Assembly: GCA_944350485.1 (NCBI GenBank)
Contig: CALVPE010000074.1
Span: 13,989-77,988 of the forward strand
DNA length: 64,000 bases
From: an uncultured Bacilli bacterium
GTDB taxonomy: Bacteria > Bacillota_I > Bacilli_A > RF39 > UBA660
Direction of reading: 5' to 3'
The translations under genes and the position numbers were made by a program. Below the pieces are notes generated by a model, which did no database searches, was not told the DNA's origin, and worked only from the letters and a program-made list of their open reading frames with translations. Position 1 is the stretch's first letter; each line of letters starts with the position of its first letter. Positions 1 to 64,000 of the stretch are shown here, piece by piece.

Positions 1-550
1 TTTCATCTAATAATAATTGAGCGACTGGTTTGCCAACTATATTTGAGCGACCAATAACACATACATTTTTACCCGTTAAATCTTCATTTATAGATTTAAT
101 TAATTTTACACAACCTTTTGGAGTACATGGTAATAATGACTTTTCTATATCAAAATCTCCAACGAATAATTTTCCAATATTTATTGGATGGAAACAATCA
201 ACATCTTTGTATGGATTAATTTTTTCTATAATTTTAGTAGTATTGATATGTTTAGGAAGTGGTAATTGAACTAAAATTCCATTCACTTCATCATTATTAT
301 TTAATTTTTCAATAATTTTAATTAATTCTTCTTCTGGTGTTTCTTGTGGCAATTCATATTTTAAAGATTTAATACCACATTTTTCACAAGCTTTTTCTTT
401 ATTTTTTACATATACTTTACTAGCTGGATCATCACCAACTATGATAACGGCAAGACAAGGTATTTTATTGCATTCATTTTTGATTTCATCAATTTTTTCT
501 TTAAGATTAGCTTTTATTTTATTTGCTAATTCTGTTCCACTAATAATCAT
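1..550 (-). CDS. folD: Bifunctional methylenetetrahydrofolate dehydrogenase/cyclohydrolase FolD, N-terminal ~183 aa. Gene continues past the left edge
   Basis: Minus-strand translation from ATG at 550: MIISGTELANKIKANLKEKIDEIK...GILVQLPLPKHI...GKNVCVIGRSNIVGKPVAQLLLDE. Classic FolD motifs. Not in the ORF track because there is no stop within the window. Confidence 0.85.
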   Translation of the reverse strand, partial: MIISGTELANKIKANLKEKIDEIKNECNKIPCLAVIIVGDDPASKVYVKNKEKACEKCGIKSLKYELPQETPEEELIKIIEKLNNNDEVNGILVQLPLPKHINTTKIIEKINPYKDVDCFHPINIGKLFVGDFDIEKSLLPCTPKGCVKLIKSINEDLTGKNVCVIGRSNIVGKPVAQLLLDE

Positions 551-722
551 GATTTCTTAAAAATATTAATATATTATAATATTAATATTAAAATATTTTT
601 TGTCAATGAAAAAACTCGGGAGCCACATTAAACTAGTATAAACTAAATAATGATACCTACACCGAGTATAGTATTTAATAATAAATCATAAATGCCACCA
701 TAACTAATGTAAGATATATTTT

Positions 723-971
723 TTAAATGTCAAGTCTTTTTTCCTTTAAGAATTGTTTAACATATTCTCTCTCTTCTAATATACTTTTAATTTTTTTGTT
801 ATGTGCTTCATAACCACCTTCATTATTAAAAATTAATGTTGTAATATCATTAGAAGGCTTAAAAGTTAATAAAAATTCTTCTTCAATATTCAATTGAATA
901 TTTAATTTTTCTATTTTATCTTTTGCTTGCTCCTTTGTATATTTCTTTCTATATCTCATTTTCTTTATCAT
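723..971 (-). CDS. hypothetical protein
   Basis: ORF only. Basic N-terminus. Confidence 0.35.
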   Translation of the reverse strand: MIKKMRYRKKYTKEQAKDKIEKLNIQLNIEEEFLLTFKPSNDITTLIFNNEGGYEAHNKKIKSILEEREYVKQFLKEKRLDI

Positions 972-1215
972 TTATTGCTAATATAAATTCTATTTCTGTT
1001 ATTGCTTTTTTTAAATCACTTTCTTTCTGTCCTTTAAAATTAGATCGCAATAAATATTCAACAGCATTAGAAAAATAATTAAATTCCATTCTGGAACATT
1101 CAATATTATTTTCTTTTAGTTTATTATCTACTGCTTGTAATATATTATTTACATCACAATCAACACCTTTTATATTAAATTGATAATGATTGTTTAAATT
1201 ATTATTTTTTTTCAT
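949..1215 (-). CDS. hypothetical protein
   Basis: ORF only. Overlaps the downstream ORF in operon fashion. Confidence 0.35.
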   Translation of the reverse strand: MKKNNNLNNHYQFNIKGVDCDVNNILQAVDNKLKENNIECSRMEFNYFSNAVEYLLRSNFKGQKESDLKKAITEIEFILAINDKENEI

Positions 1216-1265
1216 AATTTTTACCTTTATTTTTTTAAATATTTTTTTAAAAAAGAAATAATGTT

Positions 1266-2561
1266 TTATTTTTTTTCTATCTCTTTAATGTAATCAAAAA
1301 CACTATCCGAAAATCCAGATATATGTATATATCCTTGCTTGTAACCAACACCCCTTTGACAAGTTGAGACATTTATGATATAACTTTTTTCTGTCATTGC
1401 ATTTGGAATGGTATCTGATGTTTGTTCGTCTGTTATAATAATAATTCTATCATATTTAGTTTTTTTGTTAATAGAATTTAATGATTCTCCTAAATTTGTT
1501 CCCCAATGTCCTTGAGAATAATTTATAGCATCTCTTAAAGCAAATCCCCTTCTACTAGGAACTAATTTTTCTATTTGACTAAAAGTCCAAATTTCAACAT
1601 ATTCACTAATTTCTCTACCTATCATAGCTAATGAACAAGCATAATCTAAACAAGAAAATTTACTATTTTTTGAAGTACATTCCATAGAACCAGATACATC
1701 AACCAAAATAAGTGTTTTTCCAGAAATTTTATCTTTATTTTTACTCATATTTTTTAAAAATACTTTTTCTATTTCACTTTCAAAATTTGGATTCATAATA
1801 CCGGCTCTTATATAGTCAATAGGTAATAGCTTGTTTAAAGATATTTTTGATATTCTATCTTTTATTAATTTTTTATCAACACCACTTCTTGAAATTCCAG
1901 CAATATTTTTTAAGAAAGCCATATCAGGTATTTTATTTTTTAGAAGTAATTTTTCCCAAGCATTCTTCTTTTTTTCTATATCACTTCCAGCTTCTGATAT
2001 TAATACTTCCCATGTTTCTGGTGTTTTTAATGTTCCATTCATTAGTTTATTTATTGCTTCTGTTGGTTTTGGATGACATAAATTAGCAATATCTACCAAA
2101 TTATATTCTGCTTTTCTATTCCATTTTGCTAATTGAAATTCATCAAATTTAGTAAAAGCTTTTGCTAAACCTTTTTTAATTGAATTTGAAAGAGAATAAT
2201 TATTAGTTTTATATAAAGCTAAAAGCTCTCCCATGTCATCTGGCCTAGTTACAATTTCTTCAATTAAATCTTTTAAACCAGTTACACCTTTTGCTAATAA
2301 ACAACTAATCATATATAATGGGCAATGTCTAAGTTTCATATCAAACTTAGCTTTTTTAATTAAATCTATTATTTTTTGATTATCATTTATTGAATTTATG
2401 AGTGTTTGTATTCTTTCTGAAACTGATATTCCATTTTCATAAAAGCCATCTTCCCATAATAAACAAGCACAAACTGTTCTTTCAAGTTCTTCAAAAGCAT
2501 TTATTTTTGAAGCCTTACCATTTTCATAAGTAGTTAAAGTATTTTTTTTGTTTTTTTTCAT
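1266..2561 (-). CDS. Ro60/Rsr-like protein: TROVE-like N-terminal region plus C-terminal von Willebrand A domain
   Basis: C-terminal vWA MIDAS motif LILVDVSGSM...IIIITDEQT. N-terminal ...RTVCACLLWEDGFYENG...LPIDYIRAGI... parallels Ro60 FLCFGSEGGTYY.../...IHPFHILIAL.../LLAVDVSASM by eye. Confidence 0.55.
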   Translation of the reverse strand: MKKNKKNTLTTYENGKASKINAFEELERTVCACLLWEDGFYENGISVSERIQTLINSINDNQKIIDLIKKAKFDMKLRHCPLYMISCLLAKGVTGLKDLIEEIVTRPDDMGELLALYKTNNYSLSNSIKKGLAKAFTKFDEFQLAKWNRKAEYNLVDIANLCHPKPTEAINKLMNGTLKTPETWEVLISEAGSDIEKKKNAWEKLLLKNKIPDMAFLKNIAGISRSGVDKKLIKDRISKISLNKLLPIDYIRAGIMNPNFESEIEKVFLKNMSKNKDKISGKTLILVDVSGSMECTSKNSKFSCLDYACSLAMIGREISEYVEIWTFSQIEKLVPSRRGFALRDAINYSQGHWGTNLGESLNSINKKTKYDRIIIITDEQTSDTIPNAMTEKSYIINVSTCQRGVGYKQGYIHISGFSDSVFDYIKEIEKK

Positions 2562-2772
2562 TTTTTTTCCTATTGTTAATTAATAAATAGCAATAGGTTT
2601 TTCTTTAATCATTTTTGTGAAGAAAATTTTATTAAGTTATATAATATAATTACCCAAATATATGTAAACCTAATATTCACTATCACAAAAAATATAGCAA
2701 AGAATAACAAAAAAGATTTTTTAAAAATATACCTTATACTATGTAAATCTTTTTTTCACTATTGCTATACAT

Positions 2773-2801
2773 ATTTTAAAAAACTATTTTTTATTTGTCA
2801 A
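2773..2801 (-). promoter_or_regulatory. sigma70-like promoter (TTGACA-17-TAAAAT) for the Ro60-like gene
   Basis: Minus-strand TTGACAaataaaaaatagtttttTAAAAT, about 200 nt upstream of the start at 2561. Confidence 0.5.
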
Positions 2802-2808
2802 ATATTTT

Positions 2809-3423
2809 TTAATTAAACCATCTAACAATTGGTTCACCTTTAAAACCTTTTTGCCATACAAACCAAGCATAGCAAACAGCAGAACTACCAATATTAGAAA
2901 AATCACCATTCATAGCACATTTAATTCTAGATGAAGACACAAAAATATATTTTGGTGGATTGTTTTCAAAAAACTTTTTTCTTTCTTTACCTTCTAAAAA
3001 TTGAATTTTTAAAAACATACAAACATATCTACCTTCTTCAATTAATTCTAATGAGTGTTTACAAAAATCTAATGCCATAGAATATGGTGGATTAGTTACA
3101 ATATCACCATTCCATTTATTCTGTATCATTAAAAAATCTTCTCCATATCTATATGAAATACTAGGATAATAACCTCTATCAATTAAATCTGTTGCTAAAC
3201 CTAATTTGTTATGATCTTCAAATACTTTTGCTAAATGTCCACCACCCACACAATTCTCCCAAATATTATCTAATTGTGGCATTAATTCTAATAACATTTC
3301 ACCAGCTTTTGGGTCTGTTGCATAAAAAGCATTTTTTTCATAATCATGTTCGCAATGACTATTTGCACCTAAACATTTAAAAATAGAATTTTTATCTCCT
3401 GTCCAGTCTTTATTTTGTGTCAT
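2809..3423 (-). CDS. DNA methyltransferase (N6-adenine/N4-cytosine type, NPPY motif)
   Basis: DIVTNPPYS catalytic motif IV. Confidence 0.65.
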   Translation of the reverse strand: MTQNKDWTGDKNSIFKCLGANSHCEHDYEKNAFYATDPKAGEMLLELMPQLDNIWENCVGGGHLAKVFEDHNKLGLATDLIDRGYYPSISYRYGEDFLMIQNKWNGDIVTNPPYSMALDFCKHSLELIEEGRYVCMFLKIQFLEGKERKKFFENNPPKYIFVSSSRIKCAMNGDFSNIGSSAVCYAWFVWQKGFKGEPIVRWFN

Positions 3424-3434
3424 TTTTATTTTAA

Positions 3435-3884
3435 TTATTTATTAATAATAAAATTATAATGATTATTTGAATAAAAATATTTAAAAAGCCAAGATTCTTT
3501 TCTCATTATAGTATTTTGATACCAATCTCCTTCATTTTCTTCATTATTTTCAAAAAATTTATTAACAACTTTTCCATTATCTAAAACAATAGTTAATATT
3601 TGTCTAACTATTAATTTAAATTGACCTTTTAAAATTTTTATTTTATCTAATAAATCGCATAATATATCATTATTTTCATTTAATATAATATAAATTAATT
3701 CATGAATATTTATTCTATTAACTATATAAACATGTGTTAAATGTTTTATACTATCTTTGTTTTTTTCTTCATCTTCAACTTTTATGCAAAACTTACTAGA
3801 TTTAATTTCTACATTATCAATCATAATTTTTTCGGTTTCTTTATCAATTACACTACAATAATATATAAAATTATACTCTTTCAT
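3435..3884 (-). CDS. hypothetical protein
   Basis: ORF only. Confidence 0.35.
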   Translation of the reverse strand: MKEYNFIYYCSVIDKETEKIMIDNVEIKSSKFCIKVEDEEKNKDSIKHLTHVYIVNRINIHELIYIILNENNDILCDLLDKIKILKGQFKLIVRQILTIVLDNGKVVNKFFENNEENEGDWYQNTIMRKESWLFKYFYSNNHYNFIINK

Positions 3885-3892
3885 TTCTTTTT

Positions 3893-4618
3893 TTAATTAT
3901 TTAACAATCTTTCATTCATAATATTATAATAAAAATTATTAATTTCAATACCTATAAAATTTCTATTGGTATTTTTGCATGCTATACCTGTTGAACCAGC
4001 ACCAGCAAAACAATCTAAGACTAAATCATTTTCTTTTGTTGTTAGTTTGATTAAAATTTCTAATAATTTTATATTTTTTTCATTAGGATGCAAATTTTTT
4101 GATGCTCTTTTCTCTGTTGCAAAACATATTTTAGTATCCCAAAAGTTAGGATAAGCATAAGTAAATGGTTTAGGATTTTTATTTCTTTTATCTTTTAACC
4201 ATTCTTTTGAAGTAGGTATGAAATCAACTTCATTTAATGGTTTTCCCTTTCCTTTTGAAAATACTAAAATTGGTTGAAATTGAAATCCAAAATTATTTTT
4301 AGGACTAGGTGATCCATTATAAAAAGAACGAGTTGCTATAATGTTTTTATAATTAAATCCAGCTTTAATACCTTCTTGTATCCAATAATGAATTGTTTTT
4401 ACACCAACAAATAAAATCAAATAAGAATCTTCCTTTAATATTCTATACCATTCTTTATACCATAAAGGCATTTGTTCTAAAATATTAGATAATGAATCAT
4501 CATAGAAATTGTTTTTAAAATTAACTCCATATGGTGGGTCTGTTAATATTAAATCTATACTATTGTTGGATATATCTTTTATTATATCTAAACAATCACC
4601 ATTATATAAACCTGTCAT
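3893..4618 (-). CDS. DNA methyltransferase, beta-class (N-terminal DPPY, C-terminal FxGxG)
   Basis: LILTDPPYG near the N-terminus and DCFAGAGSTGIAC near the C-terminus. This is the circularly permuted beta-class N4/N6 MTase layout. Confidence 0.8.
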   Translation of the reverse strand: MTGLYNGDCLDIIKDISNNSIDLILTDPPYGVNFKNNFYDDSLSNILEQMPLWYKEWYRILKEDSYLILFVGVKTIHYWIQEGIKAGFNYKNIIATRSFYNGSPSPKNNFGFQFQPILVFSKGKGKPLNEVDFIPTSKEWLKDKRNKNPKPFTYAYPNFWDTKICFATEKRASKNLHPNEKNIKLLEILIKLTTKENDLVLDCFAGAGSTGIACKNTNRNFIGIEINNFYYNIMNERLLNN

Positions 4619-4930
4619 TAAGATACTATTCCTTTATATTGTTAATATTTTTGCCATATAATTCATAATATTTTTCTATATTATCACAAATATTTATAGT
4701 ATATATTGTATATTCAGAACAATATCTTCTTCTTCCTACTAAACATTTATAAATTTGTTTTTCTATTTTATTATTAGATTTATTGCATAATTCTATTAAT
4801 TTTTCTTTTTCTATTTTTGTTTGTTTATTAACTTTAATAGAACTAACAATTGTAAGAAAAATTCCTAAAAATAAAATAATATATGAAAAAGTTAATGTAA
4901 ACTTTATTGCATTTATTTTTATAAAACCCC

Positions 4931-5371
4931 CTAATATTCAGTTTTTTTATGTATAGTTTTCCATTGATTAGCTTTTTTCCATTCAATGTAATCAAAATAA
5001 TTTCTACAACCACTTTTACCAAAAAGACCTTTCCAATATGTCATTGGTTCATTTTTTAAAAGATTAGAATATTGTTCTAATATATATAAAATATTTTTAT
5101 GTTCTACTTTTTTTCTTAATTTATATTCTTGTAAGTAGGCTTTTAATAAGTTTAACAACCACAAAACATTACCATTACTTTCTTGTAGCCATTTTTGACA
5201 AGGATGATTTTGATAACATTCTTTATATAATCTATTATCTTCAACACCCTTTAATCTAAAAAAAGTGCTTAACAATTGTGTTGTTTCTAAAATCATTTTA
5301 TTTAATAAGATATCATCTAATTCTTTTGCATTAGCTTCAAAATTATTTATATAAAACATGAATATATTCAA
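4931..5371 (-). CDS. hypothetical protein with weak resemblance to the T4 endonuclease V (DenV) pyrimidine-dimer glycosylase family
   Basis: Size about 146 aa. C-terminal PMTYWKGLFGK resembles the endoV C-terminal PTWYKYYGK. The N-terminal catalytic region is not convincingly matched. Confidence 0.3.
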   Translation of the reverse strand: MNIFMFYINNFEANAKELDDILLNKMILETTQLLSTFFRLKGVEDNRLYKECYQNHPCQKWLQESNGNVLWLLNLLKAYLQEYKLRKKVEHKNILYILEQYSNLLKNEPMTYWKGLFGKSGCRNYFDYIEWKKANQWKTIHKKTEY

Positions 5372-5462
5372 ATTAATTCCTTGTTATTTTTTATAATATT
5401 AAAACCATTTTTTTAAAAGTCAATATAATATCTATATTTTATTGTTAGTCAACTACCCCCAG

Positions 5463-6622
5463 CTAAAGCAAGGAGCTTGTCAGTTCACAGTGAGAAACAA
5501 CTTTCTCAACTCCCTGACCATAAAGGGACGTTGCATCCCCATATTTTCCATAATTGAGTATATTTACAGAAGCATTATAATCTCTATTATGAATAGTGCC
5601 ACAATTAGGACAAGTCCATTCTCTAATAGATAAATCTTTTACTTTATCATTTTTATAACCACAATGATTACAAATTTGACTAGAAGCAAAAATCTATCTA
5701 CTTTTTTTATAGTTCTTCCATACATTTTTGCTTTGTATTCTAACATACTAACAAATTTACTAAAACTACATTCCATTATCTTTTCTGCTAATTTATAATT
5801 TTTAATCATCCCACTAACATTAAGATTTTCAAGATATATAACTTGGTTCTCGTTTATAATATCTTTACTAATATTATGTAGATAATTATTTTTTATATTT
5901 TCAATTTTTTCATATATTTTTGTTAATTTTAATCTTGTTTGTTTTCTTCTATTACTTCCTTTTTTTCTTCTCATTAATTCTCTTTGTGTTCTTTTTAGTT
6001 TCTTTTTTAATTTAATTTGTTTTTTATCTTTCATTATGTTTTTATATGTTTTACCATTAGAGCAAACTAATAATTCCTTTATTCCTAAATCAATTCCAAT
6101 TTCATTTTTAGTAATTGATAAATATTTTCTATTTTCTTCAACTAATATAGAAACAAAATATTTGTTAGTTGGTGTTTTTGATATTGTAACACTTTTTATA
6201 TTTCCTTTTACTTCTCTATGTTTTTTTATTTTAACATATTTTATTTTTGGCAATTTTATTTTATTATTTTGTAATTTTATATTGTTATTGACATTGTTAG
6301 TTTTATATGTTTGCTTTCCATTTTTACTATGAAATTTTGGTAATCTTTGTTTTCCTTTATAAAAATTCTTATAAGCAGTCTCTAAATCAATTTTAGCATT
6401 ACATAATGCTAAACTATCAATATCTTTTAACCATTTATATTTTTCTTTGTAATATGATAAAGAAAATAATTTTCTCTGTATTCCATATTCTTTATATTCA
6501 TTATAATTATAATTACTTTGTTCTAAATATTTATTATATATAAATCTAGTAGCACCAAAACATTTCTCAAAATATTCTTTTTGAGTTTTATTTGGATATA
6601 ATCTAAATTTATATGCTAACAT
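5463..6622 (-). pseudogene. tnpB: tnpB (TnpB/OMEGA RNA-guided nuclease family) interrupted by a 1-nt frameshift in a homopolymer run
   Basis: N-terminal MLAYKFRLYPNKTQKEYFEKCFGATRFIYNKYL is canonical TnpB. The ORF in the track stops at 5639. One T added to the T5 run (plus-strand A-run around 5688-5692) restores ...[52 protein letters not shown]..., the zinc finger plus RuvC-III, ending at 5463. Confidence 0.8.
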
Positions 6623-7080
6623 TATTTTTCCTGTTCTTCTATATACTTTACTAATTTTTGTAAACTAATATTTCCACTTGTTGCTAAATAATAACTATTG
6701 CTCCAAAAATGTTTACCCCATAACTTATCTGCTAAATATTGTTTATATTTATTTCTTATATATTTACTTGTTGACCCTTTTATAGTATTTATATATTTTT
6801 TTATGTCTAATGTAGGTTTTGTTTTTATCATTATATGTATATGGTCTTTATCAACTTCTTGTTCTATAACTTCAACATCAAAATTTTTTGATAAATCAAT
6901 TATTTTTGTTTTTAAATCATCTACAAGTTTATTATTATCAAATATTTTTTTTCTATATTTTACTACTAATATCAAATGATATATTAGTAAAAAAACAGAA
7001 TTACAACTTTTATCTAATTTATTCATATTTATTTTTTTTGTTATACTAATATTATAATAACCAAAAATATAAAAAGTCAA
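6622..7080 (-). CDS. tnpA: IS200-like Y1 (HuH) transposase TnpA
   Basis: HIHIMI (HuH motif) and SNSYYLATSGN. Size 152 aa. Confidence 0.85.
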   Translation of the reverse strand: MTFYIFGYYNISITKKINMNKLDKSCNSVFLLIYHLILVVKYRKKIFDNNKLVDDLKTKIIDLSKNFDVEVIEQEVDKDHIHIMIKTKPTLDIKKYINTIKGSTSKYIRNKYKQYLADKLWGKHFWSNSYYLATSGNISLQKLVKYIEEQEK

Positions 7081-7263
7081 GAAAATATTTTATTTTTAGC
7101 AATTTATCCCCCACTTAAAAGCAGGGGAATTCTTGCTATCTTACATTTAAATTTTTAATACTTTTATAAACATATTCTAAAAAGCTTATAAGCAATAAAA
7201 TTGGAATAACAAATAATTGCAATATAAATTCCAATATATCTATTATATAATGTATTATCTTTT

Positions 7264-7758
7264 TTAAATCTTCTTGCATATATTAAAATTATTAGTAATA
7301 ATTATTTCATCTTGTTTATTATATTTAAAATAATCTGATAAAATTTTTAAAGCTTGTTTACTATTAAAAACTAAACCTTGTTCTTCATCACAAGACAAAC
7401 CTACTAAAATACATCCCCTTGAATCACATCTCCAACAGTTGCCTTTTTTATCTTTAAAATATCTAACACTATTTCCGGCATGTATTCTAATATATTTTCT
7501 TATATTTTTAACATTATGATTATCATCATATTCTATACAGGCATCTAAACCATTATTTTCAACTTTTACACATTCACCAAATGTATAGCTTTTAAAATAT
7601 TTTCCAATATATTTACCTTCTGGTATTGATGAAATATTATTTTGATTATTTTTATAAGGTAATTCCAATGTAAAAATATTTACTTTTTTTTCACCTAAAT
7701 TGTTTATTTTTCCAATTATAAAATTATTATTAATTATATATCTATCTATTTTTATCAT
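7264..7758 (-). CDS. YkuD/L,D-transpeptidase-fold-like protein (possible cell-wall-active enzyme)
   Basis: RIHAGN...(about 20 aa)...SRGCILVG reproduces the L,D-transpeptidase His ... S-x-G-C-[IV] catalytic arrangement. Own sigma70-like promoter at about 7775-7815. Confidence 0.35.
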   Translation of the reverse strand: MIKIDRYIINNNFIIGKINNLGEKKVNIFTLELPYKNNQNNISSIPEGKYIGKYFKSYTFGECVKVENNGLDACIEYDDNHNVKNIRKYIRIHAGNSVRYFKDKKGNCWRCDSRGCILVGLSCDEEQGLVFNSKQALKILSDYFKYNKQDEIIITNNFNICKKI

Positions 7759-7837
7759 AACAAAAACAAAATTAGTATAATAATATATATTATATTATAA
7801 TTTTATTAAGTCAATATTTATAGGTAAAATATTTTAC

Positions 7838-8314
7838 CTATTTTTTACCTTTATTTACCTTTTCAAGATTTTTTAAATATAAATATTTTTGTTTTCTTAA
7901 TTCTTTTTGTTTTTTTAAAATATTTTTTTCATATTCAGTTTTTTCCCTTTTTATTTTAGGCTTATGAATTAAATTTTTATTTTTTGTATTAATAGTTATT
8001 TTTTTTCCAGAAAGTTCCTGATATTTATTAATCATAAATTCATCAATAGTCAATATATTATCTTGTAAAAAATCTTTAATATTATTTGTATTATTAATTA
8101 TTTCTGGTTCTTTTAAAAAACCATCATGTATTTTTCTATGACAACACATACAAACTGGCAATATATTTTTTTCATCCCAGCGATATAATAAATTTGCTCT
8201 TCTAATTATATGATGACCTACAACATTTTTTGTAGTTCCACAATAATAACATCGTTTTTTACTAGCTCTTTCTTGTATTATTTGATCTAATTTTTTCATT
8301 AAATTTTTATTCAT
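7838..8314 (-). CDS. HNH endonuclease
   Basis: CYYCG...VGHHIIRR...CMCCHRKIH (Cys4 plus HNH). Confidence 0.8.
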   Translation of the reverse strand: MNKNLMKKLDQIIQERASKKRCYYCGTTKNVVGHHIIRRANLLYRWDEKNILPVCMCCHRKIHDGFLKEPEIINNTNNIKDFLQDNILTIDEFMINKYQELSGKKITINTKNKNLIHKPKIKREKTEYEKNILKKQKELRKQKYLYLKNLEKVNKGKK

Positions 8315-8321
8315 AATATTC

Positions 8322-10511
8322 CTATTTTTTGCATTTCCATGAAAATAAAGCTTTTCCAGTAATAATATTTCCGGTAACTCTATTTATTAAACAATCTTTA
8401 AATCCTTCTTCTTTTGCTAATATATAATCTTCTGCTTTTCCAAATTTATCATAAGTTTTTGTACAGTCAACAAAAATTGGTTTTTTACCTTCTTGAAATC
8501 TTACAAGTCTTCCAACAGATTGTATTAACAAAGACAAAGACATCATTTGTCTAGCATTTATTATACAATCTAAACTAGGGCAATCAAAACCAATATTTAA
8601 AGCATTAACATTAACTAATATTTGTTTATTATTATTTTTAAATTTTTCAATTATTTCTTGTCTTTGTTTTTTAGGTGTATCTCCATAAATTTCCATAACT
8701 TCGTAACTCTTTTTTCTTAAAGTATCACATATTATATTAGCTTGTTGTTTACAACTAGTTATTATAAGAATCTTATTTTTTATAGGAAAAAATTCTTCAA
8801 CTGCTTTTATTGTATTATCTATTCTATCTTGTCTAGTAGTATATTTAACTATACTTTCTTCCGTATAATCACATCCTGTTGAATTTACTTGTAATTGTGA
8901 CAAATCAAAACCATTACTATAATCTATATATTCTGGTTTCATAATATAACCAGCTTCCATTAAATCCTTTAATTCCATTTTATAAACAATAGATCCAAAG
9001 AAAAATGGATGAATACGATTTAACATCATTAGAGAACCTGTATAGTATTTTTCACCACCATCATAACAAAATCTATTTACAAGACGATACGGGGTAGCGG
9101 AAAAAGAAAGTACTCGACTACATTTTATTTCTCCAAAAAATTTTGAATACATACCATTTGTATTTTGAGGATTTACTGTATGACAATTACCAGAAATAAA
9201 AGTCAATCCATCACTTCTAACTACTATTTTATGATTTGGGACTTCTACACAATAAACGTAATTATTATAATCTTGGATTATTTGTTTATTCGCTGCCTGC
9301 AAACTTCTATAATCGCTATCAAAAAAAATTACTCTATATAAAGTTTTTCTATTGTCGCCTCTTTCTCTTTGCTCCATTACTGTTCTATATCCAGCTTGTG
9401 TAGCTATTGCATTAACAAAATCTACATTATCTTTTATAATAGAAGAATAACTTTTTGGCATTTCATTTTTTCTAGTTCCATCCCATAAACATATTTCTTC
9501 TATAAAATCTCTTGCTCTATCATACCCCATATTTATATTAAAACATTTAGATAAATATTTTGCTCGTTTATTTAAAAAATCATTACCTAATAAAATATGC
9601 CATGCTTCATATCCTTCTCTTGTTATATTTAATTGTTTAATATTTGTCATGTTTTTTGTTAATAATTTCCATCTATCTTTTTTTCTTTGTTTTTTTAAAG
9701 AAATACTATAACGACCAACATCTTTTTTATTACGGTTAAAACTAACTGAACCATCAGCTTGTAAAGCAACCAAGACTCTTTCAAAATCTGTAAGTAAAAC
9801 ATTATTTCCTGTCCCCTTTCCTGCACAAATAAGTTGATTTTTACTAGAAGCACTATGTCCGACTGTTAAATCTTTTACTAAACAATTATTTATTGTATAT
9901 TTGTCCGAACTAATTTTTCTTCTATAAACTTGATTATGATTTGGCGTCATTAAGCAACCTCTGATATTTTTATAATTAGAGAAATTTATTTTTATCATTT
10001 CACCATTATGCTTCCTTTTTATGTATCTCAATGGTTTCACAAATTCTATTTTACCATCATCATATTGCGCAACTAATTCTGTTTGGTCTAAATCTTTAAA
10101 TTTTTTAAAACCTCTATCAGTTAATATTTCTACACCACCATCAAAACACTCATCTATTATGCAATTTTTTACATCTTTAAATAATTCTGGATGTTTATAT
10201 GCAGATTGTATAGTAGAAAATATAACATTTTTATCTGTTTCTTTTCTGTCTTTTCCAGCAGAAAAAACACTAGCTTCATAACCATAACTTTCATATTTAG
10301 ATAAATTTTGTTCTAATATTTCTTGTGATGGTTGAAATACTATTGTTTTATCTTGTAATTCTTTTGCTATATTTGCTATTACTATTGACTTTCCAAAAGC
10401 TGTACATGCTTGCATTATAATTGGTTTTTTAGAATTTTGTAAATAGTATAAGCCAGTTTTAACAGCAACTTTTTGATATTCTCTTAATTGTATCATTTTT
10501 TTTCTTTCCAA
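8322..10511 (-). CDS. SF2 DNA helicase (DECH box) interrupted by an intein
   Basis: Walker A QACTAFGKS, motif II IIDE|...|CHT, motif III LSFSATP. A 321-aa insertion lies exactly inside the DECH box. Confidence 0.75.
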   Translation of the reverse strand: MERKKMIQLREYQKVAVKTGLYYLQNSKKPIIMQACTAFGKSIVIANIAKELQDKTIVFQPSQEILEQNLSKYESYGYEASVFSAGKDRKETDKNVIFSTIQSAYKHPELFKDVKNCIIDECFDGGVEILTDRGFKKFKDLDQTELVAQYDDGKIEFVKPLRYIKRKHNGEMIKINFSNYKNIRGCLMTPNHNQVYRRKISSDKYTINNCLVKDLTVGHSASSKNQLICAGKGTGNNVLLTDFERVLVALQADGSVSFNRNKKDVGRYSISLKKQRKKDRWKLLTKNMTNIKQLNITREGYEAWHILLGNDFLNKRAKYLSKCFNINMGYDRARDFIEEICLWDGTRKNEMPKSYSSIIKDNVDFVNAIATQAGYRTVMEQRERGDNRKTLYRVIFFDSDYRSLQAANKQIIQDYNNYVYCVEVPNHKIVVRSDGLTFISGNCHTVNPQNTNGMYSKFFGEIKCSRVLSFSATPYRLVNRFCYDGGEKYYTGSLMMLNRIHPFFFGSIVYKMELKDLMEAGYIMKPEYIDYSNGFDLSQLQVNSTGCDYTEESIVKYTTRQDRIDNTIKAVEEFFPIKNKILIITSCKQQANIICDTLRKKSYEVMEIYGDTPKKQRQEIIEKFKNNNKQILVNVNALNIGFDCPSLDCIINARQMMSLSLLIQSVGRLVRFQEGKKPIFVDCTKTYDKFGKAEDYILAKEEGFKDCLINRVTGNIITGKALFSWKCKK
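9186..10148 (-). other. Intein (321 aa) with LAGLIDADG homing-endonuclease domain, inserted in helicase motif II
   Basis: Begins at C of CFDGGVEILTDRG and ends ...FISGN followed by +1 Cys of CHTV. Block B has T..H in CLMTPNHNQ, the LAGLIDADG-like motif is VLVALQADGSVS, and block F is YVYCVEVPNHK. Excision restores IIDECHTV. The penultimate residue is Gly rather than His. Confidence 0.7.
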
Positions 10512-10954
10512 ATTTTTAATATTTTTAAATTTCTTTCCCTATATCTTGAATGTTGATTTATATTTTTCTTATTAAATTTTTTTAAATATTGTTTTTTAAA
10601 TTTATTAAAAGCTTCATTAAAATATTTATTTTTATTTGTTTTAAAGTCAAAAGTTTCTTCAAATTTTATTCCAAGTTTTTTATATTTATATTTTTTATAA
10701 TAAAAAGCATCTAAATTTTTTTTATATTCTTTATTTTCTTCTCTCCATTTTTTTGCATATTTAGATTGACATTCTTTACATTTTGTTCTATGGCCCACTT
10801 CTATTTTTATTTTTCCATTTTCTGTTATAAATTTTTTTGTTTCTTTATGAAATTCACTTAATCTTTTCCATTGTTTACAAACTCTACATTGTTGTAAAAG
10901 AATACCATGTTCTCTTTTTCTAAAAGAGTTTTTATATTCATAAATATTTTCCAT
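10493..10954 (-). CDS. hypothetical basic protein with two CxxC pairs (zinc-ribbon-like)
   Basis: CRVCKQ...CKECQ. Overlaps the helicase start. Confidence 0.4.
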   Translation of the reverse strand: MENIYEYKNSFRKREHGILLQQCRVCKQWKRLSEFHKETKKFITENGKIKIEVGHRTKCKECQSKYAKKWREENKEYKKNLDAFYYKKYKYKKLGIKFEETFDFKTNKNKYFNEAFNKFKKQYLKKFNKKNINQHSRYRERNLKILKIWKEKK

Positions 10955-11008
10955 AATAAAAATTAATATTTTTTACAATAATAAAATATTATATTTAAAA
11001 ATCAAGTG

Positions 11009-11224
11009 TTAATTAAAATAATTTTTTAAAGCTTCTTTATCTTGATTAGATTTTTTTAGAGCATTATCATATTTAATGATACATTCTCCATAAGTGTTAT
11101 TTTCACAATCAACATATATTTTTTGCAATCTTATATAATTTAAGGGAATATCATTATGTACAAAATTATGTTTACAAGATACTAATAAAATTAAAATAAA
11201 TAAAAATAAAATATTTTTAAACAT
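11009..11224 (-). CDS. putative o-spanin (outer-membrane lipoprotein)
   Basis: Signal peptide with lipobox LLVSC. Small mature domain. Overlaps the preceding coiled-coil type II membrane protein by 8 nt. Confidence 0.45.
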   Translation of the reverse strand: MFKNILFLFILILLVSCKHNFVHNDIPLNYIRLQKIYVDCENNTYGECIIKYDNALKKSNQDKEALKNYFN

Positions 11225-11525
11225 CTTCTTTTAATATTTTTAATAAATCTTCACTAACTTTTTGATTAACACAAAAATTTTTATCATTTTTTTCTAATTT
11301 ATTAAGCTTATTTTTTAATACATTATATCTATTAATATAATATTTATTTTCTTCTTCACTTTTATTAAAATCTTCTTTTAATATATTATTTTTTTCTTGA
11401 ATATATAATAAATCTTCTTGTAAATTTCTATTAATATATTGTTCCATTTTTATTTTTTCTTTTAACAAAGATATATAAATAATTAAACATAATATAATAC
11501 TTATAAACAATAATTTTTTTATCAT
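11217..11525 (-). CDS. putative i-spanin (N-terminal TM plus periplasmic coiled coil)
   Basis: N-terminal TM LLFISIILCLIIYISLL followed by a charged heptad-like region. Paired with the lipoprotein gene downstream. Confidence 0.45.
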   Translation of the reverse strand: MIKKLLFISIILCLIIYISLLKEKIKMEQYINRNLQEDLLYIQEKNNILKEDFNKSEEENKYYINRYNVLKNKLNKLEKNDKNFCVNQKVSEDLLKILKEDV

Positions 11526-11526
11526 T

Positions 11527-11949
11527 TTATATAAAAAATTTTTGAATAATAATCATTAACACTGCACCACCAGCACCTGATAAAAAATTATAAAATATTT
11601 TTATATTTTTTTTAGTAGTAGTAATATCTTTTACAAAATCTTTAATTTCATTTATAGCCCCCTTTAATTCCTTAATTTCATTAATTAAACCTTTTGAATA
11701 ACAGCCATCTCCTTTTAAAAACATATTTATTTGTTCTAAATTTTTTTCTATTTGTTCTATTTTATGTTTTTGTATATTTTGTTCATCTTCTATTTCTTTT
11801 ATATTTTCATATATTTTAGATTTGCAATCCTTATTTATCATATTTTTATTTAACATATCAGCTTGTCTCTCCAAAATTTCATTGTGGTTATTGGTTGTTT
11901 TTACAAATGTTTCTACAACTTGTTTTAAATTATCTAATGTTTCCTTCAT
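11527..11949 (-). CDS. hypothetical coiled-coil protein with C-terminal TM segment
   Basis: C-terminal FLSGAGGAVLMIIIQKFFI. Confidence 0.35.
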   Translation of the reverse strand: MKETLDNLKQVVETFVKTTNNHNEILERQADMLNKNMINKDCKSKIYENIKEIEDEQNIQKHKIEQIEKNLEQINMFLKGDGCYSKGLINEIKELKGAINEIKDFVKDITTTKKNIKIFYNFLSGAGGAVLMIIIQKFFI

Positions 11950-12635
11950 TTTCTAAATTTCTTTATTTTTAAAATTAATAAATAAATACAAGGGAATATA
12001 TATTCTGACTTATATTCATATCCTTTAATTTGATTTAAAACATATCTTAAACTTCTTAAACAATTGAATCTAAAATAAAATGTTCTTTTTTGTCTAGCAT
12101 GTTGTGATAAAAGATTTTTTTCCCAATCTCCATTTAAATTTTTAAAATTAAATCCAGTATCTATAATTAAATATTTTTCTTTTAAATAATTTAGAGTTTT
12201 ATCAGTAAAAGGTATTTTTTGTAAAGTTTTAGCTTCATATCTCATCTGATATATATTTTTATTTATAATTAAACCTGCAGAACTATATGATAGACCAAAT
12301 ATTGATAATATAAATTGTTTTATTTTTTTAGGTTTATAAAAAATAATAAGTACATTATTATTATTTATTTCATCGCTTTTTATATAAGAAAATAATTTAC
12401 AAAATAAAAAATAAAATAAAAATAAAGATTGTATTATATAATATATAGAATAATTAATATTAAATATATAATTTAAAAAAGAAAAAAATATATCTATTAT
12501 AAAAAATATATTTAATGCTCTTAATATAAAATATTTATACTCTAATTTTAAATAATTATCAATTAGAATATATAATAAAATTATATAATATAAATTTTCT
12601 ATAATAAAATTAAACATTACTTCTATTGTCATCAT
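11946..12635 (-). CDS. hypothetical polytopic membrane protein
   Basis: Several hydrophobic segments in the N-terminal half. Confidence 0.35.
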   Translation of the reverse strand: MMTIEVMFNFIIENLYYIILLYILIDNYLKLEYKYFILRALNIFFIIDIFFSFLNYIFNINYSIYYIIQSLFLFYFLFCKLFSYIKSDEINNNNVLIIFYKPKKIKQFILSIFGLSYSSAGLIINKNIYQMRYEAKTLQKIPFTDKTLNYLKEKYLIIDTGFNFKNLNGDWEKNLLSQHARQKRTFYFRFNCLRSLRYVLNQIKGYEYKSEYIFPCIYLLILKIKKFRK

Positions 12636-12840
12636 TTAAAAAATTATCTAGCTCCCTTAATATAATTTTTTTATTTTTATTGTTGTAACTATTATTAGCT
12701 ATTAAATCTTTATTTATTTTTTCTAAATCTTTATTGTTAATAATATCATTTTTTTTATTTTTAGCAAAAATTTTATCAATACTTTGCTGAAAATAAGATC
12801 TTCTTTTAATATTTTCAAATGATTTTTTTGTTAAAGCCAT
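12610..12840 (-). CDS. hypothetical protein (first gene after a late-promoter motif)
   Basis: ORF. AGACTTCCATT motif lies about 50 bp upstream. Confidence 0.35.
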   Translation of the reverse strand: MALTKKSFENIKRRSYFQQSIDKIFAKNKKNDIINNKDLEKINKDLIANNSYNNKNKKIILRELDNFLNDDNRSNV

Positions 12841-12866
12841 AAAAAAATAAATATATTTATACTAAT

Positions 12867-12899
12867 ATAATATATAATTTTTTTAAATAATGGAAGTCT
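12867..12899 (-). promoter_or_regulatory. late-type promoter: AGACTTCCATT - 16 nt - TATTAT
   Basis: Minus strand AGACTTCCATTatttaaaaaaattataTATTAT, about 50 bp upstream of the gene starting at 12840. Confidence 0.5.
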
Positions 12900-12960
12900 A
12901 AAAAATAGTTTTTTATAACAAAAAAGGCTTGTAAAAAACAAGCCTAACAAAAGTTATAAA

Positions 12961-13167
12961 TTATTTAGCATTATCTATTTTCTTTTGATCTGCTTTTGTA
13001 TTTATAATTGAGAATTTAGATAATACTTTTATAATATTATCTAATACTGTATTATCCTTCATGGTTGGTGTAAGCCTTACAATAATACTAGCTACTGATA
13101 CAACACCACCAATAATTGCTAATAATTCATCCCAATGATTTTGAATAAAAGAAATTATTTCACTCAT
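12961..13167 (-). CDS. putative holin (single-TM small protein)
   Basis: 68 aa. TM AIIGGVVSVASIIVRL followed by LTPTMKD and a charged tail. Heads the membrane-protein/spanin block. Confidence 0.4.
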   Translation of the reverse strand: MSEIISFIQNHWDELLAIIGGVVSVASIIVRLTPTMKDNTVLDNIIKVLSKFSIINTKADQKKIDNAK

Positions 13168-13239
13168 TTTTTATAAGGTTATTAATATATAATATATTAT
13201 TAAATATATAATTTAATTTGTCAAGATAAATAATATTTG

Positions 13240-13267
13240 TTGACTTTAAAAAAAATAGTAATAATAT
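13240..13267 (+). promoter_or_regulatory. sigma70-like promoter (TTGACT-16-TAATAT) for the HU-like gene. A divergent minus-strand TTGACA sits at about 13225
   Basis: ttgtcaagataaataatatttgTTGACTttaaaaaaaatagtaaTAATAT. Confidence 0.45.
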
Positions 13268-13296
13268 TTAATTGTTATTAATAATTTTATAAAAAA

Positions 13297-13602
13297 ATGA
13301 ATAAAGTAGAACTTTCAAAACAAATTTCTAATAAATTTAATAATTTAGGTTTAACAGTTTCAAATACTGTTTCAAAGACAATTATTGAAATGGTAATTGC
13401 TAAAATCATTGATGAGTTAAATACTTATGGTGAAAGTAAAGTAGATGGTTTAGGAACTTTTAAAGTTAAAGAAGTTAAAAAGAGAAAATTCGTAATAAAA
13501 TCACCTATTGCTAAAAAAAGAATAGGAGAAGAAATTGAAATTGGTGGATTTAAAAAAATAACTTTCAAAGACTATAAAAGCACAAGAAAAAAATTAAAAT
13601 AA
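13297..13602 (+). CDS. HU/IHF-family histone-like DNA-binding protein
   Basis: GLGTFKVKEVKKRKFVIKSPIAKKRIGEEIEIGGFKKITFK, the beta-arm pattern of HU. Confidence 0.75.
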   Translation: MNKVELSKQISNKFNNLGLTVSNTVSKTIIEMVIAKIIDELNTYGESKVDGLGTFKVKEVKKRKFVIKSPIAKKRIGEEIEIGGFKKITFKDYKSTRKKLK

Positions 13603-13625
13603 ACAAATTAAATTATAAGAATAAA

Positions 13626-13666
13626 CTGGCATAAAAATACACGAAAAAAATGCCAGTTATTTTTTA
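13626..13666. terminator. bidirectional rho-independent terminator between the convergent HU gene and the minus-strand gene
   Basis: CTGGCAT-N18-ATGCCAG followed by TTATTTTTT on plus. The reverse complement is also followed by a T-rich tract. Confidence 0.45.
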
Positions 13667-13672
13667 ATAAAA

Positions 13673-13990
13673 TTAGTATTTTATTTTATTATTCTTTTTA
13701 AAAGATTTTTTGTTATATTTTGTTTCTTCTTCGTCTAAAACTTCATCTTCATCTTTATTATCTTCTGTTGTTTCATTTTGTAATGAATCTTCTACTAATG
13801 TTACATCTTTATTTTCTACTTTAAGATCATTATTTTGTAATTTAAGATCATTATGCAAAATAACAACATTTTTATTATGTTTAATAATATTATAAGTATT
13901 ATCAGTAATATCTTGAACACCTTTATATAATACTTTTCTATCAACTTGATTAGTTGTATAATAAATATCTTCTTTAATTTCTACTTTCAT
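13673..13990 (-). CDS. hypothetical acidic protein
   Basis: ORF only. Confidence 0.35.
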   Translation of the reverse strand: MKVEIKEDIYYTTNQVDRKVLYKGVQDITDNTYNIIKHNKNVVILHNDLKLQNNDLKVENKDVTLVEDSLQNETTEDNKDEDEVLDEEETKYNKKSFKKNNKIKY

Positions 13991-14040
13991 ATTAGTATTT
14001 TTTTTATTAATAAGAAGGGGAAAATATTTCCCCTTTTAAA

Positions 14041-14496
14041 TTATAATGTTGGAGCAACTTTCTTGTCCATAACAACAACTGCATTTAAAGCTGTTGTAAC
14101 AGCAGCTGATCCATCTGGTTGATATGTAATTTTAATATATTCATCACATAATTCTTTATAAATACCAAATATGGATTTTTCTTTTTTATCTGTTCCAGAT
14201 GTAAAATATAGAGCAGCTAATTCTGCTTCGTTTTCTCTATGTATTTCACCATCTTTTATAATTGGTTTTATAACTTTATCAGTAATGTCAACTACATTGG
14301 TATCAAAATCAGCATTAGAAGCTGTTTCAACTTTAACACCGATTTTTCCAGCAGTAATATCTGCTTCCATACATACCATAATGTCATTATAGTCTGTGGT
14401 TTTAATTACTTTTCCTGCAATATCAGTAGAAGCTGTTACTGATTTACCAGCAACATCTATAATAACATCTAATTCTTGACTTAAATCTTTCTTCAT
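14041..14496 (-). CDS. hypothetical protein immediately downstream of the major capsid gene (possible head decoration or auxiliary protein)
   Basis: Position only. Confidence 0.3.
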   Translation of the reverse strand: MKKDLSQELDVIIDVAGKSVTASTDIAGKVIKTTDYNDIMVCMEADITAGKIGVKVETASNADFDTNVVDITDKVIKPIIKDGEIHRENEAELAALYFTSGTDKKEKSIFGIYKELCDEYIKITYQPDGSAAVTTALNAVVVMDKKVAPTL

Positions 14497-14510
14497 AAAT
14501 TCTCCTTTAA

Positions 14511-15863
14511 TTAAGCTTTTTTAATAATAGTTAAACTATCAAATCCTTTTGCAGCACCACCACATCTTTGTCTCAACATATAATGAATTATTTCATTATT
14601 ATTTGCATAAGGGTTAAATTCAATAGTTCTTCCTGTTCTTTGAACAAAAGTGTAAGCTTTTGAGAAATTACCTACATAAACTGCTTTTGAACCGGTATCA
14701 GTAAATTTAGGACAATAGATAGATGTATAAACATTCATACCATTTATCATATAAACTGCCCCTTCTAATAACATATTAGGTTGAACTAATGGTCTACCTT
14801 GTGAATCTTTAACATCAAGTATTTCTGCAAGTGTCATAGGATTCATAACAACAACATTATTATTTGTTGACATAGTAATGTTAGCTTTTACAATAGCACT
14901 AATTAATTCTTCTGCATCATTTGCAACCATTGTTTTAAATTTACCAACAACATAAGGACTTTCTTTCTTTAATTCAGCTTCTGATAATTCATCATATTGA
15001 GAAATTCCTTTTGGTTTTCCTTGTGTAGCATTACCAGTAAATAAAGCTCTTTCAACAGCATTTGTTAAACTCTCATCAAGTAAAGGATATAAATATGTAT
15101 AAATGTTACCATTATAATCTTCTACTAATGTTCTTGTTAATGGAACAGATCCTTTAACAATTGATGTTGGAATAATTATTTTACCTTGGCTAACATTTGA
15201 TGTTTTATCAGAACCAAATTCATCTTCCCAAAAACCTTCATTAGAAGCATCAGAAGCTAAAACTTCTGCTTGGTTTGTAGAAGTAGACACCTTTTCAACT
15301 AAATCATATAAACATTTTTTAGTCTTATTTGCGGTATAGTCTGGTAATTTTTTAGCTGGTGTGATACCAAAACCACCATCACTTCCTACATATGTACTTT
15401 GTGCTTGTGCTTTTATATTTAAATCTAATACTGGAAATTGTGTAGATGTAACATCTTGCATAGCAGATTTAACATACTTTTTTTCCATATCTTCATTAGC
15501 TAAATTCATACTTTTAGCTAACATTTTAGCACATTTTTCAGCATTTTCAAGATATTCAGATTTTATTTCTGCTTTACCAGATGCAAAATCTCTTAATACT
15601 TGATCAAGATTTGATAAATATTTTTTTTGTATTTCATCATTGCCTTGATCATTTTTAATAGAAACTTTATAAAAATCGCTAATTTGTCTAGCATTTTCTA
15701 AATTTTCTTTTTTCAAATCATTGATCTCTTGCAATGCTTCATTATATTTTTTTTCCATATCAGCATTTTTTTGTTCTAATGCTTCAATTTTTTTTACATT
15801 GTCTTCTTTGAAGCTTTTTACTTCATCAACAATATTTTTTATATTTGTATTGATTTCTTCCAT
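14511..15863 (-). CDS. HK97-fold major capsid protein with N-terminal coiled-coil (delta/scaffold-like) domain
   Basis: About 100-aa charged coiled-coil, then a typical Phage_capsid core (...NPMTLAEILDVKDSQGRPLVQP...VYVGNFSKAYTF...). Follows the prohead protease. Confidence 0.7.
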   Translation of the reverse strand: MEEINTNIKNIVDEVKSFKEDNVKKIEALEQKNADMEKKYNEALQEINDLKKENLENARQISDFYKVSIKNDQGNDEIQKKYLSNLDQVLRDFASGKAEIKSEYLENAEKCAKMLAKSMNLANEDMEKKYVKSAMQDVTSTQFPVLDLNIKAQAQSTYVGSDGGFGITPAKKLPDYTANKTKKCLYDLVEKVSTSTNQAEVLASDASNEGFWEDEFGSDKTSNVSQGKIIIPTSIVKGSVPLTRTLVEDYNGNIYTYLYPLLDESLTNAVERALFTGNATQGKPKGISQYDELSEAELKKESPYVVGKFKTMVANDAEELISAIVKANITMSTNNNVVVMNPMTLAEILDVKDSQGRPLVQPNMLLEGAVYMINGMNVYTSIYCPKFTDTGSKAVYVGNFSKAYTFVQRTGRTIEFNPYANNNEIIHYMLRQRCGGAAKGFDSLTIIKKA

Positions 15864-15866
15864 AAT

Positions 15867-16979
15867 TTACTCTTTATTTTTTAATAATGAACTTAAATTT
15901 TTTAAATATTGATTAAATTTTTCTAACTCCTCAGGAGTTTTATCATTCTCATCAAGAGAATTTTCACTTGAAGATTCCTGTAAATCTTCTAATTCCTTTT
16001 TTGGTTTTTTTCTATTAGTACCACAAGCTTTTAATTCAGCAAGTCTACTAAAGAAAGTTTTAAAACCAGAATTCGTTAAACCAGACTTTTTTAAAAATCT
16101 TTCACAATCCTTAATGGTAAAGTTTTTAATAATATTTTGTTGATTTTCATAAGGTGAAATATAACTATTATCATTAGTGTTTTTTCTTATAATATCAAAA
16201 AGTAAATTTATTTTTTCTTTTAATTTTAATCTTTCATTTTCACTAATATTTAATGTATCAATATTATCTTTTCTTGAAAATTCAATAAGAGATTTAATAT
16301 TTATTTCTGGTTCACCTTCATTATTTATATCAATGAATAAACCATATTTTTTTTCACCATTAGCTAATAAATAAAAATCTTCATCCTTAAATTCTTCATT
16401 TTTTAAAATATTATTTAATTTTTGTTCAATATCTTTTTTATTAATAATTTTTTCTGGTGAACTTACTTTAATTTCATTAAGATTAATATTTTTAACATTT
16501 AAAATTTTTGCACTATCATTTGCTGGAAACATAACTAAACTTATTTCATGTAATTCAATATCTAATAATTCTCTTGTTTTATTGCTTTCGTTATAGAAAT
16601 CTTTTTTAACAATATATCCTATTGACATTTTTTTACATACACCAGCTTTTATTAAATTATAAGCTGTTCTTCCTTGTGGAATATTTAATAAAATTTTACC
16701 TTTTACAAATAATCCTATTTCATCTTCAAATATACTATTTATATCAAAAAATCCTATTGGATTATCAGTTTCATGAGACCATAGCATAGGTATATTTGTA
16801 TCATTTTTATTTTTTCTATTTTCTATGCTTTTTTGAAAAGCACCCTTTTTTACAACATCTCTATAACTATCTATTACTTCAAAAACAGAAGCATAACCTT
16901 CAAAATATCCATATTTGTCATCTTCTGTAAATTGTTTTATTTCAAAATTACTATCTAATTTTAATTCTTGCATTATCAA
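15867..16979 (-). CDS. HK97-family prohead protease (S78) with C-terminal extension
   Basis: GYASVFEVIDSYRDVVKKGAF...PMLWSHE signature. AGACTTCCATT motif about 55 bp upstream. Confidence 0.8.
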   Translation of the reverse strand: MIMQELKLDSNFEIKQFTEDDKYGYFEGYASVFEVIDSYRDVVKKGAFQKSIENRKNKNDTNIPMLWSHETDNPIGFFDINSIFEDEIGLFVKGKILLNIPQGRTAYNLIKAGVCKKMSIGYIVKKDFYNESNKTRELLDIELHEISLVMFPANDSAKILNVKNINLNEIKVSSPEKIINKKDIEQKLNNILKNEEFKDEDFYLLANGEKKYGLFIDINNEGEPEINIKSLIEFSRKDNIDTLNISENERLKLKEKINLLFDIIRKNTNDNSYISPYENQQNIIKNFTIKDCERFLKKSGLTNSGFKTFFSRLAELKACGTNRKKPKKELEDLQESSSENSLDENDKTPEELEKFNQYLKNLSSLLKNKE

Positions 16980-17000
16980 ATATATTAATATACTAATTTT

Positions 17001-17033
17001 AGTATAAAATATATACTTAAATAATGGAAGTCT
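17001..17033 (-). promoter_or_regulatory. late-type promoter: AGACTTCCATT - 16 nt - TATACT, upstream of prohead protease/major capsid genes
   Basis: Minus strand AGACTTCCATTatttaagtatatatttTATACT. Gene start at 16979. Confidence 0.5.
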
Positions 17034-17040
17034 TTTTTTT

Positions 17041-17076
17041 TAAAAAAATAAAAAACTTAGGAAATTTATTCCTAAG
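17041..17076 (-). terminator. rho-independent terminator of the RecT/exonuclease operon
   Basis: Perfect 8-bp stem CTTAGGAA/TTCCTAAG with a 5-nt loop, followed on the minus strand by TTTTTTATTTTTTT. Confidence 0.6.
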
Positions 17077-17150
17077 TTATAATATTAAAAAATTACGTTA
17101 CTAAAATCATTAAAAATATAAAATAATATTTTTTATTTGTCAAGCATTTT

Positions 17151-18017
17151 TTAATCTAATGATGAAGTTTTTTCCAATTCATCTATTGTAGGTATATCTG
17201 GTTTTTTTTCTTCACTTATTGTTATAAGTCTACCTTCTTCATCATAATATTTAGCTTTATCATCATACATTCCATTATCTATATCATTAAGCATTTCTAA
17301 ATCAACATCTTTTATAAACCATTTTCCCAATCTTCTTACAACTGTTTTTTTAATCATTTCATCTTCAAAATCTTTCCAAAAATTTGTAAGTTCTTTTTTC
17401 TTAGTATCATAATTAAAATATAAAGGAGCTAATTTTAAAATCTCTTCATATGTCATAACTACTATTTGTGGTTGTCTTCCGGTATTTTCTTTATATCTTA
17501 ATACAGCTACACCATATAATTTTTTTGCATTTTTTTTATCAATACTAAAATTTGGCTTATAAGTAAAATGATTTCCTTTATCATCCGAATAGTATTCAAA
17601 TTGATCTCCTTCATAAACTATAAAAGGTTCTATATTATCTATATCTTTATCCTTTTTAGCCAAATAAAGATAGGCTTGATATCCTATAATTAAACTACAT
17701 AATAATGTGCCGTTCTTATCTTTATATGGAACTAAATAAGCATAATGTTTAGAATCAACTGGTAATTTTAAATTAGCACTAGTTAATATTGAATATATTA
17801 TACTTTTTGTAGAGCATTTTAATAATTTATCATTGGTTCTAATTGTATTCATAACACCTGATATATATTTATTTATATCATTATTTTTTCCATTAATAGA
17901 ACCATACATAATATCACCAATTATATTTTTAAAATCTTGCGAATTTAAAGCATCTCCTATTGGCATATCACATATTTTTTGTAATACAGATTTTTTATTT
18001 TCTTGTGTTTCTAACAT
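17151..18017 (-). CDS. RecT-family single-strand annealing protein
   Basis: ...HYAYLVPYKDKNGTLLCSLIIGYQAYLYLAKK.... Partnered with an upstream PD-(D/E)xK exonuclease. Confidence 0.65.
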   Translation of the reverse strand: MLETQENKKSVLQKICDMPIGDALNSQDFKNIIGDIMYGSINGKNNDINKYISGVMNTIRTNDKLLKCSTKSIIYSILTSANLKLPVDSKHYAYLVPYKDKNGTLLCSLIIGYQAYLYLAKKDKDIDNIEPFIVYEGDQFEYYSDDKGNHFTYKPNFSIDKKNAKKLYGVAVLRYKENTGRQPQIVVMTYEEILKLAPLYFNYDTKKKELTNFWKDFEDEMIKKTVVRRLGKWFIKDVDLEMLNDIDNGMYDDKAKYYDEEGRLITISEEKKPDIPTIDELEKTSSLD

Positions 18018-18034
18018 TTTTACTCCTATATTTA

Positions 18035-18925
18035 TTAATAATCACTAACAATTTTAAATTCTCTATACATATTAGACATTAATTTAACTTCTTTAAAATA
18101 TTTAAAAACATCTAAATCTTTACCGCTAAAAAAATTATATAAATCTCGTTTACATTTATATAAAATTCCACAATCATCATCTAATAAAACTTCATCATTT
18201 TCTATTTTAAAATTTACATCTCTATTTTTACCAAAAACATAATCTATTGCTCTATCTACTGACTGCATGTCATATTCAAAAATTTGATATAAATCTTCAT
18301 AATCTTCTTTTGTAGATTGTACTAAAAAATAGAAATGTTTAGGATATGTTTTGTATTTTAAATAACATAATTGAGCATATACTGCATTTTGTATATCATG
18401 TCCATTATATACATTTCTTTTTTCCCATTTATCTAAATCTTCACTAGTAGTTTTATAATCAATAATAATTATATCCCCATTAGATAATTTTTTTATAGAA
18501 TCAGTTTTTCCTTTTAACCAAAAGCCATCTCCTATATCAACTATAAAAGGTTTTTCACTAATACCATTTTTTAATAAAGCACCAACAAATTTATCTTTAT
18601 ATAAATTATTTATCATTTTTTTAGCATGTTGATAATCATTTAAACTGACTATTTCTTTTGTTTGCTTATTTTTCCAATCTTTACCTTCTTTTGTTCTAAA
18701 ATCTAAATTATCTAAATTAACAATATAATTTTCTTCAAATTTTTTAGGTTCTAAAAGTAAACAATGAGCTAATGATCCAAAGTTAGTTGATTTAGTATCT
18801 ATTTTAATAGCTTCACTATTATATACACTTCTTTTCCAAAAATGATAAGGAGATTCATCATAATCTTTTAATTGACTAGCAGAAAGTGCAGGATAGTCAT
18901 AATAATTTTTATCACTTATTTCCAT
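18035..18925 (-). CDS. PD-(D/E)xK recombination exonuclease (lambda Exo/YqaJ-like)
   Basis: ...DIGDGFWLKGKTDSI...IIDYKTT (D ... E/D-x-K arrangement). Own sigma70-like promoter at about 18950-18985. Confidence 0.6.
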   Translation of the reverse strand: MEISDKNYYDYPALSASQLKDYDESPYHFWKRSVYNSEAIKIDTKSTNFGSLAHCLLLEPKKFEENYIVNLDNLDFRTKEGKDWKNKQTKEIVSLNDYQHAKKMINNLYKDKFVGALLKNGISEKPFIVDIGDGFWLKGKTDSIKKLSNGDIIIIDYKTTSEDLDKWEKRNVYNGHDIQNAVYAQLCYLKYKTYPKHFYFLVQSTKEDYEDLYQIFEYDMQSVDRAIDYVFGKNRDVNFKIENDEVLLDDDCGILYKCKRDLYNFFSGKDLDVFKYFKEVKLMSNMYREFKIVSDY

Positions 18926-18995
18926 ATTAATATTTAAAATTGATATAATAATATATTAGGACTATTTTTATAAATGTCAAGTTTTTTTAAAAAAA

Positions 18996-19559
18996 TTATA
19001 ATTTTTTTGAATTAGGAAAAAAAATTTTTATAGCAGATTCTGTATCGTTACCTTCTTCTGGAAAATATTCACCAAGACCTTTTAAAATTTCTTGGACTTT
19101 TAAATCCGTATTAGCGCCAGTTGTAAAAATATCTCTTATTAAAGCTTTTATTCCAATAGTAACTTGTTTTTCTGTTGCTAAACTAAAACTTTTAAATACT
19201 TTATTAACTGCTACTACATTTTTTGGTAAATCTTTTATATCTTCTACCTTATGTGGTTTAGGAAATTTTTTATTTTTAACTGCATTAAATAATTCATCTT
19301 TTAAAAAATATACATAATAATCAATATCCATTCCCATTTCTTCTTTATATATATTTTTTAAGTCTATTATATTATCATATGAAGTTAATCCAGTTTCAAA
19401 AAATGCATAAAGTAATGCATGAAATGTTTTATTTTGTTTATCTGTTTTATATTTTTTAATAGTAGAAATTTCTAGAACAAAACCTTTATCAAAATTTTCA
19501 TTAGGAATTTCTTTTATAATTTTTTCTAAATGATTTCTACTATTAATTATTACTTTCAT
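18996..19559 (-). CDS. hypothetical protein
   Basis: ORF only. Confidence 0.35.
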   Translation of the reverse strand: MKVIINSRNHLEKIIKEIPNENFDKGFVLEISTIKKYKTDKQNKTFHALLYAFFETGLTSYDNIIDLKNIYKEEMGMDIDYYVYFLKDELFNAVKNKKFPKPHKVEDIKDLPKNVVAVNKVFKSFSLATEKQVTIGIKALIRDIFTTGANTDLKVQEILKGLGEYFPEEGNDTESAIKIFFPNSKKL

Positions 19560-19573
19560 ATTTTTAAATTTTA

Positions 19574-19999
19574 TTAAAATGGAATTGAATCGCTAACTTC
19601 TTTACTTAATTGTTTTTCTTCATTATTTTTATTATCTGTCATGTTATTTTTATTTTTTTCAGATAAAATTTCTATCTTTGAATCAAAACCTTTTAATACT
19701 ACTTGTGTTATAGTTCTTTCAACTCCTTCTTTATCTGTATATTTTGTTGTTTGTAAAGAACCTTCAACATATATTTTATCACCTTGTTTAATATATGTTT
19801 TAGCAATATTTACTAAACCAGATGCATAAATAACAACTCTATGCCATTCGGTTTTTTCTTTTTTTTCACCAGAAACTTTATCTTTCCAGGATTCACTAGT
19901 AGCCAAATTTATTAAAACAACTTCATTATTATCACCAGATTTTTTAATTTCTGGATCTTTACCAACATTACCTATTAAAATTACTTTATTTAAAGACAT
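19574..19999 (-). CDS. ssb: single-stranded DNA-binding protein
   Basis: OB-fold N-terminus (ILIGNVGKDPEIKK...WHRVVIY) and acidic C-terminal tail ...SDSIPF. Confidence 0.8.
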   Translation of the reverse strand: MSLNKVILIGNVGKDPEIKKSGDNNEVVLINLATSESWKDKVSGEKKEKTEWHRVVIYASGLVNIAKTYIKQGDKIYVEGSLQTTKYTDKEGVERTITQVVLKGFDSKIEILSEKNKNNMTDNKNNEEKQLSKEVSDSIPF

Positions 20000-20061
20000 A
20001 TTTTTTTATTTTTATTTATAACAAATATATTATTACTTTTATTTTTTTTAAAGTCAATAAT

Positions 20062-20823
20062 TTATAAAACATATTTTTCTAATTCAGCATAATTTGGTTT
20101 ATTATTATATGATTTTTTGTTTTGTTTTGGTTCAAATATACCTTTATATCCATTAGCAATAGAAAAATTAATTATTTCTCTTGCTTTTTCTATATCATTA
20201 TTTGAATATTTTAATAAAGTGTTATAAAAAACTTTAATAGATTTACTAGATTTATAACTATTTTTTATCTCCTTTTTATATTCTAACCATTCTTCTAATA
20301 AGTTTTTAAAATCTTCATTTTCTACAAAATCTAAATTTTCTTTTTCTTTTATATTTTCTTTTTTGGATATAGTAGATTGATTTATTATAGTTACTGGATC
20401 TTTTTGTCTTTTATTTTCATAAAAGCCCCCCATTTTATTTTCATCAAAGGGGGTTATATTTTCATCAAATTGATTTTTATTTTCATTTTCTATTGTATCA
20501 GTCAATAATTCAAAATATTTTTCAGTTAAGGAAACATAGGAAAATGTTCCTTTTTCATTTCTTACACATTTTTTTAAAATAATACCTTTTTCTTGTAGTT
20601 TTAATAGTCTAGTAGAAATTGTTATTGTTTTTTTTATCTTTAATATAGGATATTCATTAATAAATGATCCATAATTAAACCAAACATACTCTTTATCATC
20701 TTCAATCATTTTATTCATTCTTGGATAAAAGTTTTTTATATAACTTAATATTAAAATATCGGTCATATCTAAATCATTTTCAACACATTTTTGTTGATTA
20801 AAATCATAAATACTATATTTCAT
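20062..20823 (-). CDS. putative replication initiator/replisome-organiser-like protein
   Basis: Position at the divergent control region next to the DnaC/DnaB genes. N-terminal winged-helix-like region. Weak. Confidence 0.3.
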   Translation of the reverse strand: MKYSIYDFNQQKCVENDLDMTDILILSYIKNFYPRMNKMIEDDKEYVWFNYGSFINEYPILKIKKTITISTRLLKLQEKGIILKKCVRNEKGTFSYVSLTEKYFELLTDTIENENKNQFDENITPFDENKMGGFYENKRQKDPVTIINQSTISKKENIKEKENLDFVENEDFKNLLEEWLEYKKEIKNSYKSSKSIKVFYNTLLKYSNNDIEKAREIINFSIANGYKGIFEPKQNKKSYNNKPNYAELEKYVL

Positions 20824-21090
20824 AATTATATTATTTTTATTATTAAAAAAGACTACACTTAAAAGGCAAGTTAGTGTAGTCTCTAATCTAATAACTAGAT
20901 TATGTAAATAAACTTGCCGACATTTATAAAATCTAATTATGTTTTAAATATAAAATAAGTATTTTTAAAGTCAATAAAAAATATTTTTTATAATTATATT
21001 TTTAAACCAATAAAAAAATAAGTGTTAAAACTTGACAAATAAAATTTATATTATAATCTATTTCTATAAACATAATTTTAATAAAATATT

Positions 21091-21531
21091 ATGGATATAA
21101 AATTTTTAAAATTAGCAGAAGACATATCCAAAAAATCAAAAGATCCTAGTACCAAGGTTGGATGTGTTATTTATGATGAATTAGAAGAAAAAATAGTTTC
21201 AATAGGTTTTAATGATTTTATAAGTAATTGTGATAGAACTTATATGACTTTTGAAAAACCTATGAAATATAGATTAATAGTTCATGCAGAAATGAATGCT
21301 TTGTTATCAAGTAAACAAAATTTGCAAAATTGTATTATGTATGTTACACACTTACCTTGTGATAACTGTTTAAAACATATAGCTTCAAAAGGAATTAAAA
21401 AAATAGTTTGTAAACATATGGATACTAATGGTAAAATGTTTAATGATGAAATGATGGAAGCTATAAAAAGAATTATTATGGCAACTAAAATTGAGATATT
21501 TAATGAAAAATTAGAAAAAATGGAATTTTAA
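21091..21531 (+). CDS. dCMP deaminase (cytidine/deoxycytidylate deaminase family)
   Basis: HAEMNAL and PCDNC zinc-binding motifs. Confidence 0.8.
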   Translation: MDIKFLKLAEDISKKSKDPSTKVGCVIYDELEEKIVSIGFNDFISNCDRTYMTFEKPMKYRLIVHAEMNALLSSKQNLQNCIMYVTHLPCDNCLKHIASKGIKKIVCKHMDTNGKMFNDEMMEAIKRIIMATKIEIFNEKLEKMEF

Positions 21532-21532
21532 T

Positions 21533-22153
21533 ATGACAATATTAATAAAAAATAGATTTAATAATTTATCAATGGATAATTTAATAATTAATGATTATAA
21601 TAAAAATTTAATTACATATTTAAAAGATTATAAAAAAAATATTGAAGAAAAAATAAATAATTACGAAAATATTATTTTAACTGGAAGTGTTGGAAGTGGA
21701 AAAACTTTTATTATGAGAAGTTTTTTTAATGATATCCAAAAAATTAAAATTAAAAGACAAAAAAGTTTTTATTATAATCAAATAGAAGAAGAAGATTATA
21801 TTTCTTCTATGTATGTAAATATGTATGATTTAATAAATGAATTAAGAAAAGAATATAAAGGTGAACATGTTGATAGTTTATTATTTACATGTGATTTGTT
21901 ATTTATTGATGAAATAGGTATACAATTTTGTACAGATGCAGAAAGACAAATACTTTTTAAATTAATAAATTATAGATATGAAAATTTTAAACCAATATTT
22001 TTAATTTCAAATCATCCTTTAAGGTCCACCAATGAAATTAAAGGTCTTTATTATATTTTAGGTGATAGAATAATGGATAGAATTTGTGATTGTAATTGTA
22101 AAGTATTTTGTTTTAATAATATAGAATCAATGAGAAAAAAATGTTTGAAATAA
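21533..22153 (+). CDS. DnaC/IstB-like helicase loader ATPase
   Basis: Walker A GSVGSGKT and Walker B LLFIDEIG. Confidence 0.7.
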   Translation: MTILIKNRFNNLSMDNLIINDYNKNLITYLKDYKKNIEEKINNYENIILTGSVGSGKTFIMRSFFNDIQKIKIKRQKSFYYNQIEEEDYISSMYVNMYDLINELRKEYKGEHVDSLLFTCDLLFIDEIGIQFCTDAERQILFKLINYRYENFKPIFLISNHPLRSTNEIKGLYYILGDRIMDRICDCNCKVFCFNNIESMRKKCLK

Positions 22154-24180
22154 AATTATATGATATTGAATGTGAACAAGTATTATTAGGATGTTTAATA
22201 TTAAATTCTGAAACATATTTTAAAATAAATTCAATAATAAAAAGTGAGTATTTTTTTGAAAGTGCTCATAAAGATATTTTTATTTTACTAAAAAATTTTT
22301 ATGAAAATGATAAGGTACAAGATTTAAAATCATTATCAGGCGAAATAAAAAATATTTTAAGAAAACATCATTATACAGATGATTATTTAAAATGCTTATT
22401 AAATATGGGAGCAGGAATAATTGATGTAGAAAGTTATTGTAATATAATTAAAAATTTTTATTTAAAAAGACAATTGAAAGATTTAGAAGAAAAAATTGAA
22501 TTAGAAATTAAAAAAAATACTAAAGCAGAAGATATATATGATAAAATAAAAAACAATTTAGAAAATATAGGAGAACAATCAAAAGAAGAACAATATACTT
22601 TTGATAATGCTATGGATATATGTGCTAAAAGAATATTGGATATAGAAAATACTATTAATAATAAAAATGAACCTGATAATATTATAAAAACTAATATTAT
22701 AGATTTTGATAGAAAGTTAGGTGGAATTTTTAGAAAAAAATTATTTGTTTTAGCTGGAAGGAGTTCGTCGGGAAAAGCGTTACCATTAGATACTAAAATA
22801 TTAACTAATAAAGGATGGATAAAAAATAAAAATATTAAAATAGGTGATAAAGTTATTGATCCATTTGGTAAAGAAGTTGTAGTTAATGGTGTTTTTCCAC
22901 AAGGAAGAAGAAGATGTTATAAAATATTTTTTGAAGATAGAATTATAGAAGCGGATAAAAATCATTTATGGGAGATATTTTTTGAAGATGAAATAGAACC
23001 AAAAATATTAAGCACTAAACAAATATATAAAATATTAAAAGATAAAAAAAATAATAAAAAGTTATGTATAAGGCTTTTTTGTGGAAAATATGGGCTTAAT
23101 AATAATAAAAGTATTTTATTTAAAAAATATGAAGCTAGAAAAAATTTTTTATTTAATTATCTTAATAAAAGAAAATATGAAATAAAAAGTTATAAAAAAT
23201 CTTTAATATTGCAACAATTAGCTTTTAGTTTAGGCATGAAGTGCCATATTATTTTTGATAAAATAAATAAAATATATAAAATAGATATTTATAAAAATAT
23301 TTCTAAAAAATTATATATTAATAAAATAGAAAAATCAAATTTTAAACATACACAATGTATTAGTGTTGATAGTAATGAACATCTCTATGTAATTCAAGAC
23401 TATATTGTTACTCATAATACTACACTTTCTTTACAAATTGCATTAAATGTAGCTAAACAAAATAAAAATGTTTTATTTTTTTCACAAGAAATGTGTTCTG
23501 AAGAGCAGGGAGATAAAATATTATCTAATGTTGCACAAATTAATTCTTCAAATATAAGAAAATCAGATGTTACTTATGAACAAATACAAAAAATGAAAAA
23601 TAATATGGAAGAAATAAATAAATTACCATTATATTTTAATGAAAAGTTAGGTATTAGTGGTGATTATGTAAGAAATGTTATTAAAAATTTTGAAAAAAAA
23701 GTCGGTAAAATTGATTTAGTTATTATAGATCACTTGCAAATAATGAGAACAGAAGATAATCAAAATAATAGGGTATTAGCTCTTGATAAATTATCTATGG
23801 ATTGTAAAAATATAGCAAAAGAATTTGATTGTGGCATGATATTGTTAAGTCAATTATCAAGAAAAACAGAAGAAAGAGATGATCCACGACCACAATTATC
23901 CGATTTAAGAGAAAGTGGTGGTATTGAACAAAATGCGGATGTTGTAGTTTTTATTTATCGGGAAGCTTATTATACAGAAAGAAAACTAAATGGGTTATTA
24001 GAAACAGATCCAAGATTCACTAGTTTATCTAATCAATTGAAAACTCAAAAAAATCAAGCAGATTTAATAATACAAAAAGATAGGGGGGGAAATTTAGGAA
24101 ATATAAAATTATATTTTGTCCCTGAATTTTCTTATTTTTCCGATATATATACTAAATATCTAGAAGATGCAAAAAAATAA
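22141..24180 (+). CDS. dnaB: Replicative DNA helicase DnaB interrupted by an intein in the P-loop
   Basis: N-terminal ECEQVLLGCLILNSE. P-loop LAGRSSSGK|...|TTLSLQIALNVA split by a 214-aa insert. C-terminal ...IIDHLQIM...ESGGIEQNADVVVFIYRE. Confidence 0.85.
   Translation: MFEIKLYDIECEQVLLGCLILNSETYFKINSIIKSEYFFESAHKDIFILLKNFYENDKVQDLKSLSGEIKNILRKHHYTDDYLKCLLNMGAGIIDVESYCNIIKNFYLKRQLKDLEEKIELEIKKNTKAEDIYDKIKNNLENIGEQSKEEQYTFDNAMDICAKRILDIENTINNKNEPDNIIKTNIIDFDRKLGGIFRKKLFVLAGRSSSGKALPLDTKILTNKGWIKNKNIKIGDKVIDPFGKEVVVNGVFPQGRRRCYKIFFEDRIIEADKNHLWEIFFEDEIEPKILSTKQIYKILKDKKNNKKLCIRLFCGKYGLNNNKSILFKKYEARKNFLFNYLNKRKYEIKSYKKSLILQQLAFSLGMKCHIIFDKINKIYKIDIYKNISKKLYINKIEKSNFKHTQCISVDSNEHLYVIQDYIVTHNTTLSLQIALNVAKQNKNVLFFSQEMCSEEQGDKILSNVAQINSSNIRKSDVTYEQIQKMKNNMEEINKLPLYFNEKLGISGDYVRNVIKNFEKKVGKIDLVIIDHLQIMRTEDNQNNRVLALDKLSMDCKNIAKEFDCGMILLSQLSRKTEERDDPRPQLSDLRESGGIEQNADVVVFIYREAYYTERKLNGLLETDPRFTSLSNQLKTQKNQADLIIQKDRGGNLGNIKLYFVPEFSYFSDIYTKYLEDAKK
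22777..23418 (+). other. Intein (214 aa) in the DnaB Walker A motif. It has a non-nucleophilic Ala1, ends ...VTHN, and the +1 residue is Thr
   Basis: Starts ALPLDTKILTNKGW (block A), ends ...DYIVTHN|TT. Excision gives GRSSSGKTTLSLQ. Ala at position 1 plus Cys in block F (TQCISVD) suggests a class 2/3-type intein. Its size leaves room for only a reduced endonuclease domain. Confidence 0.75.
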
Positions 24181-24191
24181 TATAAAAAATA

Positions 24192-24219
24192 TTGACATTA
24201 AAAAAAATTAATATAATAT
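24192..24219 (+). promoter_or_regulatory. sigma70-like promoter upstream of the GapR-like gene
   Basis: TTGACAttaaaaaaaattaaTATAATATA. Confidence 0.4.
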
Positions 24220-24248
24220 AATATTATGTTCAATTTTAAATTAAAAAA

Positions 24249-24500
24249 ATGGAAGAAAATAAAAAAAATGATGAAATAGATCTTAAATTAAAAAGATTTG
24301 TTGAAAATATAGAAAGGCTTGAAGAAGATAAAAAAGAAATTTCAAGACAAATTTCTGAAGTTTATTCTGAAGCAAAAGGTTTTGGTTTTAATTCAAAAGC
24401 TATCAGAGAAATAGTTAAAATAAGAAAAACTGATACTGAAAAAAGAATTGAATTAGAACAATTATTAGAAGTTTATAAAGAAGCATTGGGGATGTTATAA
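24249..24500 (+). CDS. GapR-like DUF2312 DNA-binding protein
   Basis: LKRFVENIERLEEDKKEISRQISEVYSEAKGFGFNSKAIREIVKIRKTDTEKRIELEQLLEVYKEALGM closely parallels the GapR core (...FIERIERLEEEK..I...IKEVYAEAKGNGFD.KA.R.II.LRK...E..E....LY..ALGM). Confidence 0.7.
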   Translation: MEENKKNDEIDLKLKRFVENIERLEEDKKEISRQISEVYSEAKGFGFNSKAIREIVKIRKTDTEKRIELEQLLEVYKEALGML

Positions 24501-24501
24501 T

Positions 24502-24723
24502 ATGGTTACTGCATTAGGATTTTGTACTTTTTTTATGTTAATAATATTAAAAGTACTAGAAGTAATAAATTTAAGCTGGTGGATTGTTATTTTGCCATTA
24601 TTTGCCGGTTTGTTTTATTTTATATTTATATTTTTAATTGTTTTTTTGTTTGGAACATCAATAATATCAATTAAAAGTTTAAAAGATTTTATTAATAAAA
24701 AAAAGGAAAATAAGAATGATTAA
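24502..24723 (+). CDS. small hydrophobic membrane protein
   Basis: Two predicted TM segments. Confidence 0.35.
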   Translation: MVTALGFCTFFMLIILKVLEVINLSWWIVILPLFAGLFYFIFIFLIVFLFGTSIISIKSLKDFINKKKENKND

Positions 24724-25171
24724 ATTAAAAGTTAAAAAAATTACAGAAGATGCTATTTTGCCTACACAAGCACACAAAGGTGATCTATTTGATGTATGCT
24801 CTAATAAAGATATGACAATTAATTCTTTTGAAAGTACAATAGTACCATTAGGTATTGCTATGGATATACCAGAAGGTTATAGAGTTAAGGTTTTTTCTAG
24901 ATCAAGCTTACCATTAAAAAAGAAAATAATAGTATCAAATAGTGTGGGTATTATAGACCAACAATACAAAAATGAACTCGGCTTAATATGTCATAGTTTA
25001 CCAAATATTAATGATAATGGACAATTAATAAATAATCCAGTAAAAATTAAAAAAGGTGATAAAATAGCTCAAATTCAATTAGAAAAAATAGAAGATTTTG
25101 AAATTGAAGAAGTTGCAGAACTTGACACTTCAAATGATAGGGGTGGTGGTTTTGGTTCAACGGGAAATTAA
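24716..25171 (+). CDS. dut: dUTP diphosphatase
   Basis: Motifs RSS, GIIDQQY and C-terminal RGGGFGSTG. Confidence 0.85.
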   Translation: MIKLKVKKITEDAILPTQAHKGDLFDVCSNKDMTINSFESTIVPLGIAMDIPEGYRVKVFSRSSLPLKKKIIVSNSVGIIDQQYKNELGLICHSLPNINDNGQLINNPVKIKKGDKIAQIQLEKIEDFEIEEVAELDTSNDRGGGFGSTGN

Positions 25172-25217
25172 AAATAAAAGCTGGATTTTTTCCAGCTTTT
25201 TTTATGAAAAAATATTA

Positions 25218-25727
25218 TTAATCATGTTGACTTTCTTGTTCTAATTTTTCCATAGATTCACAATACCATTTAGTATAAGATATTTTTCCCATTCCAGGAA
25301 AATCATGATCTTTTAAATATGCTAATGCTACTGCAATTATTTTATCATTATCAAAATTTAATATTGGTCCTAAATCAGAATATACTAAATTGATTTGTGT
25401 ATATAAATCATAGAAACTATAAACATCAGTATCTTTTTCTATATGTTTACTCATTAATGATCCAGAAACTTGTTCCATAGAAAAATGTGGTCCTTTTGTT
25501 CCATCAGAATTTACTATTTTATTTACATAATGTATAGCTTTTTCTTCTGTTAAAAAAGGATATAATGTATCTTCTATTTTATCCATTAAAGAATCATATT
25601 CCAACATATCTAATTTGTCTTTATGTTCACACATAAAATCATCAATTAGTTCTATTGCTTTTACTACATTATCATAACTAGCAACATCTTCATATTTTTT
25701 CATAATATCATTTATTTTTTTTGTCAT
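25218..25727 (-). CDS. hypothetical protein
   Basis: ORF only. Confidence 0.35.
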   Translation of the reverse strand: MTKKINDIMKKYEDVASYDNVVKAIELIDDFMCEHKDKLDMLEYDSLMDKIEDTLYPFLTEEKAIHYVNKIVNSDGTKGPHFSMEQVSGSLMSKHIEKDTDVYSFYDLYTQINLVYSDLGPILNFDNDKIIAVALAYLKDHDFPGMGKISYTKWYCESMEKLEQESQHD

Positions 25728-25741
25728 ATATATTTCCCTTT

Positions 25742-25948
25742 TTAATTAATATTAAGACAATTTTTATCATCCATAGTCGGTTGTTTTAAAGTATCTTTAT
25801 TATTTTTTAGGTATTCTACATTATTTTTTTGTAAATTATTTTTAGCTATATTAACAGCTTTATTTACAATATTATTTGCAGTATTTTTACCTTCTTTTGT
25901 ATAAAGTATCCAACCAATTATCATGTCTAATAAAAATTGTCTAGTCAT
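25742..25948 (-). CDS. small membrane protein
   Basis: N-terminal TM. Confidence 0.3.
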   Translation of the reverse strand: MTRQFLLDMIIGWILYTKEGKNTANNIVNKAVNIAKNNLQKNNVEYLKNNKDTLKQPTMDDKNCLNIN

Positions 25949-25959
25949 ATATTCTCCTT

Positions 25960-26268
25960 CTATTTAATTGAAATAAAATTTCTTAAAACAAAAGAAGTTC
26001 CATTATACCATGTTTTTAAGCCACAAGTATCAACTATATATTTAGTTAATAATATATCTCCCTTTCTGGTCATAACATTATAGTTTGTAGTACCATTAGT
26101 AATTACCACAGAAGAACCTAATGTAGCTTCATCAGGTAATGGTTGACAAAAAATAATATTATATGCCTGATTAACATTTAAACCAGTTGTTGCTGGTATG
26201 GTATAAACAACTTGGTTACTTTGAAAAGTAACAGCAGTAGTTTTTATATTTTGTACACAGTTACACAT
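25960..26268 (-). CDS. hypothetical protein
   Basis: ORF only. Confidence 0.3.
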   Translation of the reverse strand: MCNCVQNIKTTAVTFQSNQVVYTIPATTGLNVNQAYNIIFCQPLPDEATLGSSVVITNGTTNYNVMTRKGDILLTKYIVDTCGLKTWYNGTSFVLRNFISIK

Positions 26269-26387
26269 AATAGATTTACCCCTTAAATAATAATATTAAA
26301 AATGTAAAAAATATTTTTTTATTTAAGGAGAAATATTATTCTCCTTAAATTTATTTAATATTGTTTACAATATAAAACAACTTTAGT

Positions 26388-26996
26388 TTAAGCTAAATTG
26401 CTGTTATAGCAGCTATAACCACAATTATTGTTTAAACCATTAAAATAACCATTATAGTAACCGCTAGCTATAATTGGGCTAACTATTGGAGTACAACTAG
26501 CACCAATACTTGTTACTTCTGGTTTTTTCATCATTTCACATTGAATTTTACTAATTTGATTAGATAAAGTATCAAATTTTGCATTCAATGAGTTAGCTAA
26601 TGTCATTCTTTCAATTGTAGCATTCTTTTCGGAAAGAGCTAAATTGTAAGCATTCTGTTGAGCTAAGTTATTAATCTTTAAATCAAAGATTTTTTCACCT
26701 TGTTCAGCATCATATTGTGCTCTTAATTGAGCAGAAATAGCATCTGTTGATTTTCTATTTTCCTCAATTATTCTAAAATTAGTTTCGGCTGCTGTTATTA
26801 AGTTTTGTTTTTCAACTTCACAATTAGAAACTCTGTTGCAACCATTATTAGCTAATGCTTCACCAGCTAAAAATCCAGCTGCTCCTCTGTTTCCCCAACC
26901 GAAGCCAAAACCATTTCCACCAGAAAAGAACCATAAGATCAAGATTATAAAGATAACCCAACCCCATGAGAAAGTTCCCATTTCTTTTGTGTCCAT
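26388..26996 (-). CDS. membrane-anchored Gly-rich / coiled-coil / Cys-rich protein of unknown function
   Basis: TM WGWVIFIILILWFF, then GGNGFGFGWGNRGAAGF, a coiled-coil, and a C-terminal Cys/Tyr/Gly/Asn-rich tail. Confidence 0.4.
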   Translation of the reverse strand: MDTKEMGTFSWGWVIFIILILWFFSGGNGFGFGWGNRGAAGFLAGEALANNGCNRVSNCEVEKQNLITAAETNFRIIEENRKSTDAISAQLRAQYDAEQGEKIFDLKINNLAQQNAYNLALSEKNATIERMTLANSLNAKFDTLSNQISKIQCEMMKKPEVTSIGASCTPIVSPIIASGYYNGYFNGLNNNCGYSCYNSNLA

Positions 26997-27038
26997 AATT
27001 TTTTCCTTTTTTAATTATTAATAAAAAAAAATATAAAG

Positions 27039-27410
27039 CTAATTTTTCTTGACTTTTTTAAGACCTTGTTTTAATGTTTCTATATCATCTTTTTTATCAG
27101 AATCATAAGATGAAATTGGATTAGATACATTATAGCTACTTCTTATATTATCAAGGATTGAATTAGCTTTATTAACATCTAATCCAATTGCCTTCATAAA
27201 CATTTCAGCGATCGGGTTAGATGTATTCTGTCGTAATTTATCAATAAAATTACTTGAAATTCCTGTATTTCTTAAAATTTCTTCTGGACTTTTATCAGCA
27301 CTATTTTTAAGTATTGTTTGTGCTTTTTCTATTGCTATTTGTAAATCCTTAACCTTATTAGGCATAAAAGTATTTGCTAAATTTAAAATTTTATTAATAT
27401 CAATATTCAT
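27039..27410 (-). CDS. hypothetical protein
   Basis: ORF only. Confidence 0.3.
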   Translation of the reverse strand: MNIDINKILNLANTFMPNKVKDLQIAIEKAQTILKNSADKSPEEILRNTGISSNFIDKLRQNTSNPIAEMFMKAIGLDVNKANSILDNIRSSYNVSNPISSYDSDKKDDIETLKQGLKKVKKN

Positions 27411-27418
27411 GTTTTTAC

Positions 27419-27850
27419 CTATTTAAAATTTAATAATTTTTTATCACTTTTTTTATTTTCTTGAAGAACTATATTTTCTTGTATATCATTTTTATTATCT
27501 TTTGTTAGCATAATATTTAAATCTTCAATATTATTTTTTTCACTTTTTTTTAAGTCTTTTATTTCTTCTTGCATAATCTTCATTTGATTAAGCATATCAG
27601 TCATAATTTTTTGTTGTTCTTTTGCTATTTCTTCGGCTGTTTTTGGTTTTTCTATAATTCCTTTTTCAACAAGTACATTATAATAACCATCTGCTATTTC
27701 TTTTAATTCATTATACTTTTTTAAAGTAACACCTATTTTATTTTTTTGAGCATTCCAACCAATAATTTGATAAATTTCATCATTTTCTATTGAAGCATTA
27801 ATCATACTATTCATTTGAAATATACCCCTTTCATAAGTTACATTATCCAT
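27419..27850 (-). CDS. hypothetical coiled-coil protein
   Basis: ORF only. Confidence 0.3.
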   Translation of the reverse strand: MDNVTYERGIFQMNSMINASIENDEIYQIIGWNAQKNKIGVTLKKYNELKEIADGYYNVLVEKGIIEKPKTAEEIAKEQQKIMTDMLNQMKIMQEEIKDLKKSEKNNIEDLNIMLTKDNKNDIQENIVLQENKKSDKKLLNFK

Positions 27851-27963
27851 ATTTTTTAAATTATTTTTTACATAAAAAATATTAAAACATAACTAGTTAA
27901 AAAGAAAGTATATTGTATTATGTGTTTTTTATATAAAAATTATATTTTTTTTATAAAATTTTG

Positions 27964-28275
27964 TTAAAAATATGATATATTTTCTATGTTTATATTTTGT
28001 TTTATTAAATAACTATCAATTTTTAATAATGCTCTATCTAAATAATCTCTTAAAGAAGGTATAGATTGCATTTTACATAAATCAACTATTTGTTTATCAA
28101 CTCTATGTTGAATTTTTAAAGCTATTGCTCTATGCATTTTAAGATTTATATTTTTACCAGTTTCGGGATCTTTTATTACAAAAATATAATTTAATAAATC
28201 TTCACATTCTTTTCCTGGTAAACTTCTTAAATATTTTAATATAAGAGTTTTTCTTTCTGATTTTAATTTTTGCAT
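27964..28275 (-). CDS. hypothetical protein
   Basis: ORF only. Confidence 0.3.
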   Translation of the reverse strand: MQKLKSERKTLILKYLRSLPGKECEDLLNYIFVIKDPETGKNINLKMHRAIALKIQHRVDKQIVDLCKMQSIPSLRDYLDRALLKIDSYLIKQNINIENISYF

Positions 28276-28280
28276 ATGTC

Positions 28281-28565
28281 TTAATTATTATTCATGTATT
28301 TTTTTAAATTATCAAATTCTATTTCTATATTTTTTAATTCCTGTATTGAATTAGATTTATTTATTCTTTTTTCAAAAAAATCATATTTATAAATCATATC
28401 TTTTAAAAATCTTTCCCAAAATATTTTTTCACTTTCTACATAATTAATAAGATTATATTGCATATTTAAAAAATTAAATAAGGAAAAACCTTTATTTTTA
28501 ATATATTTATCTCTTTTTCTTTTTAATTCTTTTATTTTTTTATATTTTTCATAATTTAAATCCAT
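28281..28565 (-). CDS. hypothetical protein
   Basis: ORF only. Confidence 0.3.
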   Translation of the reverse strand: MDLNYEKYKKIKELKRKRDKYIKNKGFSLFNFLNMQYNLINYVESEKIFWERFLKDMIYKYDFFEKRINKSNSIQELKNIEIEFDNLKKYMNNN

Positions 28566-28567
28566 AA

Positions 28568-29017
28568 TTATTCCTTAAAATTAATATTAATCTTATCTAA
28601 TAAACTCTTTAAATTACAATTTTCAATTAATTTTTTTGTTGTATCATAAATTTTTGCGATACTTGATATTTTAGATTTATATAACTCTAAATCTTCGCTT
28701 GTAAATTCACCAATACCTAGTAATAAACTAATTAATAAATGTTGATTATTTAAATTTTCTATATCATATAAAGATATATTATCTTTTATAAATATATTTT
28801 TTTTAAATTCATCTCTTACTTTTTTTAATTCTTGTATTTTTTCTTGTTTTAGAAGTTCTAATGGTTTTTGTGGCGCATAACCTTTTAAATAATGAGCTCC
28901 ATCATAACCTTGTTCAACTTTACCTTCAATCATACCAATAGATTTGTAAAATTCTTCATTAGTTCCTAAACCAACATCTACTTTTTTTGTTTTTTCGTCT
29001 ATTATTTTATAAAACAT
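28568..29017 (-). CDS. hypothetical protein downstream of a tail fibre (possible fibre assembly chaperone)
   Basis: Position only. Confidence 0.3.
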   Translation of the reverse strand: MFYKIIDEKTKKVDVGLGTNEEFYKSIGMIEGKVEQGYDGAHYLKGYAPQKPLELLKQEKIQELKKVRDEFKKNIFIKDNISLYDIENLNNQHLLISLLLGIGEFTSEDLELYKSKISSIAKIYDTTKKLIENCNLKSLLDKININFKE

Positions 29018-29026
29018 ATTTTGCTC

Positions 29027-30667
29027 CTATATTTGATTTTTAAAAGGATAAAATGTAACATTTGAATTAACCATATCAATTTTATATTCTTCACCTTTAT
29101 TGACTAAAATAAAAGTGCTTGAAAATTGTCCTGTGGCACCATTGGAAATACCAGCAATTCTTTGAGTATTGTTATAAAAAGCACCGAAAGAATTAGCACC
29201 AGTAGATTGAAATTCGCTTATAATTATACCATTTGTTGGTGGAGTATAAGTAGTAGAAGAAATTGATATACCAGCAGAATAATCAACTTGAAATAAATTA
29301 ATTATATTATTTTTAGCATTTGTAGATATATTACTTAAATCATTATTTGCTAGTGTAAGTGGATAAAAAATATCTAAATCACAAAAATATAAACCATTAC
29401 CCAAAGATCCACCACTATTAATTAATGTATTTCCTATAATACATGAATATAAAAAACTTTCTTTATTTTCATTATCATATATTGTATTTAAATTTGAATC
29501 ATAAGTAAAATTTCTAAAATAAGGAACCTTACCTCTAGTAATAGCTATTTGTCTATTACCATAATATTCTTTGTTATCTTTAAATATAACATCTCCAACA
29601 ATATTTTCATTTTTTGTTTGTGTATATAATAAATTATTATTATTATCTCTTCCATCAGCTGTTATATATTCTACACCCGGAAGAATAAAAAAATATTCAC
29701 CAATAAAACCAAAACCATTAAAGGGAATAATCTTACTATCTATTCTACCGTTTATTGTTTCTAAACTTTTTATATAACAGCATACAGGCATTGATATACT
29801 TTCTATTAACCATTCATTAGTATTTTGATACTTTATTTTAATTACTTTATTTGTTAAATCATACCATAAATAATCTCGTGTAGTATCTAATTCTGGTTGT
29901 GTTTTAGATGCTATAACTTGTGAAGATTGATTATATGAATAAAAATTATCTTTATTTTTATTATAAACAATAATAAAAGTTCCTGTTCCTAAAATACTAG
30001 CAGTATAATCATGTTCTATAATTTTTTCTTCATATGTTGATCCAGATTTAATATATATATTAGTATTCTTTTTTATTTTAATATTTTGTAAACCTGCTAA
30101 ACTACTTCCTATATAACATTCAACAGTTTGTGGTACTTTTTTTAAATAATTAGTAATATATTTTAAATCTTGTTCTTGTGGATTATCATCATTATTATTA
30201 TTATCATTTTTTAAAATTATAAAACTATCTAATGCACTATTAAAAATTAATTGTACATATTCATTTTGCTTTATATATCCATTAGATATTCCTTCTTGGG
30301 ATATTTTTTCTCTTATTGATTTATCACCTAAACCATTAACATTTATAGTTGCATTAGTTAAATTATTTCCTTTTGAAAGAAAAATAACTACCATACCATC
30401 ATAATACATATTTGGTGCTTTAAAAGGATTTTTAGTTGATAATAAAATATGATTATAATCAGTAGTTACATCATCATAAAAATTACCTTTTGCAACATAA
30501 TTTGCTATTGATTTTGCCATTTGGTCTTCTTCATTCATAGAAGGAGTTAAATTAGCAGAATTAATAGTATTTATAAGTTCATTTCCTAAGATATTAAAGT
30601 CTTTAGCAGTACATTCACCAAATTTTGTATCACTTTCATCTTTTGGAAAATTTTCAAATTTAGACAT
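29027..30667 (-). CDS. tail fibre / receptor-binding protein
   Basis: Position in the fibre module. Size and Asn/Gly/Ser/Thr-rich beta-type composition. Confidence 0.45.
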   Translation of the reverse strand: MSKFENFPKDESDTKFGECTAKDFNILGNELINTINSANLTPSMNEEDQMAKSIANYVAKGNFYDDVTTDYNHILLSTKNPFKAPNMYYDGMVVIFLSKGNNLTNATINVNGLGDKSIREKISQEGISNGYIKQNEYVQLIFNSALDSFIILKNDNNNNDDNPQEQDLKYITNYLKKVPQTVECYIGSSLAGLQNIKIKKNTNIYIKSGSTYEEKIIEHDYTASILGTGTFIIVYNKNKDNFYSYNQSSQVIASKTQPELDTTRDYLWYDLTNKVIKIKYQNTNEWLIESISMPVCCYIKSLETINGRIDSKIIPFNGFGFIGEYFFILPGVEYITADGRDNNNNLLYTQTKNENIVGDVIFKDNKEYYGNRQIAITRGKVPYFRNFTYDSNLNTIYDNENKESFLYSCIIGNTLINSGGSLGNGLYFCDLDIFYPLTLANNDLSNISTNAKNNIINLFQVDYSAGISISSTTYTPPTNGIIISEFQSTGANSFGAFYNNTQRIAGISNGATGQFSSTFILVNKGEEYKIDMVNSNVTFYPFKNQI

Positions 30668-31281
30668 TATTTATCTCCTTTAATTATTTTTTTATCTAAA
30701 AATGTTATTTTAACATAACCATCACCACCTTTTCCACCAAATCCAGGGCTACTTGCTGTATTAGCATATCCACCACTACCACAGTATGTGTTTGGAATAA
30801 ATTCACTATATACAGTTGGATTTGCTCCAATATTTTTTGTAGCATTTATTCCTTTTTTTGCATTTTGTGGCTGTAAAATAGCATTACTATTTAAAATAGA
30901 TATATCTCCCCCTTCACCTTGTCTATATACAGATCCCTCTCTATTTGCTTGTCCGCCAAATCCACAACCACAAATAATTAAATTTTCTATTAAAGAATTA
31001 CTTCCTTGTTTAGCATTATTATTTCTATTACCATTACCACCACCAGCACCAACTTGTATATTATAAATTCCCGCATTTAAAAAAGCATTTCCTATATATA
31101 CAGCAGCTGAACCACCAGGGCTATTAGCACCACCACCACCACCACCAACTATTTCTATATAGTATGTTCCTCTGACATATATTTGTAATTGATAAGTTCC
31201 AGGAGTTCCTTGATCAAAAATAACTTGATTTTTTTGATATTTTGATATTCCGCCTAAATTATTTAAATGACTAATAAACAT
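30667..31281 (-). CDS. glycine-rich tail-fibre-associated protein
   Basis: Long GGGGG/GNG repeats (VGGGGGGANSPGG...GAGGGNGNRNN...GSGGYANTASSPGFGGKGGDG). Confidence 0.4.
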   Translation of the reverse strand: MFISHLNNLGGISKYQKNQVIFDQGTPGTYQLQIYVRGTYYIEIVGGGGGGANSPGGSAAVYIGNAFLNAGIYNIQVGAGGGNGNRNNNAKQGSNSLIENLIICGCGFGGQANREGSVYRQGEGGDISILNSNAILQPQNAKKGINATKNIGANPTVYSEFIPNTYCGSGGYANTASSPGFGGKGGDGYVKITFLDKKIIKGDK

Positions 31282-32462
31282 TACTTATATACTCCTTGTG
31301 TATTTCCTATCCACTTTTGTAAATTACCATCATATAAAAATACTAATGGATATACTCCACTTTCATTAAAAACAGGAGGCGAATTATCTAACCATGTATT
31401 AACATTGCTAAAAGTTAAATTACCAACTGTATTTATATTTAAAAAAACTTGTATTTTTTGCATATGATTAGGATTTCCAGATAATGTTATAGTTCTATCA
31501 CCAGATAAAGAATTGACATAAACAAAATCTGATTGATCTGTATCAATAGTTAAAATAGAACCATTATCAGTATATGCATTTAATACATATTTTCCATCAG
31601 CTCCATTTTTTATTAAATATTCCCCATTAAAAAAATAAAATTCTTTTTCTTCTTCAACAAAAACTATATCGCCTGCTTTTAAAATATTTTCATGATAATG
31701 AATAGTCCCATCTAAATCAATTTTATATACATAATAAATTGCATTTTTTACAACTTTTGTGCCATTTTCTTCTACTTTATCTTTTATTAAGGTTCCATCT
31801 TGCGTATTAATTATACTCTGTGATATTTGTGCAGTAGTGTTTAAATTATTTACTAAGTCAAATCTTTTAAGAACATTATATTTACCACATATATATTGAA
31901 CTAAATCAGAAGATAGAAGTTCATACAGAATAAAACAAGGTTGTTCAGCTCTATAATTATAAGCAATTATACATAAACTATCAGCTATAATATCACCTTC
32001 TTGTAGTTCTACTAATTTATTATTTGTTCCTAATTTTAATAATTTTAAAGTAGACTGTCCATATATTTGTAAATTAACATTATTAGAAGTATTTGTAAAA
32101 CTAGGCATAAAGAAAAAAATACCTTTATGTAAAGAATTTCCTAAATGTTTTGTATTGTTTTGAAAATCTATTCTATCAGCTATATAAAGATCTGTTATAT
32201 TATTATGTTGTTCTATTGTTGATCTATCTTCTAATATATTTTCAAAAGTATAGTTTGCAACTGATATAGCTGTTTTATTTTGTGTTGTAGTATTTAATTG
32301 AACATTTGCACTTGACCAAAAATATCCAAATTCATTTTGCGATTGGTTTACATTTTGTGCAAAAACTTTTTTTTGATTTTCAATACTTAATTCTGAACCA
32401 TCTGTATCACTTTTTGGTGAATATATAAAAGCATCATTAATATTAAAATTTGGTGTAGCCAT
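31281..32462 (-). CDS. tail fibre protein (first gene after a late-promoter motif)
   Basis: Position after the baseplate gpI-like gene. AGACTTCCATT motif about 45 bp upstream. Confidence 0.45.
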   Translation of the reverse strand: MATPNFNINDAFIYSPKSDTDGSELSIENQKKVFAQNVNQSQNEFGYFWSSANVQLNTTTQNKTAISVANYTFENILEDRSTIEQHNNITDLYIADRIDFQNNTKHLGNSLHKGIFFFMPSFTNTSNNVNLQIYGQSTLKLLKLGTNNKLVELQEGDIIADSLCIIAYNYRAEQPCFILYELLSSDLVQYICGKYNVLKRFDLVNNLNTTAQISQSIINTQDGTLIKDKVEENGTKVVKNAIYYVYKIDLDGTIHYHENILKAGDIVFVEEEKEFYFFNGEYLIKNGADGKYVLNAYTDNGSILTIDTDQSDFVYVNSLSGDRTITLSGNPNHMQKIQVFLNINTVGNLTFSNVNTWLDNSPPVFNESGVYPLVFLYDGNLQKWIGNTQGVYK

Positions 32463-32488
32463 AAAAAAAATATTATTTTTCTAGTATA

Positions 32489-32521
32489 ATTATAGAAACT
32501 ATTATTAAATAATGGAAGTCT
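32489..32521 (-). promoter_or_regulatory. late-type promoter: AGACTTCCATT - 16 nt - TATAAT, upstream of a tail fibre gene
   Basis: Minus strand AGACTTCCATTatttaataatagtttcTATAAT. Gene start at 32462. Confidence 0.5.
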
Positions 32522-33155
32522 AAATATATACTATTTTTAAATCTATATCAATAATTAAATCTAAAAGCATTTTTATTGTATCAGTAAAATTATCCCTATT
32601 AATTAAAGCAAAAGGTATTTTTTTAGTAGCTAATACATTTTCATCATTAATTTCATTTGCTGTTGGTAATCTAACAACAACAGTATTGTCAGTAGCATCA
32701 AAAGAAGCAAATTTAAAAGGAAATTTACATGTAAATCTATTATTGTATTTACTAGTTTTAATATCGGAAATATAAATACTAATATCTAAATCAAAAATTT
32801 CATTTATAAAATCTTCTATTTGTCTTGATGTTGATATTCCAGAACTTGCTTTTGCAAATGCATTAATAATTTTATATTTTTTTACATTATTTTCTGGTTT
32901 TTCTTTAATATATTTTGAAATACCAAACATATCCCAATATTCATCTAAAAATTGGCTATTTTCATCTAATTTTAAACTATTAAATCTTTCCGCAAAATTT
33001 GCATCTCTTTGTCTAAAAACTTCCGCTATACAAGATAAAAACTTATATATATTTGTATTTTTATTATCTATGCCATTCCATAATATACCTTGTGGCATAG
33101 CATTATTGATAATTTTTCTCCATTCTTCTAAATTTTTTGCATTATAAACACTCAT
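32520..33155 (-). CDS. P2 gpI / Mu gp48-like tail protein
   Basis: About 210 aa, immediately after the baseplate J-like gene. Canonical position. Confidence 0.45.
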   Translation of the reverse strand: MSVYNAKNLEEWRKIINNAMPQGILWNGIDNKNTNIYKFLSCIAEVFRQRDANFAERFNSLKLDENSQFLDEYWDMFGISKYIKEKPENNVKKYKIINAFAKASSGISTSRQIEDFINEIFDLDISIYISDIKTSKYNNRFTCKFPFKFASFDATDNTVVVRLPTANEINDENVLATKKIPFALINRDNFTDTIKMLLDLIIDIDLKIVYI

Positions 33156-33156
33156 A

Positions 33157-34545
33157 TTATTCCCATGTTATTTTTAAAATTGGAAATTCATTGTATTGTA
33201 ATTCTATATCATCTTCTGGATTATTTAAAATATAATTATCTTCCAAAATATTACCATTTGAATCTATAACCTGATCTAACCAATATTGTATAGTTTTTTT
33301 AAATATTTTTTTTCTAAAATAACATACATTTTGATCATTCTGCATTTCTTTTATAGTTTCTTCAACTGCTTTTTTCATATCTAATGTATTGGCTTCATTT
33401 AATAAAGAAACATTAATTTCTATTTCCCTTAGTACTGGATTAACAACATTAACTTGATCTTCTGTTGGATTAATTTTATAAATAGTATCAACTAAATATT
33501 GTTTAATATCTTGTAATTCTGTATTTGATAGAGTTGTAAAATCATTTTTTATCATATATATAGTAGTATATCCACTAACAATAGTTCCATCAGTTTTTTC
33601 TGCTCTTGGAATAAAAATTAATGCATTAGTATATTTTCCATATTGAAATTCCCTTATTTTTAATATTATATTACTTCTATTCCATCCTTGTGGTATTCCT
33701 CTAATTCTTTCTAAAATTCTTTTTCTATAATCTTCCATTTCTTCTTCATCTTTTCCACCATTAATTCCATCATAGTATACATAGCATGTACTATCAACAC
33801 CTTGTTGTTCCACATTCATTTTTAAAGTTGATCCAGCAATTAAATTTTGATTTGATCCTGTATCACTTGATTCAACTAAAACAGAAGCGCTAATTATATC
33901 AACAAAAATATCACCAGTAGCAGTATTTGGTGCATCAGTGTCAATATCATAAGTAAAGCTATTTGTACTAATAGTAGTTATTTTAAAATTTTCTTTATTA
34001 TATTGTTCTTCATTAGCTCCATATATTCTGCTAATAGGCATGCCACTAGCTGTTTTAAAATCTTGTGATAATACCACTGTTGCTTTTCCTTGTGAACTTG
34101 TTAAACTTTTAACTTGTATAGTACTTTTTGATATAACAACAGTTTCTTGTGTTAAATAATTATTTCCATTTGAAGATATTTGCGTTCCTTGCATTATTGA
34201 TCCACCTTCTATTCCAGTAAATATTATATAACCAGTAGCTGGTGTTGATGTATAATGATAAACCCCCCAAGTATTTCCATGAAATTCTTTTAAGGGAGTA
34301 TAATCAGCTGTTTGTGGAAAAAATTGTTTTAACAAAAATTCTGAATTAATATCATTATTGTAAGAAGCATTTGTTAACGTATTTAAAAAGGCATATAATA
34401 CTTTACCTTGAACTGTATTATAATCTATTGTTACAATTTCATTTGTAGAAGTATTTATTATTTTTTGTTCTTCCAATGACTGTTTAAAAAAATTTAAATT
34501 ACTTTGTAATAATTCTTCATAACTTTTTGACATATTATTTACCAC
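33157..34545 (-). CDS. baseplate J-like protein (P2 gpJ / Mu gp47 family)
   Basis: Size and position between the W/gp46-like and gpI-like genes. Confidence 0.5.
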   Translation of the reverse strand: MVNNMSKSYEELLQSNLNFFKQSLEEQKIINTSTNEIVTIDYNTVQGKVLYAFLNTLTNASYNNDINSEFLLKQFFPQTADYTPLKEFHGNTWGVYHYTSTPATGYIIFTGIEGGSIMQGTQISSNGNNYLTQETVVISKSTIQVKSLTSSQGKATVVLSQDFKTASGMPISRIYGANEEQYNKENFKITTISTNSFTYDIDTDAPNTATGDIFVDIISASVLVESSDTGSNQNLIAGSTLKMNVEQQGVDSTCYVYYDGINGGKDEEEMEDYRKRILERIRGIPQGWNRSNIILKIREFQYGKYTNALIFIPRAEKTDGTIVSGYTTIYMIKNDFTTLSNTELQDIKQYLVDTIYKINPTEDQVNVVNPVLREIEINVSLLNEANTLDMKKAVEETIKEMQNDQNVCYFRKKIFKKTIQYWLDQVIDSNGNILEDNYILNNPEDDIELQYNEFPILKITWE

Positions 34546-34957
34546 TTATTTTATAATTATATGAAAATTTATTATCGCTATTTATATTTTTATTACCTTT
34601 TATTGAAATATATAATTGATTAAAAGCACTATTAATTTCAATATTATTAAAATTATAAACATTATTTTCAACAAAATCTTGATTTAGGGCATTGTTATAA
34701 ATATTATTAACATAAGATATAACTTCTTCATCATTATATCTTGAATGATATAATTTAGTCCATGCATTATTTCCATAATATAAGCCATAACATCCTCTTT
34801 TTTGTCCAAAATTTAATGTATTGTCATAGTCATCTGTAAATAATGTTGCAGCTATACTAGTTTCTAATGTATCGTCTATTTTTAAACCACCATTGTCAAA
34901 AACTAAATCAAATATACCATTTTTATTTTGTTGCATTTTTAGATCTATAAAATCCAT
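34535..34957 (-). CDS. baseplate wedge protein (P2 gpW / Mu gp46-like)
   Basis: About 140 aa between the gpV-like and J-like genes. Confidence 0.45.
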   Translation of the reverse strand: MDFIDLKMQQNKNGIFDLVFDNGGLKIDDTLETSIAATLFTDDYDNTLNFGQKRGCYGLYYGNNAWTKLYHSRYNDEEVISYVNNIYNNALNQDFVENNVYNFNNIEINSAFNQLYISIKGNKNINSDNKFSYNYKISGK

Positions 34958-35577
34958 CAGCTAACTCCCCCTGTATTATCTTTACCACCTGTTACACCAA
35001 TATGTGTATGAATATCATTTATAACTTTTCCATTTACTGTCATTCCCAAAGGTGTTGTTATCATGCCTGTAATATCCATTTTTCCATTAATTGTTAAATT
35101 ACCTTTAATACTTATATCTCCTTCAATAGTAATATTAGGTGATTTAATAATAATATTATTTTCTGATATTAATTCTATTGTATTTTGACTATTAATGGAA
35201 GTCTTATTATTTGCTTTTATATATATTTGTTCTGTTCCATTTTCTTCAATTTTTATTTCATTATCATTTATTCTAATATAATTGTTAGTTTTAAAATTAC
35301 CAATAGCGACTTCATTTGGATTTGTATCTGGTTTATAATAATTATCAGTTGCTATACAAAATTTTTCACCAGAATTTTCCAAAAAAACATAAGCAATATC
35401 ATTTGTATCTGGCGTTGATGTAAAACCAACTGGATTGATGATATAAATATCACTTTTAATAAAATTTTGAGATTTTAATTCAAATTCTTTTATTTCTGGA
35501 CTTGAATAACCTATATATTTTATATTATAAGGTCTTTGATTTCTTTCTGTATCTTGTATTTTTATTAATTCTACCAT
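34957..35577 (-). CDS. baseplate assembly / spike protein V-like
   Basis: C-terminal ...INDIHTHIGVTGG resembles the gpV family His-x-His tip. Correct position. Contains an internal copy of the late-promoter motif. Confidence 0.5.
   Translation of the reverse strand: MVELIKIQDTERNQRPYNIKYIGYSSPEIKEFELKSQNFIKSDIYIINPVGFTSTPDTNDIAYVFLENSGEKFCIATDNYYKPDTNPNEVAIGNFKTNNYIRINDNEIKIEENGTEQIYIKANNKTSINSQNTIELISENNIIIKSPNITIEGDISIKGNLTINGKMDITGMITTPLGMTVNGKVINDIHTHIGVTGGKDNTGGVS
35182..35214 (-). promoter_or_regulatory. late-type promoter motif internal to the gpV-like gene: AGACTTCCATT - 16 nt - TAGAAT
   Basis: Minus strand AGACTTCCATTaatagtcaaaatacaaTAGAAT, inside CDS 34957..35577 and about 240 bp upstream of the next gene start. 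Confidence 0.35.
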
Positions 35578-35579
35578 AA

Positions 35580-37322
35580 TTATACCTTTAATAATTCCAC
35601 CTTTTTTGTCCCGTCTTTATAATAAATTATTTTAGTATTTTTTGTAAAATCTATTTTTTTAATTTTAGCTTCCTCTTTTTTCTTTTCTAATATTTTTTTA
35701 TTTTCTTCTTTTTTAAAATCTTCTGTATTTAATTCACTAGCATTATAAGATAATGGTGGTATTAATGTCAAATTAGTATAAGCTCCACTATCACTATCAT
35801 AATTTATTTCTAATTCTCCAACAATTAAAGATAAATTATTTATACCTTGTGCCGGTGAATTAACTATTACCTTTCTGTTTATTTCCCAAAATTTATCTTG
35901 TTTTTCTTCACAATAATTTACTTTCGCAAAATTCATATCTATTGTATATCCTATAACTTTTGCTTGTATTCTATAACTTTCAGCTCTCATAGCATTTATT
36001 TCATAATTTAATCTCCTACTAGCAGCATATTCTGTCAAATTTTCTTCAACAAAAATATTTTTTATATTTCCCATTAAATTTTGTCCTAAGTATTTACTTT
36101 TGTTAAAATATAAGTCTTTTTGTCTCATGGTTTCTATTGATTCTTTATCATATATACCCTGTCCATTAGCAGCTAAAAATTGTCCTTCTTTATTTCTAAG
36201 AATGTAAACAGAATATTCATTTGATCCGGAATATTCTTCCGTTAATTCTTCAAGGCAATTACTGTTATCTGTTCCATCATTTGTTACATAACCAGTTAAT
36301 TCCATAAAGGCATATGTGAACCATTTTGTATTTCTAGAAGCAGTATATAAAAATGGCATTTTAGTATATGACCAATTACCATAAGCTGGTATACTTTGTT
36401 TTAAATTATATTGCAATTTTAATGGATTATAAATATCTGCATCAATTCCAGGCCTATATAATAATAAAACATAAACAATAGTTTCTTTTGTATTATTTGG
36501 TTTTGGATAAATATATTGATCTACTAAATATTCTTTTATATCAGAATATAAACCTATACATTTTACAAAAACATTTATATTCTTTGTTATACTTTTTATA
36601 TAATCAAAAACCGTTTGGTCATAAGAACTTGTTCTTTTATTTTTTTTAGAAAAAACAGATATTTTTGTATTATATAAGTTAAATGGATCATATAAAACAA
36701 ATTGTATATATTTTTTTTCTAAATTACTTTTATATAATTGTCCATTTAAAATTATATTAAATATTTTATCTGATGTATTTTGTAATTCTTTTTTTATTTT
36801 CATTGTTTTACTATTATCAAAATATTTATAGGTATATTGTTTATTTTCACCTATTATTGTTTCTTTTCTAGTTTTTATTATAGGGGATAAATTTCTATTT
36901 TCTTTTATGCTTTCTATTGTTGGTTGATATGTACAAACAAAATTTTTTTCACAAGTATTTTTAATAAAATCCCCTAAACAATCACCACCCGTATATTCTT
37001 CTGATTCATATATATCGCTATTACATAATTGCCAACCATGTGTAGAACATTCACAAGTTATATAATTATTTTTTACTCTTCTGTTTAATAATATTCCACT
37101 AACATAGAAACAATCATTTACATAAACATCTATCTTTAATCCTAAAAAATTTGGTATATATGTTTCATATCCATTTTCATTAACAATAGGAATTGTAAAA
37201 GAAAAACTATCAGTTACTGTTGATATATTTTTTTTAATTGAAATACTTTTAGGATATAATATTTCATCAAATATTTTTATAAAAATTTTTCCTGCATATA
37301 AACTAGTAGCTTCTTTTTTCAT
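35580..37322 (-). CDS. baseplate hub / tail protein (Mu gp44 or P2 gpD-like position)
   Basis: Position between the DNA-circulation-like and V-like genes. Confidence 0.4.
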   Translation of the reverse strand: MKKEATSLYAGKIFIKIFDEILYPKSISIKKNISTVTDSFSFTIPIVNENGYETYIPNFLGLKIDVYVNDCFYVSGILLNRRVKNNYITCECSTHGWQLCNSDIYESEEYTGGDCLGDFIKNTCEKNFVCTYQPTIESIKENRNLSPIIKTRKETIIGENKQYTYKYFDNSKTMKIKKELQNTSDKIFNIILNGQLYKSNLEKKYIQFVLYDPFNLYNTKISVFSKKNKRTSSYDQTVFDYIKSITKNINVFVKCIGLYSDIKEYLVDQYIYPKPNNTKETIVYVLLLYRPGIDADIYNPLKLQYNLKQSIPAYGNWSYTKMPFLYTASRNTKWFTYAFMELTGYVTNDGTDNSNCLEELTEEYSGSNEYSVYILRNKEGQFLAANGQGIYDKESIETMRQKDLYFNKSKYLGQNLMGNIKNIFVEENLTEYAASRRLNYEINAMRAESYRIQAKVIGYTIDMNFAKVNYCEEKQDKFWEINRKVIVNSPAQGINNLSLIVGELEINYDSDSGAYTNLTLIPPLSYNASELNTEDFKKEENKKILEKKKEEAKIKKIDFTKNTKIIYYKDGTKKVELLKV

Positions 37323-38659
37323 ATATCAAATATTTTTATTTTACCACTAACATTTAAAATATCATCTATAATATTATTATTCAACAATAAAATATCTTCA
37401 AATAAATCTTCATTACCATAATAATCATAAACTATTTTATGAAGCGTTTGTGGTGTTTTAATTTCTAAATATTTTATATTATTTTTAGCAACAGCTTCTT
37501 CTAACAAATATTGTTTTGTTTCATTAAAACAAGAAAACAATAAATCTTTTATTTTTATACTTATACTATCATTATAATATAAATTATTGTACATTTCATT
37601 TATTTGTTTGTATAAACTTTCTATTTCTTCATCTGTATTAAAATCCACTTCTGTTGATAATTCCATAATATTTGTAAAATATACAATATTTGAACTATCT
37701 TTTATTTCTTTTTCCATTATTGCTTCTTGTAATTTATTTATATTATAATATTCTACTAATTTATCATTATTACTAGTTGAAAAGTCAAACATTGTATATA
37801 AAAATTTAATAGTATTTTTTGTATCATTAAAATAACTATAAATACCATCGCAAATTTCTTCTATTGTATCTACTATTTTACCTGGTGTTTTTGCAATATT
37901 GACTAATTGTCCATTTATATATTTTAACATGTTTAATATTCTTAAAGGTTCTTGTAACGTTGATACAAAAAAATTAATATTATCTTGTACTGTATTTAAT
38001 ATATTCTGAACTTTTGTTACATATGATTTAACTAAATTAGAATATTTTCTAAAACTTTTATAAATATTTTTTATATTTTCATTTGTAGTTGATAACAAAC
38101 TAGCATTTTTAGTATTATTAATTTTTTGCATAAATGAATTTGGTAATTCACCATTTTGTATTTCTGTTTTTAATTCATTTAAAATTTGTGATTTTAAATT
38201 TTTTATTTTATTTACATCAGCTTTTTGTTCTGTTTTGTAAGAATATTGTAAAGCGACAAATTCTAATGATTCTGTATTTAATCCTAATGAAAAATAACCT
38301 TTATTTGCACTTCTTAAAACACCATAAAAAATATCGCCATCAGGAAATTCTATTTTAACATTTTTACATTTTTCAGTATTTATAATATTTTCTAAAAAAT
38401 TTTTTTGTTCTAAAAAACTATTTTTTAATTCTTCTTTTGAACTATTCTCACCACTCTTATATATACCACCATATTTTATGGTTATTGAAAAAGTTGTTTC
38501 ATTAGGTCCCAAATATTGTATAACCGGTCTATATAATCCATTAATATTATCAATTACTAATCTTTTTCCTCTACTATTAGATATATCATCCCAGAGAAAT
38601 TCTCTATCATTTATTTTTATATAATTTTTATAATATTTATAAACCGCTGTATTTTCCAT
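37319..38659 (-). CDS. tail protein in the position of Mu gp43 (DNA circulation protein)
   Basis: Directly follows the tape measure gene. Size 446 aa. Confidence 0.35.
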   Translation of the reverse strand: MENTAVYKYYKNYIKINDREFLWDDISNSRGKRLVIDNINGLYRPVIQYLGPNETTFSITIKYGGIYKSGENSSKEELKNSFLEQKNFLENIINTEKCKNVKIEFPDGDIFYGVLRSANKGYFSLGLNTESLEFVALQYSYKTEQKADVNKIKNLKSQILNELKTEIQNGELPNSFMQKINNTKNASLLSTTNENIKNIYKSFRKYSNLVKSYVTKVQNILNTVQDNINFFVSTLQEPLRILNMLKYINGQLVNIAKTPGKIVDTIEEICDGIYSYFNDTKNTIKFLYTMFDFSTSNNDKLVEYYNINKLQEAIMEKEIKDSSNIVYFTNIMELSTEVDFNTDEEIESLYKQINEMYNNLYYNDSISIKIKDLLFSCFNETKQYLLEEAVAKNNIKYLEIKTPQTLHKIVYDYYGNEDLFEDILLLNNNIIDDILNVSGKIKIFDI

Positions 38660-38666
38660 ATATTTC

Positions 38667-41162
38667 CTAAATATTACTACCTAAATTTAATCTACTTCTT
38701 ACAGATACATCCAAATTACCACTATTAATATTTTGTGATTTAACCGGAAAATCTGCTACAACATCAACTCTTGCATAATTATTTTGCATTGATGATGAAT
38801 TTAAAACTAATGCTCTTGACATAACTTCTCTTTCCCTATTTTCTCTTTGTTTTTGTTTATTTTTATCATCAAAATATTTAAAAATTTTAAATGATAAAAG
38901 TGCTAAAATAATTAAACCAATTACATAAGGATTTAAAATTAAACTTAACATACTAGGTAATAATGATGTTATAGCTTTAGTAGTTCCACCAATTATTCCT
39001 GAAGTTTTATATCCTTTTCTATAATTTATAAGTGAAATTTTTTCCATTTTATTAAATGTCTTTTTCATATTATCAAAAGATTTTTTAAAATTATCCTTTG
39101 AAAAAAAAGACGAAAAAGAAAAAGCATTAGATATTATTTCTCCACTTATATCTCTATTAATTTTTTTATGTAAAATAGCTCCTGTACCTAATAATCCAAC
39201 CTTTTCTAGATTATTCATATGTCCTATTGAAGCAACTCTCTTAAATAAAAATAAAGTTTTTAAACCACCTAATATATTAGCAATTCCACTGATAGTAAAG
39301 AGAGAAGATAAAATTAATTGTAATGTATTAGAAAAATTTAATCCCTCTGAATTTATACTATCTAATGCATTCTCTAAATTTGAATAAGCTATTGATAATG
39401 TTAATACAGATGAACCTAATCCTATAAAACTTTGTTTTAAAAATTCATTTCTTAATGACATCATATCTAAAATTTTTCCTTCTTGGAAGGCTTTTTGCAT
39501 TGATGTTAAATATATCGTCATATCCTTTAATGATTTACTAGAAGTAAAAGTAATAGATTTAAAAGCTGCAAAACCAACTACTGATAAATTAATTAAAGGC
39601 ATTAATTTTGTAAATAGTTGTACTAATGATGTTAATGTTGATATACCAGATGTTAATGAATTTAAAATTGGATTAAATTCTGTTAAACCACCAGTTAATG
39701 ATAATTTAAAATCTTGTATAGCATTATTTAATCTAGATATATCTGCCCCTAAACTATAAATATATAAATTTTCTTTATTTCTAGGATCTAATTTAGATTC
39801 TTCAAAAACTGTTTTAAAAAATTCAGCTGTTGATATATTATTACTTCTTAAATAATTTTGTAAATCATCAAAATTCTTTAATGTATCATTAGCCATTTTA
39901 TTATAGCCTTTTAAAGCATATTGTAAAACTGGTGCTCTTAATGGGGTGTTACCTAATTGCCTATTAAATTCTTCTGCCGATAATGAACCTTTTTCAAGCA
40001 TTTGATAAAAAGCCCTTATAGCTCCTTGTTGTTCATCAGCTGTTGCACCAACTAATGTAAACATTTTCATCATTTCTTTATATGATGATAATGTATCATT
40101 AAATGTTATAGTACCTTTTGGAACAGCATTAGCTAATTTAGAAAATCCCTTTTCCATTTCTCCATATTCAACACCAAGTTCATTTGCATAGTTTCTTAAA
40201 TCTTTCATTAAGTTTTTAGCTTCAACTATATTTTGTGAAGATGAATTTTGAGAAAATTCTTCAAAATTTCCTAAAACTCTACCAAGCATAATTGAAGTTG
40301 ATTCAAATTCTTTTCTAACACTTACTATATCTTTTACAAAAGTAAATAAACTTAATGCTCCTAAATAAAGTCCAAAAGTTTTTACTTTTTCCATGAAATC
40401 GTCAAAAAAATCACCAAAATTTATTAATGGCTTTGAATATTGTTCAATATCTTTAATATATGTATTATCTATTATTTTTTTTAATTTATTATCTTTTGTA
40501 GTTAATTTTGAATATTCCCTTTGTTGTTCTTTTATTTCATTTTTTAAATTTTTTATTTTATCCAAAAATCTTTTATTTAAAATTTTATCTTCAAGTCTAC
40601 CAAGTTTTTGTATCTCTTTTTGTTGTTTTACTATTTCATTAGTTTGTTTCTTTAATTCTTTTATTTTTTCAATAAATCTTTTATCTAAAATATTACTTTC
40701 TAATATTCTAATTTTTCCTATTTGTTCATATTGTTTTTTATATTCAATAGTTTGCTCTCTTAAATCTTTTATTTTTTGTTTATTACCATCAACATCATAT
40801 ACTTTTTTTAATAATTCAGCAGAAGCATATGATTTTAAAGGAAATTTTTTTGATAATATTTTTTCTTGTTGTTCAGGTAATAAATTTGCAAATTCTTTTG
40901 TGGAAATAAAATTTGACATTTTTAAAAATTTATTACTATAAGTTCTAGCCATAAATTCTGGATCAGTAAAATTTTTCAAAAATGTGGCCATACCTTTTTT
41001 GCCAAATCTTCCATTATAAGAAGATAGTTCACCAAAAAATCTATTTTTATAATTTTTTATATTTAGATTTTTTAGTTGTTTTTGTAAAGTAGAAAAATTT
41101 TTAATTAATTTTTCTAATAATTTTGTATCAACACCAAATGTAACATCAACAGAACTAGCCAT
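38667..41162 (-). CDS. tail tape measure protein
   Basis: 831 aa. Coiled-coil N-terminal half and hydrophobic segments in the C-terminal half. Follows the chaperone pair. Confidence 0.65.
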   Translation of the reverse strand: MASSVDVTFGVDTKLLEKLIKNFSTLQKQLKNLNIKNYKNRFFGELSSYNGRFGKKGMATFLKNFTDPEFMARTYSNKFLKMSNFISTKEFANLLPEQQEKILSKKFPLKSYASAELLKKVYDVDGNKQKIKDLREQTIEYKKQYEQIGKIRILESNILDKRFIEKIKELKKQTNEIVKQQKEIQKLGRLEDKILNKRFLDKIKNLKNEIKEQQREYSKLTTKDNKLKKIIDNTYIKDIEQYSKPLINFGDFFDDFMEKVKTFGLYLGALSLFTFVKDIVSVRKEFESTSIMLGRVLGNFEEFSQNSSSQNIVEAKNLMKDLRNYANELGVEYGEMEKGFSKLANAVPKGTITFNDTLSSYKEMMKMFTLVGATADEQQGAIRAFYQMLEKGSLSAEEFNRQLGNTPLRAPVLQYALKGYNKMANDTLKNFDDLQNYLRSNNISTAEFFKTVFEESKLDPRNKENLYIYSLGADISRLNNAIQDFKLSLTGGLTEFNPILNSLTSGISTLTSLVQLFTKLMPLINLSVVGFAAFKSITFTSSKSLKDMTIYLTSMQKAFQEGKILDMMSLRNEFLKQSFIGLGSSVLTLSIAYSNLENALDSINSEGLNFSNTLQLILSSLFTISGIANILGGLKTLFLFKRVASIGHMNNLEKVGLLGTGAILHKKINRDISGEIISNAFSFSSFFSKDNFKKSFDNMKKTFNKMEKISLINYRKGYKTSGIIGGTTKAITSLLPSMLSLILNPYVIGLIILALLSFKIFKYFDDKNKQKQRENREREVMSRALVLNSSSMQNNYARVDVVADFPVKSQNINSGNLDVSVRSRLNLGSNI

Positions 41163-41163
41163 T

Positions 41164-41933
41164 TTATTTTATTTTATTATTTTTTTTCATATTATTTAAT
41201 GTGGATTCAATTTCATCAGAAATATCATTAGCAACTTTATTTTCTAAAAGTAATTCATCTATTGTTAAAGTATTTAGATATTCTGCTGTCATACCACCTT
41301 CATAAAATTTTATTATCTTGTTTCTAGTTTTAATAATTTCCTCTCTTACATATTCTAGTGAAAAAGACAAATTAATATTTTTTATATCACATTTTGTCTC
41401 TTTCACTTTTTCAATTATTTTTCTATCTTCCTCGTTGATGAAGAGTTGGATACTTGAAAAAAAAATGCAAAAATGATTTTGTATAAATCAAAAATATCAC
41501 CACTTTCTTCAAGTTGTTTTTTTATCATATTACCTGAAATATTTTTTTCCATTTCTTCGTCAACAAATAAAAATTTATCAAAATAAACTGGACATTTTTC
41601 TAATAAGTCCTTTTCAAAATCATCATAACCACCCATAACACATCCATATACTAGACTATTAGCAGTTTGTAAAATATTTTCATCATTATCAAATATATTA
41701 TCTGCTTTTTCTTGTATTTCTTCATCATTTTCATCAACAATAATATTATCAGAAATAACCTTTTGTCCTAACACTAAATATTTTTGTGTCTTATGAATAA
41801 TTGCAGAAAACAAACCAATATTTTTTCTAATTAAATCTTCAACAGTAGGTTTTTTAATATAAATATAGTCAGTTTCTACTAATTCATTATTTTTATCTTG
41901 ATAACTTATTTTTTCCGATAGTTTAAGTTTCAT
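41164..41933 (-). CDS. tail assembly chaperone pair (G-like 41415..41933; G-T-like fusion product made by -1 frameshift into 41164..41406)
   Basis: Two short ORFs between tube and tape measure. A slippery T9 run on the minus strand (plus 41457-41465) sits at the end of the upstream ORF. The -1 frame continues directly into the downstream ORF frame without a stop. Confidence 0.6.
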
Positions 41934-41954
41934 GTATTTTTTCCTTTTTAATTA

Positions 41955-42380
41955 TTAAATTAATAAAAATTCAACTGGATCTCCCTTAAATACTAGTCTC
42001 ATATCGTTTCCAGAATTTAATGAAACACCAGTAATAAAATCTGCTACACAATTAGATACTTTTGCACAAACCCCTAATTCAGCATCAATAATTGTCAATG
42101 TAAAAGAAGGTCCTTGTGCTAATTCTGTACAGTATCCTAATGTATACATATCAGGCGACATAGGTACAGATATTTCAGACTGTGTATTATCATAGGTAAT
42201 AAAAGTCACTATACCACCATCCTTCAATGATATTGTATCATTTGTACCATAACCTAAATTTTCAAATGTATAATCACCATTTGTCAAATTGGTTTTTAAA
42301 AGTTCTCCATTTATATACACATGAGGCTTTGTATCAGATTTTTTTCCTTGAACACCATTAATTTCAAAAATTCCTGCCAT
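41955..42380 (-). CDS. tail tube protein
   Basis: 141 aa immediately downstream of the sheath gene. Confidence 0.6.
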   Translation of the reverse strand: MAGIFEINGVQGKKSDTKPHVYINGELLKTNLTNGDYTFENLGYGTNDTISLKDGGIVTFITYDNTQSEISVPMSPDMYTLGYCTELAQGPSFTLTIIDAELGVCAKVSNCVADFITGVSLNSGNDMRLVFKGDPVEFLLI

Positions 42381-42389
42381 TTCTTCTCC

Positions 42390-43934
42390 TTAACTTATAT
42401 AACCAAATTTATAATTCATAAAAATTTCTCTTAATTGAGAATAAACTACAGTCTCTATTAAAGTACTTGTAATTTTACCATCAGCATAATCTTCAACAGT
42501 ATTATTTTTTAAGGCATTTAAGAATGTAGTTAAACCTTCTGGTTCTACAAACTTATATGATCTTTTAGTTTCTGAATCTGTTTCTTGACCAGAACAAACC
42601 TTATATCCTGTCTGACAATCAATTATAAAATTAGCCTTTGTAATTCCACTTTCCATTCTTTTATGTGCCATAGTTCTTTTTTGTCTATTAAATAAATAGC
42701 TTAAAAAACTAGAAACACATTCATCAAAAGCCATCCAATGGAAATTTTTATCTAAATTACCTTCACTATCTTTTGTGTATGTAGTTACTAAATCACCAAT
42801 AACTAATTTATTTTCTTTATTAATTGTAAATACAGAAACACCTGAATCATTAAGTAATTGAACTTCATCTCCATCTTCATTTTCTAACCATTCTTCACCT
42901 TCTTCTATTGTATATTTTTCTAAAATAGTTTCAGCTAATGGTAATGATACATTATTAGGATCACCCAAAGGAATTAGTGAATTTATTTTTCCAAAATTTG
43001 TTCCTTCTGTATAGCATAAATTTAATACACCAGCTATTAAAGAAGATAAATAACATGGTTGAATAATTATATGACCACAATTATAACCATCTTTATTAAT
43101 TTTCTTTAATCCCAATATTGTTTGTGAACTCTCATTTAGTCCTTCAGCTTGTTCAATTAAATTTTCTAATGTATCAACTTTGGTTTGTATCATTCTACCC
43201 CTTTTATCAACATTAGAATAATTTTGCCATTTCTTTAATTCATTAATAAAATTAGTAGTATCTATACCATCTTCAAAAATATATAATCTATTTTTTTCTT
43301 TTTTACTATTAATATAGTTAATTAATTCATCTGCAGTAGCACTATTTGTTCCAGCATTAATAGTAATTGAAGATGTTATACCTTCACCAATTATTTTTGC
43401 TTTAACTGGTGTACTTGCACCACATGAACCATCAACTCTTGAAGTAAATGTTACCTTTGTGTCTGAAGCAGAATAGTTAGTAACATCAAATGGTATATCT
43501 TCCCATTTTTTTGCTTCTGTTATAATAGCTTCCACTATTTGTGTAGGTGTAACACTACTTTCAAAATTTAAAGAAAAACTATGTATTTTATCAAAAAATG
43601 AAAAATCTACTTGAATAGCACTTGTAGCAGTTCCTTCAAATTCAACTTCAATGGTTGTTGCTGTTGCTTCTTCTGGCGTAGGTAAAACATCAACAGAAAC
43701 TTGGCATTCATATTCACTATCTGCCTCCAAATAAGCTAAGTACATACCATATAAAAAACTTCTTTCACCAGCTACATCACTAACTTGTTTTTTAGTTTTT
43801 ACAGATGGTAAATGAACTATTTCTTGTAAATTTTTACTTTTTTCAGCAGTACCAATTAATTTAACACTATAATCGGCATTTTGCTGACCTTGTTTTGTAG
43901 TAGTATAATTAATTTTTGCCATTATTTTCCCCAA
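42390..43934 (-). CDS. contractile tail sheath protein
   Basis: 514 aa. Sheath-like size, directly upstream of the tube, chaperones and tape measure. Confidence 0.6.
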   Translation of the reverse strand: MGKIMAKINYTTTKQGQQNADYSVKLIGTAEKSKNLQEIVHLPSVKTKKQVSDVAGERSFLYGMYLAYLEADSEYECQVSVDVLPTPEEATATTIEVEFEGTATSAIQVDFSFFDKIHSFSLNFESSVTPTQIVEAIITEAKKWEDIPFDVTNYSASDTKVTFTSRVDGSCGASTPVKAKIIGEGITSSITINAGTNSATADELINYINSKKEKNRLYIFEDGIDTTNFINELKKWQNYSNVDKRGRMIQTKVDTLENLIEQAEGLNESSQTILGLKKINKDGYNCGHIIIQPCYLSSLIAGVLNLCYTEGTNFGKINSLIPLGDPNNVSLPLAETILEKYTIEEGEEWLENEDGDEVQLLNDSGVSVFTINKENKLVIGDLVTTYTKDSEGNLDKNFHWMAFDECVSSFLSYLFNRQKRTMAHKRMESGITKANFIIDCQTGYKVCSGQETDSETKRSYKFVEPEGLTTFLNALKNNTVEDYADGKITSTLIETVVYSQLREIFMNYKFGYIS

Positions 43935-44133
43935 CTTTATTATTTACAAAAACCTTTTTTTGTGTATCTTTTTTATTATTATCAATTATAATTTTTAAAT
44001 CTCCATCTTGTTTTCTTCTTTCACAGAATGTTTTTAAATTATAATTGTTATCATCAACCAAAATAGTATCGTTCTTTTTATAAACTTTACCATCTGGCAT
44101 CTTAATTTTTTCTCTTTTTACTTTATATAACAT
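43909..44133 (-). CDS. small basic protein (first gene after a late-promoter motif)
   Basis: ORF. AGACTTCCATT about 55 bp upstream. Confidence 0.3.
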   Translation of the reverse strand: MLYKVKREKIKMPDGKVYKKNDTILVDDNNYNLKTFCERRKQDGDLKIIIDNNKKDTQKKVFVNNKVGENNGKN

Positions 44134-44163
44134 ATTTTTATTTAAATATTAATTTACATTACT

Positions 44164-44197
44164 ATTATAAAATATAAATATATCACAATGGAAGTCT
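44164..44197 (-). promoter_or_regulatory. late-type promoter: AGACTTCCATT - 17 nt - TATAAT, upstream of the sheath gene block
   Basis: Minus strand AGACTTCCATTgtgatatatttatattttTATAAT. Gene start at 44133. Confidence 0.5.
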
Positions 44198-44201
44198 AAT
44201 T

Positions 44202-45341
44202 TTAACAATCTAATTCAATTTTTGAAAAATTATTACTATCCCTATTAGTTATATCCATTTCTATATTATTTAATCTTACATCCATAATAGGTAATTTATA
44301 ATCATCAACAAAAGTTTGTATTCTAAATTCATATTGAAAATCAATAACACTTAAATCATTTTCTCTATTTTCTGCAAAAGAAGATTTAATAAATTTTATT
44401 TTTTCGGTTTTATCTATTAATAAATTTTTATCAGTTAAAAATATATTTTTTTCTCCAAAAATTTTATTAAAAACTTTATGTAATAAAAAATCTTGAAAAT
44501 CTCTTAAAATATATTTATTAATATTTCTATGCATAAAAAAAGTATATACATGAAATTTATAACTATAATAACCAACAGAAGTAAAATTACTAGCAGTATT
44601 ATTAACTTCGTCATCTAAAACTATAAAGCATGTTATTTGATTACTTTTTTTAATATTAATTATTGGTTTATTTTCCTTGGTTATTTTATCTTCTATAAGA
44701 CCATTTTGTATATTTCTACTGAATTGTGCTTTTGCATCTAAAAAATCATAAGCTGGAAAGATTCTAGTATTAAAGGTAATATACATATCATCTTTATCTT
44801 CAATTATAAAATTTAATTTTGTATCATCTTCTTGAAAAGAAAATTTATTTTTATCTAATATTTTTACTCTTTTTATTCCATTGCCTTTAAAATAATTATA
44901 TATATAAAAAAATGCATTTTCTACATTTGGATTATCTGTTGTATTTTGATTAACTTTTATTCTTAACTTAAAACCTGCATCTTGATAATCTTCTAAAACT
45001 TCAGTTTTAACATTATATAAATTATCTTCGCAACCTTGTATATTTATAAAAACTTTATCTTTTTTTGAAGGATCTTTTGTTTGATTATGATTTTGTTTTG
45101 AATATAAAAAAGCTTCATCAGATTTAATTTTCTCTATTTTTTCTATATCTATTCTTAAAGGTATGTTTTGTATAAAAAAAACAGCTTCGGTATCTTTTTC
45201 TAATTTTAAATCTTCTTTTGTAGTAACAGTAAAAAGTCCATCAATAACTTCTACCTTTTGAATATAAATTTTATCACTAAACATATCAGTTAATAGTGGT
45301 AAATATTTTTTTGCTTGGTTAACTAAAAATTCTACTTTCAT
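44202..45341 (-). CDS. hypothetical virion protein (neck / head-tail joining region)
   Basis: Position only. Confidence 0.3.
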   Translation of the reverse strand: MKVEFLVNQAKKYLPLLTDMFSDKIYIQKVEVIDGLFTVTTKEDLKLEKDTEAVFFIQNIPLRIDIEKIEKIKSDEAFLYSKQNHNQTKDPSKKDKVFINIQGCEDNLYNVKTEVLEDYQDAGFKLRIKVNQNTTDNPNVENAFFYIYNYFKGNGIKRVKILDKNKFSFQEDDTKLNFIIEDKDDMYITFNTRIFPAYDFLDAKAQFSRNIQNGLIEDKITKENKPIINIKKSNQITCFIVLDDEVNNTASNFTSVGYYSYKFHVYTFFMHRNINKYILRDFQDFLLHKVFNKIFGEKNIFLTDKNLLIDKTEKIKFIKSSFAENRENDLSVIDFQYEFRIQTFVDDYKLPIMDVRLNNIEMDITNRDSNNFSKIELDC

Positions 45342-45345
45342 ATTT

Positions 45346-45897
45346 TTACCAATTTTTTAAAGTTATTATACTTGCATTTGACAATTTTTTTTCTTCATTA
45401 AATTTTTTAATAGCATTATATAAGCCATAACCATAACTTGTTCTACCATTAATTAAATATCCTTTATTATCTCTATTTTTAAATAAATCTCTTTTATTAG
45501 AAACATATATTTTTTTGCCATTTTTTAAATATTCTGATTTATATTTTGCTCTTTCCGATGTATCTTTAAGACTAATATTAAAGTTTATGGTTTTATTATT
45601 ACTATCACTTCTTAAAAATGTAACATCTGATTTTAAACCTCTATATGTTCCTATATCACTTTTTCTTGACCTAATTGAGTTTGGTTCTCTTCCAATAACT
45701 TCTCCTAATGCTGATCTTCTATATCTAAATTTTATATATTTTTTTGTTATTAAATTTCCGGTTTTTTTTCCATGAATCATTTCATCTTTTGTAATTTTAA
45801 GAGCATTATTAGCAATATTTTCTGCTTCTATTCTAGCTACTTTCTTAATTTTATCATTAATTTTTTTTCTAAAAACAGACAGTTTTACTTGCTTCAT
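45346..45897 (-). CDS. hypothetical virion protein (head completion / tail terminator-like position)
   Basis: Position only. Confidence 0.3.
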   Translation of the reverse strand: MKQVKLSVFRKKINDKIKKVARIEAENIANNALKITKDEMIHGKKTGNLITKKYIKFRYRRSALGEVIGREPNSIRSRKSDIGTYRGLKSDVTFLRSDSNNKTINFNISLKDTSERAKYKSEYLKNGKKIYVSNKRDLFKNRDNKGYLINGRTSYGYGLYNAIKKFNEEKKLSNASIITLKNW

Positions 45898-46310
45898 TAT
45901 ATACCCTCATTTCCTTTTAATTGTTCATTACCCATTGTCATTAAAGAACATTTTAAAAACATTCCCATATTATCAACATTTTCTATATCTATAATTTTAT
46001 ACCTTATAGTTCTATATAAAACATAACATTCACAATCAATATTATTTCTATATGGTATAATCATTTCAGCATTTTTTATAGATTTAATTTTTTCAGCAAT
46101 ACCTAATCCATCTTCATCATATTCAACAAAATCAGGTTTTAAAACTTTCCAATAACAATTTACTTCAAATATTGTTTCAAATTTATTAACTACTGATAAA
46201 TCATCAAAATCATTATTAGACTGGTATCTTTTTTGTACCTTAACAGTATGTACCATATCACCTATATTATAAAATTTTTTTTCAGCAAAATTTGATTTTT
46301 TGAATCCCAT
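45897..46310 (-). CDS. hypothetical virion protein (head-tail adaptor-like position)
   Basis: Position. AGACTTCCATT about 45 bp upstream. Confidence 0.3.
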   Translation of the reverse strand: MGFKKSNFAEKKFYNIGDMVHTVKVQKRYQSNNDFDDLSVVNKFETIFEVNCYWKVLKPDFVEYDEDGLGIAEKIKSIKNAEMIIPYRNNIDCECYVLYRTIRYKIIDIENVDNMGMFLKCSLMTMGNEQLKGNEGI

Positions 46311-46331
46311 AATAAATTTGTTTTTTTTATA

Positions 46332-46364
46332 AAAATAACATAATTTTATTATTAATGGAAGTCT
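46332..46364 (-). promoter_or_regulatory. late-type promoter: AGACTTCCATT - 16 nt - TATTTT/TATAAA, upstream of the neck gene block
   Basis: Minus strand AGACTTCCATTaataataaaattatgtTATTTTTATAAA. Gene start at 46310. Confidence 0.45.
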
Positions 46365-47585
46365 TTAAATTTGTATATATTTATAATTTTTAAATATATT
46401 TTTTACTAAATCAGTAGTATTTGAAGTTTTATTAGCTATTGTTAATATATCTGAACCCCTGTTCATCATTTTAAATTGAACATCATTCATAAAAGCTAAT
46501 TTTAAATCTTCTGGAAAAATATTATTTTCATATCCTACTGAAAAATAAAAAATATAAGGCATTTCAGATTCTATACTTCCATCATTTAATATATCTTCTG
46601 GTACTTCAAAATCACTACTTATTTGCACTATTCTTTGTTCATTATAATTACCAACTTTTAAAACAGTAAAATAACTTGGGTCTATTTCTTTTTCAACTAT
46701 TTCATATTCTGGTTCAGTACTTTCTTGATTATCTTCATTATTTTCTATATTTTCATTATCTTGTATATCTTGGTTATTTTCTTCTTCTGTTTGTATATTA
46801 TCATCAATAATTTCTTCTTTTTTTTCTTGTAATGTTAAATAGCAAACTTTATCTATTTTTCTAATATCAACCATTGGTAATATAATATCACCATCTGAAA
46901 TACTATCTATATAATATTTGTAATCACAATCTAGAACATTTCTTGAATATTTTTTTTCAAAATCTTTTATTGATGAAATTATTGTATTATAATACATATT
47001 ATAATTACTTTCTAATAAATTAGATTTTAAATTTTCTATATATTTTATTCTAAAATAAAAAATTTCTTTTGTTATTGTTTCTGTTTCTTCAACAGGTATT
47101 GTACCACCCATTCCATCATCTTTATCTACTATTATAGTTTGTTCTTCTTCTATAATTTCTTTAATATATTCCAAAATAACAAATGAATCAACAGGTATTG
47201 AATTTAATATAAACTTTTCTTCATTAAAAATATTTCTTAAATTATATACATTATTATTTATTTTTATTCTAATATCTTCTAGTTCATTAGTATTAATAAA
47301 TTTTGTTCTTATTTGATCACCTTCAAAAAAAGTATTTTTAGATAATATTTTATTTTCCGGAACTAAATTAAATAATTCATATTTTATAATAGTTTCTTCT
47401 GGTGGTGTTTCTTCATCAATATTATCATCATTAATAATTATTTCTTCTACTATTTGTGATTCTTCACTACAATAATTATCTCTTATTTCAGAAATTTGAA
47501 ACATTTGGTTATTGAATTGATATTCTTCTTCAACAGTTATAGGTAATTTTAAAAATTTTTCTACTTTTTCTAATTTATCTTTCAT
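46365..47585 (-). CDS. acidic protein following the portal (Mu F-like minor head protein position)
   Basis: Position. Very acidic Glu/Asp/Asn-rich C-terminal half. Confidence 0.3.
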   Translation of the reverse strand: MKDKLEKVEKFLKLPITVEEEYQFNNQMFQISEIRDNYCSEESQIVEEIIINDDNIDEETPPEETIIKYELFNLVPENKILSKNTFFEGDQIRTKFINTNELEDIRIKINNNVYNLRNIFNEEKFILNSIPVDSFVILEYIKEIIEEEQTIIVDKDDGMGGTIPVEETETITKEIFYFRIKYIENLKSNLLESNYNMYYNTIISSIKDFEKKYSRNVLDCDYKYYIDSISDGDIILPMVDIRKIDKVCYLTLQEKKEEIIDDNIQTEEENNQDIQDNENIENNEDNQESTEPEYEIVEKEIDPSYFTVLKVGNYNEQRIVQISSDFEVPEDILNDGSIESEMPYIFYFSVGYENNIFPEDLKLAFMNDVQFKMMNRGSDILTIANKTSNTTDLVKNIFKNYKYIQI

Positions 47586-47587
47586 AG

Positions 47588-48892
47588 TTATTCCTTTTTA
47601 TTTGTACTTTCAAAATTTTTAGAAATTGCTTCATTTAATGGGGCAGTAGACATACCAACTCTAACTTTATCACCACCTTCAACTGCATCCAAATCATTAA
47701 TACTTCTAACTTCATTAGTTGTATAAGCTTCTGTCTTTTTAGCCTTTTCCATAACATCTAAAATATCTTTCATTAATAAATTAATATTAGACTTATTATA
47801 TGTGAGTTTATATCTTCCAGTTTTATCATATTTTGGCATTAAAAAACTATCAAGTTTATCATATAATAAGTTTGTAAAAGGTATAATTGTATTAATTATA
47901 AAGGCTTTTCTTGCTTCTTCTGCTGAATTATATGTTTTTGCACTTATAACACCACATTCTTCTGCTGGAATTCCCATAACCATACATATCATTTGAATAG
48001 ATAATTCAATTAATTTTGAAAAATCCATATCTTTTATACTGCTTGATAGATTTTGTACTTTTATACCACCTTCTAATAAAATAGGTCTACCTGCATTTTC
48101 TGAACCACTATATCTACTATTTAATTGTTCATTTAATATAGTTCTTTGTTCATCAGTTAAAATACCATCATAACCATCTTTTGGTTCAACAATAAAAGCT
48201 ATACTAGGTCTAGCTCCATTTTGTAAAAATGATAAATTAAACTTATTTGCTATATCTATATGATTAATAGCATCAGAAGCGGATTCTAATGGACTTGTTC
48301 CATTATCTTTAAAATTATCACTTGTGGGATTATAAAAAGTTTGTTTAAAAAAATAACTTTTTTCATCATAGTATGGAATATTTTTAATTGTTTTATTTTC
48401 TTGTCCCATTGTAACATTATAATCTATTACATTTCCCTTTTCATCATTATTAGATACATTTACATTACCTGGCATAATTCTTTTTAATGATAAAATATTA
48501 TTACCTTTCATTTCAGCATACAAATAATAAACTCCATAAATAAAAAGATCATTTACTAAATCTCTAATTATTTCTTTCCAAACTTGTTCTCTATTAGGTC
48601 TTTTTAAAATTTCATTTAATAATAATTTTGTATCTCTCTTATGTTCTAGTGTATCAATAATCATTGGCTCTAAACTACAAACAGCATTAGAAAATCTATC
48701 AATAACTGTTCTTAAAATAGCATTTTTTGTATATTTATCTGATAAATCAACAGTTACCACATTTAAAGAATTCCATCTAAAAATTTTTAAAGCTCCATTA
48801 TTATATGTACTTATTTCTTCTAGTTTATTATTATTACTATTAGGAATAAAACTTTTTATATTGAAAATGTTTTGAGATTTATTAAAAATCAT
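47588..48892 (-). CDS. portal protein
   Basis: 434 aa. Portal-like conserved core (...GIPAEECGVISAKTYNSAEEARKAFIINTIIPF...). Follows the terminase. Confidence 0.7.
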   Translation of the reverse strand: MIFNKSQNIFNIKSFIPNSNNNKLEEISTYNNGALKIFRWNSLNVVTVDLSDKYTKNAILRTVIDRFSNAVCSLEPMIIDTLEHKRDTKLLLNEILKRPNREQVWKEIIRDLVNDLFIYGVYYLYAEMKGNNILSLKRIMPGNVNVSNNDEKGNVIDYNVTMGQENKTIKNIPYYDEKSYFFKQTFYNPTSDNFKDNGTSPLESASDAINHIDIANKFNLSFLQNGARPSIAFIVEPKDGYDGILTDEQRTILNEQLNSRYSGSENAGRPILLEGGIKVQNLSSSIKDMDFSKLIELSIQMICMVMGIPAEECGVISAKTYNSAEEARKAFIINTIIPFTNLLYDKLDSFLMPKYDKTGRYKLTYNKSNINLLMKDILDVMEKAKKTEAYTTNEVRSINDLDAVEGGDKVRVGMSTAPLNEAISKNFESTNKKE

Positions 48893-48894
48893 TT

Positions 48895-49122
48895 TTATTT
48901 TTTACTTATTATTAAAACAGAAATTATAAAAAATATAAACATTAGAGAATATTTTAAAATATCAAAATATGTACTTGCATTTAATAAAAAAAATGGTGTA
49001 TAAATCATACATGCAACACAAATAATAATACATATATTGCTAATATTTTCTAATATTTTTATTATAATATTTTTTAAAAAAAGATAAAATTTATTTAAAA
49101 TCATTGATATTTTTTTAAACAT
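48895..49122 (-). CDS. small hydrophobic protein between terminase and portal
   Basis: Two TM-like segments. Confidence 0.3.
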   Translation of the reverse strand: MFKKISMILNKFYLFLKNIIIKILENISNICIIICVACMIYTPFFLLNASTYFDILKYSLMFIFFIISVLIISKK

Positions 49123-51688
49123 AACTTATATTTATTCTCCTTTGTTTAGTTTTATTAAAATAATTTCTAGCCCAATTAATTACTTGTGATAAAGAATCAA
49201 CTGCATCATCATGTACACTATCATTTTTGCTAGGAAATACATTTAATTCTCTCTCTATTTCTTTTATAACATATATTTGTTTTTTGTCAAGTCTAGTAAT
49301 TTTATTATATTCTTTTGGAAAAAATACTCTACCATTATTTATTTCAAGGGAACATGATTTTGCTCTATCTTCTTTTGATAATTTTGGAGAAAAACAAATA
49401 ACAATTTTATTTTTTCTAGGATCTTTTTTTTCTAATAAACCACCATATATTAATATTTCAAGTTCATTAATAATTTCATAACCACTACTTTTTTCTTCAA
49501 CTATTATAAAGTCTGGTTGATATTCAATATACCAATCAATAACTCTTCTAACAAACAATGGTGTTTTTTCTTGTGTTAAACTAGCTTCTAAAAGATATGA
49601 TTGTAATTCTTTTCTTTTTGTAATATTATTTGTATAAGTATTAAATCCCCATAATTGCATTGATTGATAATCATTTTCTCCATTAGATGAATCTATTGAA
49701 ATAACTCTTTTTTCAAAAATAATATCTTTTATATTATCATTAGTATATTTATTAATACAATTTATATTAAATATTTTTGTATCTTCTTCTTCACATTTTT
49801 GAAACATTTGCCATTGAAAATCAATATCATTGTTTATTAAGTTTCTATGAAGTTCAAATCTATTATCATCAAATTTATCTGGAAATATAAAATCTCCATT
49901 TTTGACAAACCATTTTCTATAAGGACTAATAAAATATTTTCCAGATAATAATTTATTATTTTTTGCATCATAATATTCTTCTACTTGATTTTCTATTTTT
50001 GCAGGTATTTCTATATGTTTCCATTTGGAACTGTTAGGAAGTCTTAATAAATATCCAGTTGTGTCATTTTCTGCTATTCTTTGCATACAAATGATTAATG
50101 GAGCTTCGGAACCTATTATACCCCTATCCCTTGTAATACAACCACTTACAATTTCATTCATTTTTGTTAAATAAGTATCTTTTTCTGTTTTAAATCTAGT
50201 ATAATCATTTGGATCATCAAAAATTGTAAAATCAGAATCGGTACCTGTTATATTACCTTGCATTGTTTTTATTGTAATACTACCACCACCTTCTATTTGT
50301 TCTCCATAATTAAATTTTTCTAAGAAAAATACTTCTTCTGTATTTTTTTGATTTTTATCTATTTTAACTTGTGGAAATAATTGTTGATAATAATCAGAAT
50401 TTAATATTTCTTTAATATGTCTAACATATTTATTTCTAACGGTATCAGCACCGGAAATAATTAAAAATCTAGTATGTGGAAAAAATCCAATATAAAGACA
50501 TACAAAAGATATTAAACTATTGGTATTATGGCAAACTGTATAATTATCAAGTAAATATAAATGATTACCATCTAATTCAAAACCATAATATTTATCATAT
50601 CCCATGCTTTCAATATTAAATTTTTGTAAAGATAAATATATAGGATTATCTTTAAAATGATTTTTTTTATTTTTTAATGATATTTTTTCTATATTACCAT
50701 GAATATATATTTTATAAAATTGTTTATTTTTAATAAATTTTGTATACTTTTTTGTATAAAATCCTAAACTTCTTGATAAATCAATTATAAAATTTGTTTT
50801 TTCTAAATTATTGCAAATTATTTCAATTTCATTATTTGATTTTATAAATCCCCTTCCATCAACTATTCCGGATAATAGTTTTAATCTTATATCTTCATTA
50901 TTAAAAATATAATCATTTAAAAATTCTTTATTTTTTTCTATTTTATCTAATATTTTAAATTTCTTATTATTAAAAAATTTATTATTTAGTTTATTTAATT
51001 CTATTGTATGTAATGTTTTATTTTTATTTGATAAATATAAACCAACAAAATAAGGATTTATATCTACTTTTTTATATTTATAAAGTATCTTATTTTTTAC
51101 CATTCTATGATTTTTTTTAAAATCTTCATCTTGTTTTAAATAGTCATCAACAGTGATTTTAATAAAATTTTTATCATTTATATTATATAAATATAAAATA
51201 TGTTCTTTATTACAAGTAAATTGTGTATCATCATCCATAGTAATTTTATACATATTAGAATAACTACTTCCTAATGATATGACATTTCTAGGAGTACTAT
51301 CATCTCCCATTATTTTATCTCCTATTACTATGTCTTCAACTTTTTTTAAAGTTCCATCATACATTCTTATTAATGTACCTTTACCATGACATTTACCATG
51401 TCCAGGTGGAATATTAATAATTAAAAATTTATTTCTTTTTTCTAAAATTTCTTTTAAAAAATCAAAATAATACTTAAAATACCAATTAAATTTAAAATTT
51501 ACTTGCGGTTCACATATTCTACAACATATTTCATGAAACAGAACCATATTATTTATTAACCAGTAATAATCTGGATAAAAATTACCATTTTCATCAACTT
51601 CTAATGTTATATTATCAGTTATTCTTTTAGAAAAAACTGTTTTATAATATTCTAATGTATTTTTTTTATTTTCTAACTCAGAAGTCAT
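49115..51688 (-). CDS. terminase large subunit interrupted by an intein in the ATPase P-loop
   Basis: NIPPGHGK|...|TNSLISF reconstitutes the Walker A motif PPGHGKT after removal of a 289-aa insert. The C-terminal nuclease-like region includes FIIVEEKSSG and DDAVDSLSQ. Confidence 0.8.
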   Translation of the reverse strand: MTSELENKKNTLEYYKTVFSKRITDNITLEVDENGNFYPDYYWLINNMVLFHEICCRICEPQVNFKFNWYFKYYFDFLKEILEKRNKFLIINIPPGHGKCHGKGTLIRMYDGTLKKVEDIVIGDKIMGDDSTPRNVISLGSSYSNMYKITMDDDTQFTCNKEHILYLYNINDKNFIKITVDDYLKQDEDFKKNHRMVKNKILYKYKKVDINPYFVGLYLSNKNKTLHTIELNKLNNKFFNNKKFKILDKIEKNKEFLNDYIFNNEDIRLKLLSGIVDGRGFIKSNNEIEIICNNLEKTNFIIDLSRSLGFYTKKYTKFIKNKQFYKIYIHGNIEKISLKNKKNHFKDNPIYLSLQKFNIESMGYDKYYGFELDGNHLYLLDNYTVCHNTNSLISFVCLYIGFFPHTRFLIISGADTVRNKYVRHIKEILNSDYYQQLFPQVKIDKNQKNTEEVFFLEKFNYGEQIEGGGSITIKTMQGNITGTDSDFTIFDDPNDYTRFKTEKDTYLTKMNEIVSGCITRDRGIIGSEAPLIICMQRIAENDTTGYLLRLPNSSKWKHIEIPAKIENQVEEYYDAKNNKLLSGKYFISPYRKWFVKNGDFIFPDKFDDNRFELHRNLINNDIDFQWQMFQKCEEEDTKIFNINCINKYTNDNIKDIIFEKRVISIDSSNGENDYQSMQLWGFNTYTNNITKRKELQSYLLEASLTQEKTPLFVRRVIDWYIEYQPDFIIVEEKSSGYEIINELEILIYGGLLEKKDPRKNKIVICFSPKLSKEDRAKSCSLEINNGRVFFPKEYNKITRLDKKQIYVIKEIERELNVFPSKNDSVHDDAVDSLSQVINWARNYFNKTKQRRINISYV
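50525..51391 (-). other. Intein (289 aa) with LAGLIDADG homing-endonuclease domain in the terminase Walker A motif
   Basis: Cys1 at CHGKGTLIRMYDGTL (block A). Block B T..H in FTCNKEH. Two LAGLIDADG-like motifs (YFVGLYLSNKNK and LSGIVDGRGF). Block F YGFELDGNHLYLL. Terminal TVCHN with +1 Thr. Confidence 0.8.
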
Positions 51689-51811
51689 TGTTAAAAATTT
51701 TTAAACTAAATATAGTTTATAAATATTTTTTTAAAAGTCAACTATCAAAAAAAATACTTGACAAAAATAAAAAAATTTTAGAAAATTAAAAAAAATCTAT
51801 AAAAACAAAAA

Positions 51812-52165
51812 ATGGAAGAAAACTTAACAAGAGAAGAATTAATAGATTTTGAAAGAACTACATTTTTTTTTAAATATTTAGTGCTTTTTTTTATGTGTGA
51901 AGCATTGAAAGATTCAAGAAAGATTAAAAGGGGACACACATTATCAAGAGAAAGAGAAAGAAGTATAAAAGATACACAGGAATGGTTTCAAAAAGATAAT
52001 AAATTATTACAAGAATATTGTAAATTAGCTATGATAGATATAGACGATTTATTTTTTGAATTTGAAAGAATAAAATTAGAAAAAAATAATAAAAATACTC
52101 CTTATTTAAAACCAAAATTAATAATAAAAAATAAAAAAAAATTGACTTTAAAAAAAAATAAATAA
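51812..52165 (+). CDS. hypothetical basic protein
   Basis: ORF only. Confidence 0.3.
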   Translation: MEENLTREELIDFERTTFFFKYLVLFFMCEALKDSRKIKRGHTLSRERERSIKDTQEWFQKDNKLLQEYCKLAMIDIDDLFFEFERIKLEKNNKNTPYLKPKLIIKNKKKLTLKKNK

Positions 52166-52198
52166 TAATTAAATTATTATTAATAACTTTTAAAAAAA

Positions 52199-52684
52199 AT
52201 GGATTTAGAAAAAATATTTAAATATAAAAAAGAAATTTTAGAAGATTTAAAAGAAAAAATTAATGATATAGAAGATAATGTATATTTAACTGATGATTCT
52301 TCTTTATTGGTAATTTTTGGAGAACAAAAAAAGCCTACTCAATTTGATATTGAAATTAAATTTCATAAATTTGATGATTTAGATCATTTTAATATTGTTA
52401 ATCCAATAAATAAAAAAATATTAGAAAAAATTGATAAGGATTCTTTAAATGATATTACAAAAGAATTAGAAAATATTGAAAAAAAATATAATGATTTAAT
52501 AAATAAAGCAAAAAATAAAGTTGAAAAAGAAAAATTGCAAAATAAAAAAATGTCAGAAAAGAATAATATATCACTTCCTAAAACTAAAAAATTTGAAAAT
52601 ATGGACGAGTTTGAATTATTGAAAGCTCTACAAGATTATTCTAAAAAAATTAATAATATGTTAAATTTTAGGTTTAAAAAATAA
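52199..52684 (+). CDS. hypothetical coiled-coil protein
   Basis: ORF only. Confidence 0.3.
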   Translation: MDLEKIFKYKKEILEDLKEKINDIEDNVYLTDDSSLLVIFGEQKKPTQFDIEIKFHKFDDLDHFNIVNPINKKILEKIDKDSLNDITKELENIEKKYNDLINKAKNKVEKEKLQNKKMSEKNNISLPKTKKFENMDEFELLKALQDYSKKINNMLNFRFKK

Positions 52685-52975
52685 ATGCTTGAAGACGATA
52701 AATTTAGACTAAAAAATATTGATGTAGATTGTAAGAGATTATGGAAGGCAGTAGTCTTACAAATTATACTTGATATTTATTCTTTTAAAAAAGAATTCAG
52801 TAAGAATTTATCTCTTTCTCAAAAAGAATCTTTTAAAAATAAAAGAAAAGCAGAGTTTTTTTTAAACTCTGCTGACTTTGATATTATTTGTGAATATGCC
52901 AATTTAGATCCTAATTTTATTAGAGAAAATAAAGAAAAAATATATCAAAGAATTATAAAAACAAAAATTAAGTAA
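52685..52975 (+). CDS. hypothetical protein
   Basis: ORF only. Confidence 0.3.
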   Translation: MLEDDKFRLKNIDVDCKRLWKAVVLQIILDIYSFKKEFSKNLSLSQKESFKNKRKAEFFLNSADFDIICEYANLDPNFIRENKEKIYQRIIKTKIK

Positions 52976-52976
52976 A

Positions 52977-53606
52977 TTATTCATAATCTGCAAAATCACT
53001 ATTTCCATAATATTTAATACCAGTAATAGTATTTAAAAAGCAGGCTTTGTCGTTTTCGTCTAAAATAGGTACTAAATTATAAAGTAGTGTATCATCTTCG
53101 TATATTTGAAAGTAATATAACTTATAGTTTCTCAAACCCTGTGTAGCAACATCTCTTCTATTATTGGTAAAAAGAGACAAGTTATAACTACCTTGCCAAT
53201 CATAAGTTGGTTCAACAATAGTTGTTATAAGTTCATCATCAACAAATATTTGAGCATTGTATAGCATATATTTTCTTCTAACACCAACAACTGTTGGACT
53301 ATCCCATATATTCTGTCCTACATCCCTTCCCCAAGTTGAAGAATAAACATTGTTATTCCTCAAATATAAAGTAAAACTTAAATTACTCCAAGAAATTTCA
53401 CCACCAAAAATAAAACCTTCTTTAAAACCACTTGTTTTTCCTTCACCTTCAAAAATTATTTTTGTCTTTTGATTAGGTGTATAATCAAGTTTTACATAAT
53501 TACCATCTCCATTAGCAATATAAGTCAAATATTTATATTTTGATTGACTTTTATTTAATAACAAATGATGTCTTAATAATAAACTAGACATAAGCAATAA
53601 CTCCAA
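52977..53606 (-). CDS. tail-fibre-associated / receptor-binding-domain-like protein
   Basis: Directly downstream of, and overlapping, the repeat-containing fibre gene. Confidence 0.3.
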   Translation of the reverse strand: MELLLMSSLLLRHHLLLNKSQSKYKYLTYIANGDGNYVKLDYTPNQKTKIIFEGEGKTSGFKEGFIFGGEISWSNLSFTLYLRNNNVYSSTWGRDVGQNIWDSPTVVGVRRKYMLYNAQIFVDDELITTIVEPTYDWQGSYNLSLFTNNRRDVATQGLRNYKLYYFQIYEDDTLLYNLVPILDENDKACFLNTITGIKYYGNSDFADYE

Positions 53607-54645
53607 TGTTATTAAGAATAGATACTTGATAAGTTTTGCTTGCTTCTATTGTAGGTGTACCACCAACCCAAGAAATACCTTCAATATTTAAAGTTGTAGG
53701 TGTCGTTCCACTTATAAACTCAAAAGCATATAAAGGTGTTTTATTTTCTTGTGGAGCTGTTAATGTGATATTAAGCTGTGCTACCTCACCAAAGCTATAA
53801 AACTTTTCTGCTTCTAATGATACAGTTGTATTTGTTTCTGTAATCATATCAGTAAGAACATCATTTTTAGTAGCATAAGCAGATAAATCAATAGTTCCAC
53901 CTAATTTATCCCATTGTGTACCATTCCAAGCATAATTATCATCTGTATCTAATACATTATATACATCACCAATCTTATTATTTTCTTGTGGAAGTTCACT
54001 TACTGTGTCAACATTTCCCTTATAAACAAAAACAGAACTAATTTTAGAATCTATTTCACTTTTAGTATAGGCATCTTCAATACCATATCCTGAAAGTGTG
54101 GTAGATTTATTTGCTTTACTATCAAGACTTGTTATTGTAGCATATGTTGAATTAGCTTCGTTTTTAGTTAAATAATCACTCAAATCTTCTGGTTGAATAG
54201 CAGAATCGGCTTTAACACCTTGCTCATATGTAGCATATTTTGTATCTGATTGTGTCTTTGTATAAGCATCTGTAATACCATAACCAGATAATGTTGTTGA
54301 TTTATTAGCTTTATTAGCTAAATCATTTGTTGTTGCATAACTACCAGCTGGTTGAAGCCCTAAATCAGTTGAAGTCTTATTACCAGTTAATGTAATTCCA
54401 TTAATTTGTGGTTTATTAGAGAGTAAGTTATAGTTTGTAGTACCACCAGAACCACCACCTCCACCAATTATATCGGAAAGTAATGAAATTGAACCATCAG
54501 GATTTAAAACTTTATTAACAATAGGTAATCTTTTTTTATATTCTTCTGCTTGATAATCAATAGAACTTCCATTTAATGTAGTTATTGATCCATCTTCATT
54601 AAGCATTTTATTTGCTATTGGACTATATTTATCATATTTGTTCAT
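53584..54645 (-). CDS. tail fibre protein with internal tandem repeats
   Basis: G-run GGGGGSGG. Duplicated KANKSTTLSGYGI(T/E)DAYTK units. Ser/Thr/Asn-rich. Confidence 0.5.
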   Translation of the reverse strand: MNKYDKYSPIANKMLNEDGSITTLNGSSIDYQAEEYKKRLPIVNKVLNPDGSISLLSDIIGGGGGSGGTTNYNLLSNKPQINGITLTGNKTSTDLGLQPAGSYATTNDLANKANKSTTLSGYGITDAYTKTQSDTKYATYEQGVKADSAIQPEDLSDYLTKNEANSTYATITSLDSKANKSTTLSGYGIEDAYTKSEIDSKISSVFVYKGNVDTVSELPQENNKIGDVYNVLDTDDNYAWNGTQWDKLGGTIDLSAYATKNDVLTDMITETNTTVSLEAEKFYSFGEVAQLNITLTAPQENKTPLYAFEFISGTTPTTLNIEGISWVGGTPTIEASKTYQVSILNNIGVIAYV

Positions 54646-54713
54646 AAAAAATTAAGTGTTATTATTTTAATTAGATAATAACACTAAAAAATACTAAAAA
54701 GCAAGATTAAAAA

Positions 54714-55160
54714 TTAATTACATTTGCTAGAACTTATTTTATTATAATAATTAAATTTTTTTATTTTATTATCATCGCAGTAAACATTTCCAAGTTCTTT
54801 TTTAAGTACTTGCTCTCCATAATCTTTACCATCAACTTCAACATATCTAAGTTTACGATTGTATCTATCCCTGTCTCTTCTATCTTTAATTAAGGTAACC
54901 TTTTTTCCTTGAAGTTTTTGAGTAGCAAATTTTTTTCCTTTGCTAGATAACTTTTTTATTTTGCTTTTGCTATATCCAGTTCTATCTTGCTGTTTTTTAA
55001 CCATTCTACTATTAGTGTCATAAGTATCTATTCCTAAAATTCTTATTTTTCCATTGTTTTTAGTCTCAATAGTATCCCCATCTATAACACGAATAACAAC
55101 ATCTTCTTCCTTAAAACCACAAAGAAATAATAATATTAAACAAAATAATATTTTTTTCAT
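54714..55160 (-). CDS. secreted thermonuclease (staphylococcal nuclease-like)
   Basis: Signal peptide MKKILFCLILLFLCGF, then VIDGDTIETKNNGKIRILGIDTYDTN (SNase catalytic signature) and RDRDRYNRKLRYVEV. Confidence 0.7.
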   Translation of the reverse strand: MKKILFCLILLFLCGFKEEDVVIRVIDGDTIETKNNGKIRILGIDTYDTNSRMVKKQQDRTGYSKSKIKKLSSKGKKFATQKLQGKKVTLIKDRRDRDRYNRKLRYVEVDGKDYGEQVLKKELGNVYCDDNKIKKFNYYNKISSSKCN

Positions 55161-55169
55161 AACAACCCC

Positions 55170-56225
55170 TTATTTTTTTAATAAATATTTATTAGAAATA
55201 ACTTTAAAAGATAAATCGTAGTTTAAACTTCTAATAACAAAACCTTCTCTTAATGATTGTTTATTAATTAATGAATTACCATCAGCTTCATTTAATATAT
55301 CATCAATATTATCAAATTTAAGAGTTTTTCTATCAAATAAAGGCACAATATCAAACAAATTATTAAAATATTGCATAAGACTATAGTCTATTTTTTGTCC
55401 ATTTATAAAAATATTAAATATATATAGTTTATTTTCTGTTAATTTATAGTTATTTTGTTGTATATTTGGACCTATAAGCTCACCTTGTAATACCACACTG
55501 TTAACTTTATCATTTAAAAGAGATAAAGTTTTATTTTTTAAGTCATGTTTTTCTACATAATCTACATATTTTCTAGTATCTTTATTTGGTTTTTGCATAT
55601 TAATTTGATAATTTCTAGTACAAATACCAAATTCTATGACTTCTCTCTTAAAAAATAAATATTTTCTCTTTTGTACTTTTCTAGCAAATAAAGTAAATGA
55701 TGTACCATCTAGCTTTTCTGTAATATAAAACTTATCTTCTACATCTTTTAGAACTTTTGTCATATTTTGTATTCTTTCTTCATCTGTTTTTTGTATCCAA
55801 TTAGGAAAAGGTAGATAAGAATTGTTTTTCTTTTTATTTTTATTAGCCTTTTTTTCATCTTCATACTTTTCAAATTTAGTAATACCTAGTAAATAAGTGA
55901 CATCTTGACCTTCTTTTATTTTTTTTATTTCAGTAAATTTTGAAATAGGCATAGCTAATCCTTGTGATAAAACACCAGCCATTTTAATAGTTTTAATTTT
56001 ATAACCAACTTTTTCAAATTGTTTAAATCTTTGATCTTCTTTTGGTAATAAGCTATCTATTTCAAAATAAACAACTAAATCTCCCTTTTTTATTTCATTT
56101 TTATCTACTATAACTTTCCATCCTAATATGGTTGCTAATGCAATCTTGTCTTTATTAGGAATTGGTTGTACATCTAAAACTCTTTCTATATGTGCTAATT
56201 TTCTAGTCATTTTATTTTTTCTCAA
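55170..56225 (-). CDS. ATP-dependent RNA ligase with N-terminal OB-like domain (Rnl5 / DraRnl-like architecture)
   Basis: Nucleotidyltransferase motif I ITEKLDGTS (KxDG). N-terminal approximately 140-aa region preceding the NTase core. Confidence 0.55.
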   Translation of the reverse strand: MRKNKMTRKLAHIERVLDVQPIPNKDKIALATILGWKVIVDKNEIKKGDLVVYFEIDSLLPKEDQRFKQFEKVGYKIKTIKMAGVLSQGLAMPISKFTEIKKIKEGQDVTYLLGITKFEKYEDEKKANKNKKKNNSYLPFPNWIQKTDEERIQNMTKVLKDVEDKFYITEKLDGTSFTLFARKVQKRKYLFFKREVIEFGICTRNYQINMQKPNKDTRKYVDYVEKHDLKNKTLSLLNDKVNSVVLQGELIGPNIQQNNYKLTENKLYIFNIFINGQKIDYSLMQYFNNLFDIVPLFDRKTLKFDNIDDILNEADGNSLINKQSLREGFVIRSLNYDLSFKVISNKYLLKK

Positions 56226-56544
56226 AATTAATAAATGGATAATAAGCTATTTTTCTAGTTTCTATTTTACTAATACCGTAAATAACATCGTCTGTATTTA
56301 GTATTTCTATAAGATGTGTAACATCACTTATAAATTCTTTTTTATCTTTATAAACACTTGCGATCTTTCTATTATTATCTAAAACAATTTCGTAAATGTA
56401 GTAATGTTTTTCTGGTGAATCTTCAACTTCAAAAAAATTAACAATAGATATATGTTCCAGTCCTATTATTACTTCTGAATCAGTTATATCATCTTTAAAA
56501 AATTTATATCTCATATTTACATATCCTTTATTATTAAATAGCAA
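56212..56544 (-). CDS. hypothetical protein
   Basis: ORF overlapping the start of the ligase gene. sigma70-like promoter about 120 bp upstream. Confidence 0.3.
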   Translation of the reverse strand: MLFNNKGYVNMRYKFFKDDITDSEVIIGLEHISIVNFFEVEDSPEKHYYIYEIVLDNNRKIASVYKDKKEFISDVTHLIEILNTDDVIYGISKIETRKIAYYPFINFEKK

Positions 56545-56814
56545 GCACTTTTTGCTGTGATATGTCTAATCTGACACCATACAGACAATAAGTATAATAC
56601 AAATAAATAGTATAACATAGATAATTTTCTTTATTACATAGTATAATTTTATAAGGTGAATTTATAAAGTCAATAATCTTTGATTAGTTTTGTTAAAAAA
56701 ATTGTGTTGGTGGGAGATGGGGCTACCCACTTTTGTTATGCCCCTTAAACTCATTTTTTTCAATGCTAGGGGGGTATTTACATTAAAAATATTTTTAAAA
56801 AATTAAAAATAAAG

Positions 56815-56844
56815 TTGACTTTAAAAATAAAATAGTGTTATAAT
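56815..56844 (+). promoter_or_regulatory. strong sigma70-like promoter (TTGACT-18-TATAAT) for the right-hand plus-strand operon
   Basis: aaagTTGACTttaaaaataaaatagtgtTATAATaat. Confidence 0.55.
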
Positions 56845-57038
56845 AATAATGTAATTAATAATTTTTAAAATAAATTTTAAAAAATAAAAAAAATATATAT
56901 ATTATATAAAATTTTAAAAAAATAGCCCTGCGAGAGAACACCTATAAAAAGGCTTCTGCTGGCAGTGTATCAAAAAATAGATTGTCAGCAATCGCGGGGC
57001 TGTATTATATATTATTAATAATTAAAATGAGGTTCAAA

Positions 57039-57470
57039 ATGACAAATATATTACAAAAATATTCTAAAAATGATATAAGTAAAGCAATTAATGTAAACAT
57101 ATCATATATTGAGAAGTACATTGAACTAACTTCTAATAAGGACTTCTTGTTAAAGTTAATTGACTTAAATTTAAAAAGTATTAATAAAATCTTGCAAGAG
57201 CAAGAGCAAGCAAGAGCTGAAGCTTTGCAAAATAACACTTTAGTCAATGTTGAGGAGTTCTTAGAAAAGTATAAGACTATAGATAGTCTTATAAAAGAGC
57301 TTTATAATCAAGTGCTATTCTATACAAAGTGTGACGTTGTAGCTTCTTGTGTTATAGAGAACTCTTTTAAAAATTTAAAAATGCAAGTAAAGAGTTTAGC
57401 AGCTGAGGAGCGCGCATTCTTATTATTGCAACAAGAAAAGCAAGAGCAACAAAAGCAAGAAAATAAATAA
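57039..57470 (+). CDS. hypothetical protein, possible HTH regulator. Start revised to the ATG with a GAGG Shine-Dalgarno
   Basis: The ORF track start at 56982 lacks an RBS. ATG at 57039 is preceded by aaatGAGGttcaaa. Gln/Glu-rich C-terminus. Confidence 0.4.
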   Translation: MTNILQKYSKNDISKAINVNISYIEKYIELTSNKDFLLKLIDLNLKSINKILQEQEQARAEALQNNTLVNVEEFLEKYKTIDSLIKELYNQVLFYTKCDVVASCVIENSFKNLKMQVKSLAAEERAFLLLQQEKQEQQKQENK

Positions 57471-57474
57471 ATCA

Positions 57475-57498
57475 AGGGGCGAGAGCCCCTATTATTAA
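57475..57498 (+). terminator. GC-rich hairpin terminator after the first gene of the plus-strand operon
   Basis: AGGGGC-GAGA-GCCCCT followed by an AT-rich tract. Confidence 0.4.
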
Positions 57499-57516
57499 TA
57501 AATAGGACTTAATAAA

Positions 57517-58023
57517 ATGCAAGACAAAATAAAATATATAATAAAAATAAACAATTTTATATCTAAACATAATTTTAAAATGAATGATTTACATTTATTA
57601 ATTAATGTAATTAATAAAAAAATTTTAATTAATGACAAAGTTTATTGTTGTCTTTATAATAGCAACAATTTACAATTCTTAAGATATGTAAATATCTTAA
57701 TAAATTCCTGCTTGTTTACCTCTATAAGAAGCGAGCAGAATATAGATATAATTAATATTAAAAAAGATATTCAATTGAATAATGAATTTTATAAAATTGT
57801 TGAGTACTGTAAAACTAACAAAATAAATTTTTACACTGGCGCCGAAGTTATTAATAAAAACAAACGCAGCAGCTTGTCAAGAATAGGACAAGGTGACCCT
57901 ATAATGTCAAGAGAGGACAAAATAAATAAAAAGGGCGTTGTCAATAAAAAATTAAACGGACAACCACTTTTTAAAAATATTATTAGATATAAACAATTTT
58001 ATTATGGAGAGTTTAAAAAATAA
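57517..58023 (+). CDS. hypothetical protein
   Basis: ORF only. Confidence 0.3.
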   Translation: MQDKIKYIIKINNFISKHNFKMNDLHLLINVINKKILINDKVYCCLYNSNNLQFLRYVNILINSCLFTSIRSEQNIDIINIKKDIQLNNEFYKIVEYCKTNKINFYTGAEVINKNKRSSLSRIGQGDPIMSREDKINKKGVVNKKLNGQPLFKNIIRYKQFYYGEFKK

Positions 58024-58255
58024 ACAACTTGTATTTTTAAGTCCGCCCTCCATACTTTTTTAGTAGGGAGCCCCTCCATATTTATCATATTTTTTTTATG
58101 ATAAATTTTTTTTATTCTAAATTTACAACTACAAGTAAGTAAATTTTTTTGTGGTGTATATAAACCCCGAGTTTTTATTTACTTATAGTTGTATTTTTAT
58201 TTTGATTGTTTAAAAAACAATTGATTGATTATTAATAACATAAAAAGATATAAAA

Positions 58256-58768
58256 ATGATTTTTAAAAATAAAAAAGATTTTAATTTTATAAATAATAAA
58301 CTCATTAATCTAAATGAGCGACTATTTACAATAAATAATACTCTAGATTATAGAGTAGATTATGATAATCTAAAAATTACAATTGGCACTCTTGATTTAC
58401 AAAGTGTGCAAGATTTTCTTGATTTTATTAAAAAGAAAAATGGCAAAGTGCAAGCTTATCAAGATAAGATTAGATTGCAAAAGCAACAAGAAAAAGAAGA
58501 AAAGAAAAAAAGAGAGGACGAACTTTTTAAAAATAATAAAGATAAAGTATGTTTTCAAGATATGAAAGAAATATTTGACTATGATGAAATGCCGATTGGT
58601 GTAACATTCATTTTTAAATATGGCAATCTTATAAAAGATATAGATTGTTATTTTAATGACTATGACTGCCTCTCTGATTTATGGGACGATTGGCAAAGTA
58701 ATAAATTTAATACTGGAATTATTGATTTTGCTAGAAAAGTAGCAGATGATTATATTAAAAATTTATAA
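58256..58768 (+). CDS. hypothetical protein
   Basis: ORF only. Confidence 0.3.
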   Translation: MIFKNKKDFNFINNKLINLNERLFTINNTLDYRVDYDNLKITIGTLDLQSVQDFLDFIKKKNGKVQAYQDKIRLQKQQEKEEKKKREDELFKNNKDKVCFQDMKEIFDYDEMPIGVTFIFKYGNLIKDIDCYFNDYDCLSDLWDDWQSNKFNTGIIDFARKVADDYIKNL

Positions 58769-58865
58769 TTATAAGAAAAATATGCATAAAGTCAAGTGTT
58801 TTGTCGGGAAAACACCTGACAAAGTATGCATAAAATAGATATTTATTAATTTTAGGAGATTAAAA

Positions 58866-59246
58866 ATGACAAAAGACGAATTAAAAGAATTATTTAAAGA
58901 ATCACTATATTACAATGATTTAGTTGTAGTAGGTGAATATTACAGAGGATTTTTGTATACAGATGGTTATGAAAACTTGAAGCAACTTTATTTTGATAAA
59001 GCTTGCGAGTTATGGATTGATAATTTATATCTTAAAAAGGATGGCGATTATATGCTAAATGAAGAAGTATATAATGACTTGACTATTCAGGATATCAAAA
59101 GCGACGTACAGCAAGTATTGACCGGCGACAATATCATAGACCACATAGTAGACACAGACACAGAAGAAGACTATTTTAAAGTGCAAGTGTCAATAAATGG
59201 TGGTTATGATTATGTTAAAGTACATAAAGATTATATAATAAAATAA
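58866..59246 (+). CDS. hypothetical acidic protein
   Basis: ORF with AGGAG RBS. Confidence 0.35.
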   Translation: MTKDELKELFKESLYYNDLVVVGEYYRGFLYTDGYENLKQLYFDKACELWIDNLYLKKDGDYMLNEEVYNDLTIQDIKSDVQQVLTGDNIIDHIVDTDTEEDYFKVQVSINGGYDYVKVHKDYIIK

Positions 59247-59255
59247 GGAGCAAAA

Positions 59256-59813
59256 ATGTCAACAAATAATTTTAATATTTTTAATGAACCTTTTGCATTA
59301 AATAATGAAAAAGCAGAAAATTTTTATTTAGAAAATCAAGATTTATTACAAGAAAATTCTAAATTATCAACAATGAGTTTTCCTGTATATACTATTAAAA
59401 AGTTTAAGACAGTAGAAGTAATATACTGTCCTGCATATTATGAAGGAGCAACTTTAGATTATGATTGTTTTGAAATTGATAATTATGATTTAGATTTATT
59501 TTTTAAATATGATGTTCAAGGTTATCTTGATTATAATGAAAAGACAATTAATCAACTAAACAAGCAAACTCTTTTAGAATTAATAAGAGATTATATTTTT
59601 GATGGATTTTTAGATATAGAACAATTTAAAAATATAACTTTTAGAAACAAAGATAAGAAGCAATTTGTTCAAGAAGTAGTTAATAAAGCAATTAGCAAAG
59701 ATAAGAAAGAAGCTTTAAAATATCTAAAAGATTTAGCTAAACAATATAAAGCTATTGCTATAAATAAGATTGGAAGTTTTAACAATGGAGAAGCAATTTA
59801 TTCAACAAAATAA
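59256..59813 (+). CDS. hypothetical protein
   Basis: ORF with RBS. Confidence 0.35.
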   Translation: MSTNNFNIFNEPFALNNEKAENFYLENQDLLQENSKLSTMSFPVYTIKKFKTVEVIYCPAYYEGATLDYDCFEIDNYDLDLFFKYDVQGYLDYNEKTINQLNKQTLLELIRDYIFDGFLDIEQFKNITFRNKDKKQFVQEVVNKAISKDKKEALKYLKDLAKQYKAIAINKIGSFNNGEAIYSTK

Positions 59814-59822
59814 GGTAATAAA

Positions 59823-59975
59823 ATGAAAAAAAGTTTAAAACTTAGATTAAATTTAACAAAATTTTTGATTAACAAGTTTGATTTAATAATTTTTAAAGAC
59901 AAACTTTTTTCTAAACTAATAGATAATGCTAAAAGTTTAGAAGAAATAGAAAAGATTAAAAATATAATGAGGTAA
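59823..59975 (+). CDS. small ORF (50 aa), not in the ORF track
   Basis: ATG with AAGG RBS. Tightly packed between neighbours. Confidence 0.3.
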   Translation: MKKSLKLRLNLTKFLINKFDLIIFKDKLFSKLIDNAKSLEEIEKIKNIMR

Positions 59976-59978
59976 AAA

Positions 59979-60143
59979 ATGTCAAAAGAAAAGAAACAAA
60001 AATTATTTACAAAATTTATAAACTTTATTAAAGATTGTAAAGATGACTTTGATAAAGATATAAAAGCTGTTGAATTTTTAAAAACTTTAAATAATTCAGC
60101 AGAAAGAAGTTTTATTATTAATTATATTGAGTACAGATTATGA
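59979..60143 (+). CDS. small ORF (54 aa), not in the ORF track
   Basis: ATG with GAGG RBS 7 nt upstream. Confidence 0.3.
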   Translation: MSKEKKQKLFTKFINFIKDCKDDFDKDIKAVEFLKTLNNSAERSFIINYIEYRL

Positions 60144-60265
60144 AGATTTTGATTATTATTTTAAGTTTAATATCTTATGCAAGTGCAAAAGATGTTTGCT
60201 ATACTAACAAAGCAGATAATATTACATATTGTTATAATGCTGAAGGTAGTTATATTAAAGATTAA
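60140..60265 (+). CDS. small secreted peptide (41 aa: signal peptide plus 25-aa Cys-containing mature peptide), not in the ORF track
   Basis: MKILIIILSLISYASA|KDVCYTNKADNITYCYNAEGSYIKD. Start overlaps the preceding stop (ATGA). Confidence 0.3.
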   Translation: MKILIIILSLISYASAKDVCYTNKADNITYCYNAEGSYIKD

Positions 60266-60307
60266 AATATTTTTAGATTACTAACAAATAAAAATATAAG
60301 GAGTAAA

Positions 60308-60637
60308 ATGAAAAAAATACATTTAAATTGTGATAAAATAAAACATCTAGATAGAGAAAAAAAATTTGATATATTTAAAAAATATATATATAAAAAATAT
60401 AATATAAATGAAGAAAAATACCCGTATTTTGGTGTAAGTCAATTATATAACATTATTAGTTTTTCTAATGGAACATTAAAAAGAACTGGCTTTGGTTATG
60501 AACATTTTGATAAAAATGGAAATATGTTAAGTATTTATAGTAACAGCTTGAAAAAAATATATAGAAAATTAAGAGAAGAAGATAAAAATAATGTTTTAAA
60601 ATTACAATTAGGTTGTTTTGGCAATTTTAGTTGTTAG
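60308..60637 (+). CDS. hypothetical protein
   Basis: ORF with AGGAG RBS. Confidence 0.35.
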   Translation: MKKIHLNCDKIKHLDREKKFDIFKKYIYKKYNINEEKYPYFGVSQLYNIISFSNGTLKRTGFGYEHFDKNGNMLSIYSNSLKKIYRKLREEDKNNVLKLQLGCFGNFSC

Positions 60638-60661
60638 ATTATTAATAAATAGGAGTAAAAA

Positions 60662-60943
60662 ATGAAAATAAAATTAAAAAAATTATACATAAAGGGTAAC
60701 TTTGAAAATATTTATCAATATACCAATGCAATTAAAGAAGCATTTAGTAGTTGTACTTATGATAATAATACAGTAGAACCAAAAGAAATTGATATTGAAG
60801 ATATTGATTTTTATAATGACTACTTTTTTTATTCAAGTGATTTTTTGGATATAGTAGAAAATTTTAAAGATGAGGATTATATTCAATATATTCAAGAATC
60901 TTTTGATGTTGAAATAGTATATATTTTTAAAAAAATAAAATAA
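60662..60943 (+). CDS. hypothetical acidic protein
   Basis: ORF with RBS. Confidence 0.35.
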   Translation: MKIKLKKLYIKGNFENIYQYTNAIKEAFSSCTYDNNTVEPKEIDIEDIDFYNDYFFYSSDFLDIVENFKDEDYIQYIQESFDVEIVYIFKKIK

Positions 60944-60952
60944 GGAGAAAAA

Positions 60953-61213
60953 ATGATAAAATTACAAAGAATAATATTAGATTTTAACTATGAATCTCAA
61001 TTTATTGAAACTATACTAGAATCTATAAAAAAAGCTTTTAATGATGATGATGGAATAACAGAAGAAGAATTATTAAAAATTGATGAATGTTGGTTGCCTC
61101 ATGATTATATACAAGAAAACTATAAAAATTATAAAGGAAGTATTCATTTTAAATATGAAGTTGCTAGTGAAAATTATATAGAGTTGTTTTTAGAAGATGA
61201 TTTTAATGATTAA
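60953..61213 (+). CDS. hypothetical acidic protein
   Basis: ORF with RBS. Confidence 0.35.
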   Translation: MIKLQRIILDFNYESQFIETILESIKKAFNDDDGITEEELLKIDECWLPHDYIQENYKNYKGSIHFKYEVASENYIELFLEDDFND

Positions 61214-61230
61214 TAATAAAAGGAAAAAAA

Positions 61231-61512
61231 ATGAATAATATAATTAATGAATTAGAAAAAGTTTATCAAGATGTAGATTATAATGAATACGAAAATATAA
61301 TATGTCTAGATTATATATTACCTACAATTCAAGAAAAAAATCTTGATAAAGCTAACAATCTAGAAATTGATAATGATTGTTATATTATAAGAATTCTATA
61401 CGAAGAAATTAATGAGAGTAGAATTGATATAATAATTAAGAATAAAGATTTTAATATTAATAATCTTATAAAAGATATTAATGAATTAATTAATGAATGT
61501 AATAAATTATAA
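61231..61512 (+). CDS. hypothetical acidic protein
   Basis: ORF with RBS. Confidence 0.35.
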   Translation: MNNIINELEKVYQDVDYNEYENIICLDYILPTIQEKNLDKANNLEIDNDCYIIRILYEEINESRIDIIIKNKDFNINNLIKDINELINECNKL

Positions 61513-61524
61513 TAGGAGTTTAAA

Positions 61525-62364
61525 ATGGAAAATAAAAAATACAAAATTAGAGAAGATTTATCAATAATATATAAAAATAGAAAGCTTTATAGAATAGAAG
61601 CTTTAAAAGATTTTTCTGGTGATAATTTTCAAATTGAAAAAGGAAAATTAGGTGGTTATGTTGAAAGTGAAAAAAACTTATCACAAGAAGGCAACTGTTG
61701 GATATTTTGTAATGCAAAAGTTTATGATAATGCTTGTATATTTGATAACTCATTAGTATTAAATAAAGCAAAAGTATATGGAAATGCTTGGATATTAGGC
61801 GAATGTAAAATAGAAGACAATGCTTGTGTATATGATAATGCAGTAGTAAGTGATAATGTATGTATAAGAGATGATGCTAAAGTATTTGAAAATAGTAGAA
61901 TAAATGGATATGTTCATATTAGAGATAAAGCAAAAGTATATGGAAATGCTGAAATATTTGATAATGTGGTAATAAGAGATAATGCTGAATTATATGAAAA
62001 ATGTTATATTTATGGAAATGCAGTAATTGCTGATAATGCAAAAGTTTATGGACAAGCTTATATAAGTGGAAATGCTGTAATTTTAGAAAATGCAGAAATT
62101 TTTGGTAATACTATAATAAAAGGAACTAGTCATATAAAAGATGAAAAAATAAGTTCTACAAATCAAGTAACAAATATATTTGGTGAAATAGATCTTACAA
62201 TAACACCTAATTATATATCAATATATAGTAATTTTTTTAAAAAAGAAGATTTTTGGAAAATACCAGATGAGGATATTATTCGTCTTTTTTATTGTACAAA
62301 TGAAAATCCTAAAAAACTTTGGAAAAAATGGAAGCCTATATTAAAAGCAATTTGTGAATGTTAA
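61525..62364 (+). CDS. hexapeptide-repeat (left-handed parallel beta-helix) protein
   Basis: About 19 consecutive [IV]-x-[GDE]-[NDK]-[AVC]-x hexads (VYGNAW/ILGECK/IEDNAC/VYDNAV/VSDNVC/IRDDAK...), about six 18-residue turns. Confidence 0.6.
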   Translation: MENKKYKIREDLSIIYKNRKLYRIEALKDFSGDNFQIEKGKLGGYVESEKNLSQEGNCWIFCNAKVYDNACIFDNSLVLNKAKVYGNAWILGECKIEDNACVYDNAVVSDNVCIRDDAKVFENSRINGYVHIRDKAKVYGNAEIFDNVVIRDNAELYEKCYIYGNAVIADNAKVYGQAYISGNAVILENAEIFGNTIIKGTSHIKDEKISSTNQVTNIFGEIDLTITPNYISIYSNFFKKEDFWKIPDEDIIRLFYCTNENPKKLWKKWKPILKAICEC

Positions 62365-62384
62365 TAATAAAATAGGAGATTAAT

Positions 62385-62900
62385 ATGTTAAATTATGAAA
62401 AAATATTAAAAATGAGTAATTATGATTTGTATTATGATAATAATGCTACCATAGAATATAAAGAATATAATAAATTAAAAGATTTTTTATTTGAAAGAGA
62501 TTTTAAATTATATCTTGATTATGTTATAGAAGAAATAAAGAAGCTAAAAGTTCATTGGGATAAAATAGAAAATTATGATATTGATAAATATATAGAAAAA
62601 TATGAAGAAAATTTAGCAGATAGAATTGTAGATTATATAAGAGAAAATAATAAAGAAATACAACCACTTACTTTTGATGCTGAAAAATTTATTAATAAAA
62701 ATAATTTAGAATATTTAAAAGATGAATCTATTAATTTAGTATGTGAATTTTCTAAAAAAGAATTATATGAAATATTAAAATATAACTACATAAAAGATGT
62801 AGATGATGAAGAATTAAGATATAAAATATCAGAACATATTTTATATGATAGTGAATATTTTAATGTTACAGATTTAGTATTAACAAAATTAGGAAAATAA
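62385..62900 (+). CDS. hypothetical acidic protein
   Basis: ORF with RBS. Confidence 0.35.
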   Translation: MLNYEKILKMSNYDLYYDNNATIEYKEYNKLKDFLFERDFKLYLDYVIEEIKKLKVHWDKIENYDIDKYIEKYEENLADRIVDYIRENNKEIQPLTFDAEKFINKNNLEYLKDESINLVCEFSKKELYEILKYNYIKDVDDEELRYKISEHILYDSEYFNVTDLVLTKLGK

Positions 62901-62910
62901 AGGAGATATT

Positions 62911-63324
62911 ATGGGTAGATATTATTATGGAGATATAGAGGGTAAATTTTGGTTTGGTTTACAATCAAGCGATGCACCAGAAAGATTTGGATGTGAAGCT
63001 TGCGAACCATCAACTGTAACTTATTATACAGAAGATAAAAAATTTGTTGAAGATGAAATTGAATTTATAAAAGAAAATTTGGGAAAATATAAAGAACCAA
63101 TGGAATTATTTTTTAAAAATAATGATAGTTTTAATGAAGAAGAAGTATTGGACTTTCTTGTTGACTATTTTTATAAAGATAAAAGTGAAGAAGAAAAAAT
63201 AAAAGAAAAAGATAAGATAAATATTATATATCTTTTAAGAGAATATGCAGATTTACAACTAGGGCAAAAAATATTAGATTGTTTAGAAAAAAATAATTGT
63301 TGTGAATTTGAAGCAGAATATTAA
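62911..63324 (+). CDS. hypothetical acidic protein
   Basis: ORF with RBS. Confidence 0.35.
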   Translation: MGRYYYGDIEGKFWFGLQSSDAPERFGCEACEPSTVTYYTEDKKFVEDEIEFIKENLGKYKEPMELFFKNNDSFNEEEVLDFLVDYFYKDKSEEEKIKEKDKINIIYLLREYADLQLGQKILDCLEKNNCCEFEAEY

Positions 63325-63343
63325 TAAAATAAAGGAGTAAGAT

Positions 63344-63811
63344 ATGAATAATTTTTATATAATATTAAATGAGTTAAAAAAATTAAATATAAATAAAAAA
63401 AAGAATAATGTTATCTTTAAATATGATAATAGACTAATGGTTTTATTAGAAAATAATTTATTTATAGAAATAGATATTATATATAATGATACATACTTAT
63501 TTGAAGATAAAAAATATTATGATTTTAATAAATTGATTTCAAAGAATATGTTAAAAAAAATAGATTATTCTTTGCCTTCAAGAAAATTAATTATGAATGA
63601 TTTTCTTAATCAAGATAATTATGAATTATTAAGAGCAATTGATTTTACAAAAGAAAAAACTTATTTTTGTAAACCTTTTAATAATCAATTCATAGAAGAT
63701 ATAGATTTTAGAAATAATGATTGTGTTAAAGTTTACAAAAATGATAAACAAAAACTTATTATGTTAAATTATAACTATATAAAAATTTATAAAACTAATT
63801 TAGTTTATTAA
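63344..63811 (+). CDS. hypothetical protein
   Basis: ORF with RBS. Confidence 0.35.
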   Translation: MNNFYIILNELKKLNINKKKNNVIFKYDNRLMVLLENNLFIEIDIIYNDTYLFEDKKYYDFNKLISKNMLKKIDYSLPSRKLIMNDFLNQDNYELLRAIDFTKEKTYFCKPFNNQFIEDIDFRNNDCVKVYKNDKQKLIMLNYNYIKIYKTNLVY

Positions 63812-63837
63812 TAATAAAGAAAAAATTATGGAAGAAA

Positions 63838-64000
63838 ATGAATAAAAAAGAAATAAAACAAGAAATGATATCTTTTATACAAGACAATATAGAAGTCTTT
63901 TTAAAAGGTTGGGACTATAATACACAAATAGATGGTTGTGATATTGGTTATTGGATAACAGAAATTGCGGAAAATTGTAGTGACAATGAATATAACCAAA
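63838..64000 (+). CDS. hypothetical protein, 5' partial (runs off the right edge)
   Basis: ATG at 63838 (MNKKEIKQEMISFIQDN...). No stop before the window end. Confidence 0.3.
   Translation, partial: MNKKEIKQEMISFIQDNIEVFLKGWDYNTQIDGCDIGYWITEIAENCSDNEYNQ

What the first reader, a model, noticed from the sequence alone, without database searches (positions are those of the whole stretch)
54714..56544. RNA ligase with OB-domain-first architecture next to a secreted staphylococcal-type nuclease, in a cargo slot beyond the tail-fibre locus
The ligase has KxDG motif I (EKLDGTS) about 150 aa from the N-terminus, preceded by an OB-like domain. This order resembles Rnl5/DraRnl-type ligases rather than T4 Rnl1/Rnl2. 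Phage RNA ligases typically repair tRNAs cleaved by host anticodon nucleases, but no polynucleotide kinase or phosphatase partner is visible. The adjacent thermonuclease has a signal peptide and so acts outside the cytoplasm. Together with the Ro60-like gene, this points to an RNA repair or anti-defence toolkit.
Basis: partly seen in the sequence, partly recalled or inferred. Interest (0 to 1): 0.55.

Follow-up and report, generated by a model that had tools for sequence, protein, structure and literature searches.

The report
Stand-alone Rnl5 RNA ligase in phage
This phage gene is an intact member of a known family of RNA ligases that seal nicks in double-stranded nucleic acid; the exported nuclease gene next to it looks unrelated in function, so the finding is real but ordinary.

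Summary
The gene at 55170..56210 (minus strand, 346 aa) has an N-terminal OB domain followed by a nucleotidyltransferase domain. It aligns end to end with Naegleria gruberi RNA ligase (E 1.9e-40; model TM 0.81-0.85). All 12 NgrRnl active-site residues checked are conserved. It shows no DNA-ligase or T4 Rnl1 signature, so it belongs to the Rnl5 (DraRnl/NgrRnl) family.

This family has been known in phages since 2007. I found it in 343 GenBank phage records and at least 557 IMG/VR contigs.

The neighbouring gene (54714..55160) encodes a staphylococcal-nuclease-like protein. It has a 16-residue hydrophobic N-terminus and a Cys pair conserved in its clade, so it is plausibly exported.

The "toolkit" reading is only partly supported:
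- No kinase, phosphatase, RtcB, Thg1 or cREC gene was found across about 99.5% of the ~83 kb genome, although 44 of 80 related viral ligase loci have such neighbours.
- The nuclease never accompanies the ligase elsewhere (0 of 86 loci).
- Related phages carry the nuclease without the ligase nearby.
- The Ro60-like gene is real but lies 53 kb away.
- The 100-aa gene upstream of the ligase has no relatives in the databases searched.

Verdict: a new member of a known kind, of low interest.

The parts
55170..56210 (-). Rnl5-family ATP-dependent RNA ligase, 346 aa from the ATG start (the TTG-start ORF extends to 56225)
   Evidence: PF21189 plus PF09414; phrog_968 E 2.5e-77; full-length match to NgrRnl at E 1.9e-40; AF2 model pLDDT 89.5 with TM 0.81-0.85 to NgrRnl structures.
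55944..56198 (-). N-terminal OB domain of the ligase (PHA02142 OB-fold). It keeps the counterparts of NgrRnl Arg4 and Asp53 (Arg3 and Asp52 here); the Lys121 counterpart, Lys112, lies just downstream.
   Evidence: E 2.1e-24; residue mapping; roles of these residues in NgrRnl, PMC7261155.
55200..55733 (-). Nucleotidyltransferase domain with motifs I, III, IIIa, IV and V. The protein ends 10 residues after the motif V lysine, Lys336.
   Evidence: T142, R146, K166, D168, R199, E244, F265, E322 and K336 align with NgrRnl T145, R149, K170, D172, R190, E227, F248, E312 and K326.
55713..55715 (-). AAG codon of the motif I lysine (Lys166 in EKLDGTS), the predicted AMP attachment site
   Evidence: Aligns with NgrRnl Lys170.
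56212..56514 (-). 100-aa ORF with no detectable relatives, directly upstream of the ligase. Its TAA stop lies one base before the ligase ATG, which suggests translational coupling.
   Evidence: Among 1.84 billion representative proteins the only match is its own 91% variant. No Pfam, PHROG or PADLOC hit. AF2 pLDDT 50, not usable.
54714..55160 (-). Staphylococcal-nuclease-like protein, 148 aa, probably exported
   Evidence: PF00565 at 28 bits against a cutoff of 21. PDB SNase E 3e-5, aligning residues 17-135. NCBIfam EcnA and NucI hits fall below their cutoffs. PADLOC SNc+LTD domain-level hit.
55113..55160 (-). N-terminal hydrophobic segment MKKILFCLILLFLCGF of the nuclease, either a signal peptide or a membrane anchor
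   Evidence: It lies outside the SNase core. Kyte-Doolittle mean reaches 3.5. All 12 family members have an N-terminal hydrophobic segment; distant members have a classic lipobox (LVAC, GTAC) and close members conserve LCGFKE.
54652..54688 (-). AT-rich 11-bp hairpin followed by UUAAUUUUUU, between the nuclease and the fibre-like gene. It may be a weak terminator that ends a three-gene unit.
   Evidence: -10.2 kcal/mol, z -2.07; inverted repeat I6. This is an inference only.
56646..56673 (-). Promoter-like site (TTGACT, 16-nt spacer, TAAAAT) upstream of the 100-aa ORF
   Evidence: 10 of 12 matches. The number of such sites in the region is no higher than in shuffled sequence, so this is weak evidence.
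52977..54645 (-). Downstream co-oriented genes: a fibre-like protein with repeats (353 aa, 53584..54645) and a 204/209-aa protein (52977..53606). These are context, not part of the ligase function.
   Evidence: weak PHROG tail-fibre hits; no Pfam hit; gene calls.

Best explanation
The central gene encodes a catalytically intact Rnl5-family (DraRnl/NgrRnl-type) ATP-dependent polynucleotide ligase.

Mechanism, inferred from the family. Lys166 attacks ATP to form ligase-AMP. This step is assisted by the N-terminal OB domain, which positions the pyrophosphate leaving group, and by two metal ions held by Asp168, Glu244 and Glu322. AMP is then transferred to a 5'-phosphate at a nick. Finally an RNA 3'-OH attacks to seal the nick in a duplex.

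Setting. In this ~83 kb, 22% GC phage the ligase is a stand-alone accessory gene. It is translationally coupled to a 100-aa protein with no detectable relatives. No end-healing enzyme is encoded in the covered genome, so on its own it can join only breaks that already carry 3'-OH and 5'-phosphate ends.

Most likely role (inference). It probably reseals nicked structured RNA during infection, because about half of its closest viral relatives sit beside RNA-repair genes.

The neighbouring nuclease. The SNase-like gene is an independent accessory gene. Its product is exported or membrane-anchored and most likely degrades extracellular or incoming nucleic acid. It is not a partner of the ligase.
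For: - Family identity: Pfam OB plus RNA_ligase domains; phrog_968 E 2.5e-77; full-length NgrRnl match at E 1.9e-40; TIGR02306 at 144 bits; AF2 model pLDDT 89.5 with TM 0.81-0.85 to NgrRnl, against 0.44 to T4 Rnl2 and 0.34 or less to DNA ligases.
- Catalytic competence: all 12 NgrRnl active-site residues checked are conserved. Their roles are documented in PMC7261155.
- Family biochemistry: PMC4408790, PMC1807946 and PMC5397189.
- Link to RNA repair: 44 of 80 of the closest IMG/VR loci have an AAA_33 kinase (with or without an HD-like motif), Metallophos, cREC_REC, Rnl1-like or Thg1 gene within 4 kb.
- Stand-alone status: profiles built from those partner families give nothing better than E 0.01 against six-frame ORFs of the window plus L005 and L008, about 82.5 of 82.9 kb. 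Pfam scans and precomputed tables show no PNK, RtcB or phosphatase.
- Nuclease independence: 0 of 86 Rnl5 loci carry an SNase. Relatives L015 and L016 have the SNase without a ligase nearby. The hydrophobic N-terminus and the clade-conserved Cys pair suggest export.
Against: - No biochemistry was done, so substrate preference and metal dependence are extrapolated from homologues about 39% identical over the aligned columns.
- The NCBIfam equivalog score is just under its cutoff (144.1 against 151.15).
- The biological role of Rnl5 ligases is not established in any phage. In D. radiodurans the only phenotype points to DNA repair.
- In cultured phages the gene often lies among replication genes.
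- 36 of 80 related loci also lack RNA-repair neighbours, so the neighbourhood argument is only statistical.
- About 320-400 bp of the genome was not covered.
- Export of the nuclease was not tested with a dedicated predictor. Its general-base position (SNase Glu43) is Asp in this clade.
Confidence: 0.8

Rival explanations
1. The ligase works on phage DNA rather than RNA. It would seal nicks whose 3' end carries ribonucleotides, such as retained primer RNA or 'ribo-patch' gap filling, during replication or RecT-mediated recombination.
For: - Loss of DraRnl delays genome reassembly after irradiation, and the authors propose ribo-patch nick sealing (PMC5397189).
- In Microcystis phage Mic1, the Pakpunavirus phage PseuPha1 and Aeromonas phage 25 the homologue lies among primase, helicase, gp32 and RNase H genes.
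- This phage encodes DnaB, a DnaC-like loader, SSB, RecT and a PD-(D/E)XK nuclease, but no DNA ligase or polymerase was found.
Against: - The closest viral relatives are most often next to RNA end-healing and tRNA-repair genes.
- Here the gene is not in the replication module. It lies in a block with a fibre-like gene.
- Nothing was tested directly.
Confidence: 0.25
2. One reading: the ligase, the secreted thermonuclease and Ro60 form a coordinated RNA-repair or anti-defence toolkit.
For: - All three genes are present in one genome.
- TROVE proteins and ATP-dependent RNA ligases are both counted among phage RNA-repair components (PMC7824862).
Against: - Ro60 is 53 kb from the ligase, and no Y RNA or tRNA was detected.
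- No TROVE or SNase gene lies within 6 kb of the ligase in 86 other loci.
- The SNase occurs without the ligase in related phages.
- The SNase is probably extracytoplasmic.
- From established enzymology, SNase-type cleavage leaves 3'-phosphate/5'-OH ends that this ligase cannot join.
Confidence: 0.1
3. Like T4 gp63 (Rnl1), the ligase has a second role in tail-fibre attachment, which would explain why it shares a block with a fibre-like gene.
For: - The ligase lies in the same minus-strand block as the 353-aa fibre-like gene.
- In Aeromonas phage 25, rnlA is annotated as both an RNA ligase and a tail-fibre attachment catalyst.
Against: - It belongs to a different ligase family; there is no RNA_lig_T4_1 hit.
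- A hairpin that may act as a terminator separates the nuclease from the fibre gene.
- Fibre genes did not appear among the recurrent neighbour families in the 80 viral loci.
- This is positional coincidence only.
Confidence: 0.03
4. It is an ATP-dependent DNA ligase that has been misread as an RNA ligase.
For: It shares the covalent nucleotidyltransferase fold, so DNA ligases appear as weak structural matches.
Against: - No DNA_ligase_A_M hit at E 0.1 or below.
- There is no C-terminal OB domain. The OB domain is N-terminal and resembles tRNA-binding OB folds.
- TM to DNA ligases is 0.34 or less, against 0.81-0.85 to NgrRnl.
Confidence: 0.02

Closest known systems
Naegleria gruberi RNA ligase NgrRnl (PDB 5COT/5COU), the structural prototype of the Rnl5 family
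   Same: Same two-domain order, N-terminal OB then nucleotidyltransferase, with no C-terminal domain. Full-length alignment at E 1.9e-40 and about 39% identity over the aligned columns. All 12 active-site residues checked are conserved. Model TM 0.81-0.85.
   Different: The host is a phage rather than a eukaryote. There is a 13-residue insertion after motif I and a Lys/Asn-rich, low-confidence linker between the domains (residues 116-126). Activity has not been tested.
Deinococcus radiodurans DraRnl (DRB0094; NCBIfam TIGR02306)
   Same: Matches the family model end to end (residues 10-350 against profile positions 2-341) at 144.1 bits. The motif layout is the same as described in PMC1807946.
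   Different: The score is just below the equivalog cutoff of 151.15. Motif I reads KLDG here and KLHG in DraRnl.
Phage Rnl5 homologues (phrog_968): Aeromonas phages 44RR2.8t and 25, Pseudomonas Pakpunavirus, Microcystis phage Mic1
   Same: Same family and architecture. 343 GenBank phage records hold a homologue, 332 of them covering at least 80% of the query. Phage homologues have been recognised since 2007.
   Different: Identity is only 33-36%, and the nearest metagenomic relatives reach about 40%. The genomic setting differs: here the gene sits beside an SNase and a fibre-like gene, elsewhere among replication or RNA-repair genes.
T4 Rnl2 and T4 Rnl1 with Pnkp (the classic phage tRNA-repair pathway)
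   Same: Shares the covalent lysyl-AMP chemistry. According to the literature, its in vitro nick-sealing specificity matches that of Rnl2.
   Different: No RNA_lig_T4_1 hit, and no Rnl2-type C-terminal domain. TM to Rnl2 is only 0.44, over the nucleotidyltransferase domain alone. No Pnkp partner exists in the covered genome.
Staphylococcus aureus nuclease A (thermonuclease, PF00565)
   Same: SNase fold. The counterparts of Asp21, Arg35, Asp40, Thr41, Tyr85 and Arg87 are conserved. Like Nuc, it has an N-terminal export segment.
   Different: Low similarity (E 3e-5). Glu43 is replaced by Asp. It has a clade-specific C-terminal Cys pair. It falls below the NCBIfam EcnA and NucI cutoffs.

Membership tests
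Rnl5 (DraRnl/NgrRnl) nick-sealing RNA ligases | An N-terminal OB domain precedes the nucleotidyltransferase domain | tested here: met
   PF21189 at residues 10-94 (E 2.1e-24), then PF09414 at residues 165-342. The AF2 model superposes on NgrRnl over both domains.
Rnl5 (DraRnl/NgrRnl) nick-sealing RNA ligases | Motif I KxDG lysine nucleophile, plus the motif III, IIIa, IV and V residues | tested here: met
   K166, D168, E244, F265, E322 and K336 align with NgrRnl K170, D172, E227, F248, E312 and K326.
Rnl5 (DraRnl/NgrRnl) nick-sealing RNA ligases | OB-domain and nucleotidyltransferase residues that hold the ATP gamma-phosphate and second metal (NgrRnl R4, D53, K121, R149) | tested here: met
   R3, D52, K112 and R146 are conserved. 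Their roles are given in PMC7261155.
Rnl5 (DraRnl/NgrRnl) nick-sealing RNA ligases | The polypeptide ends shortly after motif V, with no C-terminal domain | tested here: met
   K336 in a 346-aa protein. The alignment reaches the C-terminus of NgrRnl.
Rnl5 (DraRnl/NgrRnl) nick-sealing RNA ligases | Score above the curated NCBIfam TIGR02306 equivalog cutoff | tested here: inconclusive
   144.1 bits against a cutoff of 151.15, with full-length coverage. Both Pfam gathering thresholds are passed.
Rnl5 (DraRnl/NgrRnl) nick-sealing RNA ligases | Seals 3'-OH/5'-PO4 nicks only when the 3'-OH strand is RNA, and depends on Mn2+ | not testable with these tools
   Requires recombinant enzyme assays. The properties are known for DraRnl and NgrRnl.
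T4 Rnl1 family | RNA_lig_T4_1 (PF09511) nucleotidyltransferase domain and a C-terminal tRNA-binding domain | tested here: not met
   No PF09511 hit at E 0.1 or below. An Rnl1-like neighbour in other loci does hit PF09511, which shows the test can detect the family.
T4 Rnl2 / RNA-editing ligase family | N-terminal nucleotidyltransferase domain followed by an Rnl2-type C-terminal domain | tested here: not met
   The domain order is reversed. TM to 2HVR is 0.44, over the nucleotidyltransferase domain only.
ATP-dependent DNA ligases | DNA_ligase_A_M adenylation domain plus a C-terminal OB domain | tested here: not met
   No Pfam hit. TM is 0.34 or less.
Staphylococcal nuclease (SNase, PF00565) | SNase OB-fold domain above the Pfam gathering score | tested here: met
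   28 bits against a cutoff of 21. PDB SNase matches at E 3e-5.
Staphylococcal nuclease (SNase, PF00565) | Ca2+ ligands (D21, D40, T41) and catalytic residues (R35, E43, R87) | tested here: inconclusive
   D29, D45, T46, R40 and R102 are conserved. The Glu43 position is Asp48 here and in the whole close clade.
Staphylococcal nuclease (SNase, PF00565) | Secretion signal, meaning extracytoplasmic action | tested here: inconclusive
   The hydrophobic N-terminus lies outside the core and is present across the family. Distant relatives have a lipobox, and the close clade has a conserved Cys pair. No dedicated signal-peptide predictor was available.
Phage RNA repair cassette (ligase plus end-healing kinase/phosphatase) | A polynucleotide kinase and a 2',3'-phosphoesterase encoded with the ligase | tested here: not met
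   Profiles of kinase-HD, small AAA_33, Metallophos, cREC and Rnl1-like neighbour families, and a tblastn search with a Thg1 sequence, gave no significant hit in about 82.5 of 82.9 kb. Pfam tables show none.

The most novel reading that the evidence does not exclude
The ligase and its translationally coupled 100-aa protein could form a repair module that needs no end healing. It would directly reverse cuts made by metal-dependent host nucleases that leave 3'-OH/5'-phosphate ends, for example PIN/VapC-type or Toprim-type tRNA-cleaving defences. This would explain why the phage does without a kinase/phosphatase, which about 40% of its closest relatives keep next to the ligase. The 100-aa protein would supply target specificity.
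Probability: 0.1. Interest if true: 0.5.

Novelty: new member of a known kind. Interest (0 to 1): 0.2.

Why it matters
The physiological role of Rnl5 ligases is still unknown in phages, and in bacteria rests on one organism, so each well-defined context adds a little. This case shows an apparently fully competent Rnl5 enzyme kept by a mid-sized phage that encodes no end-healing enzyme. Many of its nearest relatives do pair the ligase with a kinase-HD, cREC, Metallophos or Thg1 gene. That contrast suggests a simple experiment: compare partnered and stand-alone phage Rnl5 enzymes on hosts armed with nucleases that leave different end chemistries. Beyond that, the finding mainly corrects the annotation. 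The ligase is Rnl5, and the nuclease next door is an unrelated exported enzyme.

Tried and rejected
- Looked for close relatives of the locus among GenBank phages by DNA similarity. Only short matches in crAss-like phages covering 4% or less of the query.
- Looked for tRNA, tmRNA, Y RNA or any Rfam family: whole window at gathering threshold and at E 1 or below, and two sub-regions at E 5 or below. Nothing significant.
- Searched 1.84 billion representative proteins for relatives of the 100-aa ORF. Only its own variant was found. Its single-sequence AF2 model has pLDDT 50, so no fold search was attempted.
- Tried to obtain precomputed annotation for the middle of the genome through exact look-ups of DnaB and the 514-aa protein. 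Neither is on record, probably because the start codons were called differently.
- Tested whether the two GC-rich intergenic islands are repeated in the genome or related to the IS605 ends. Only AT-rich chance matches were found.
- Scanned IMG/VR for the closing stem of one island. The 25 hits all lie in contigs of 47-74% GC, mostly above 55%, with unrelated interiors, so they are chance matches.
- Looked for flanking direct or inverted repeats that would mark the five-gene block as a mobile insertion. None beyond low-complexity AT runs.
- Tried to name the host through TnpB relatives in genomes. The best match is only 48-50% identical, in an uncultured Clostridium MAG, which is not informative enough.
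- A literature search for the NCBIfam name 'EcnA' returned nothing relevant.
- Rejected the idea that SNase and ligase are a functional pair, and rejected the DNA-ligase reading, for the reasons given under the rival explanations.
Full report
**Setting**

The window is a 22% GC phage genome fragment. The same phage occurs in several metagenomes as contigs of 82,865 to 82,946 bp. The window plus two fetched flanks, L005 and L008, cover about 82.5 kb of it (my coordinate arithmetic).

The region of the finding holds three co-oriented minus-strand genes:
- the ligase at 55170..56210 (346 aa from the ATG);
- a 148-aa nuclease at 54714..55160.

The upstream ORF's TAA stop lies one base before the ligase ATG, so the two are probably translationally coupled. 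Downstream on the same strand are a repeat-containing, fibre-like 353-aa gene and a 204/209-aa gene. Upstream is a 524-bp divergent intergenic region.

**Identity of the ligase**

Pfam finds the PHA02142 OB-fold domain (residues 10-94, E 2.1e-24) followed by RNA_ligase PF09414 (residues 165-342, E 4e-19). PHROGs places the protein in phrog_968 'RNA ligase' at E 2.5e-77. It aligns over its full length with Naegleria gruberi RNA ligase at E 1.9e-40. It also covers NCBIfam TIGR02306 (RNA_lig_DRB0094) end to end at 144.1 bits, just under the 151.15 cutoff.

I mapped the alignment onto the NgrRnl active site described in PMC7261155. All twelve residues checked are conserved: R4, D53, K121, T145, R149, K170, D172, R190, E227, F248, E312 and K326 of NgrRnl correspond to R3, D52, K112, T142, R146, K166, D168, R199, E244, F265, E322 and K336 here.

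An AlphaFold model built on 22 homologues has pLDDT 89.5. It matches NgrRnl structures at TM 0.81-0.85. T4 Rnl2 reaches only 0.44 and DNA ligases 0.34 or less.

**How common the family is**

Homologues in phages were noted when the family was defined, with Aeromonas phage 44RR2.8t (PMC1807946). A tblastn search finds homologues in 343 of 50,697 GenBank phage records, 332 of them covering at least 80% of the query. More than 5,300 proteins in the large protein collection match at E 1e-10 or below. At least 557 IMG/VR contigs encode a relative. The present protein is divergent, with its nearest relatives about 40% identical, but it is not unusual in architecture.

**Mechanism**

By homology, the enzyme should follow the classic three-step pathway. 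Lys166 is adenylylated by ATP, a step that in this family needs the OB domain and two metal ions. AMP is then transferred to the 5'-phosphate at a nick. Finally an RNA 3'-OH attacks. These steps are inferred, not shown here.

**Is there a repair partner?**

In the closest metagenomic relatives the ligase lies one small gene away from a ~315-aa P-loop kinase (AAA_33). I noticed an HD-like FHDIGK motif in its C-terminal half, but Pfam did not report an HD domain for it. In another relative the ligase lies two genes from a Thg1-like enzyme.

I counted gene families within 4 kb of the ligase across 80 IMG/VR loci:

| Neighbour family | Loci (of 80) |
|---|---|
| Kinase with HD-like motif (AAA_33) | 25 |
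| Small AAA_33 kinase | 6 |
| Calcineurin-like phosphoesterase (Metallophos) | 13 |
| cREC_REC cyclic-phosphate-processing domain | 9 |
| Rnl1-like ligase (RNA_lig_T4_1) | 9 |
| Thg1 | 4 |
| At least one of the above | 44 |

This agrees with published views of phage RNA-repair cassettes (PMC7824862). It makes RNA repair the most likely ancestral role of this branch of the family.

This phage lacks all of these partners. Profiles I built from the neighbour families, and tblastn with a Thg1 sequence, found nothing better than E 0.01 in six-frame ORFs of the ~82.5 kb covered. Pfam scans and precomputed tables show none either.

The genome does encode DnaB, a DnaC-like loader, SSB, RecT, a PD-(D/E)XK nuclease, dCMP deaminase, dUTPase and methyltransferases. 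No polymerase or DNA ligase was found. Acting alone, the ligase can join only ends that are already 3'-OH and 5'-phosphate. Being locally stand-alone is not rare, since 36 of the 80 loci also lack such neighbours.

**The nuclease**

The 148-aa protein passes the Pfam SNase threshold (28 bits against 21) and aligns with S. aureus nuclease from residue 17 onward. The counterparts of Asp21, Arg35, Asp40, Thr41, Tyr85 and Arg87 are present. The general-base position, Glu43, is Asp here and in all close relatives.

The first 16 residues, MKKILFCLILLFLCGF, lie outside the fold and are strongly hydrophobic. All 12 detectable family members have such a segment. Distant members carry a classic lipobox, and the close clade conserves LCGFKE and two C-terminal cysteines. 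Export or membrane anchoring is therefore plausible, though I had no dedicated predictor to test it.

The nuclease does not travel with the ligase. No SNase gene lies within 6 kb of the ligase in 86 other loci. Two related phages carry this SNase at 66-69% identity beside RusA, a methyltransferase and a thymidine kinase, with no ligase in the retrieved flanks.

One of those relatives, L016, is collinear with the window from 44.8 to 52.7 kb. After that point it has the SNase in the opposite orientation and no counterpart of the ligase, the fibre-like gene or the 100-aa gene. The block is thus a variable accessory region. I found no flanking repeats that would mark a mobile element. An AT-rich hairpin followed by a U-run between the nuclease and the fibre-like gene may end a three-gene unit; this is weak evidence.

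**Ro60 and the 'toolkit' idea**

The Ro60-like gene is real: TROVE plus Ro60 vWA domains, phrog_850, PDB 9L5Y at E 2e-18, and homologues in 86 phage records. It lies 53 kb from the ligase. No TROVE gene lies near the ligase in 86 other loci. No Y RNA, tRNA or other Rfam family was detected anywhere in the window. The three genes may each bear on nucleic-acid conflicts, but nothing ties them into one system.

**The upstream 100-aa ORF**

It has no relative other than its own 91% variant among 1.84 billion representative proteins. It has no family hit and no usable structure prediction. Its function is unknown. Its coupling to the ligase is the only unusual feature of the locus.

**Verdict**

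The family assignment is correct and well supported. The 'no partner' remark is confirmed for about 99.5% of the genome. The proposal of a joint toolkit with the nuclease and Ro60 is not supported.

This is a new, divergent member of a known and widespread kind. The biological role remains an inference. I put RNA nick repair at about 0.5, DNA ribo-nick sealing at about 0.25, and other roles at the remainder.

Noticed in passing
window 56515..57038 (islands at 56702-56778 and 56925-57010): The 524-bp divergent intergenic region upstream of the ligase operon holds two GC-rich islands (45% GC in a 22% GC genome). Apart from the one next to TnpB, they are the only non-coding GC-rich islands in the window. 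One folds as a three-way junction with a 10-12 bp GC-rich closing stem and, on the minus strand, is followed by a run of seven U. The other has two hairpins with an alternative GGGGC/GCCCC pairing. Fold z-scores are -3.7 and -4.8. There is no Rfam match, no copy elsewhere in the genome and no relative in IMG/VR.
   Followed up: partly
window 49115..51688 (-): The large terminase ORF (857 aa) carries an intein: Hom_end_hint PF05203 at residues 100-387, E 7.7e-18. The homologue in related phage L016 has one too.
   Followed up: partly
window 8322..10511 (-) and 22141..24180 (+): The SF2 helicase has a weak Intein_splicing hit inside a ~450-residue gap between its ResIII and Helicase_C domains. 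DnaB has a ~320-residue gap between its N- and C-terminal domains. These may be two further inteins.
   Followed up: no
window 5372..7260; also L005 4406..5365: An IS200/IS605 element sits inside the phage: Y1 transposase at 6622..7080 and TnpB at 5639..6622. A GC-rich island at 5439-5551 just downstream of tnpB is the expected place for its guide RNA or right end. A second TnpB lies outside the window.
   Followed up: no
window 14511..16979 (-): An HK97-type capsid gene (PF05065) and an S78 prohead protease sit among replication and recombination genes, about 30 kb from the portal (47588..48892) and terminase. This is an unusual split of the head module, or possibly a second capsid set.
   Followed up: no
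window 1266..2561 (-): A phage Ro60/TROVE protein (431 aa, shorter than the ~500-residue chains in the PDB) with no Y RNA or tRNA-like RNA detectable nearby or anywhere in the window.
   Followed up: partly
window 1..550 and L005 2533..3390: A FolD-like methylenetetrahydrofolate dehydrogenase/cyclohydrolase gene is cut by the start of the window.
   Followed up: no
L017 7213..7982, L019 7172..7729, L082 10527..11496 and others: In several related viral loci the ligase is followed by one or two paralogous proteins that begin with a conserved RRxVFETNSSSTHS motif. They have no Pfam match and their function is unknown.
   Followed up: no
L017 4807..5754, L019 4706..5674, L046 7164..8054: The commonest neighbour of phage Rnl5 ligases (25 of 80 loci) is a ~300-aa fusion of an AAA_33 P-loop kinase with a C-terminal region that carries an HD-like motif (FHDIGK or LHDYGK). 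It is likely a combined 5'-kinase and 2',3'-phosphoesterase healing enzyme. Pfam reported only the kinase part.
   Followed up: partly
window 30667..31281 (-) and 53584..54645 (-): Two proteins with glycine-rich features. The first has a Gly_rich_2 domain and lies in the main tail module. The second is the fibre-like protein next to the nuclease, which has a GGGGSGG linker and a repeated NKANKSTTLSGYGI(T/E)DAYTK motif.
   Followed up: no
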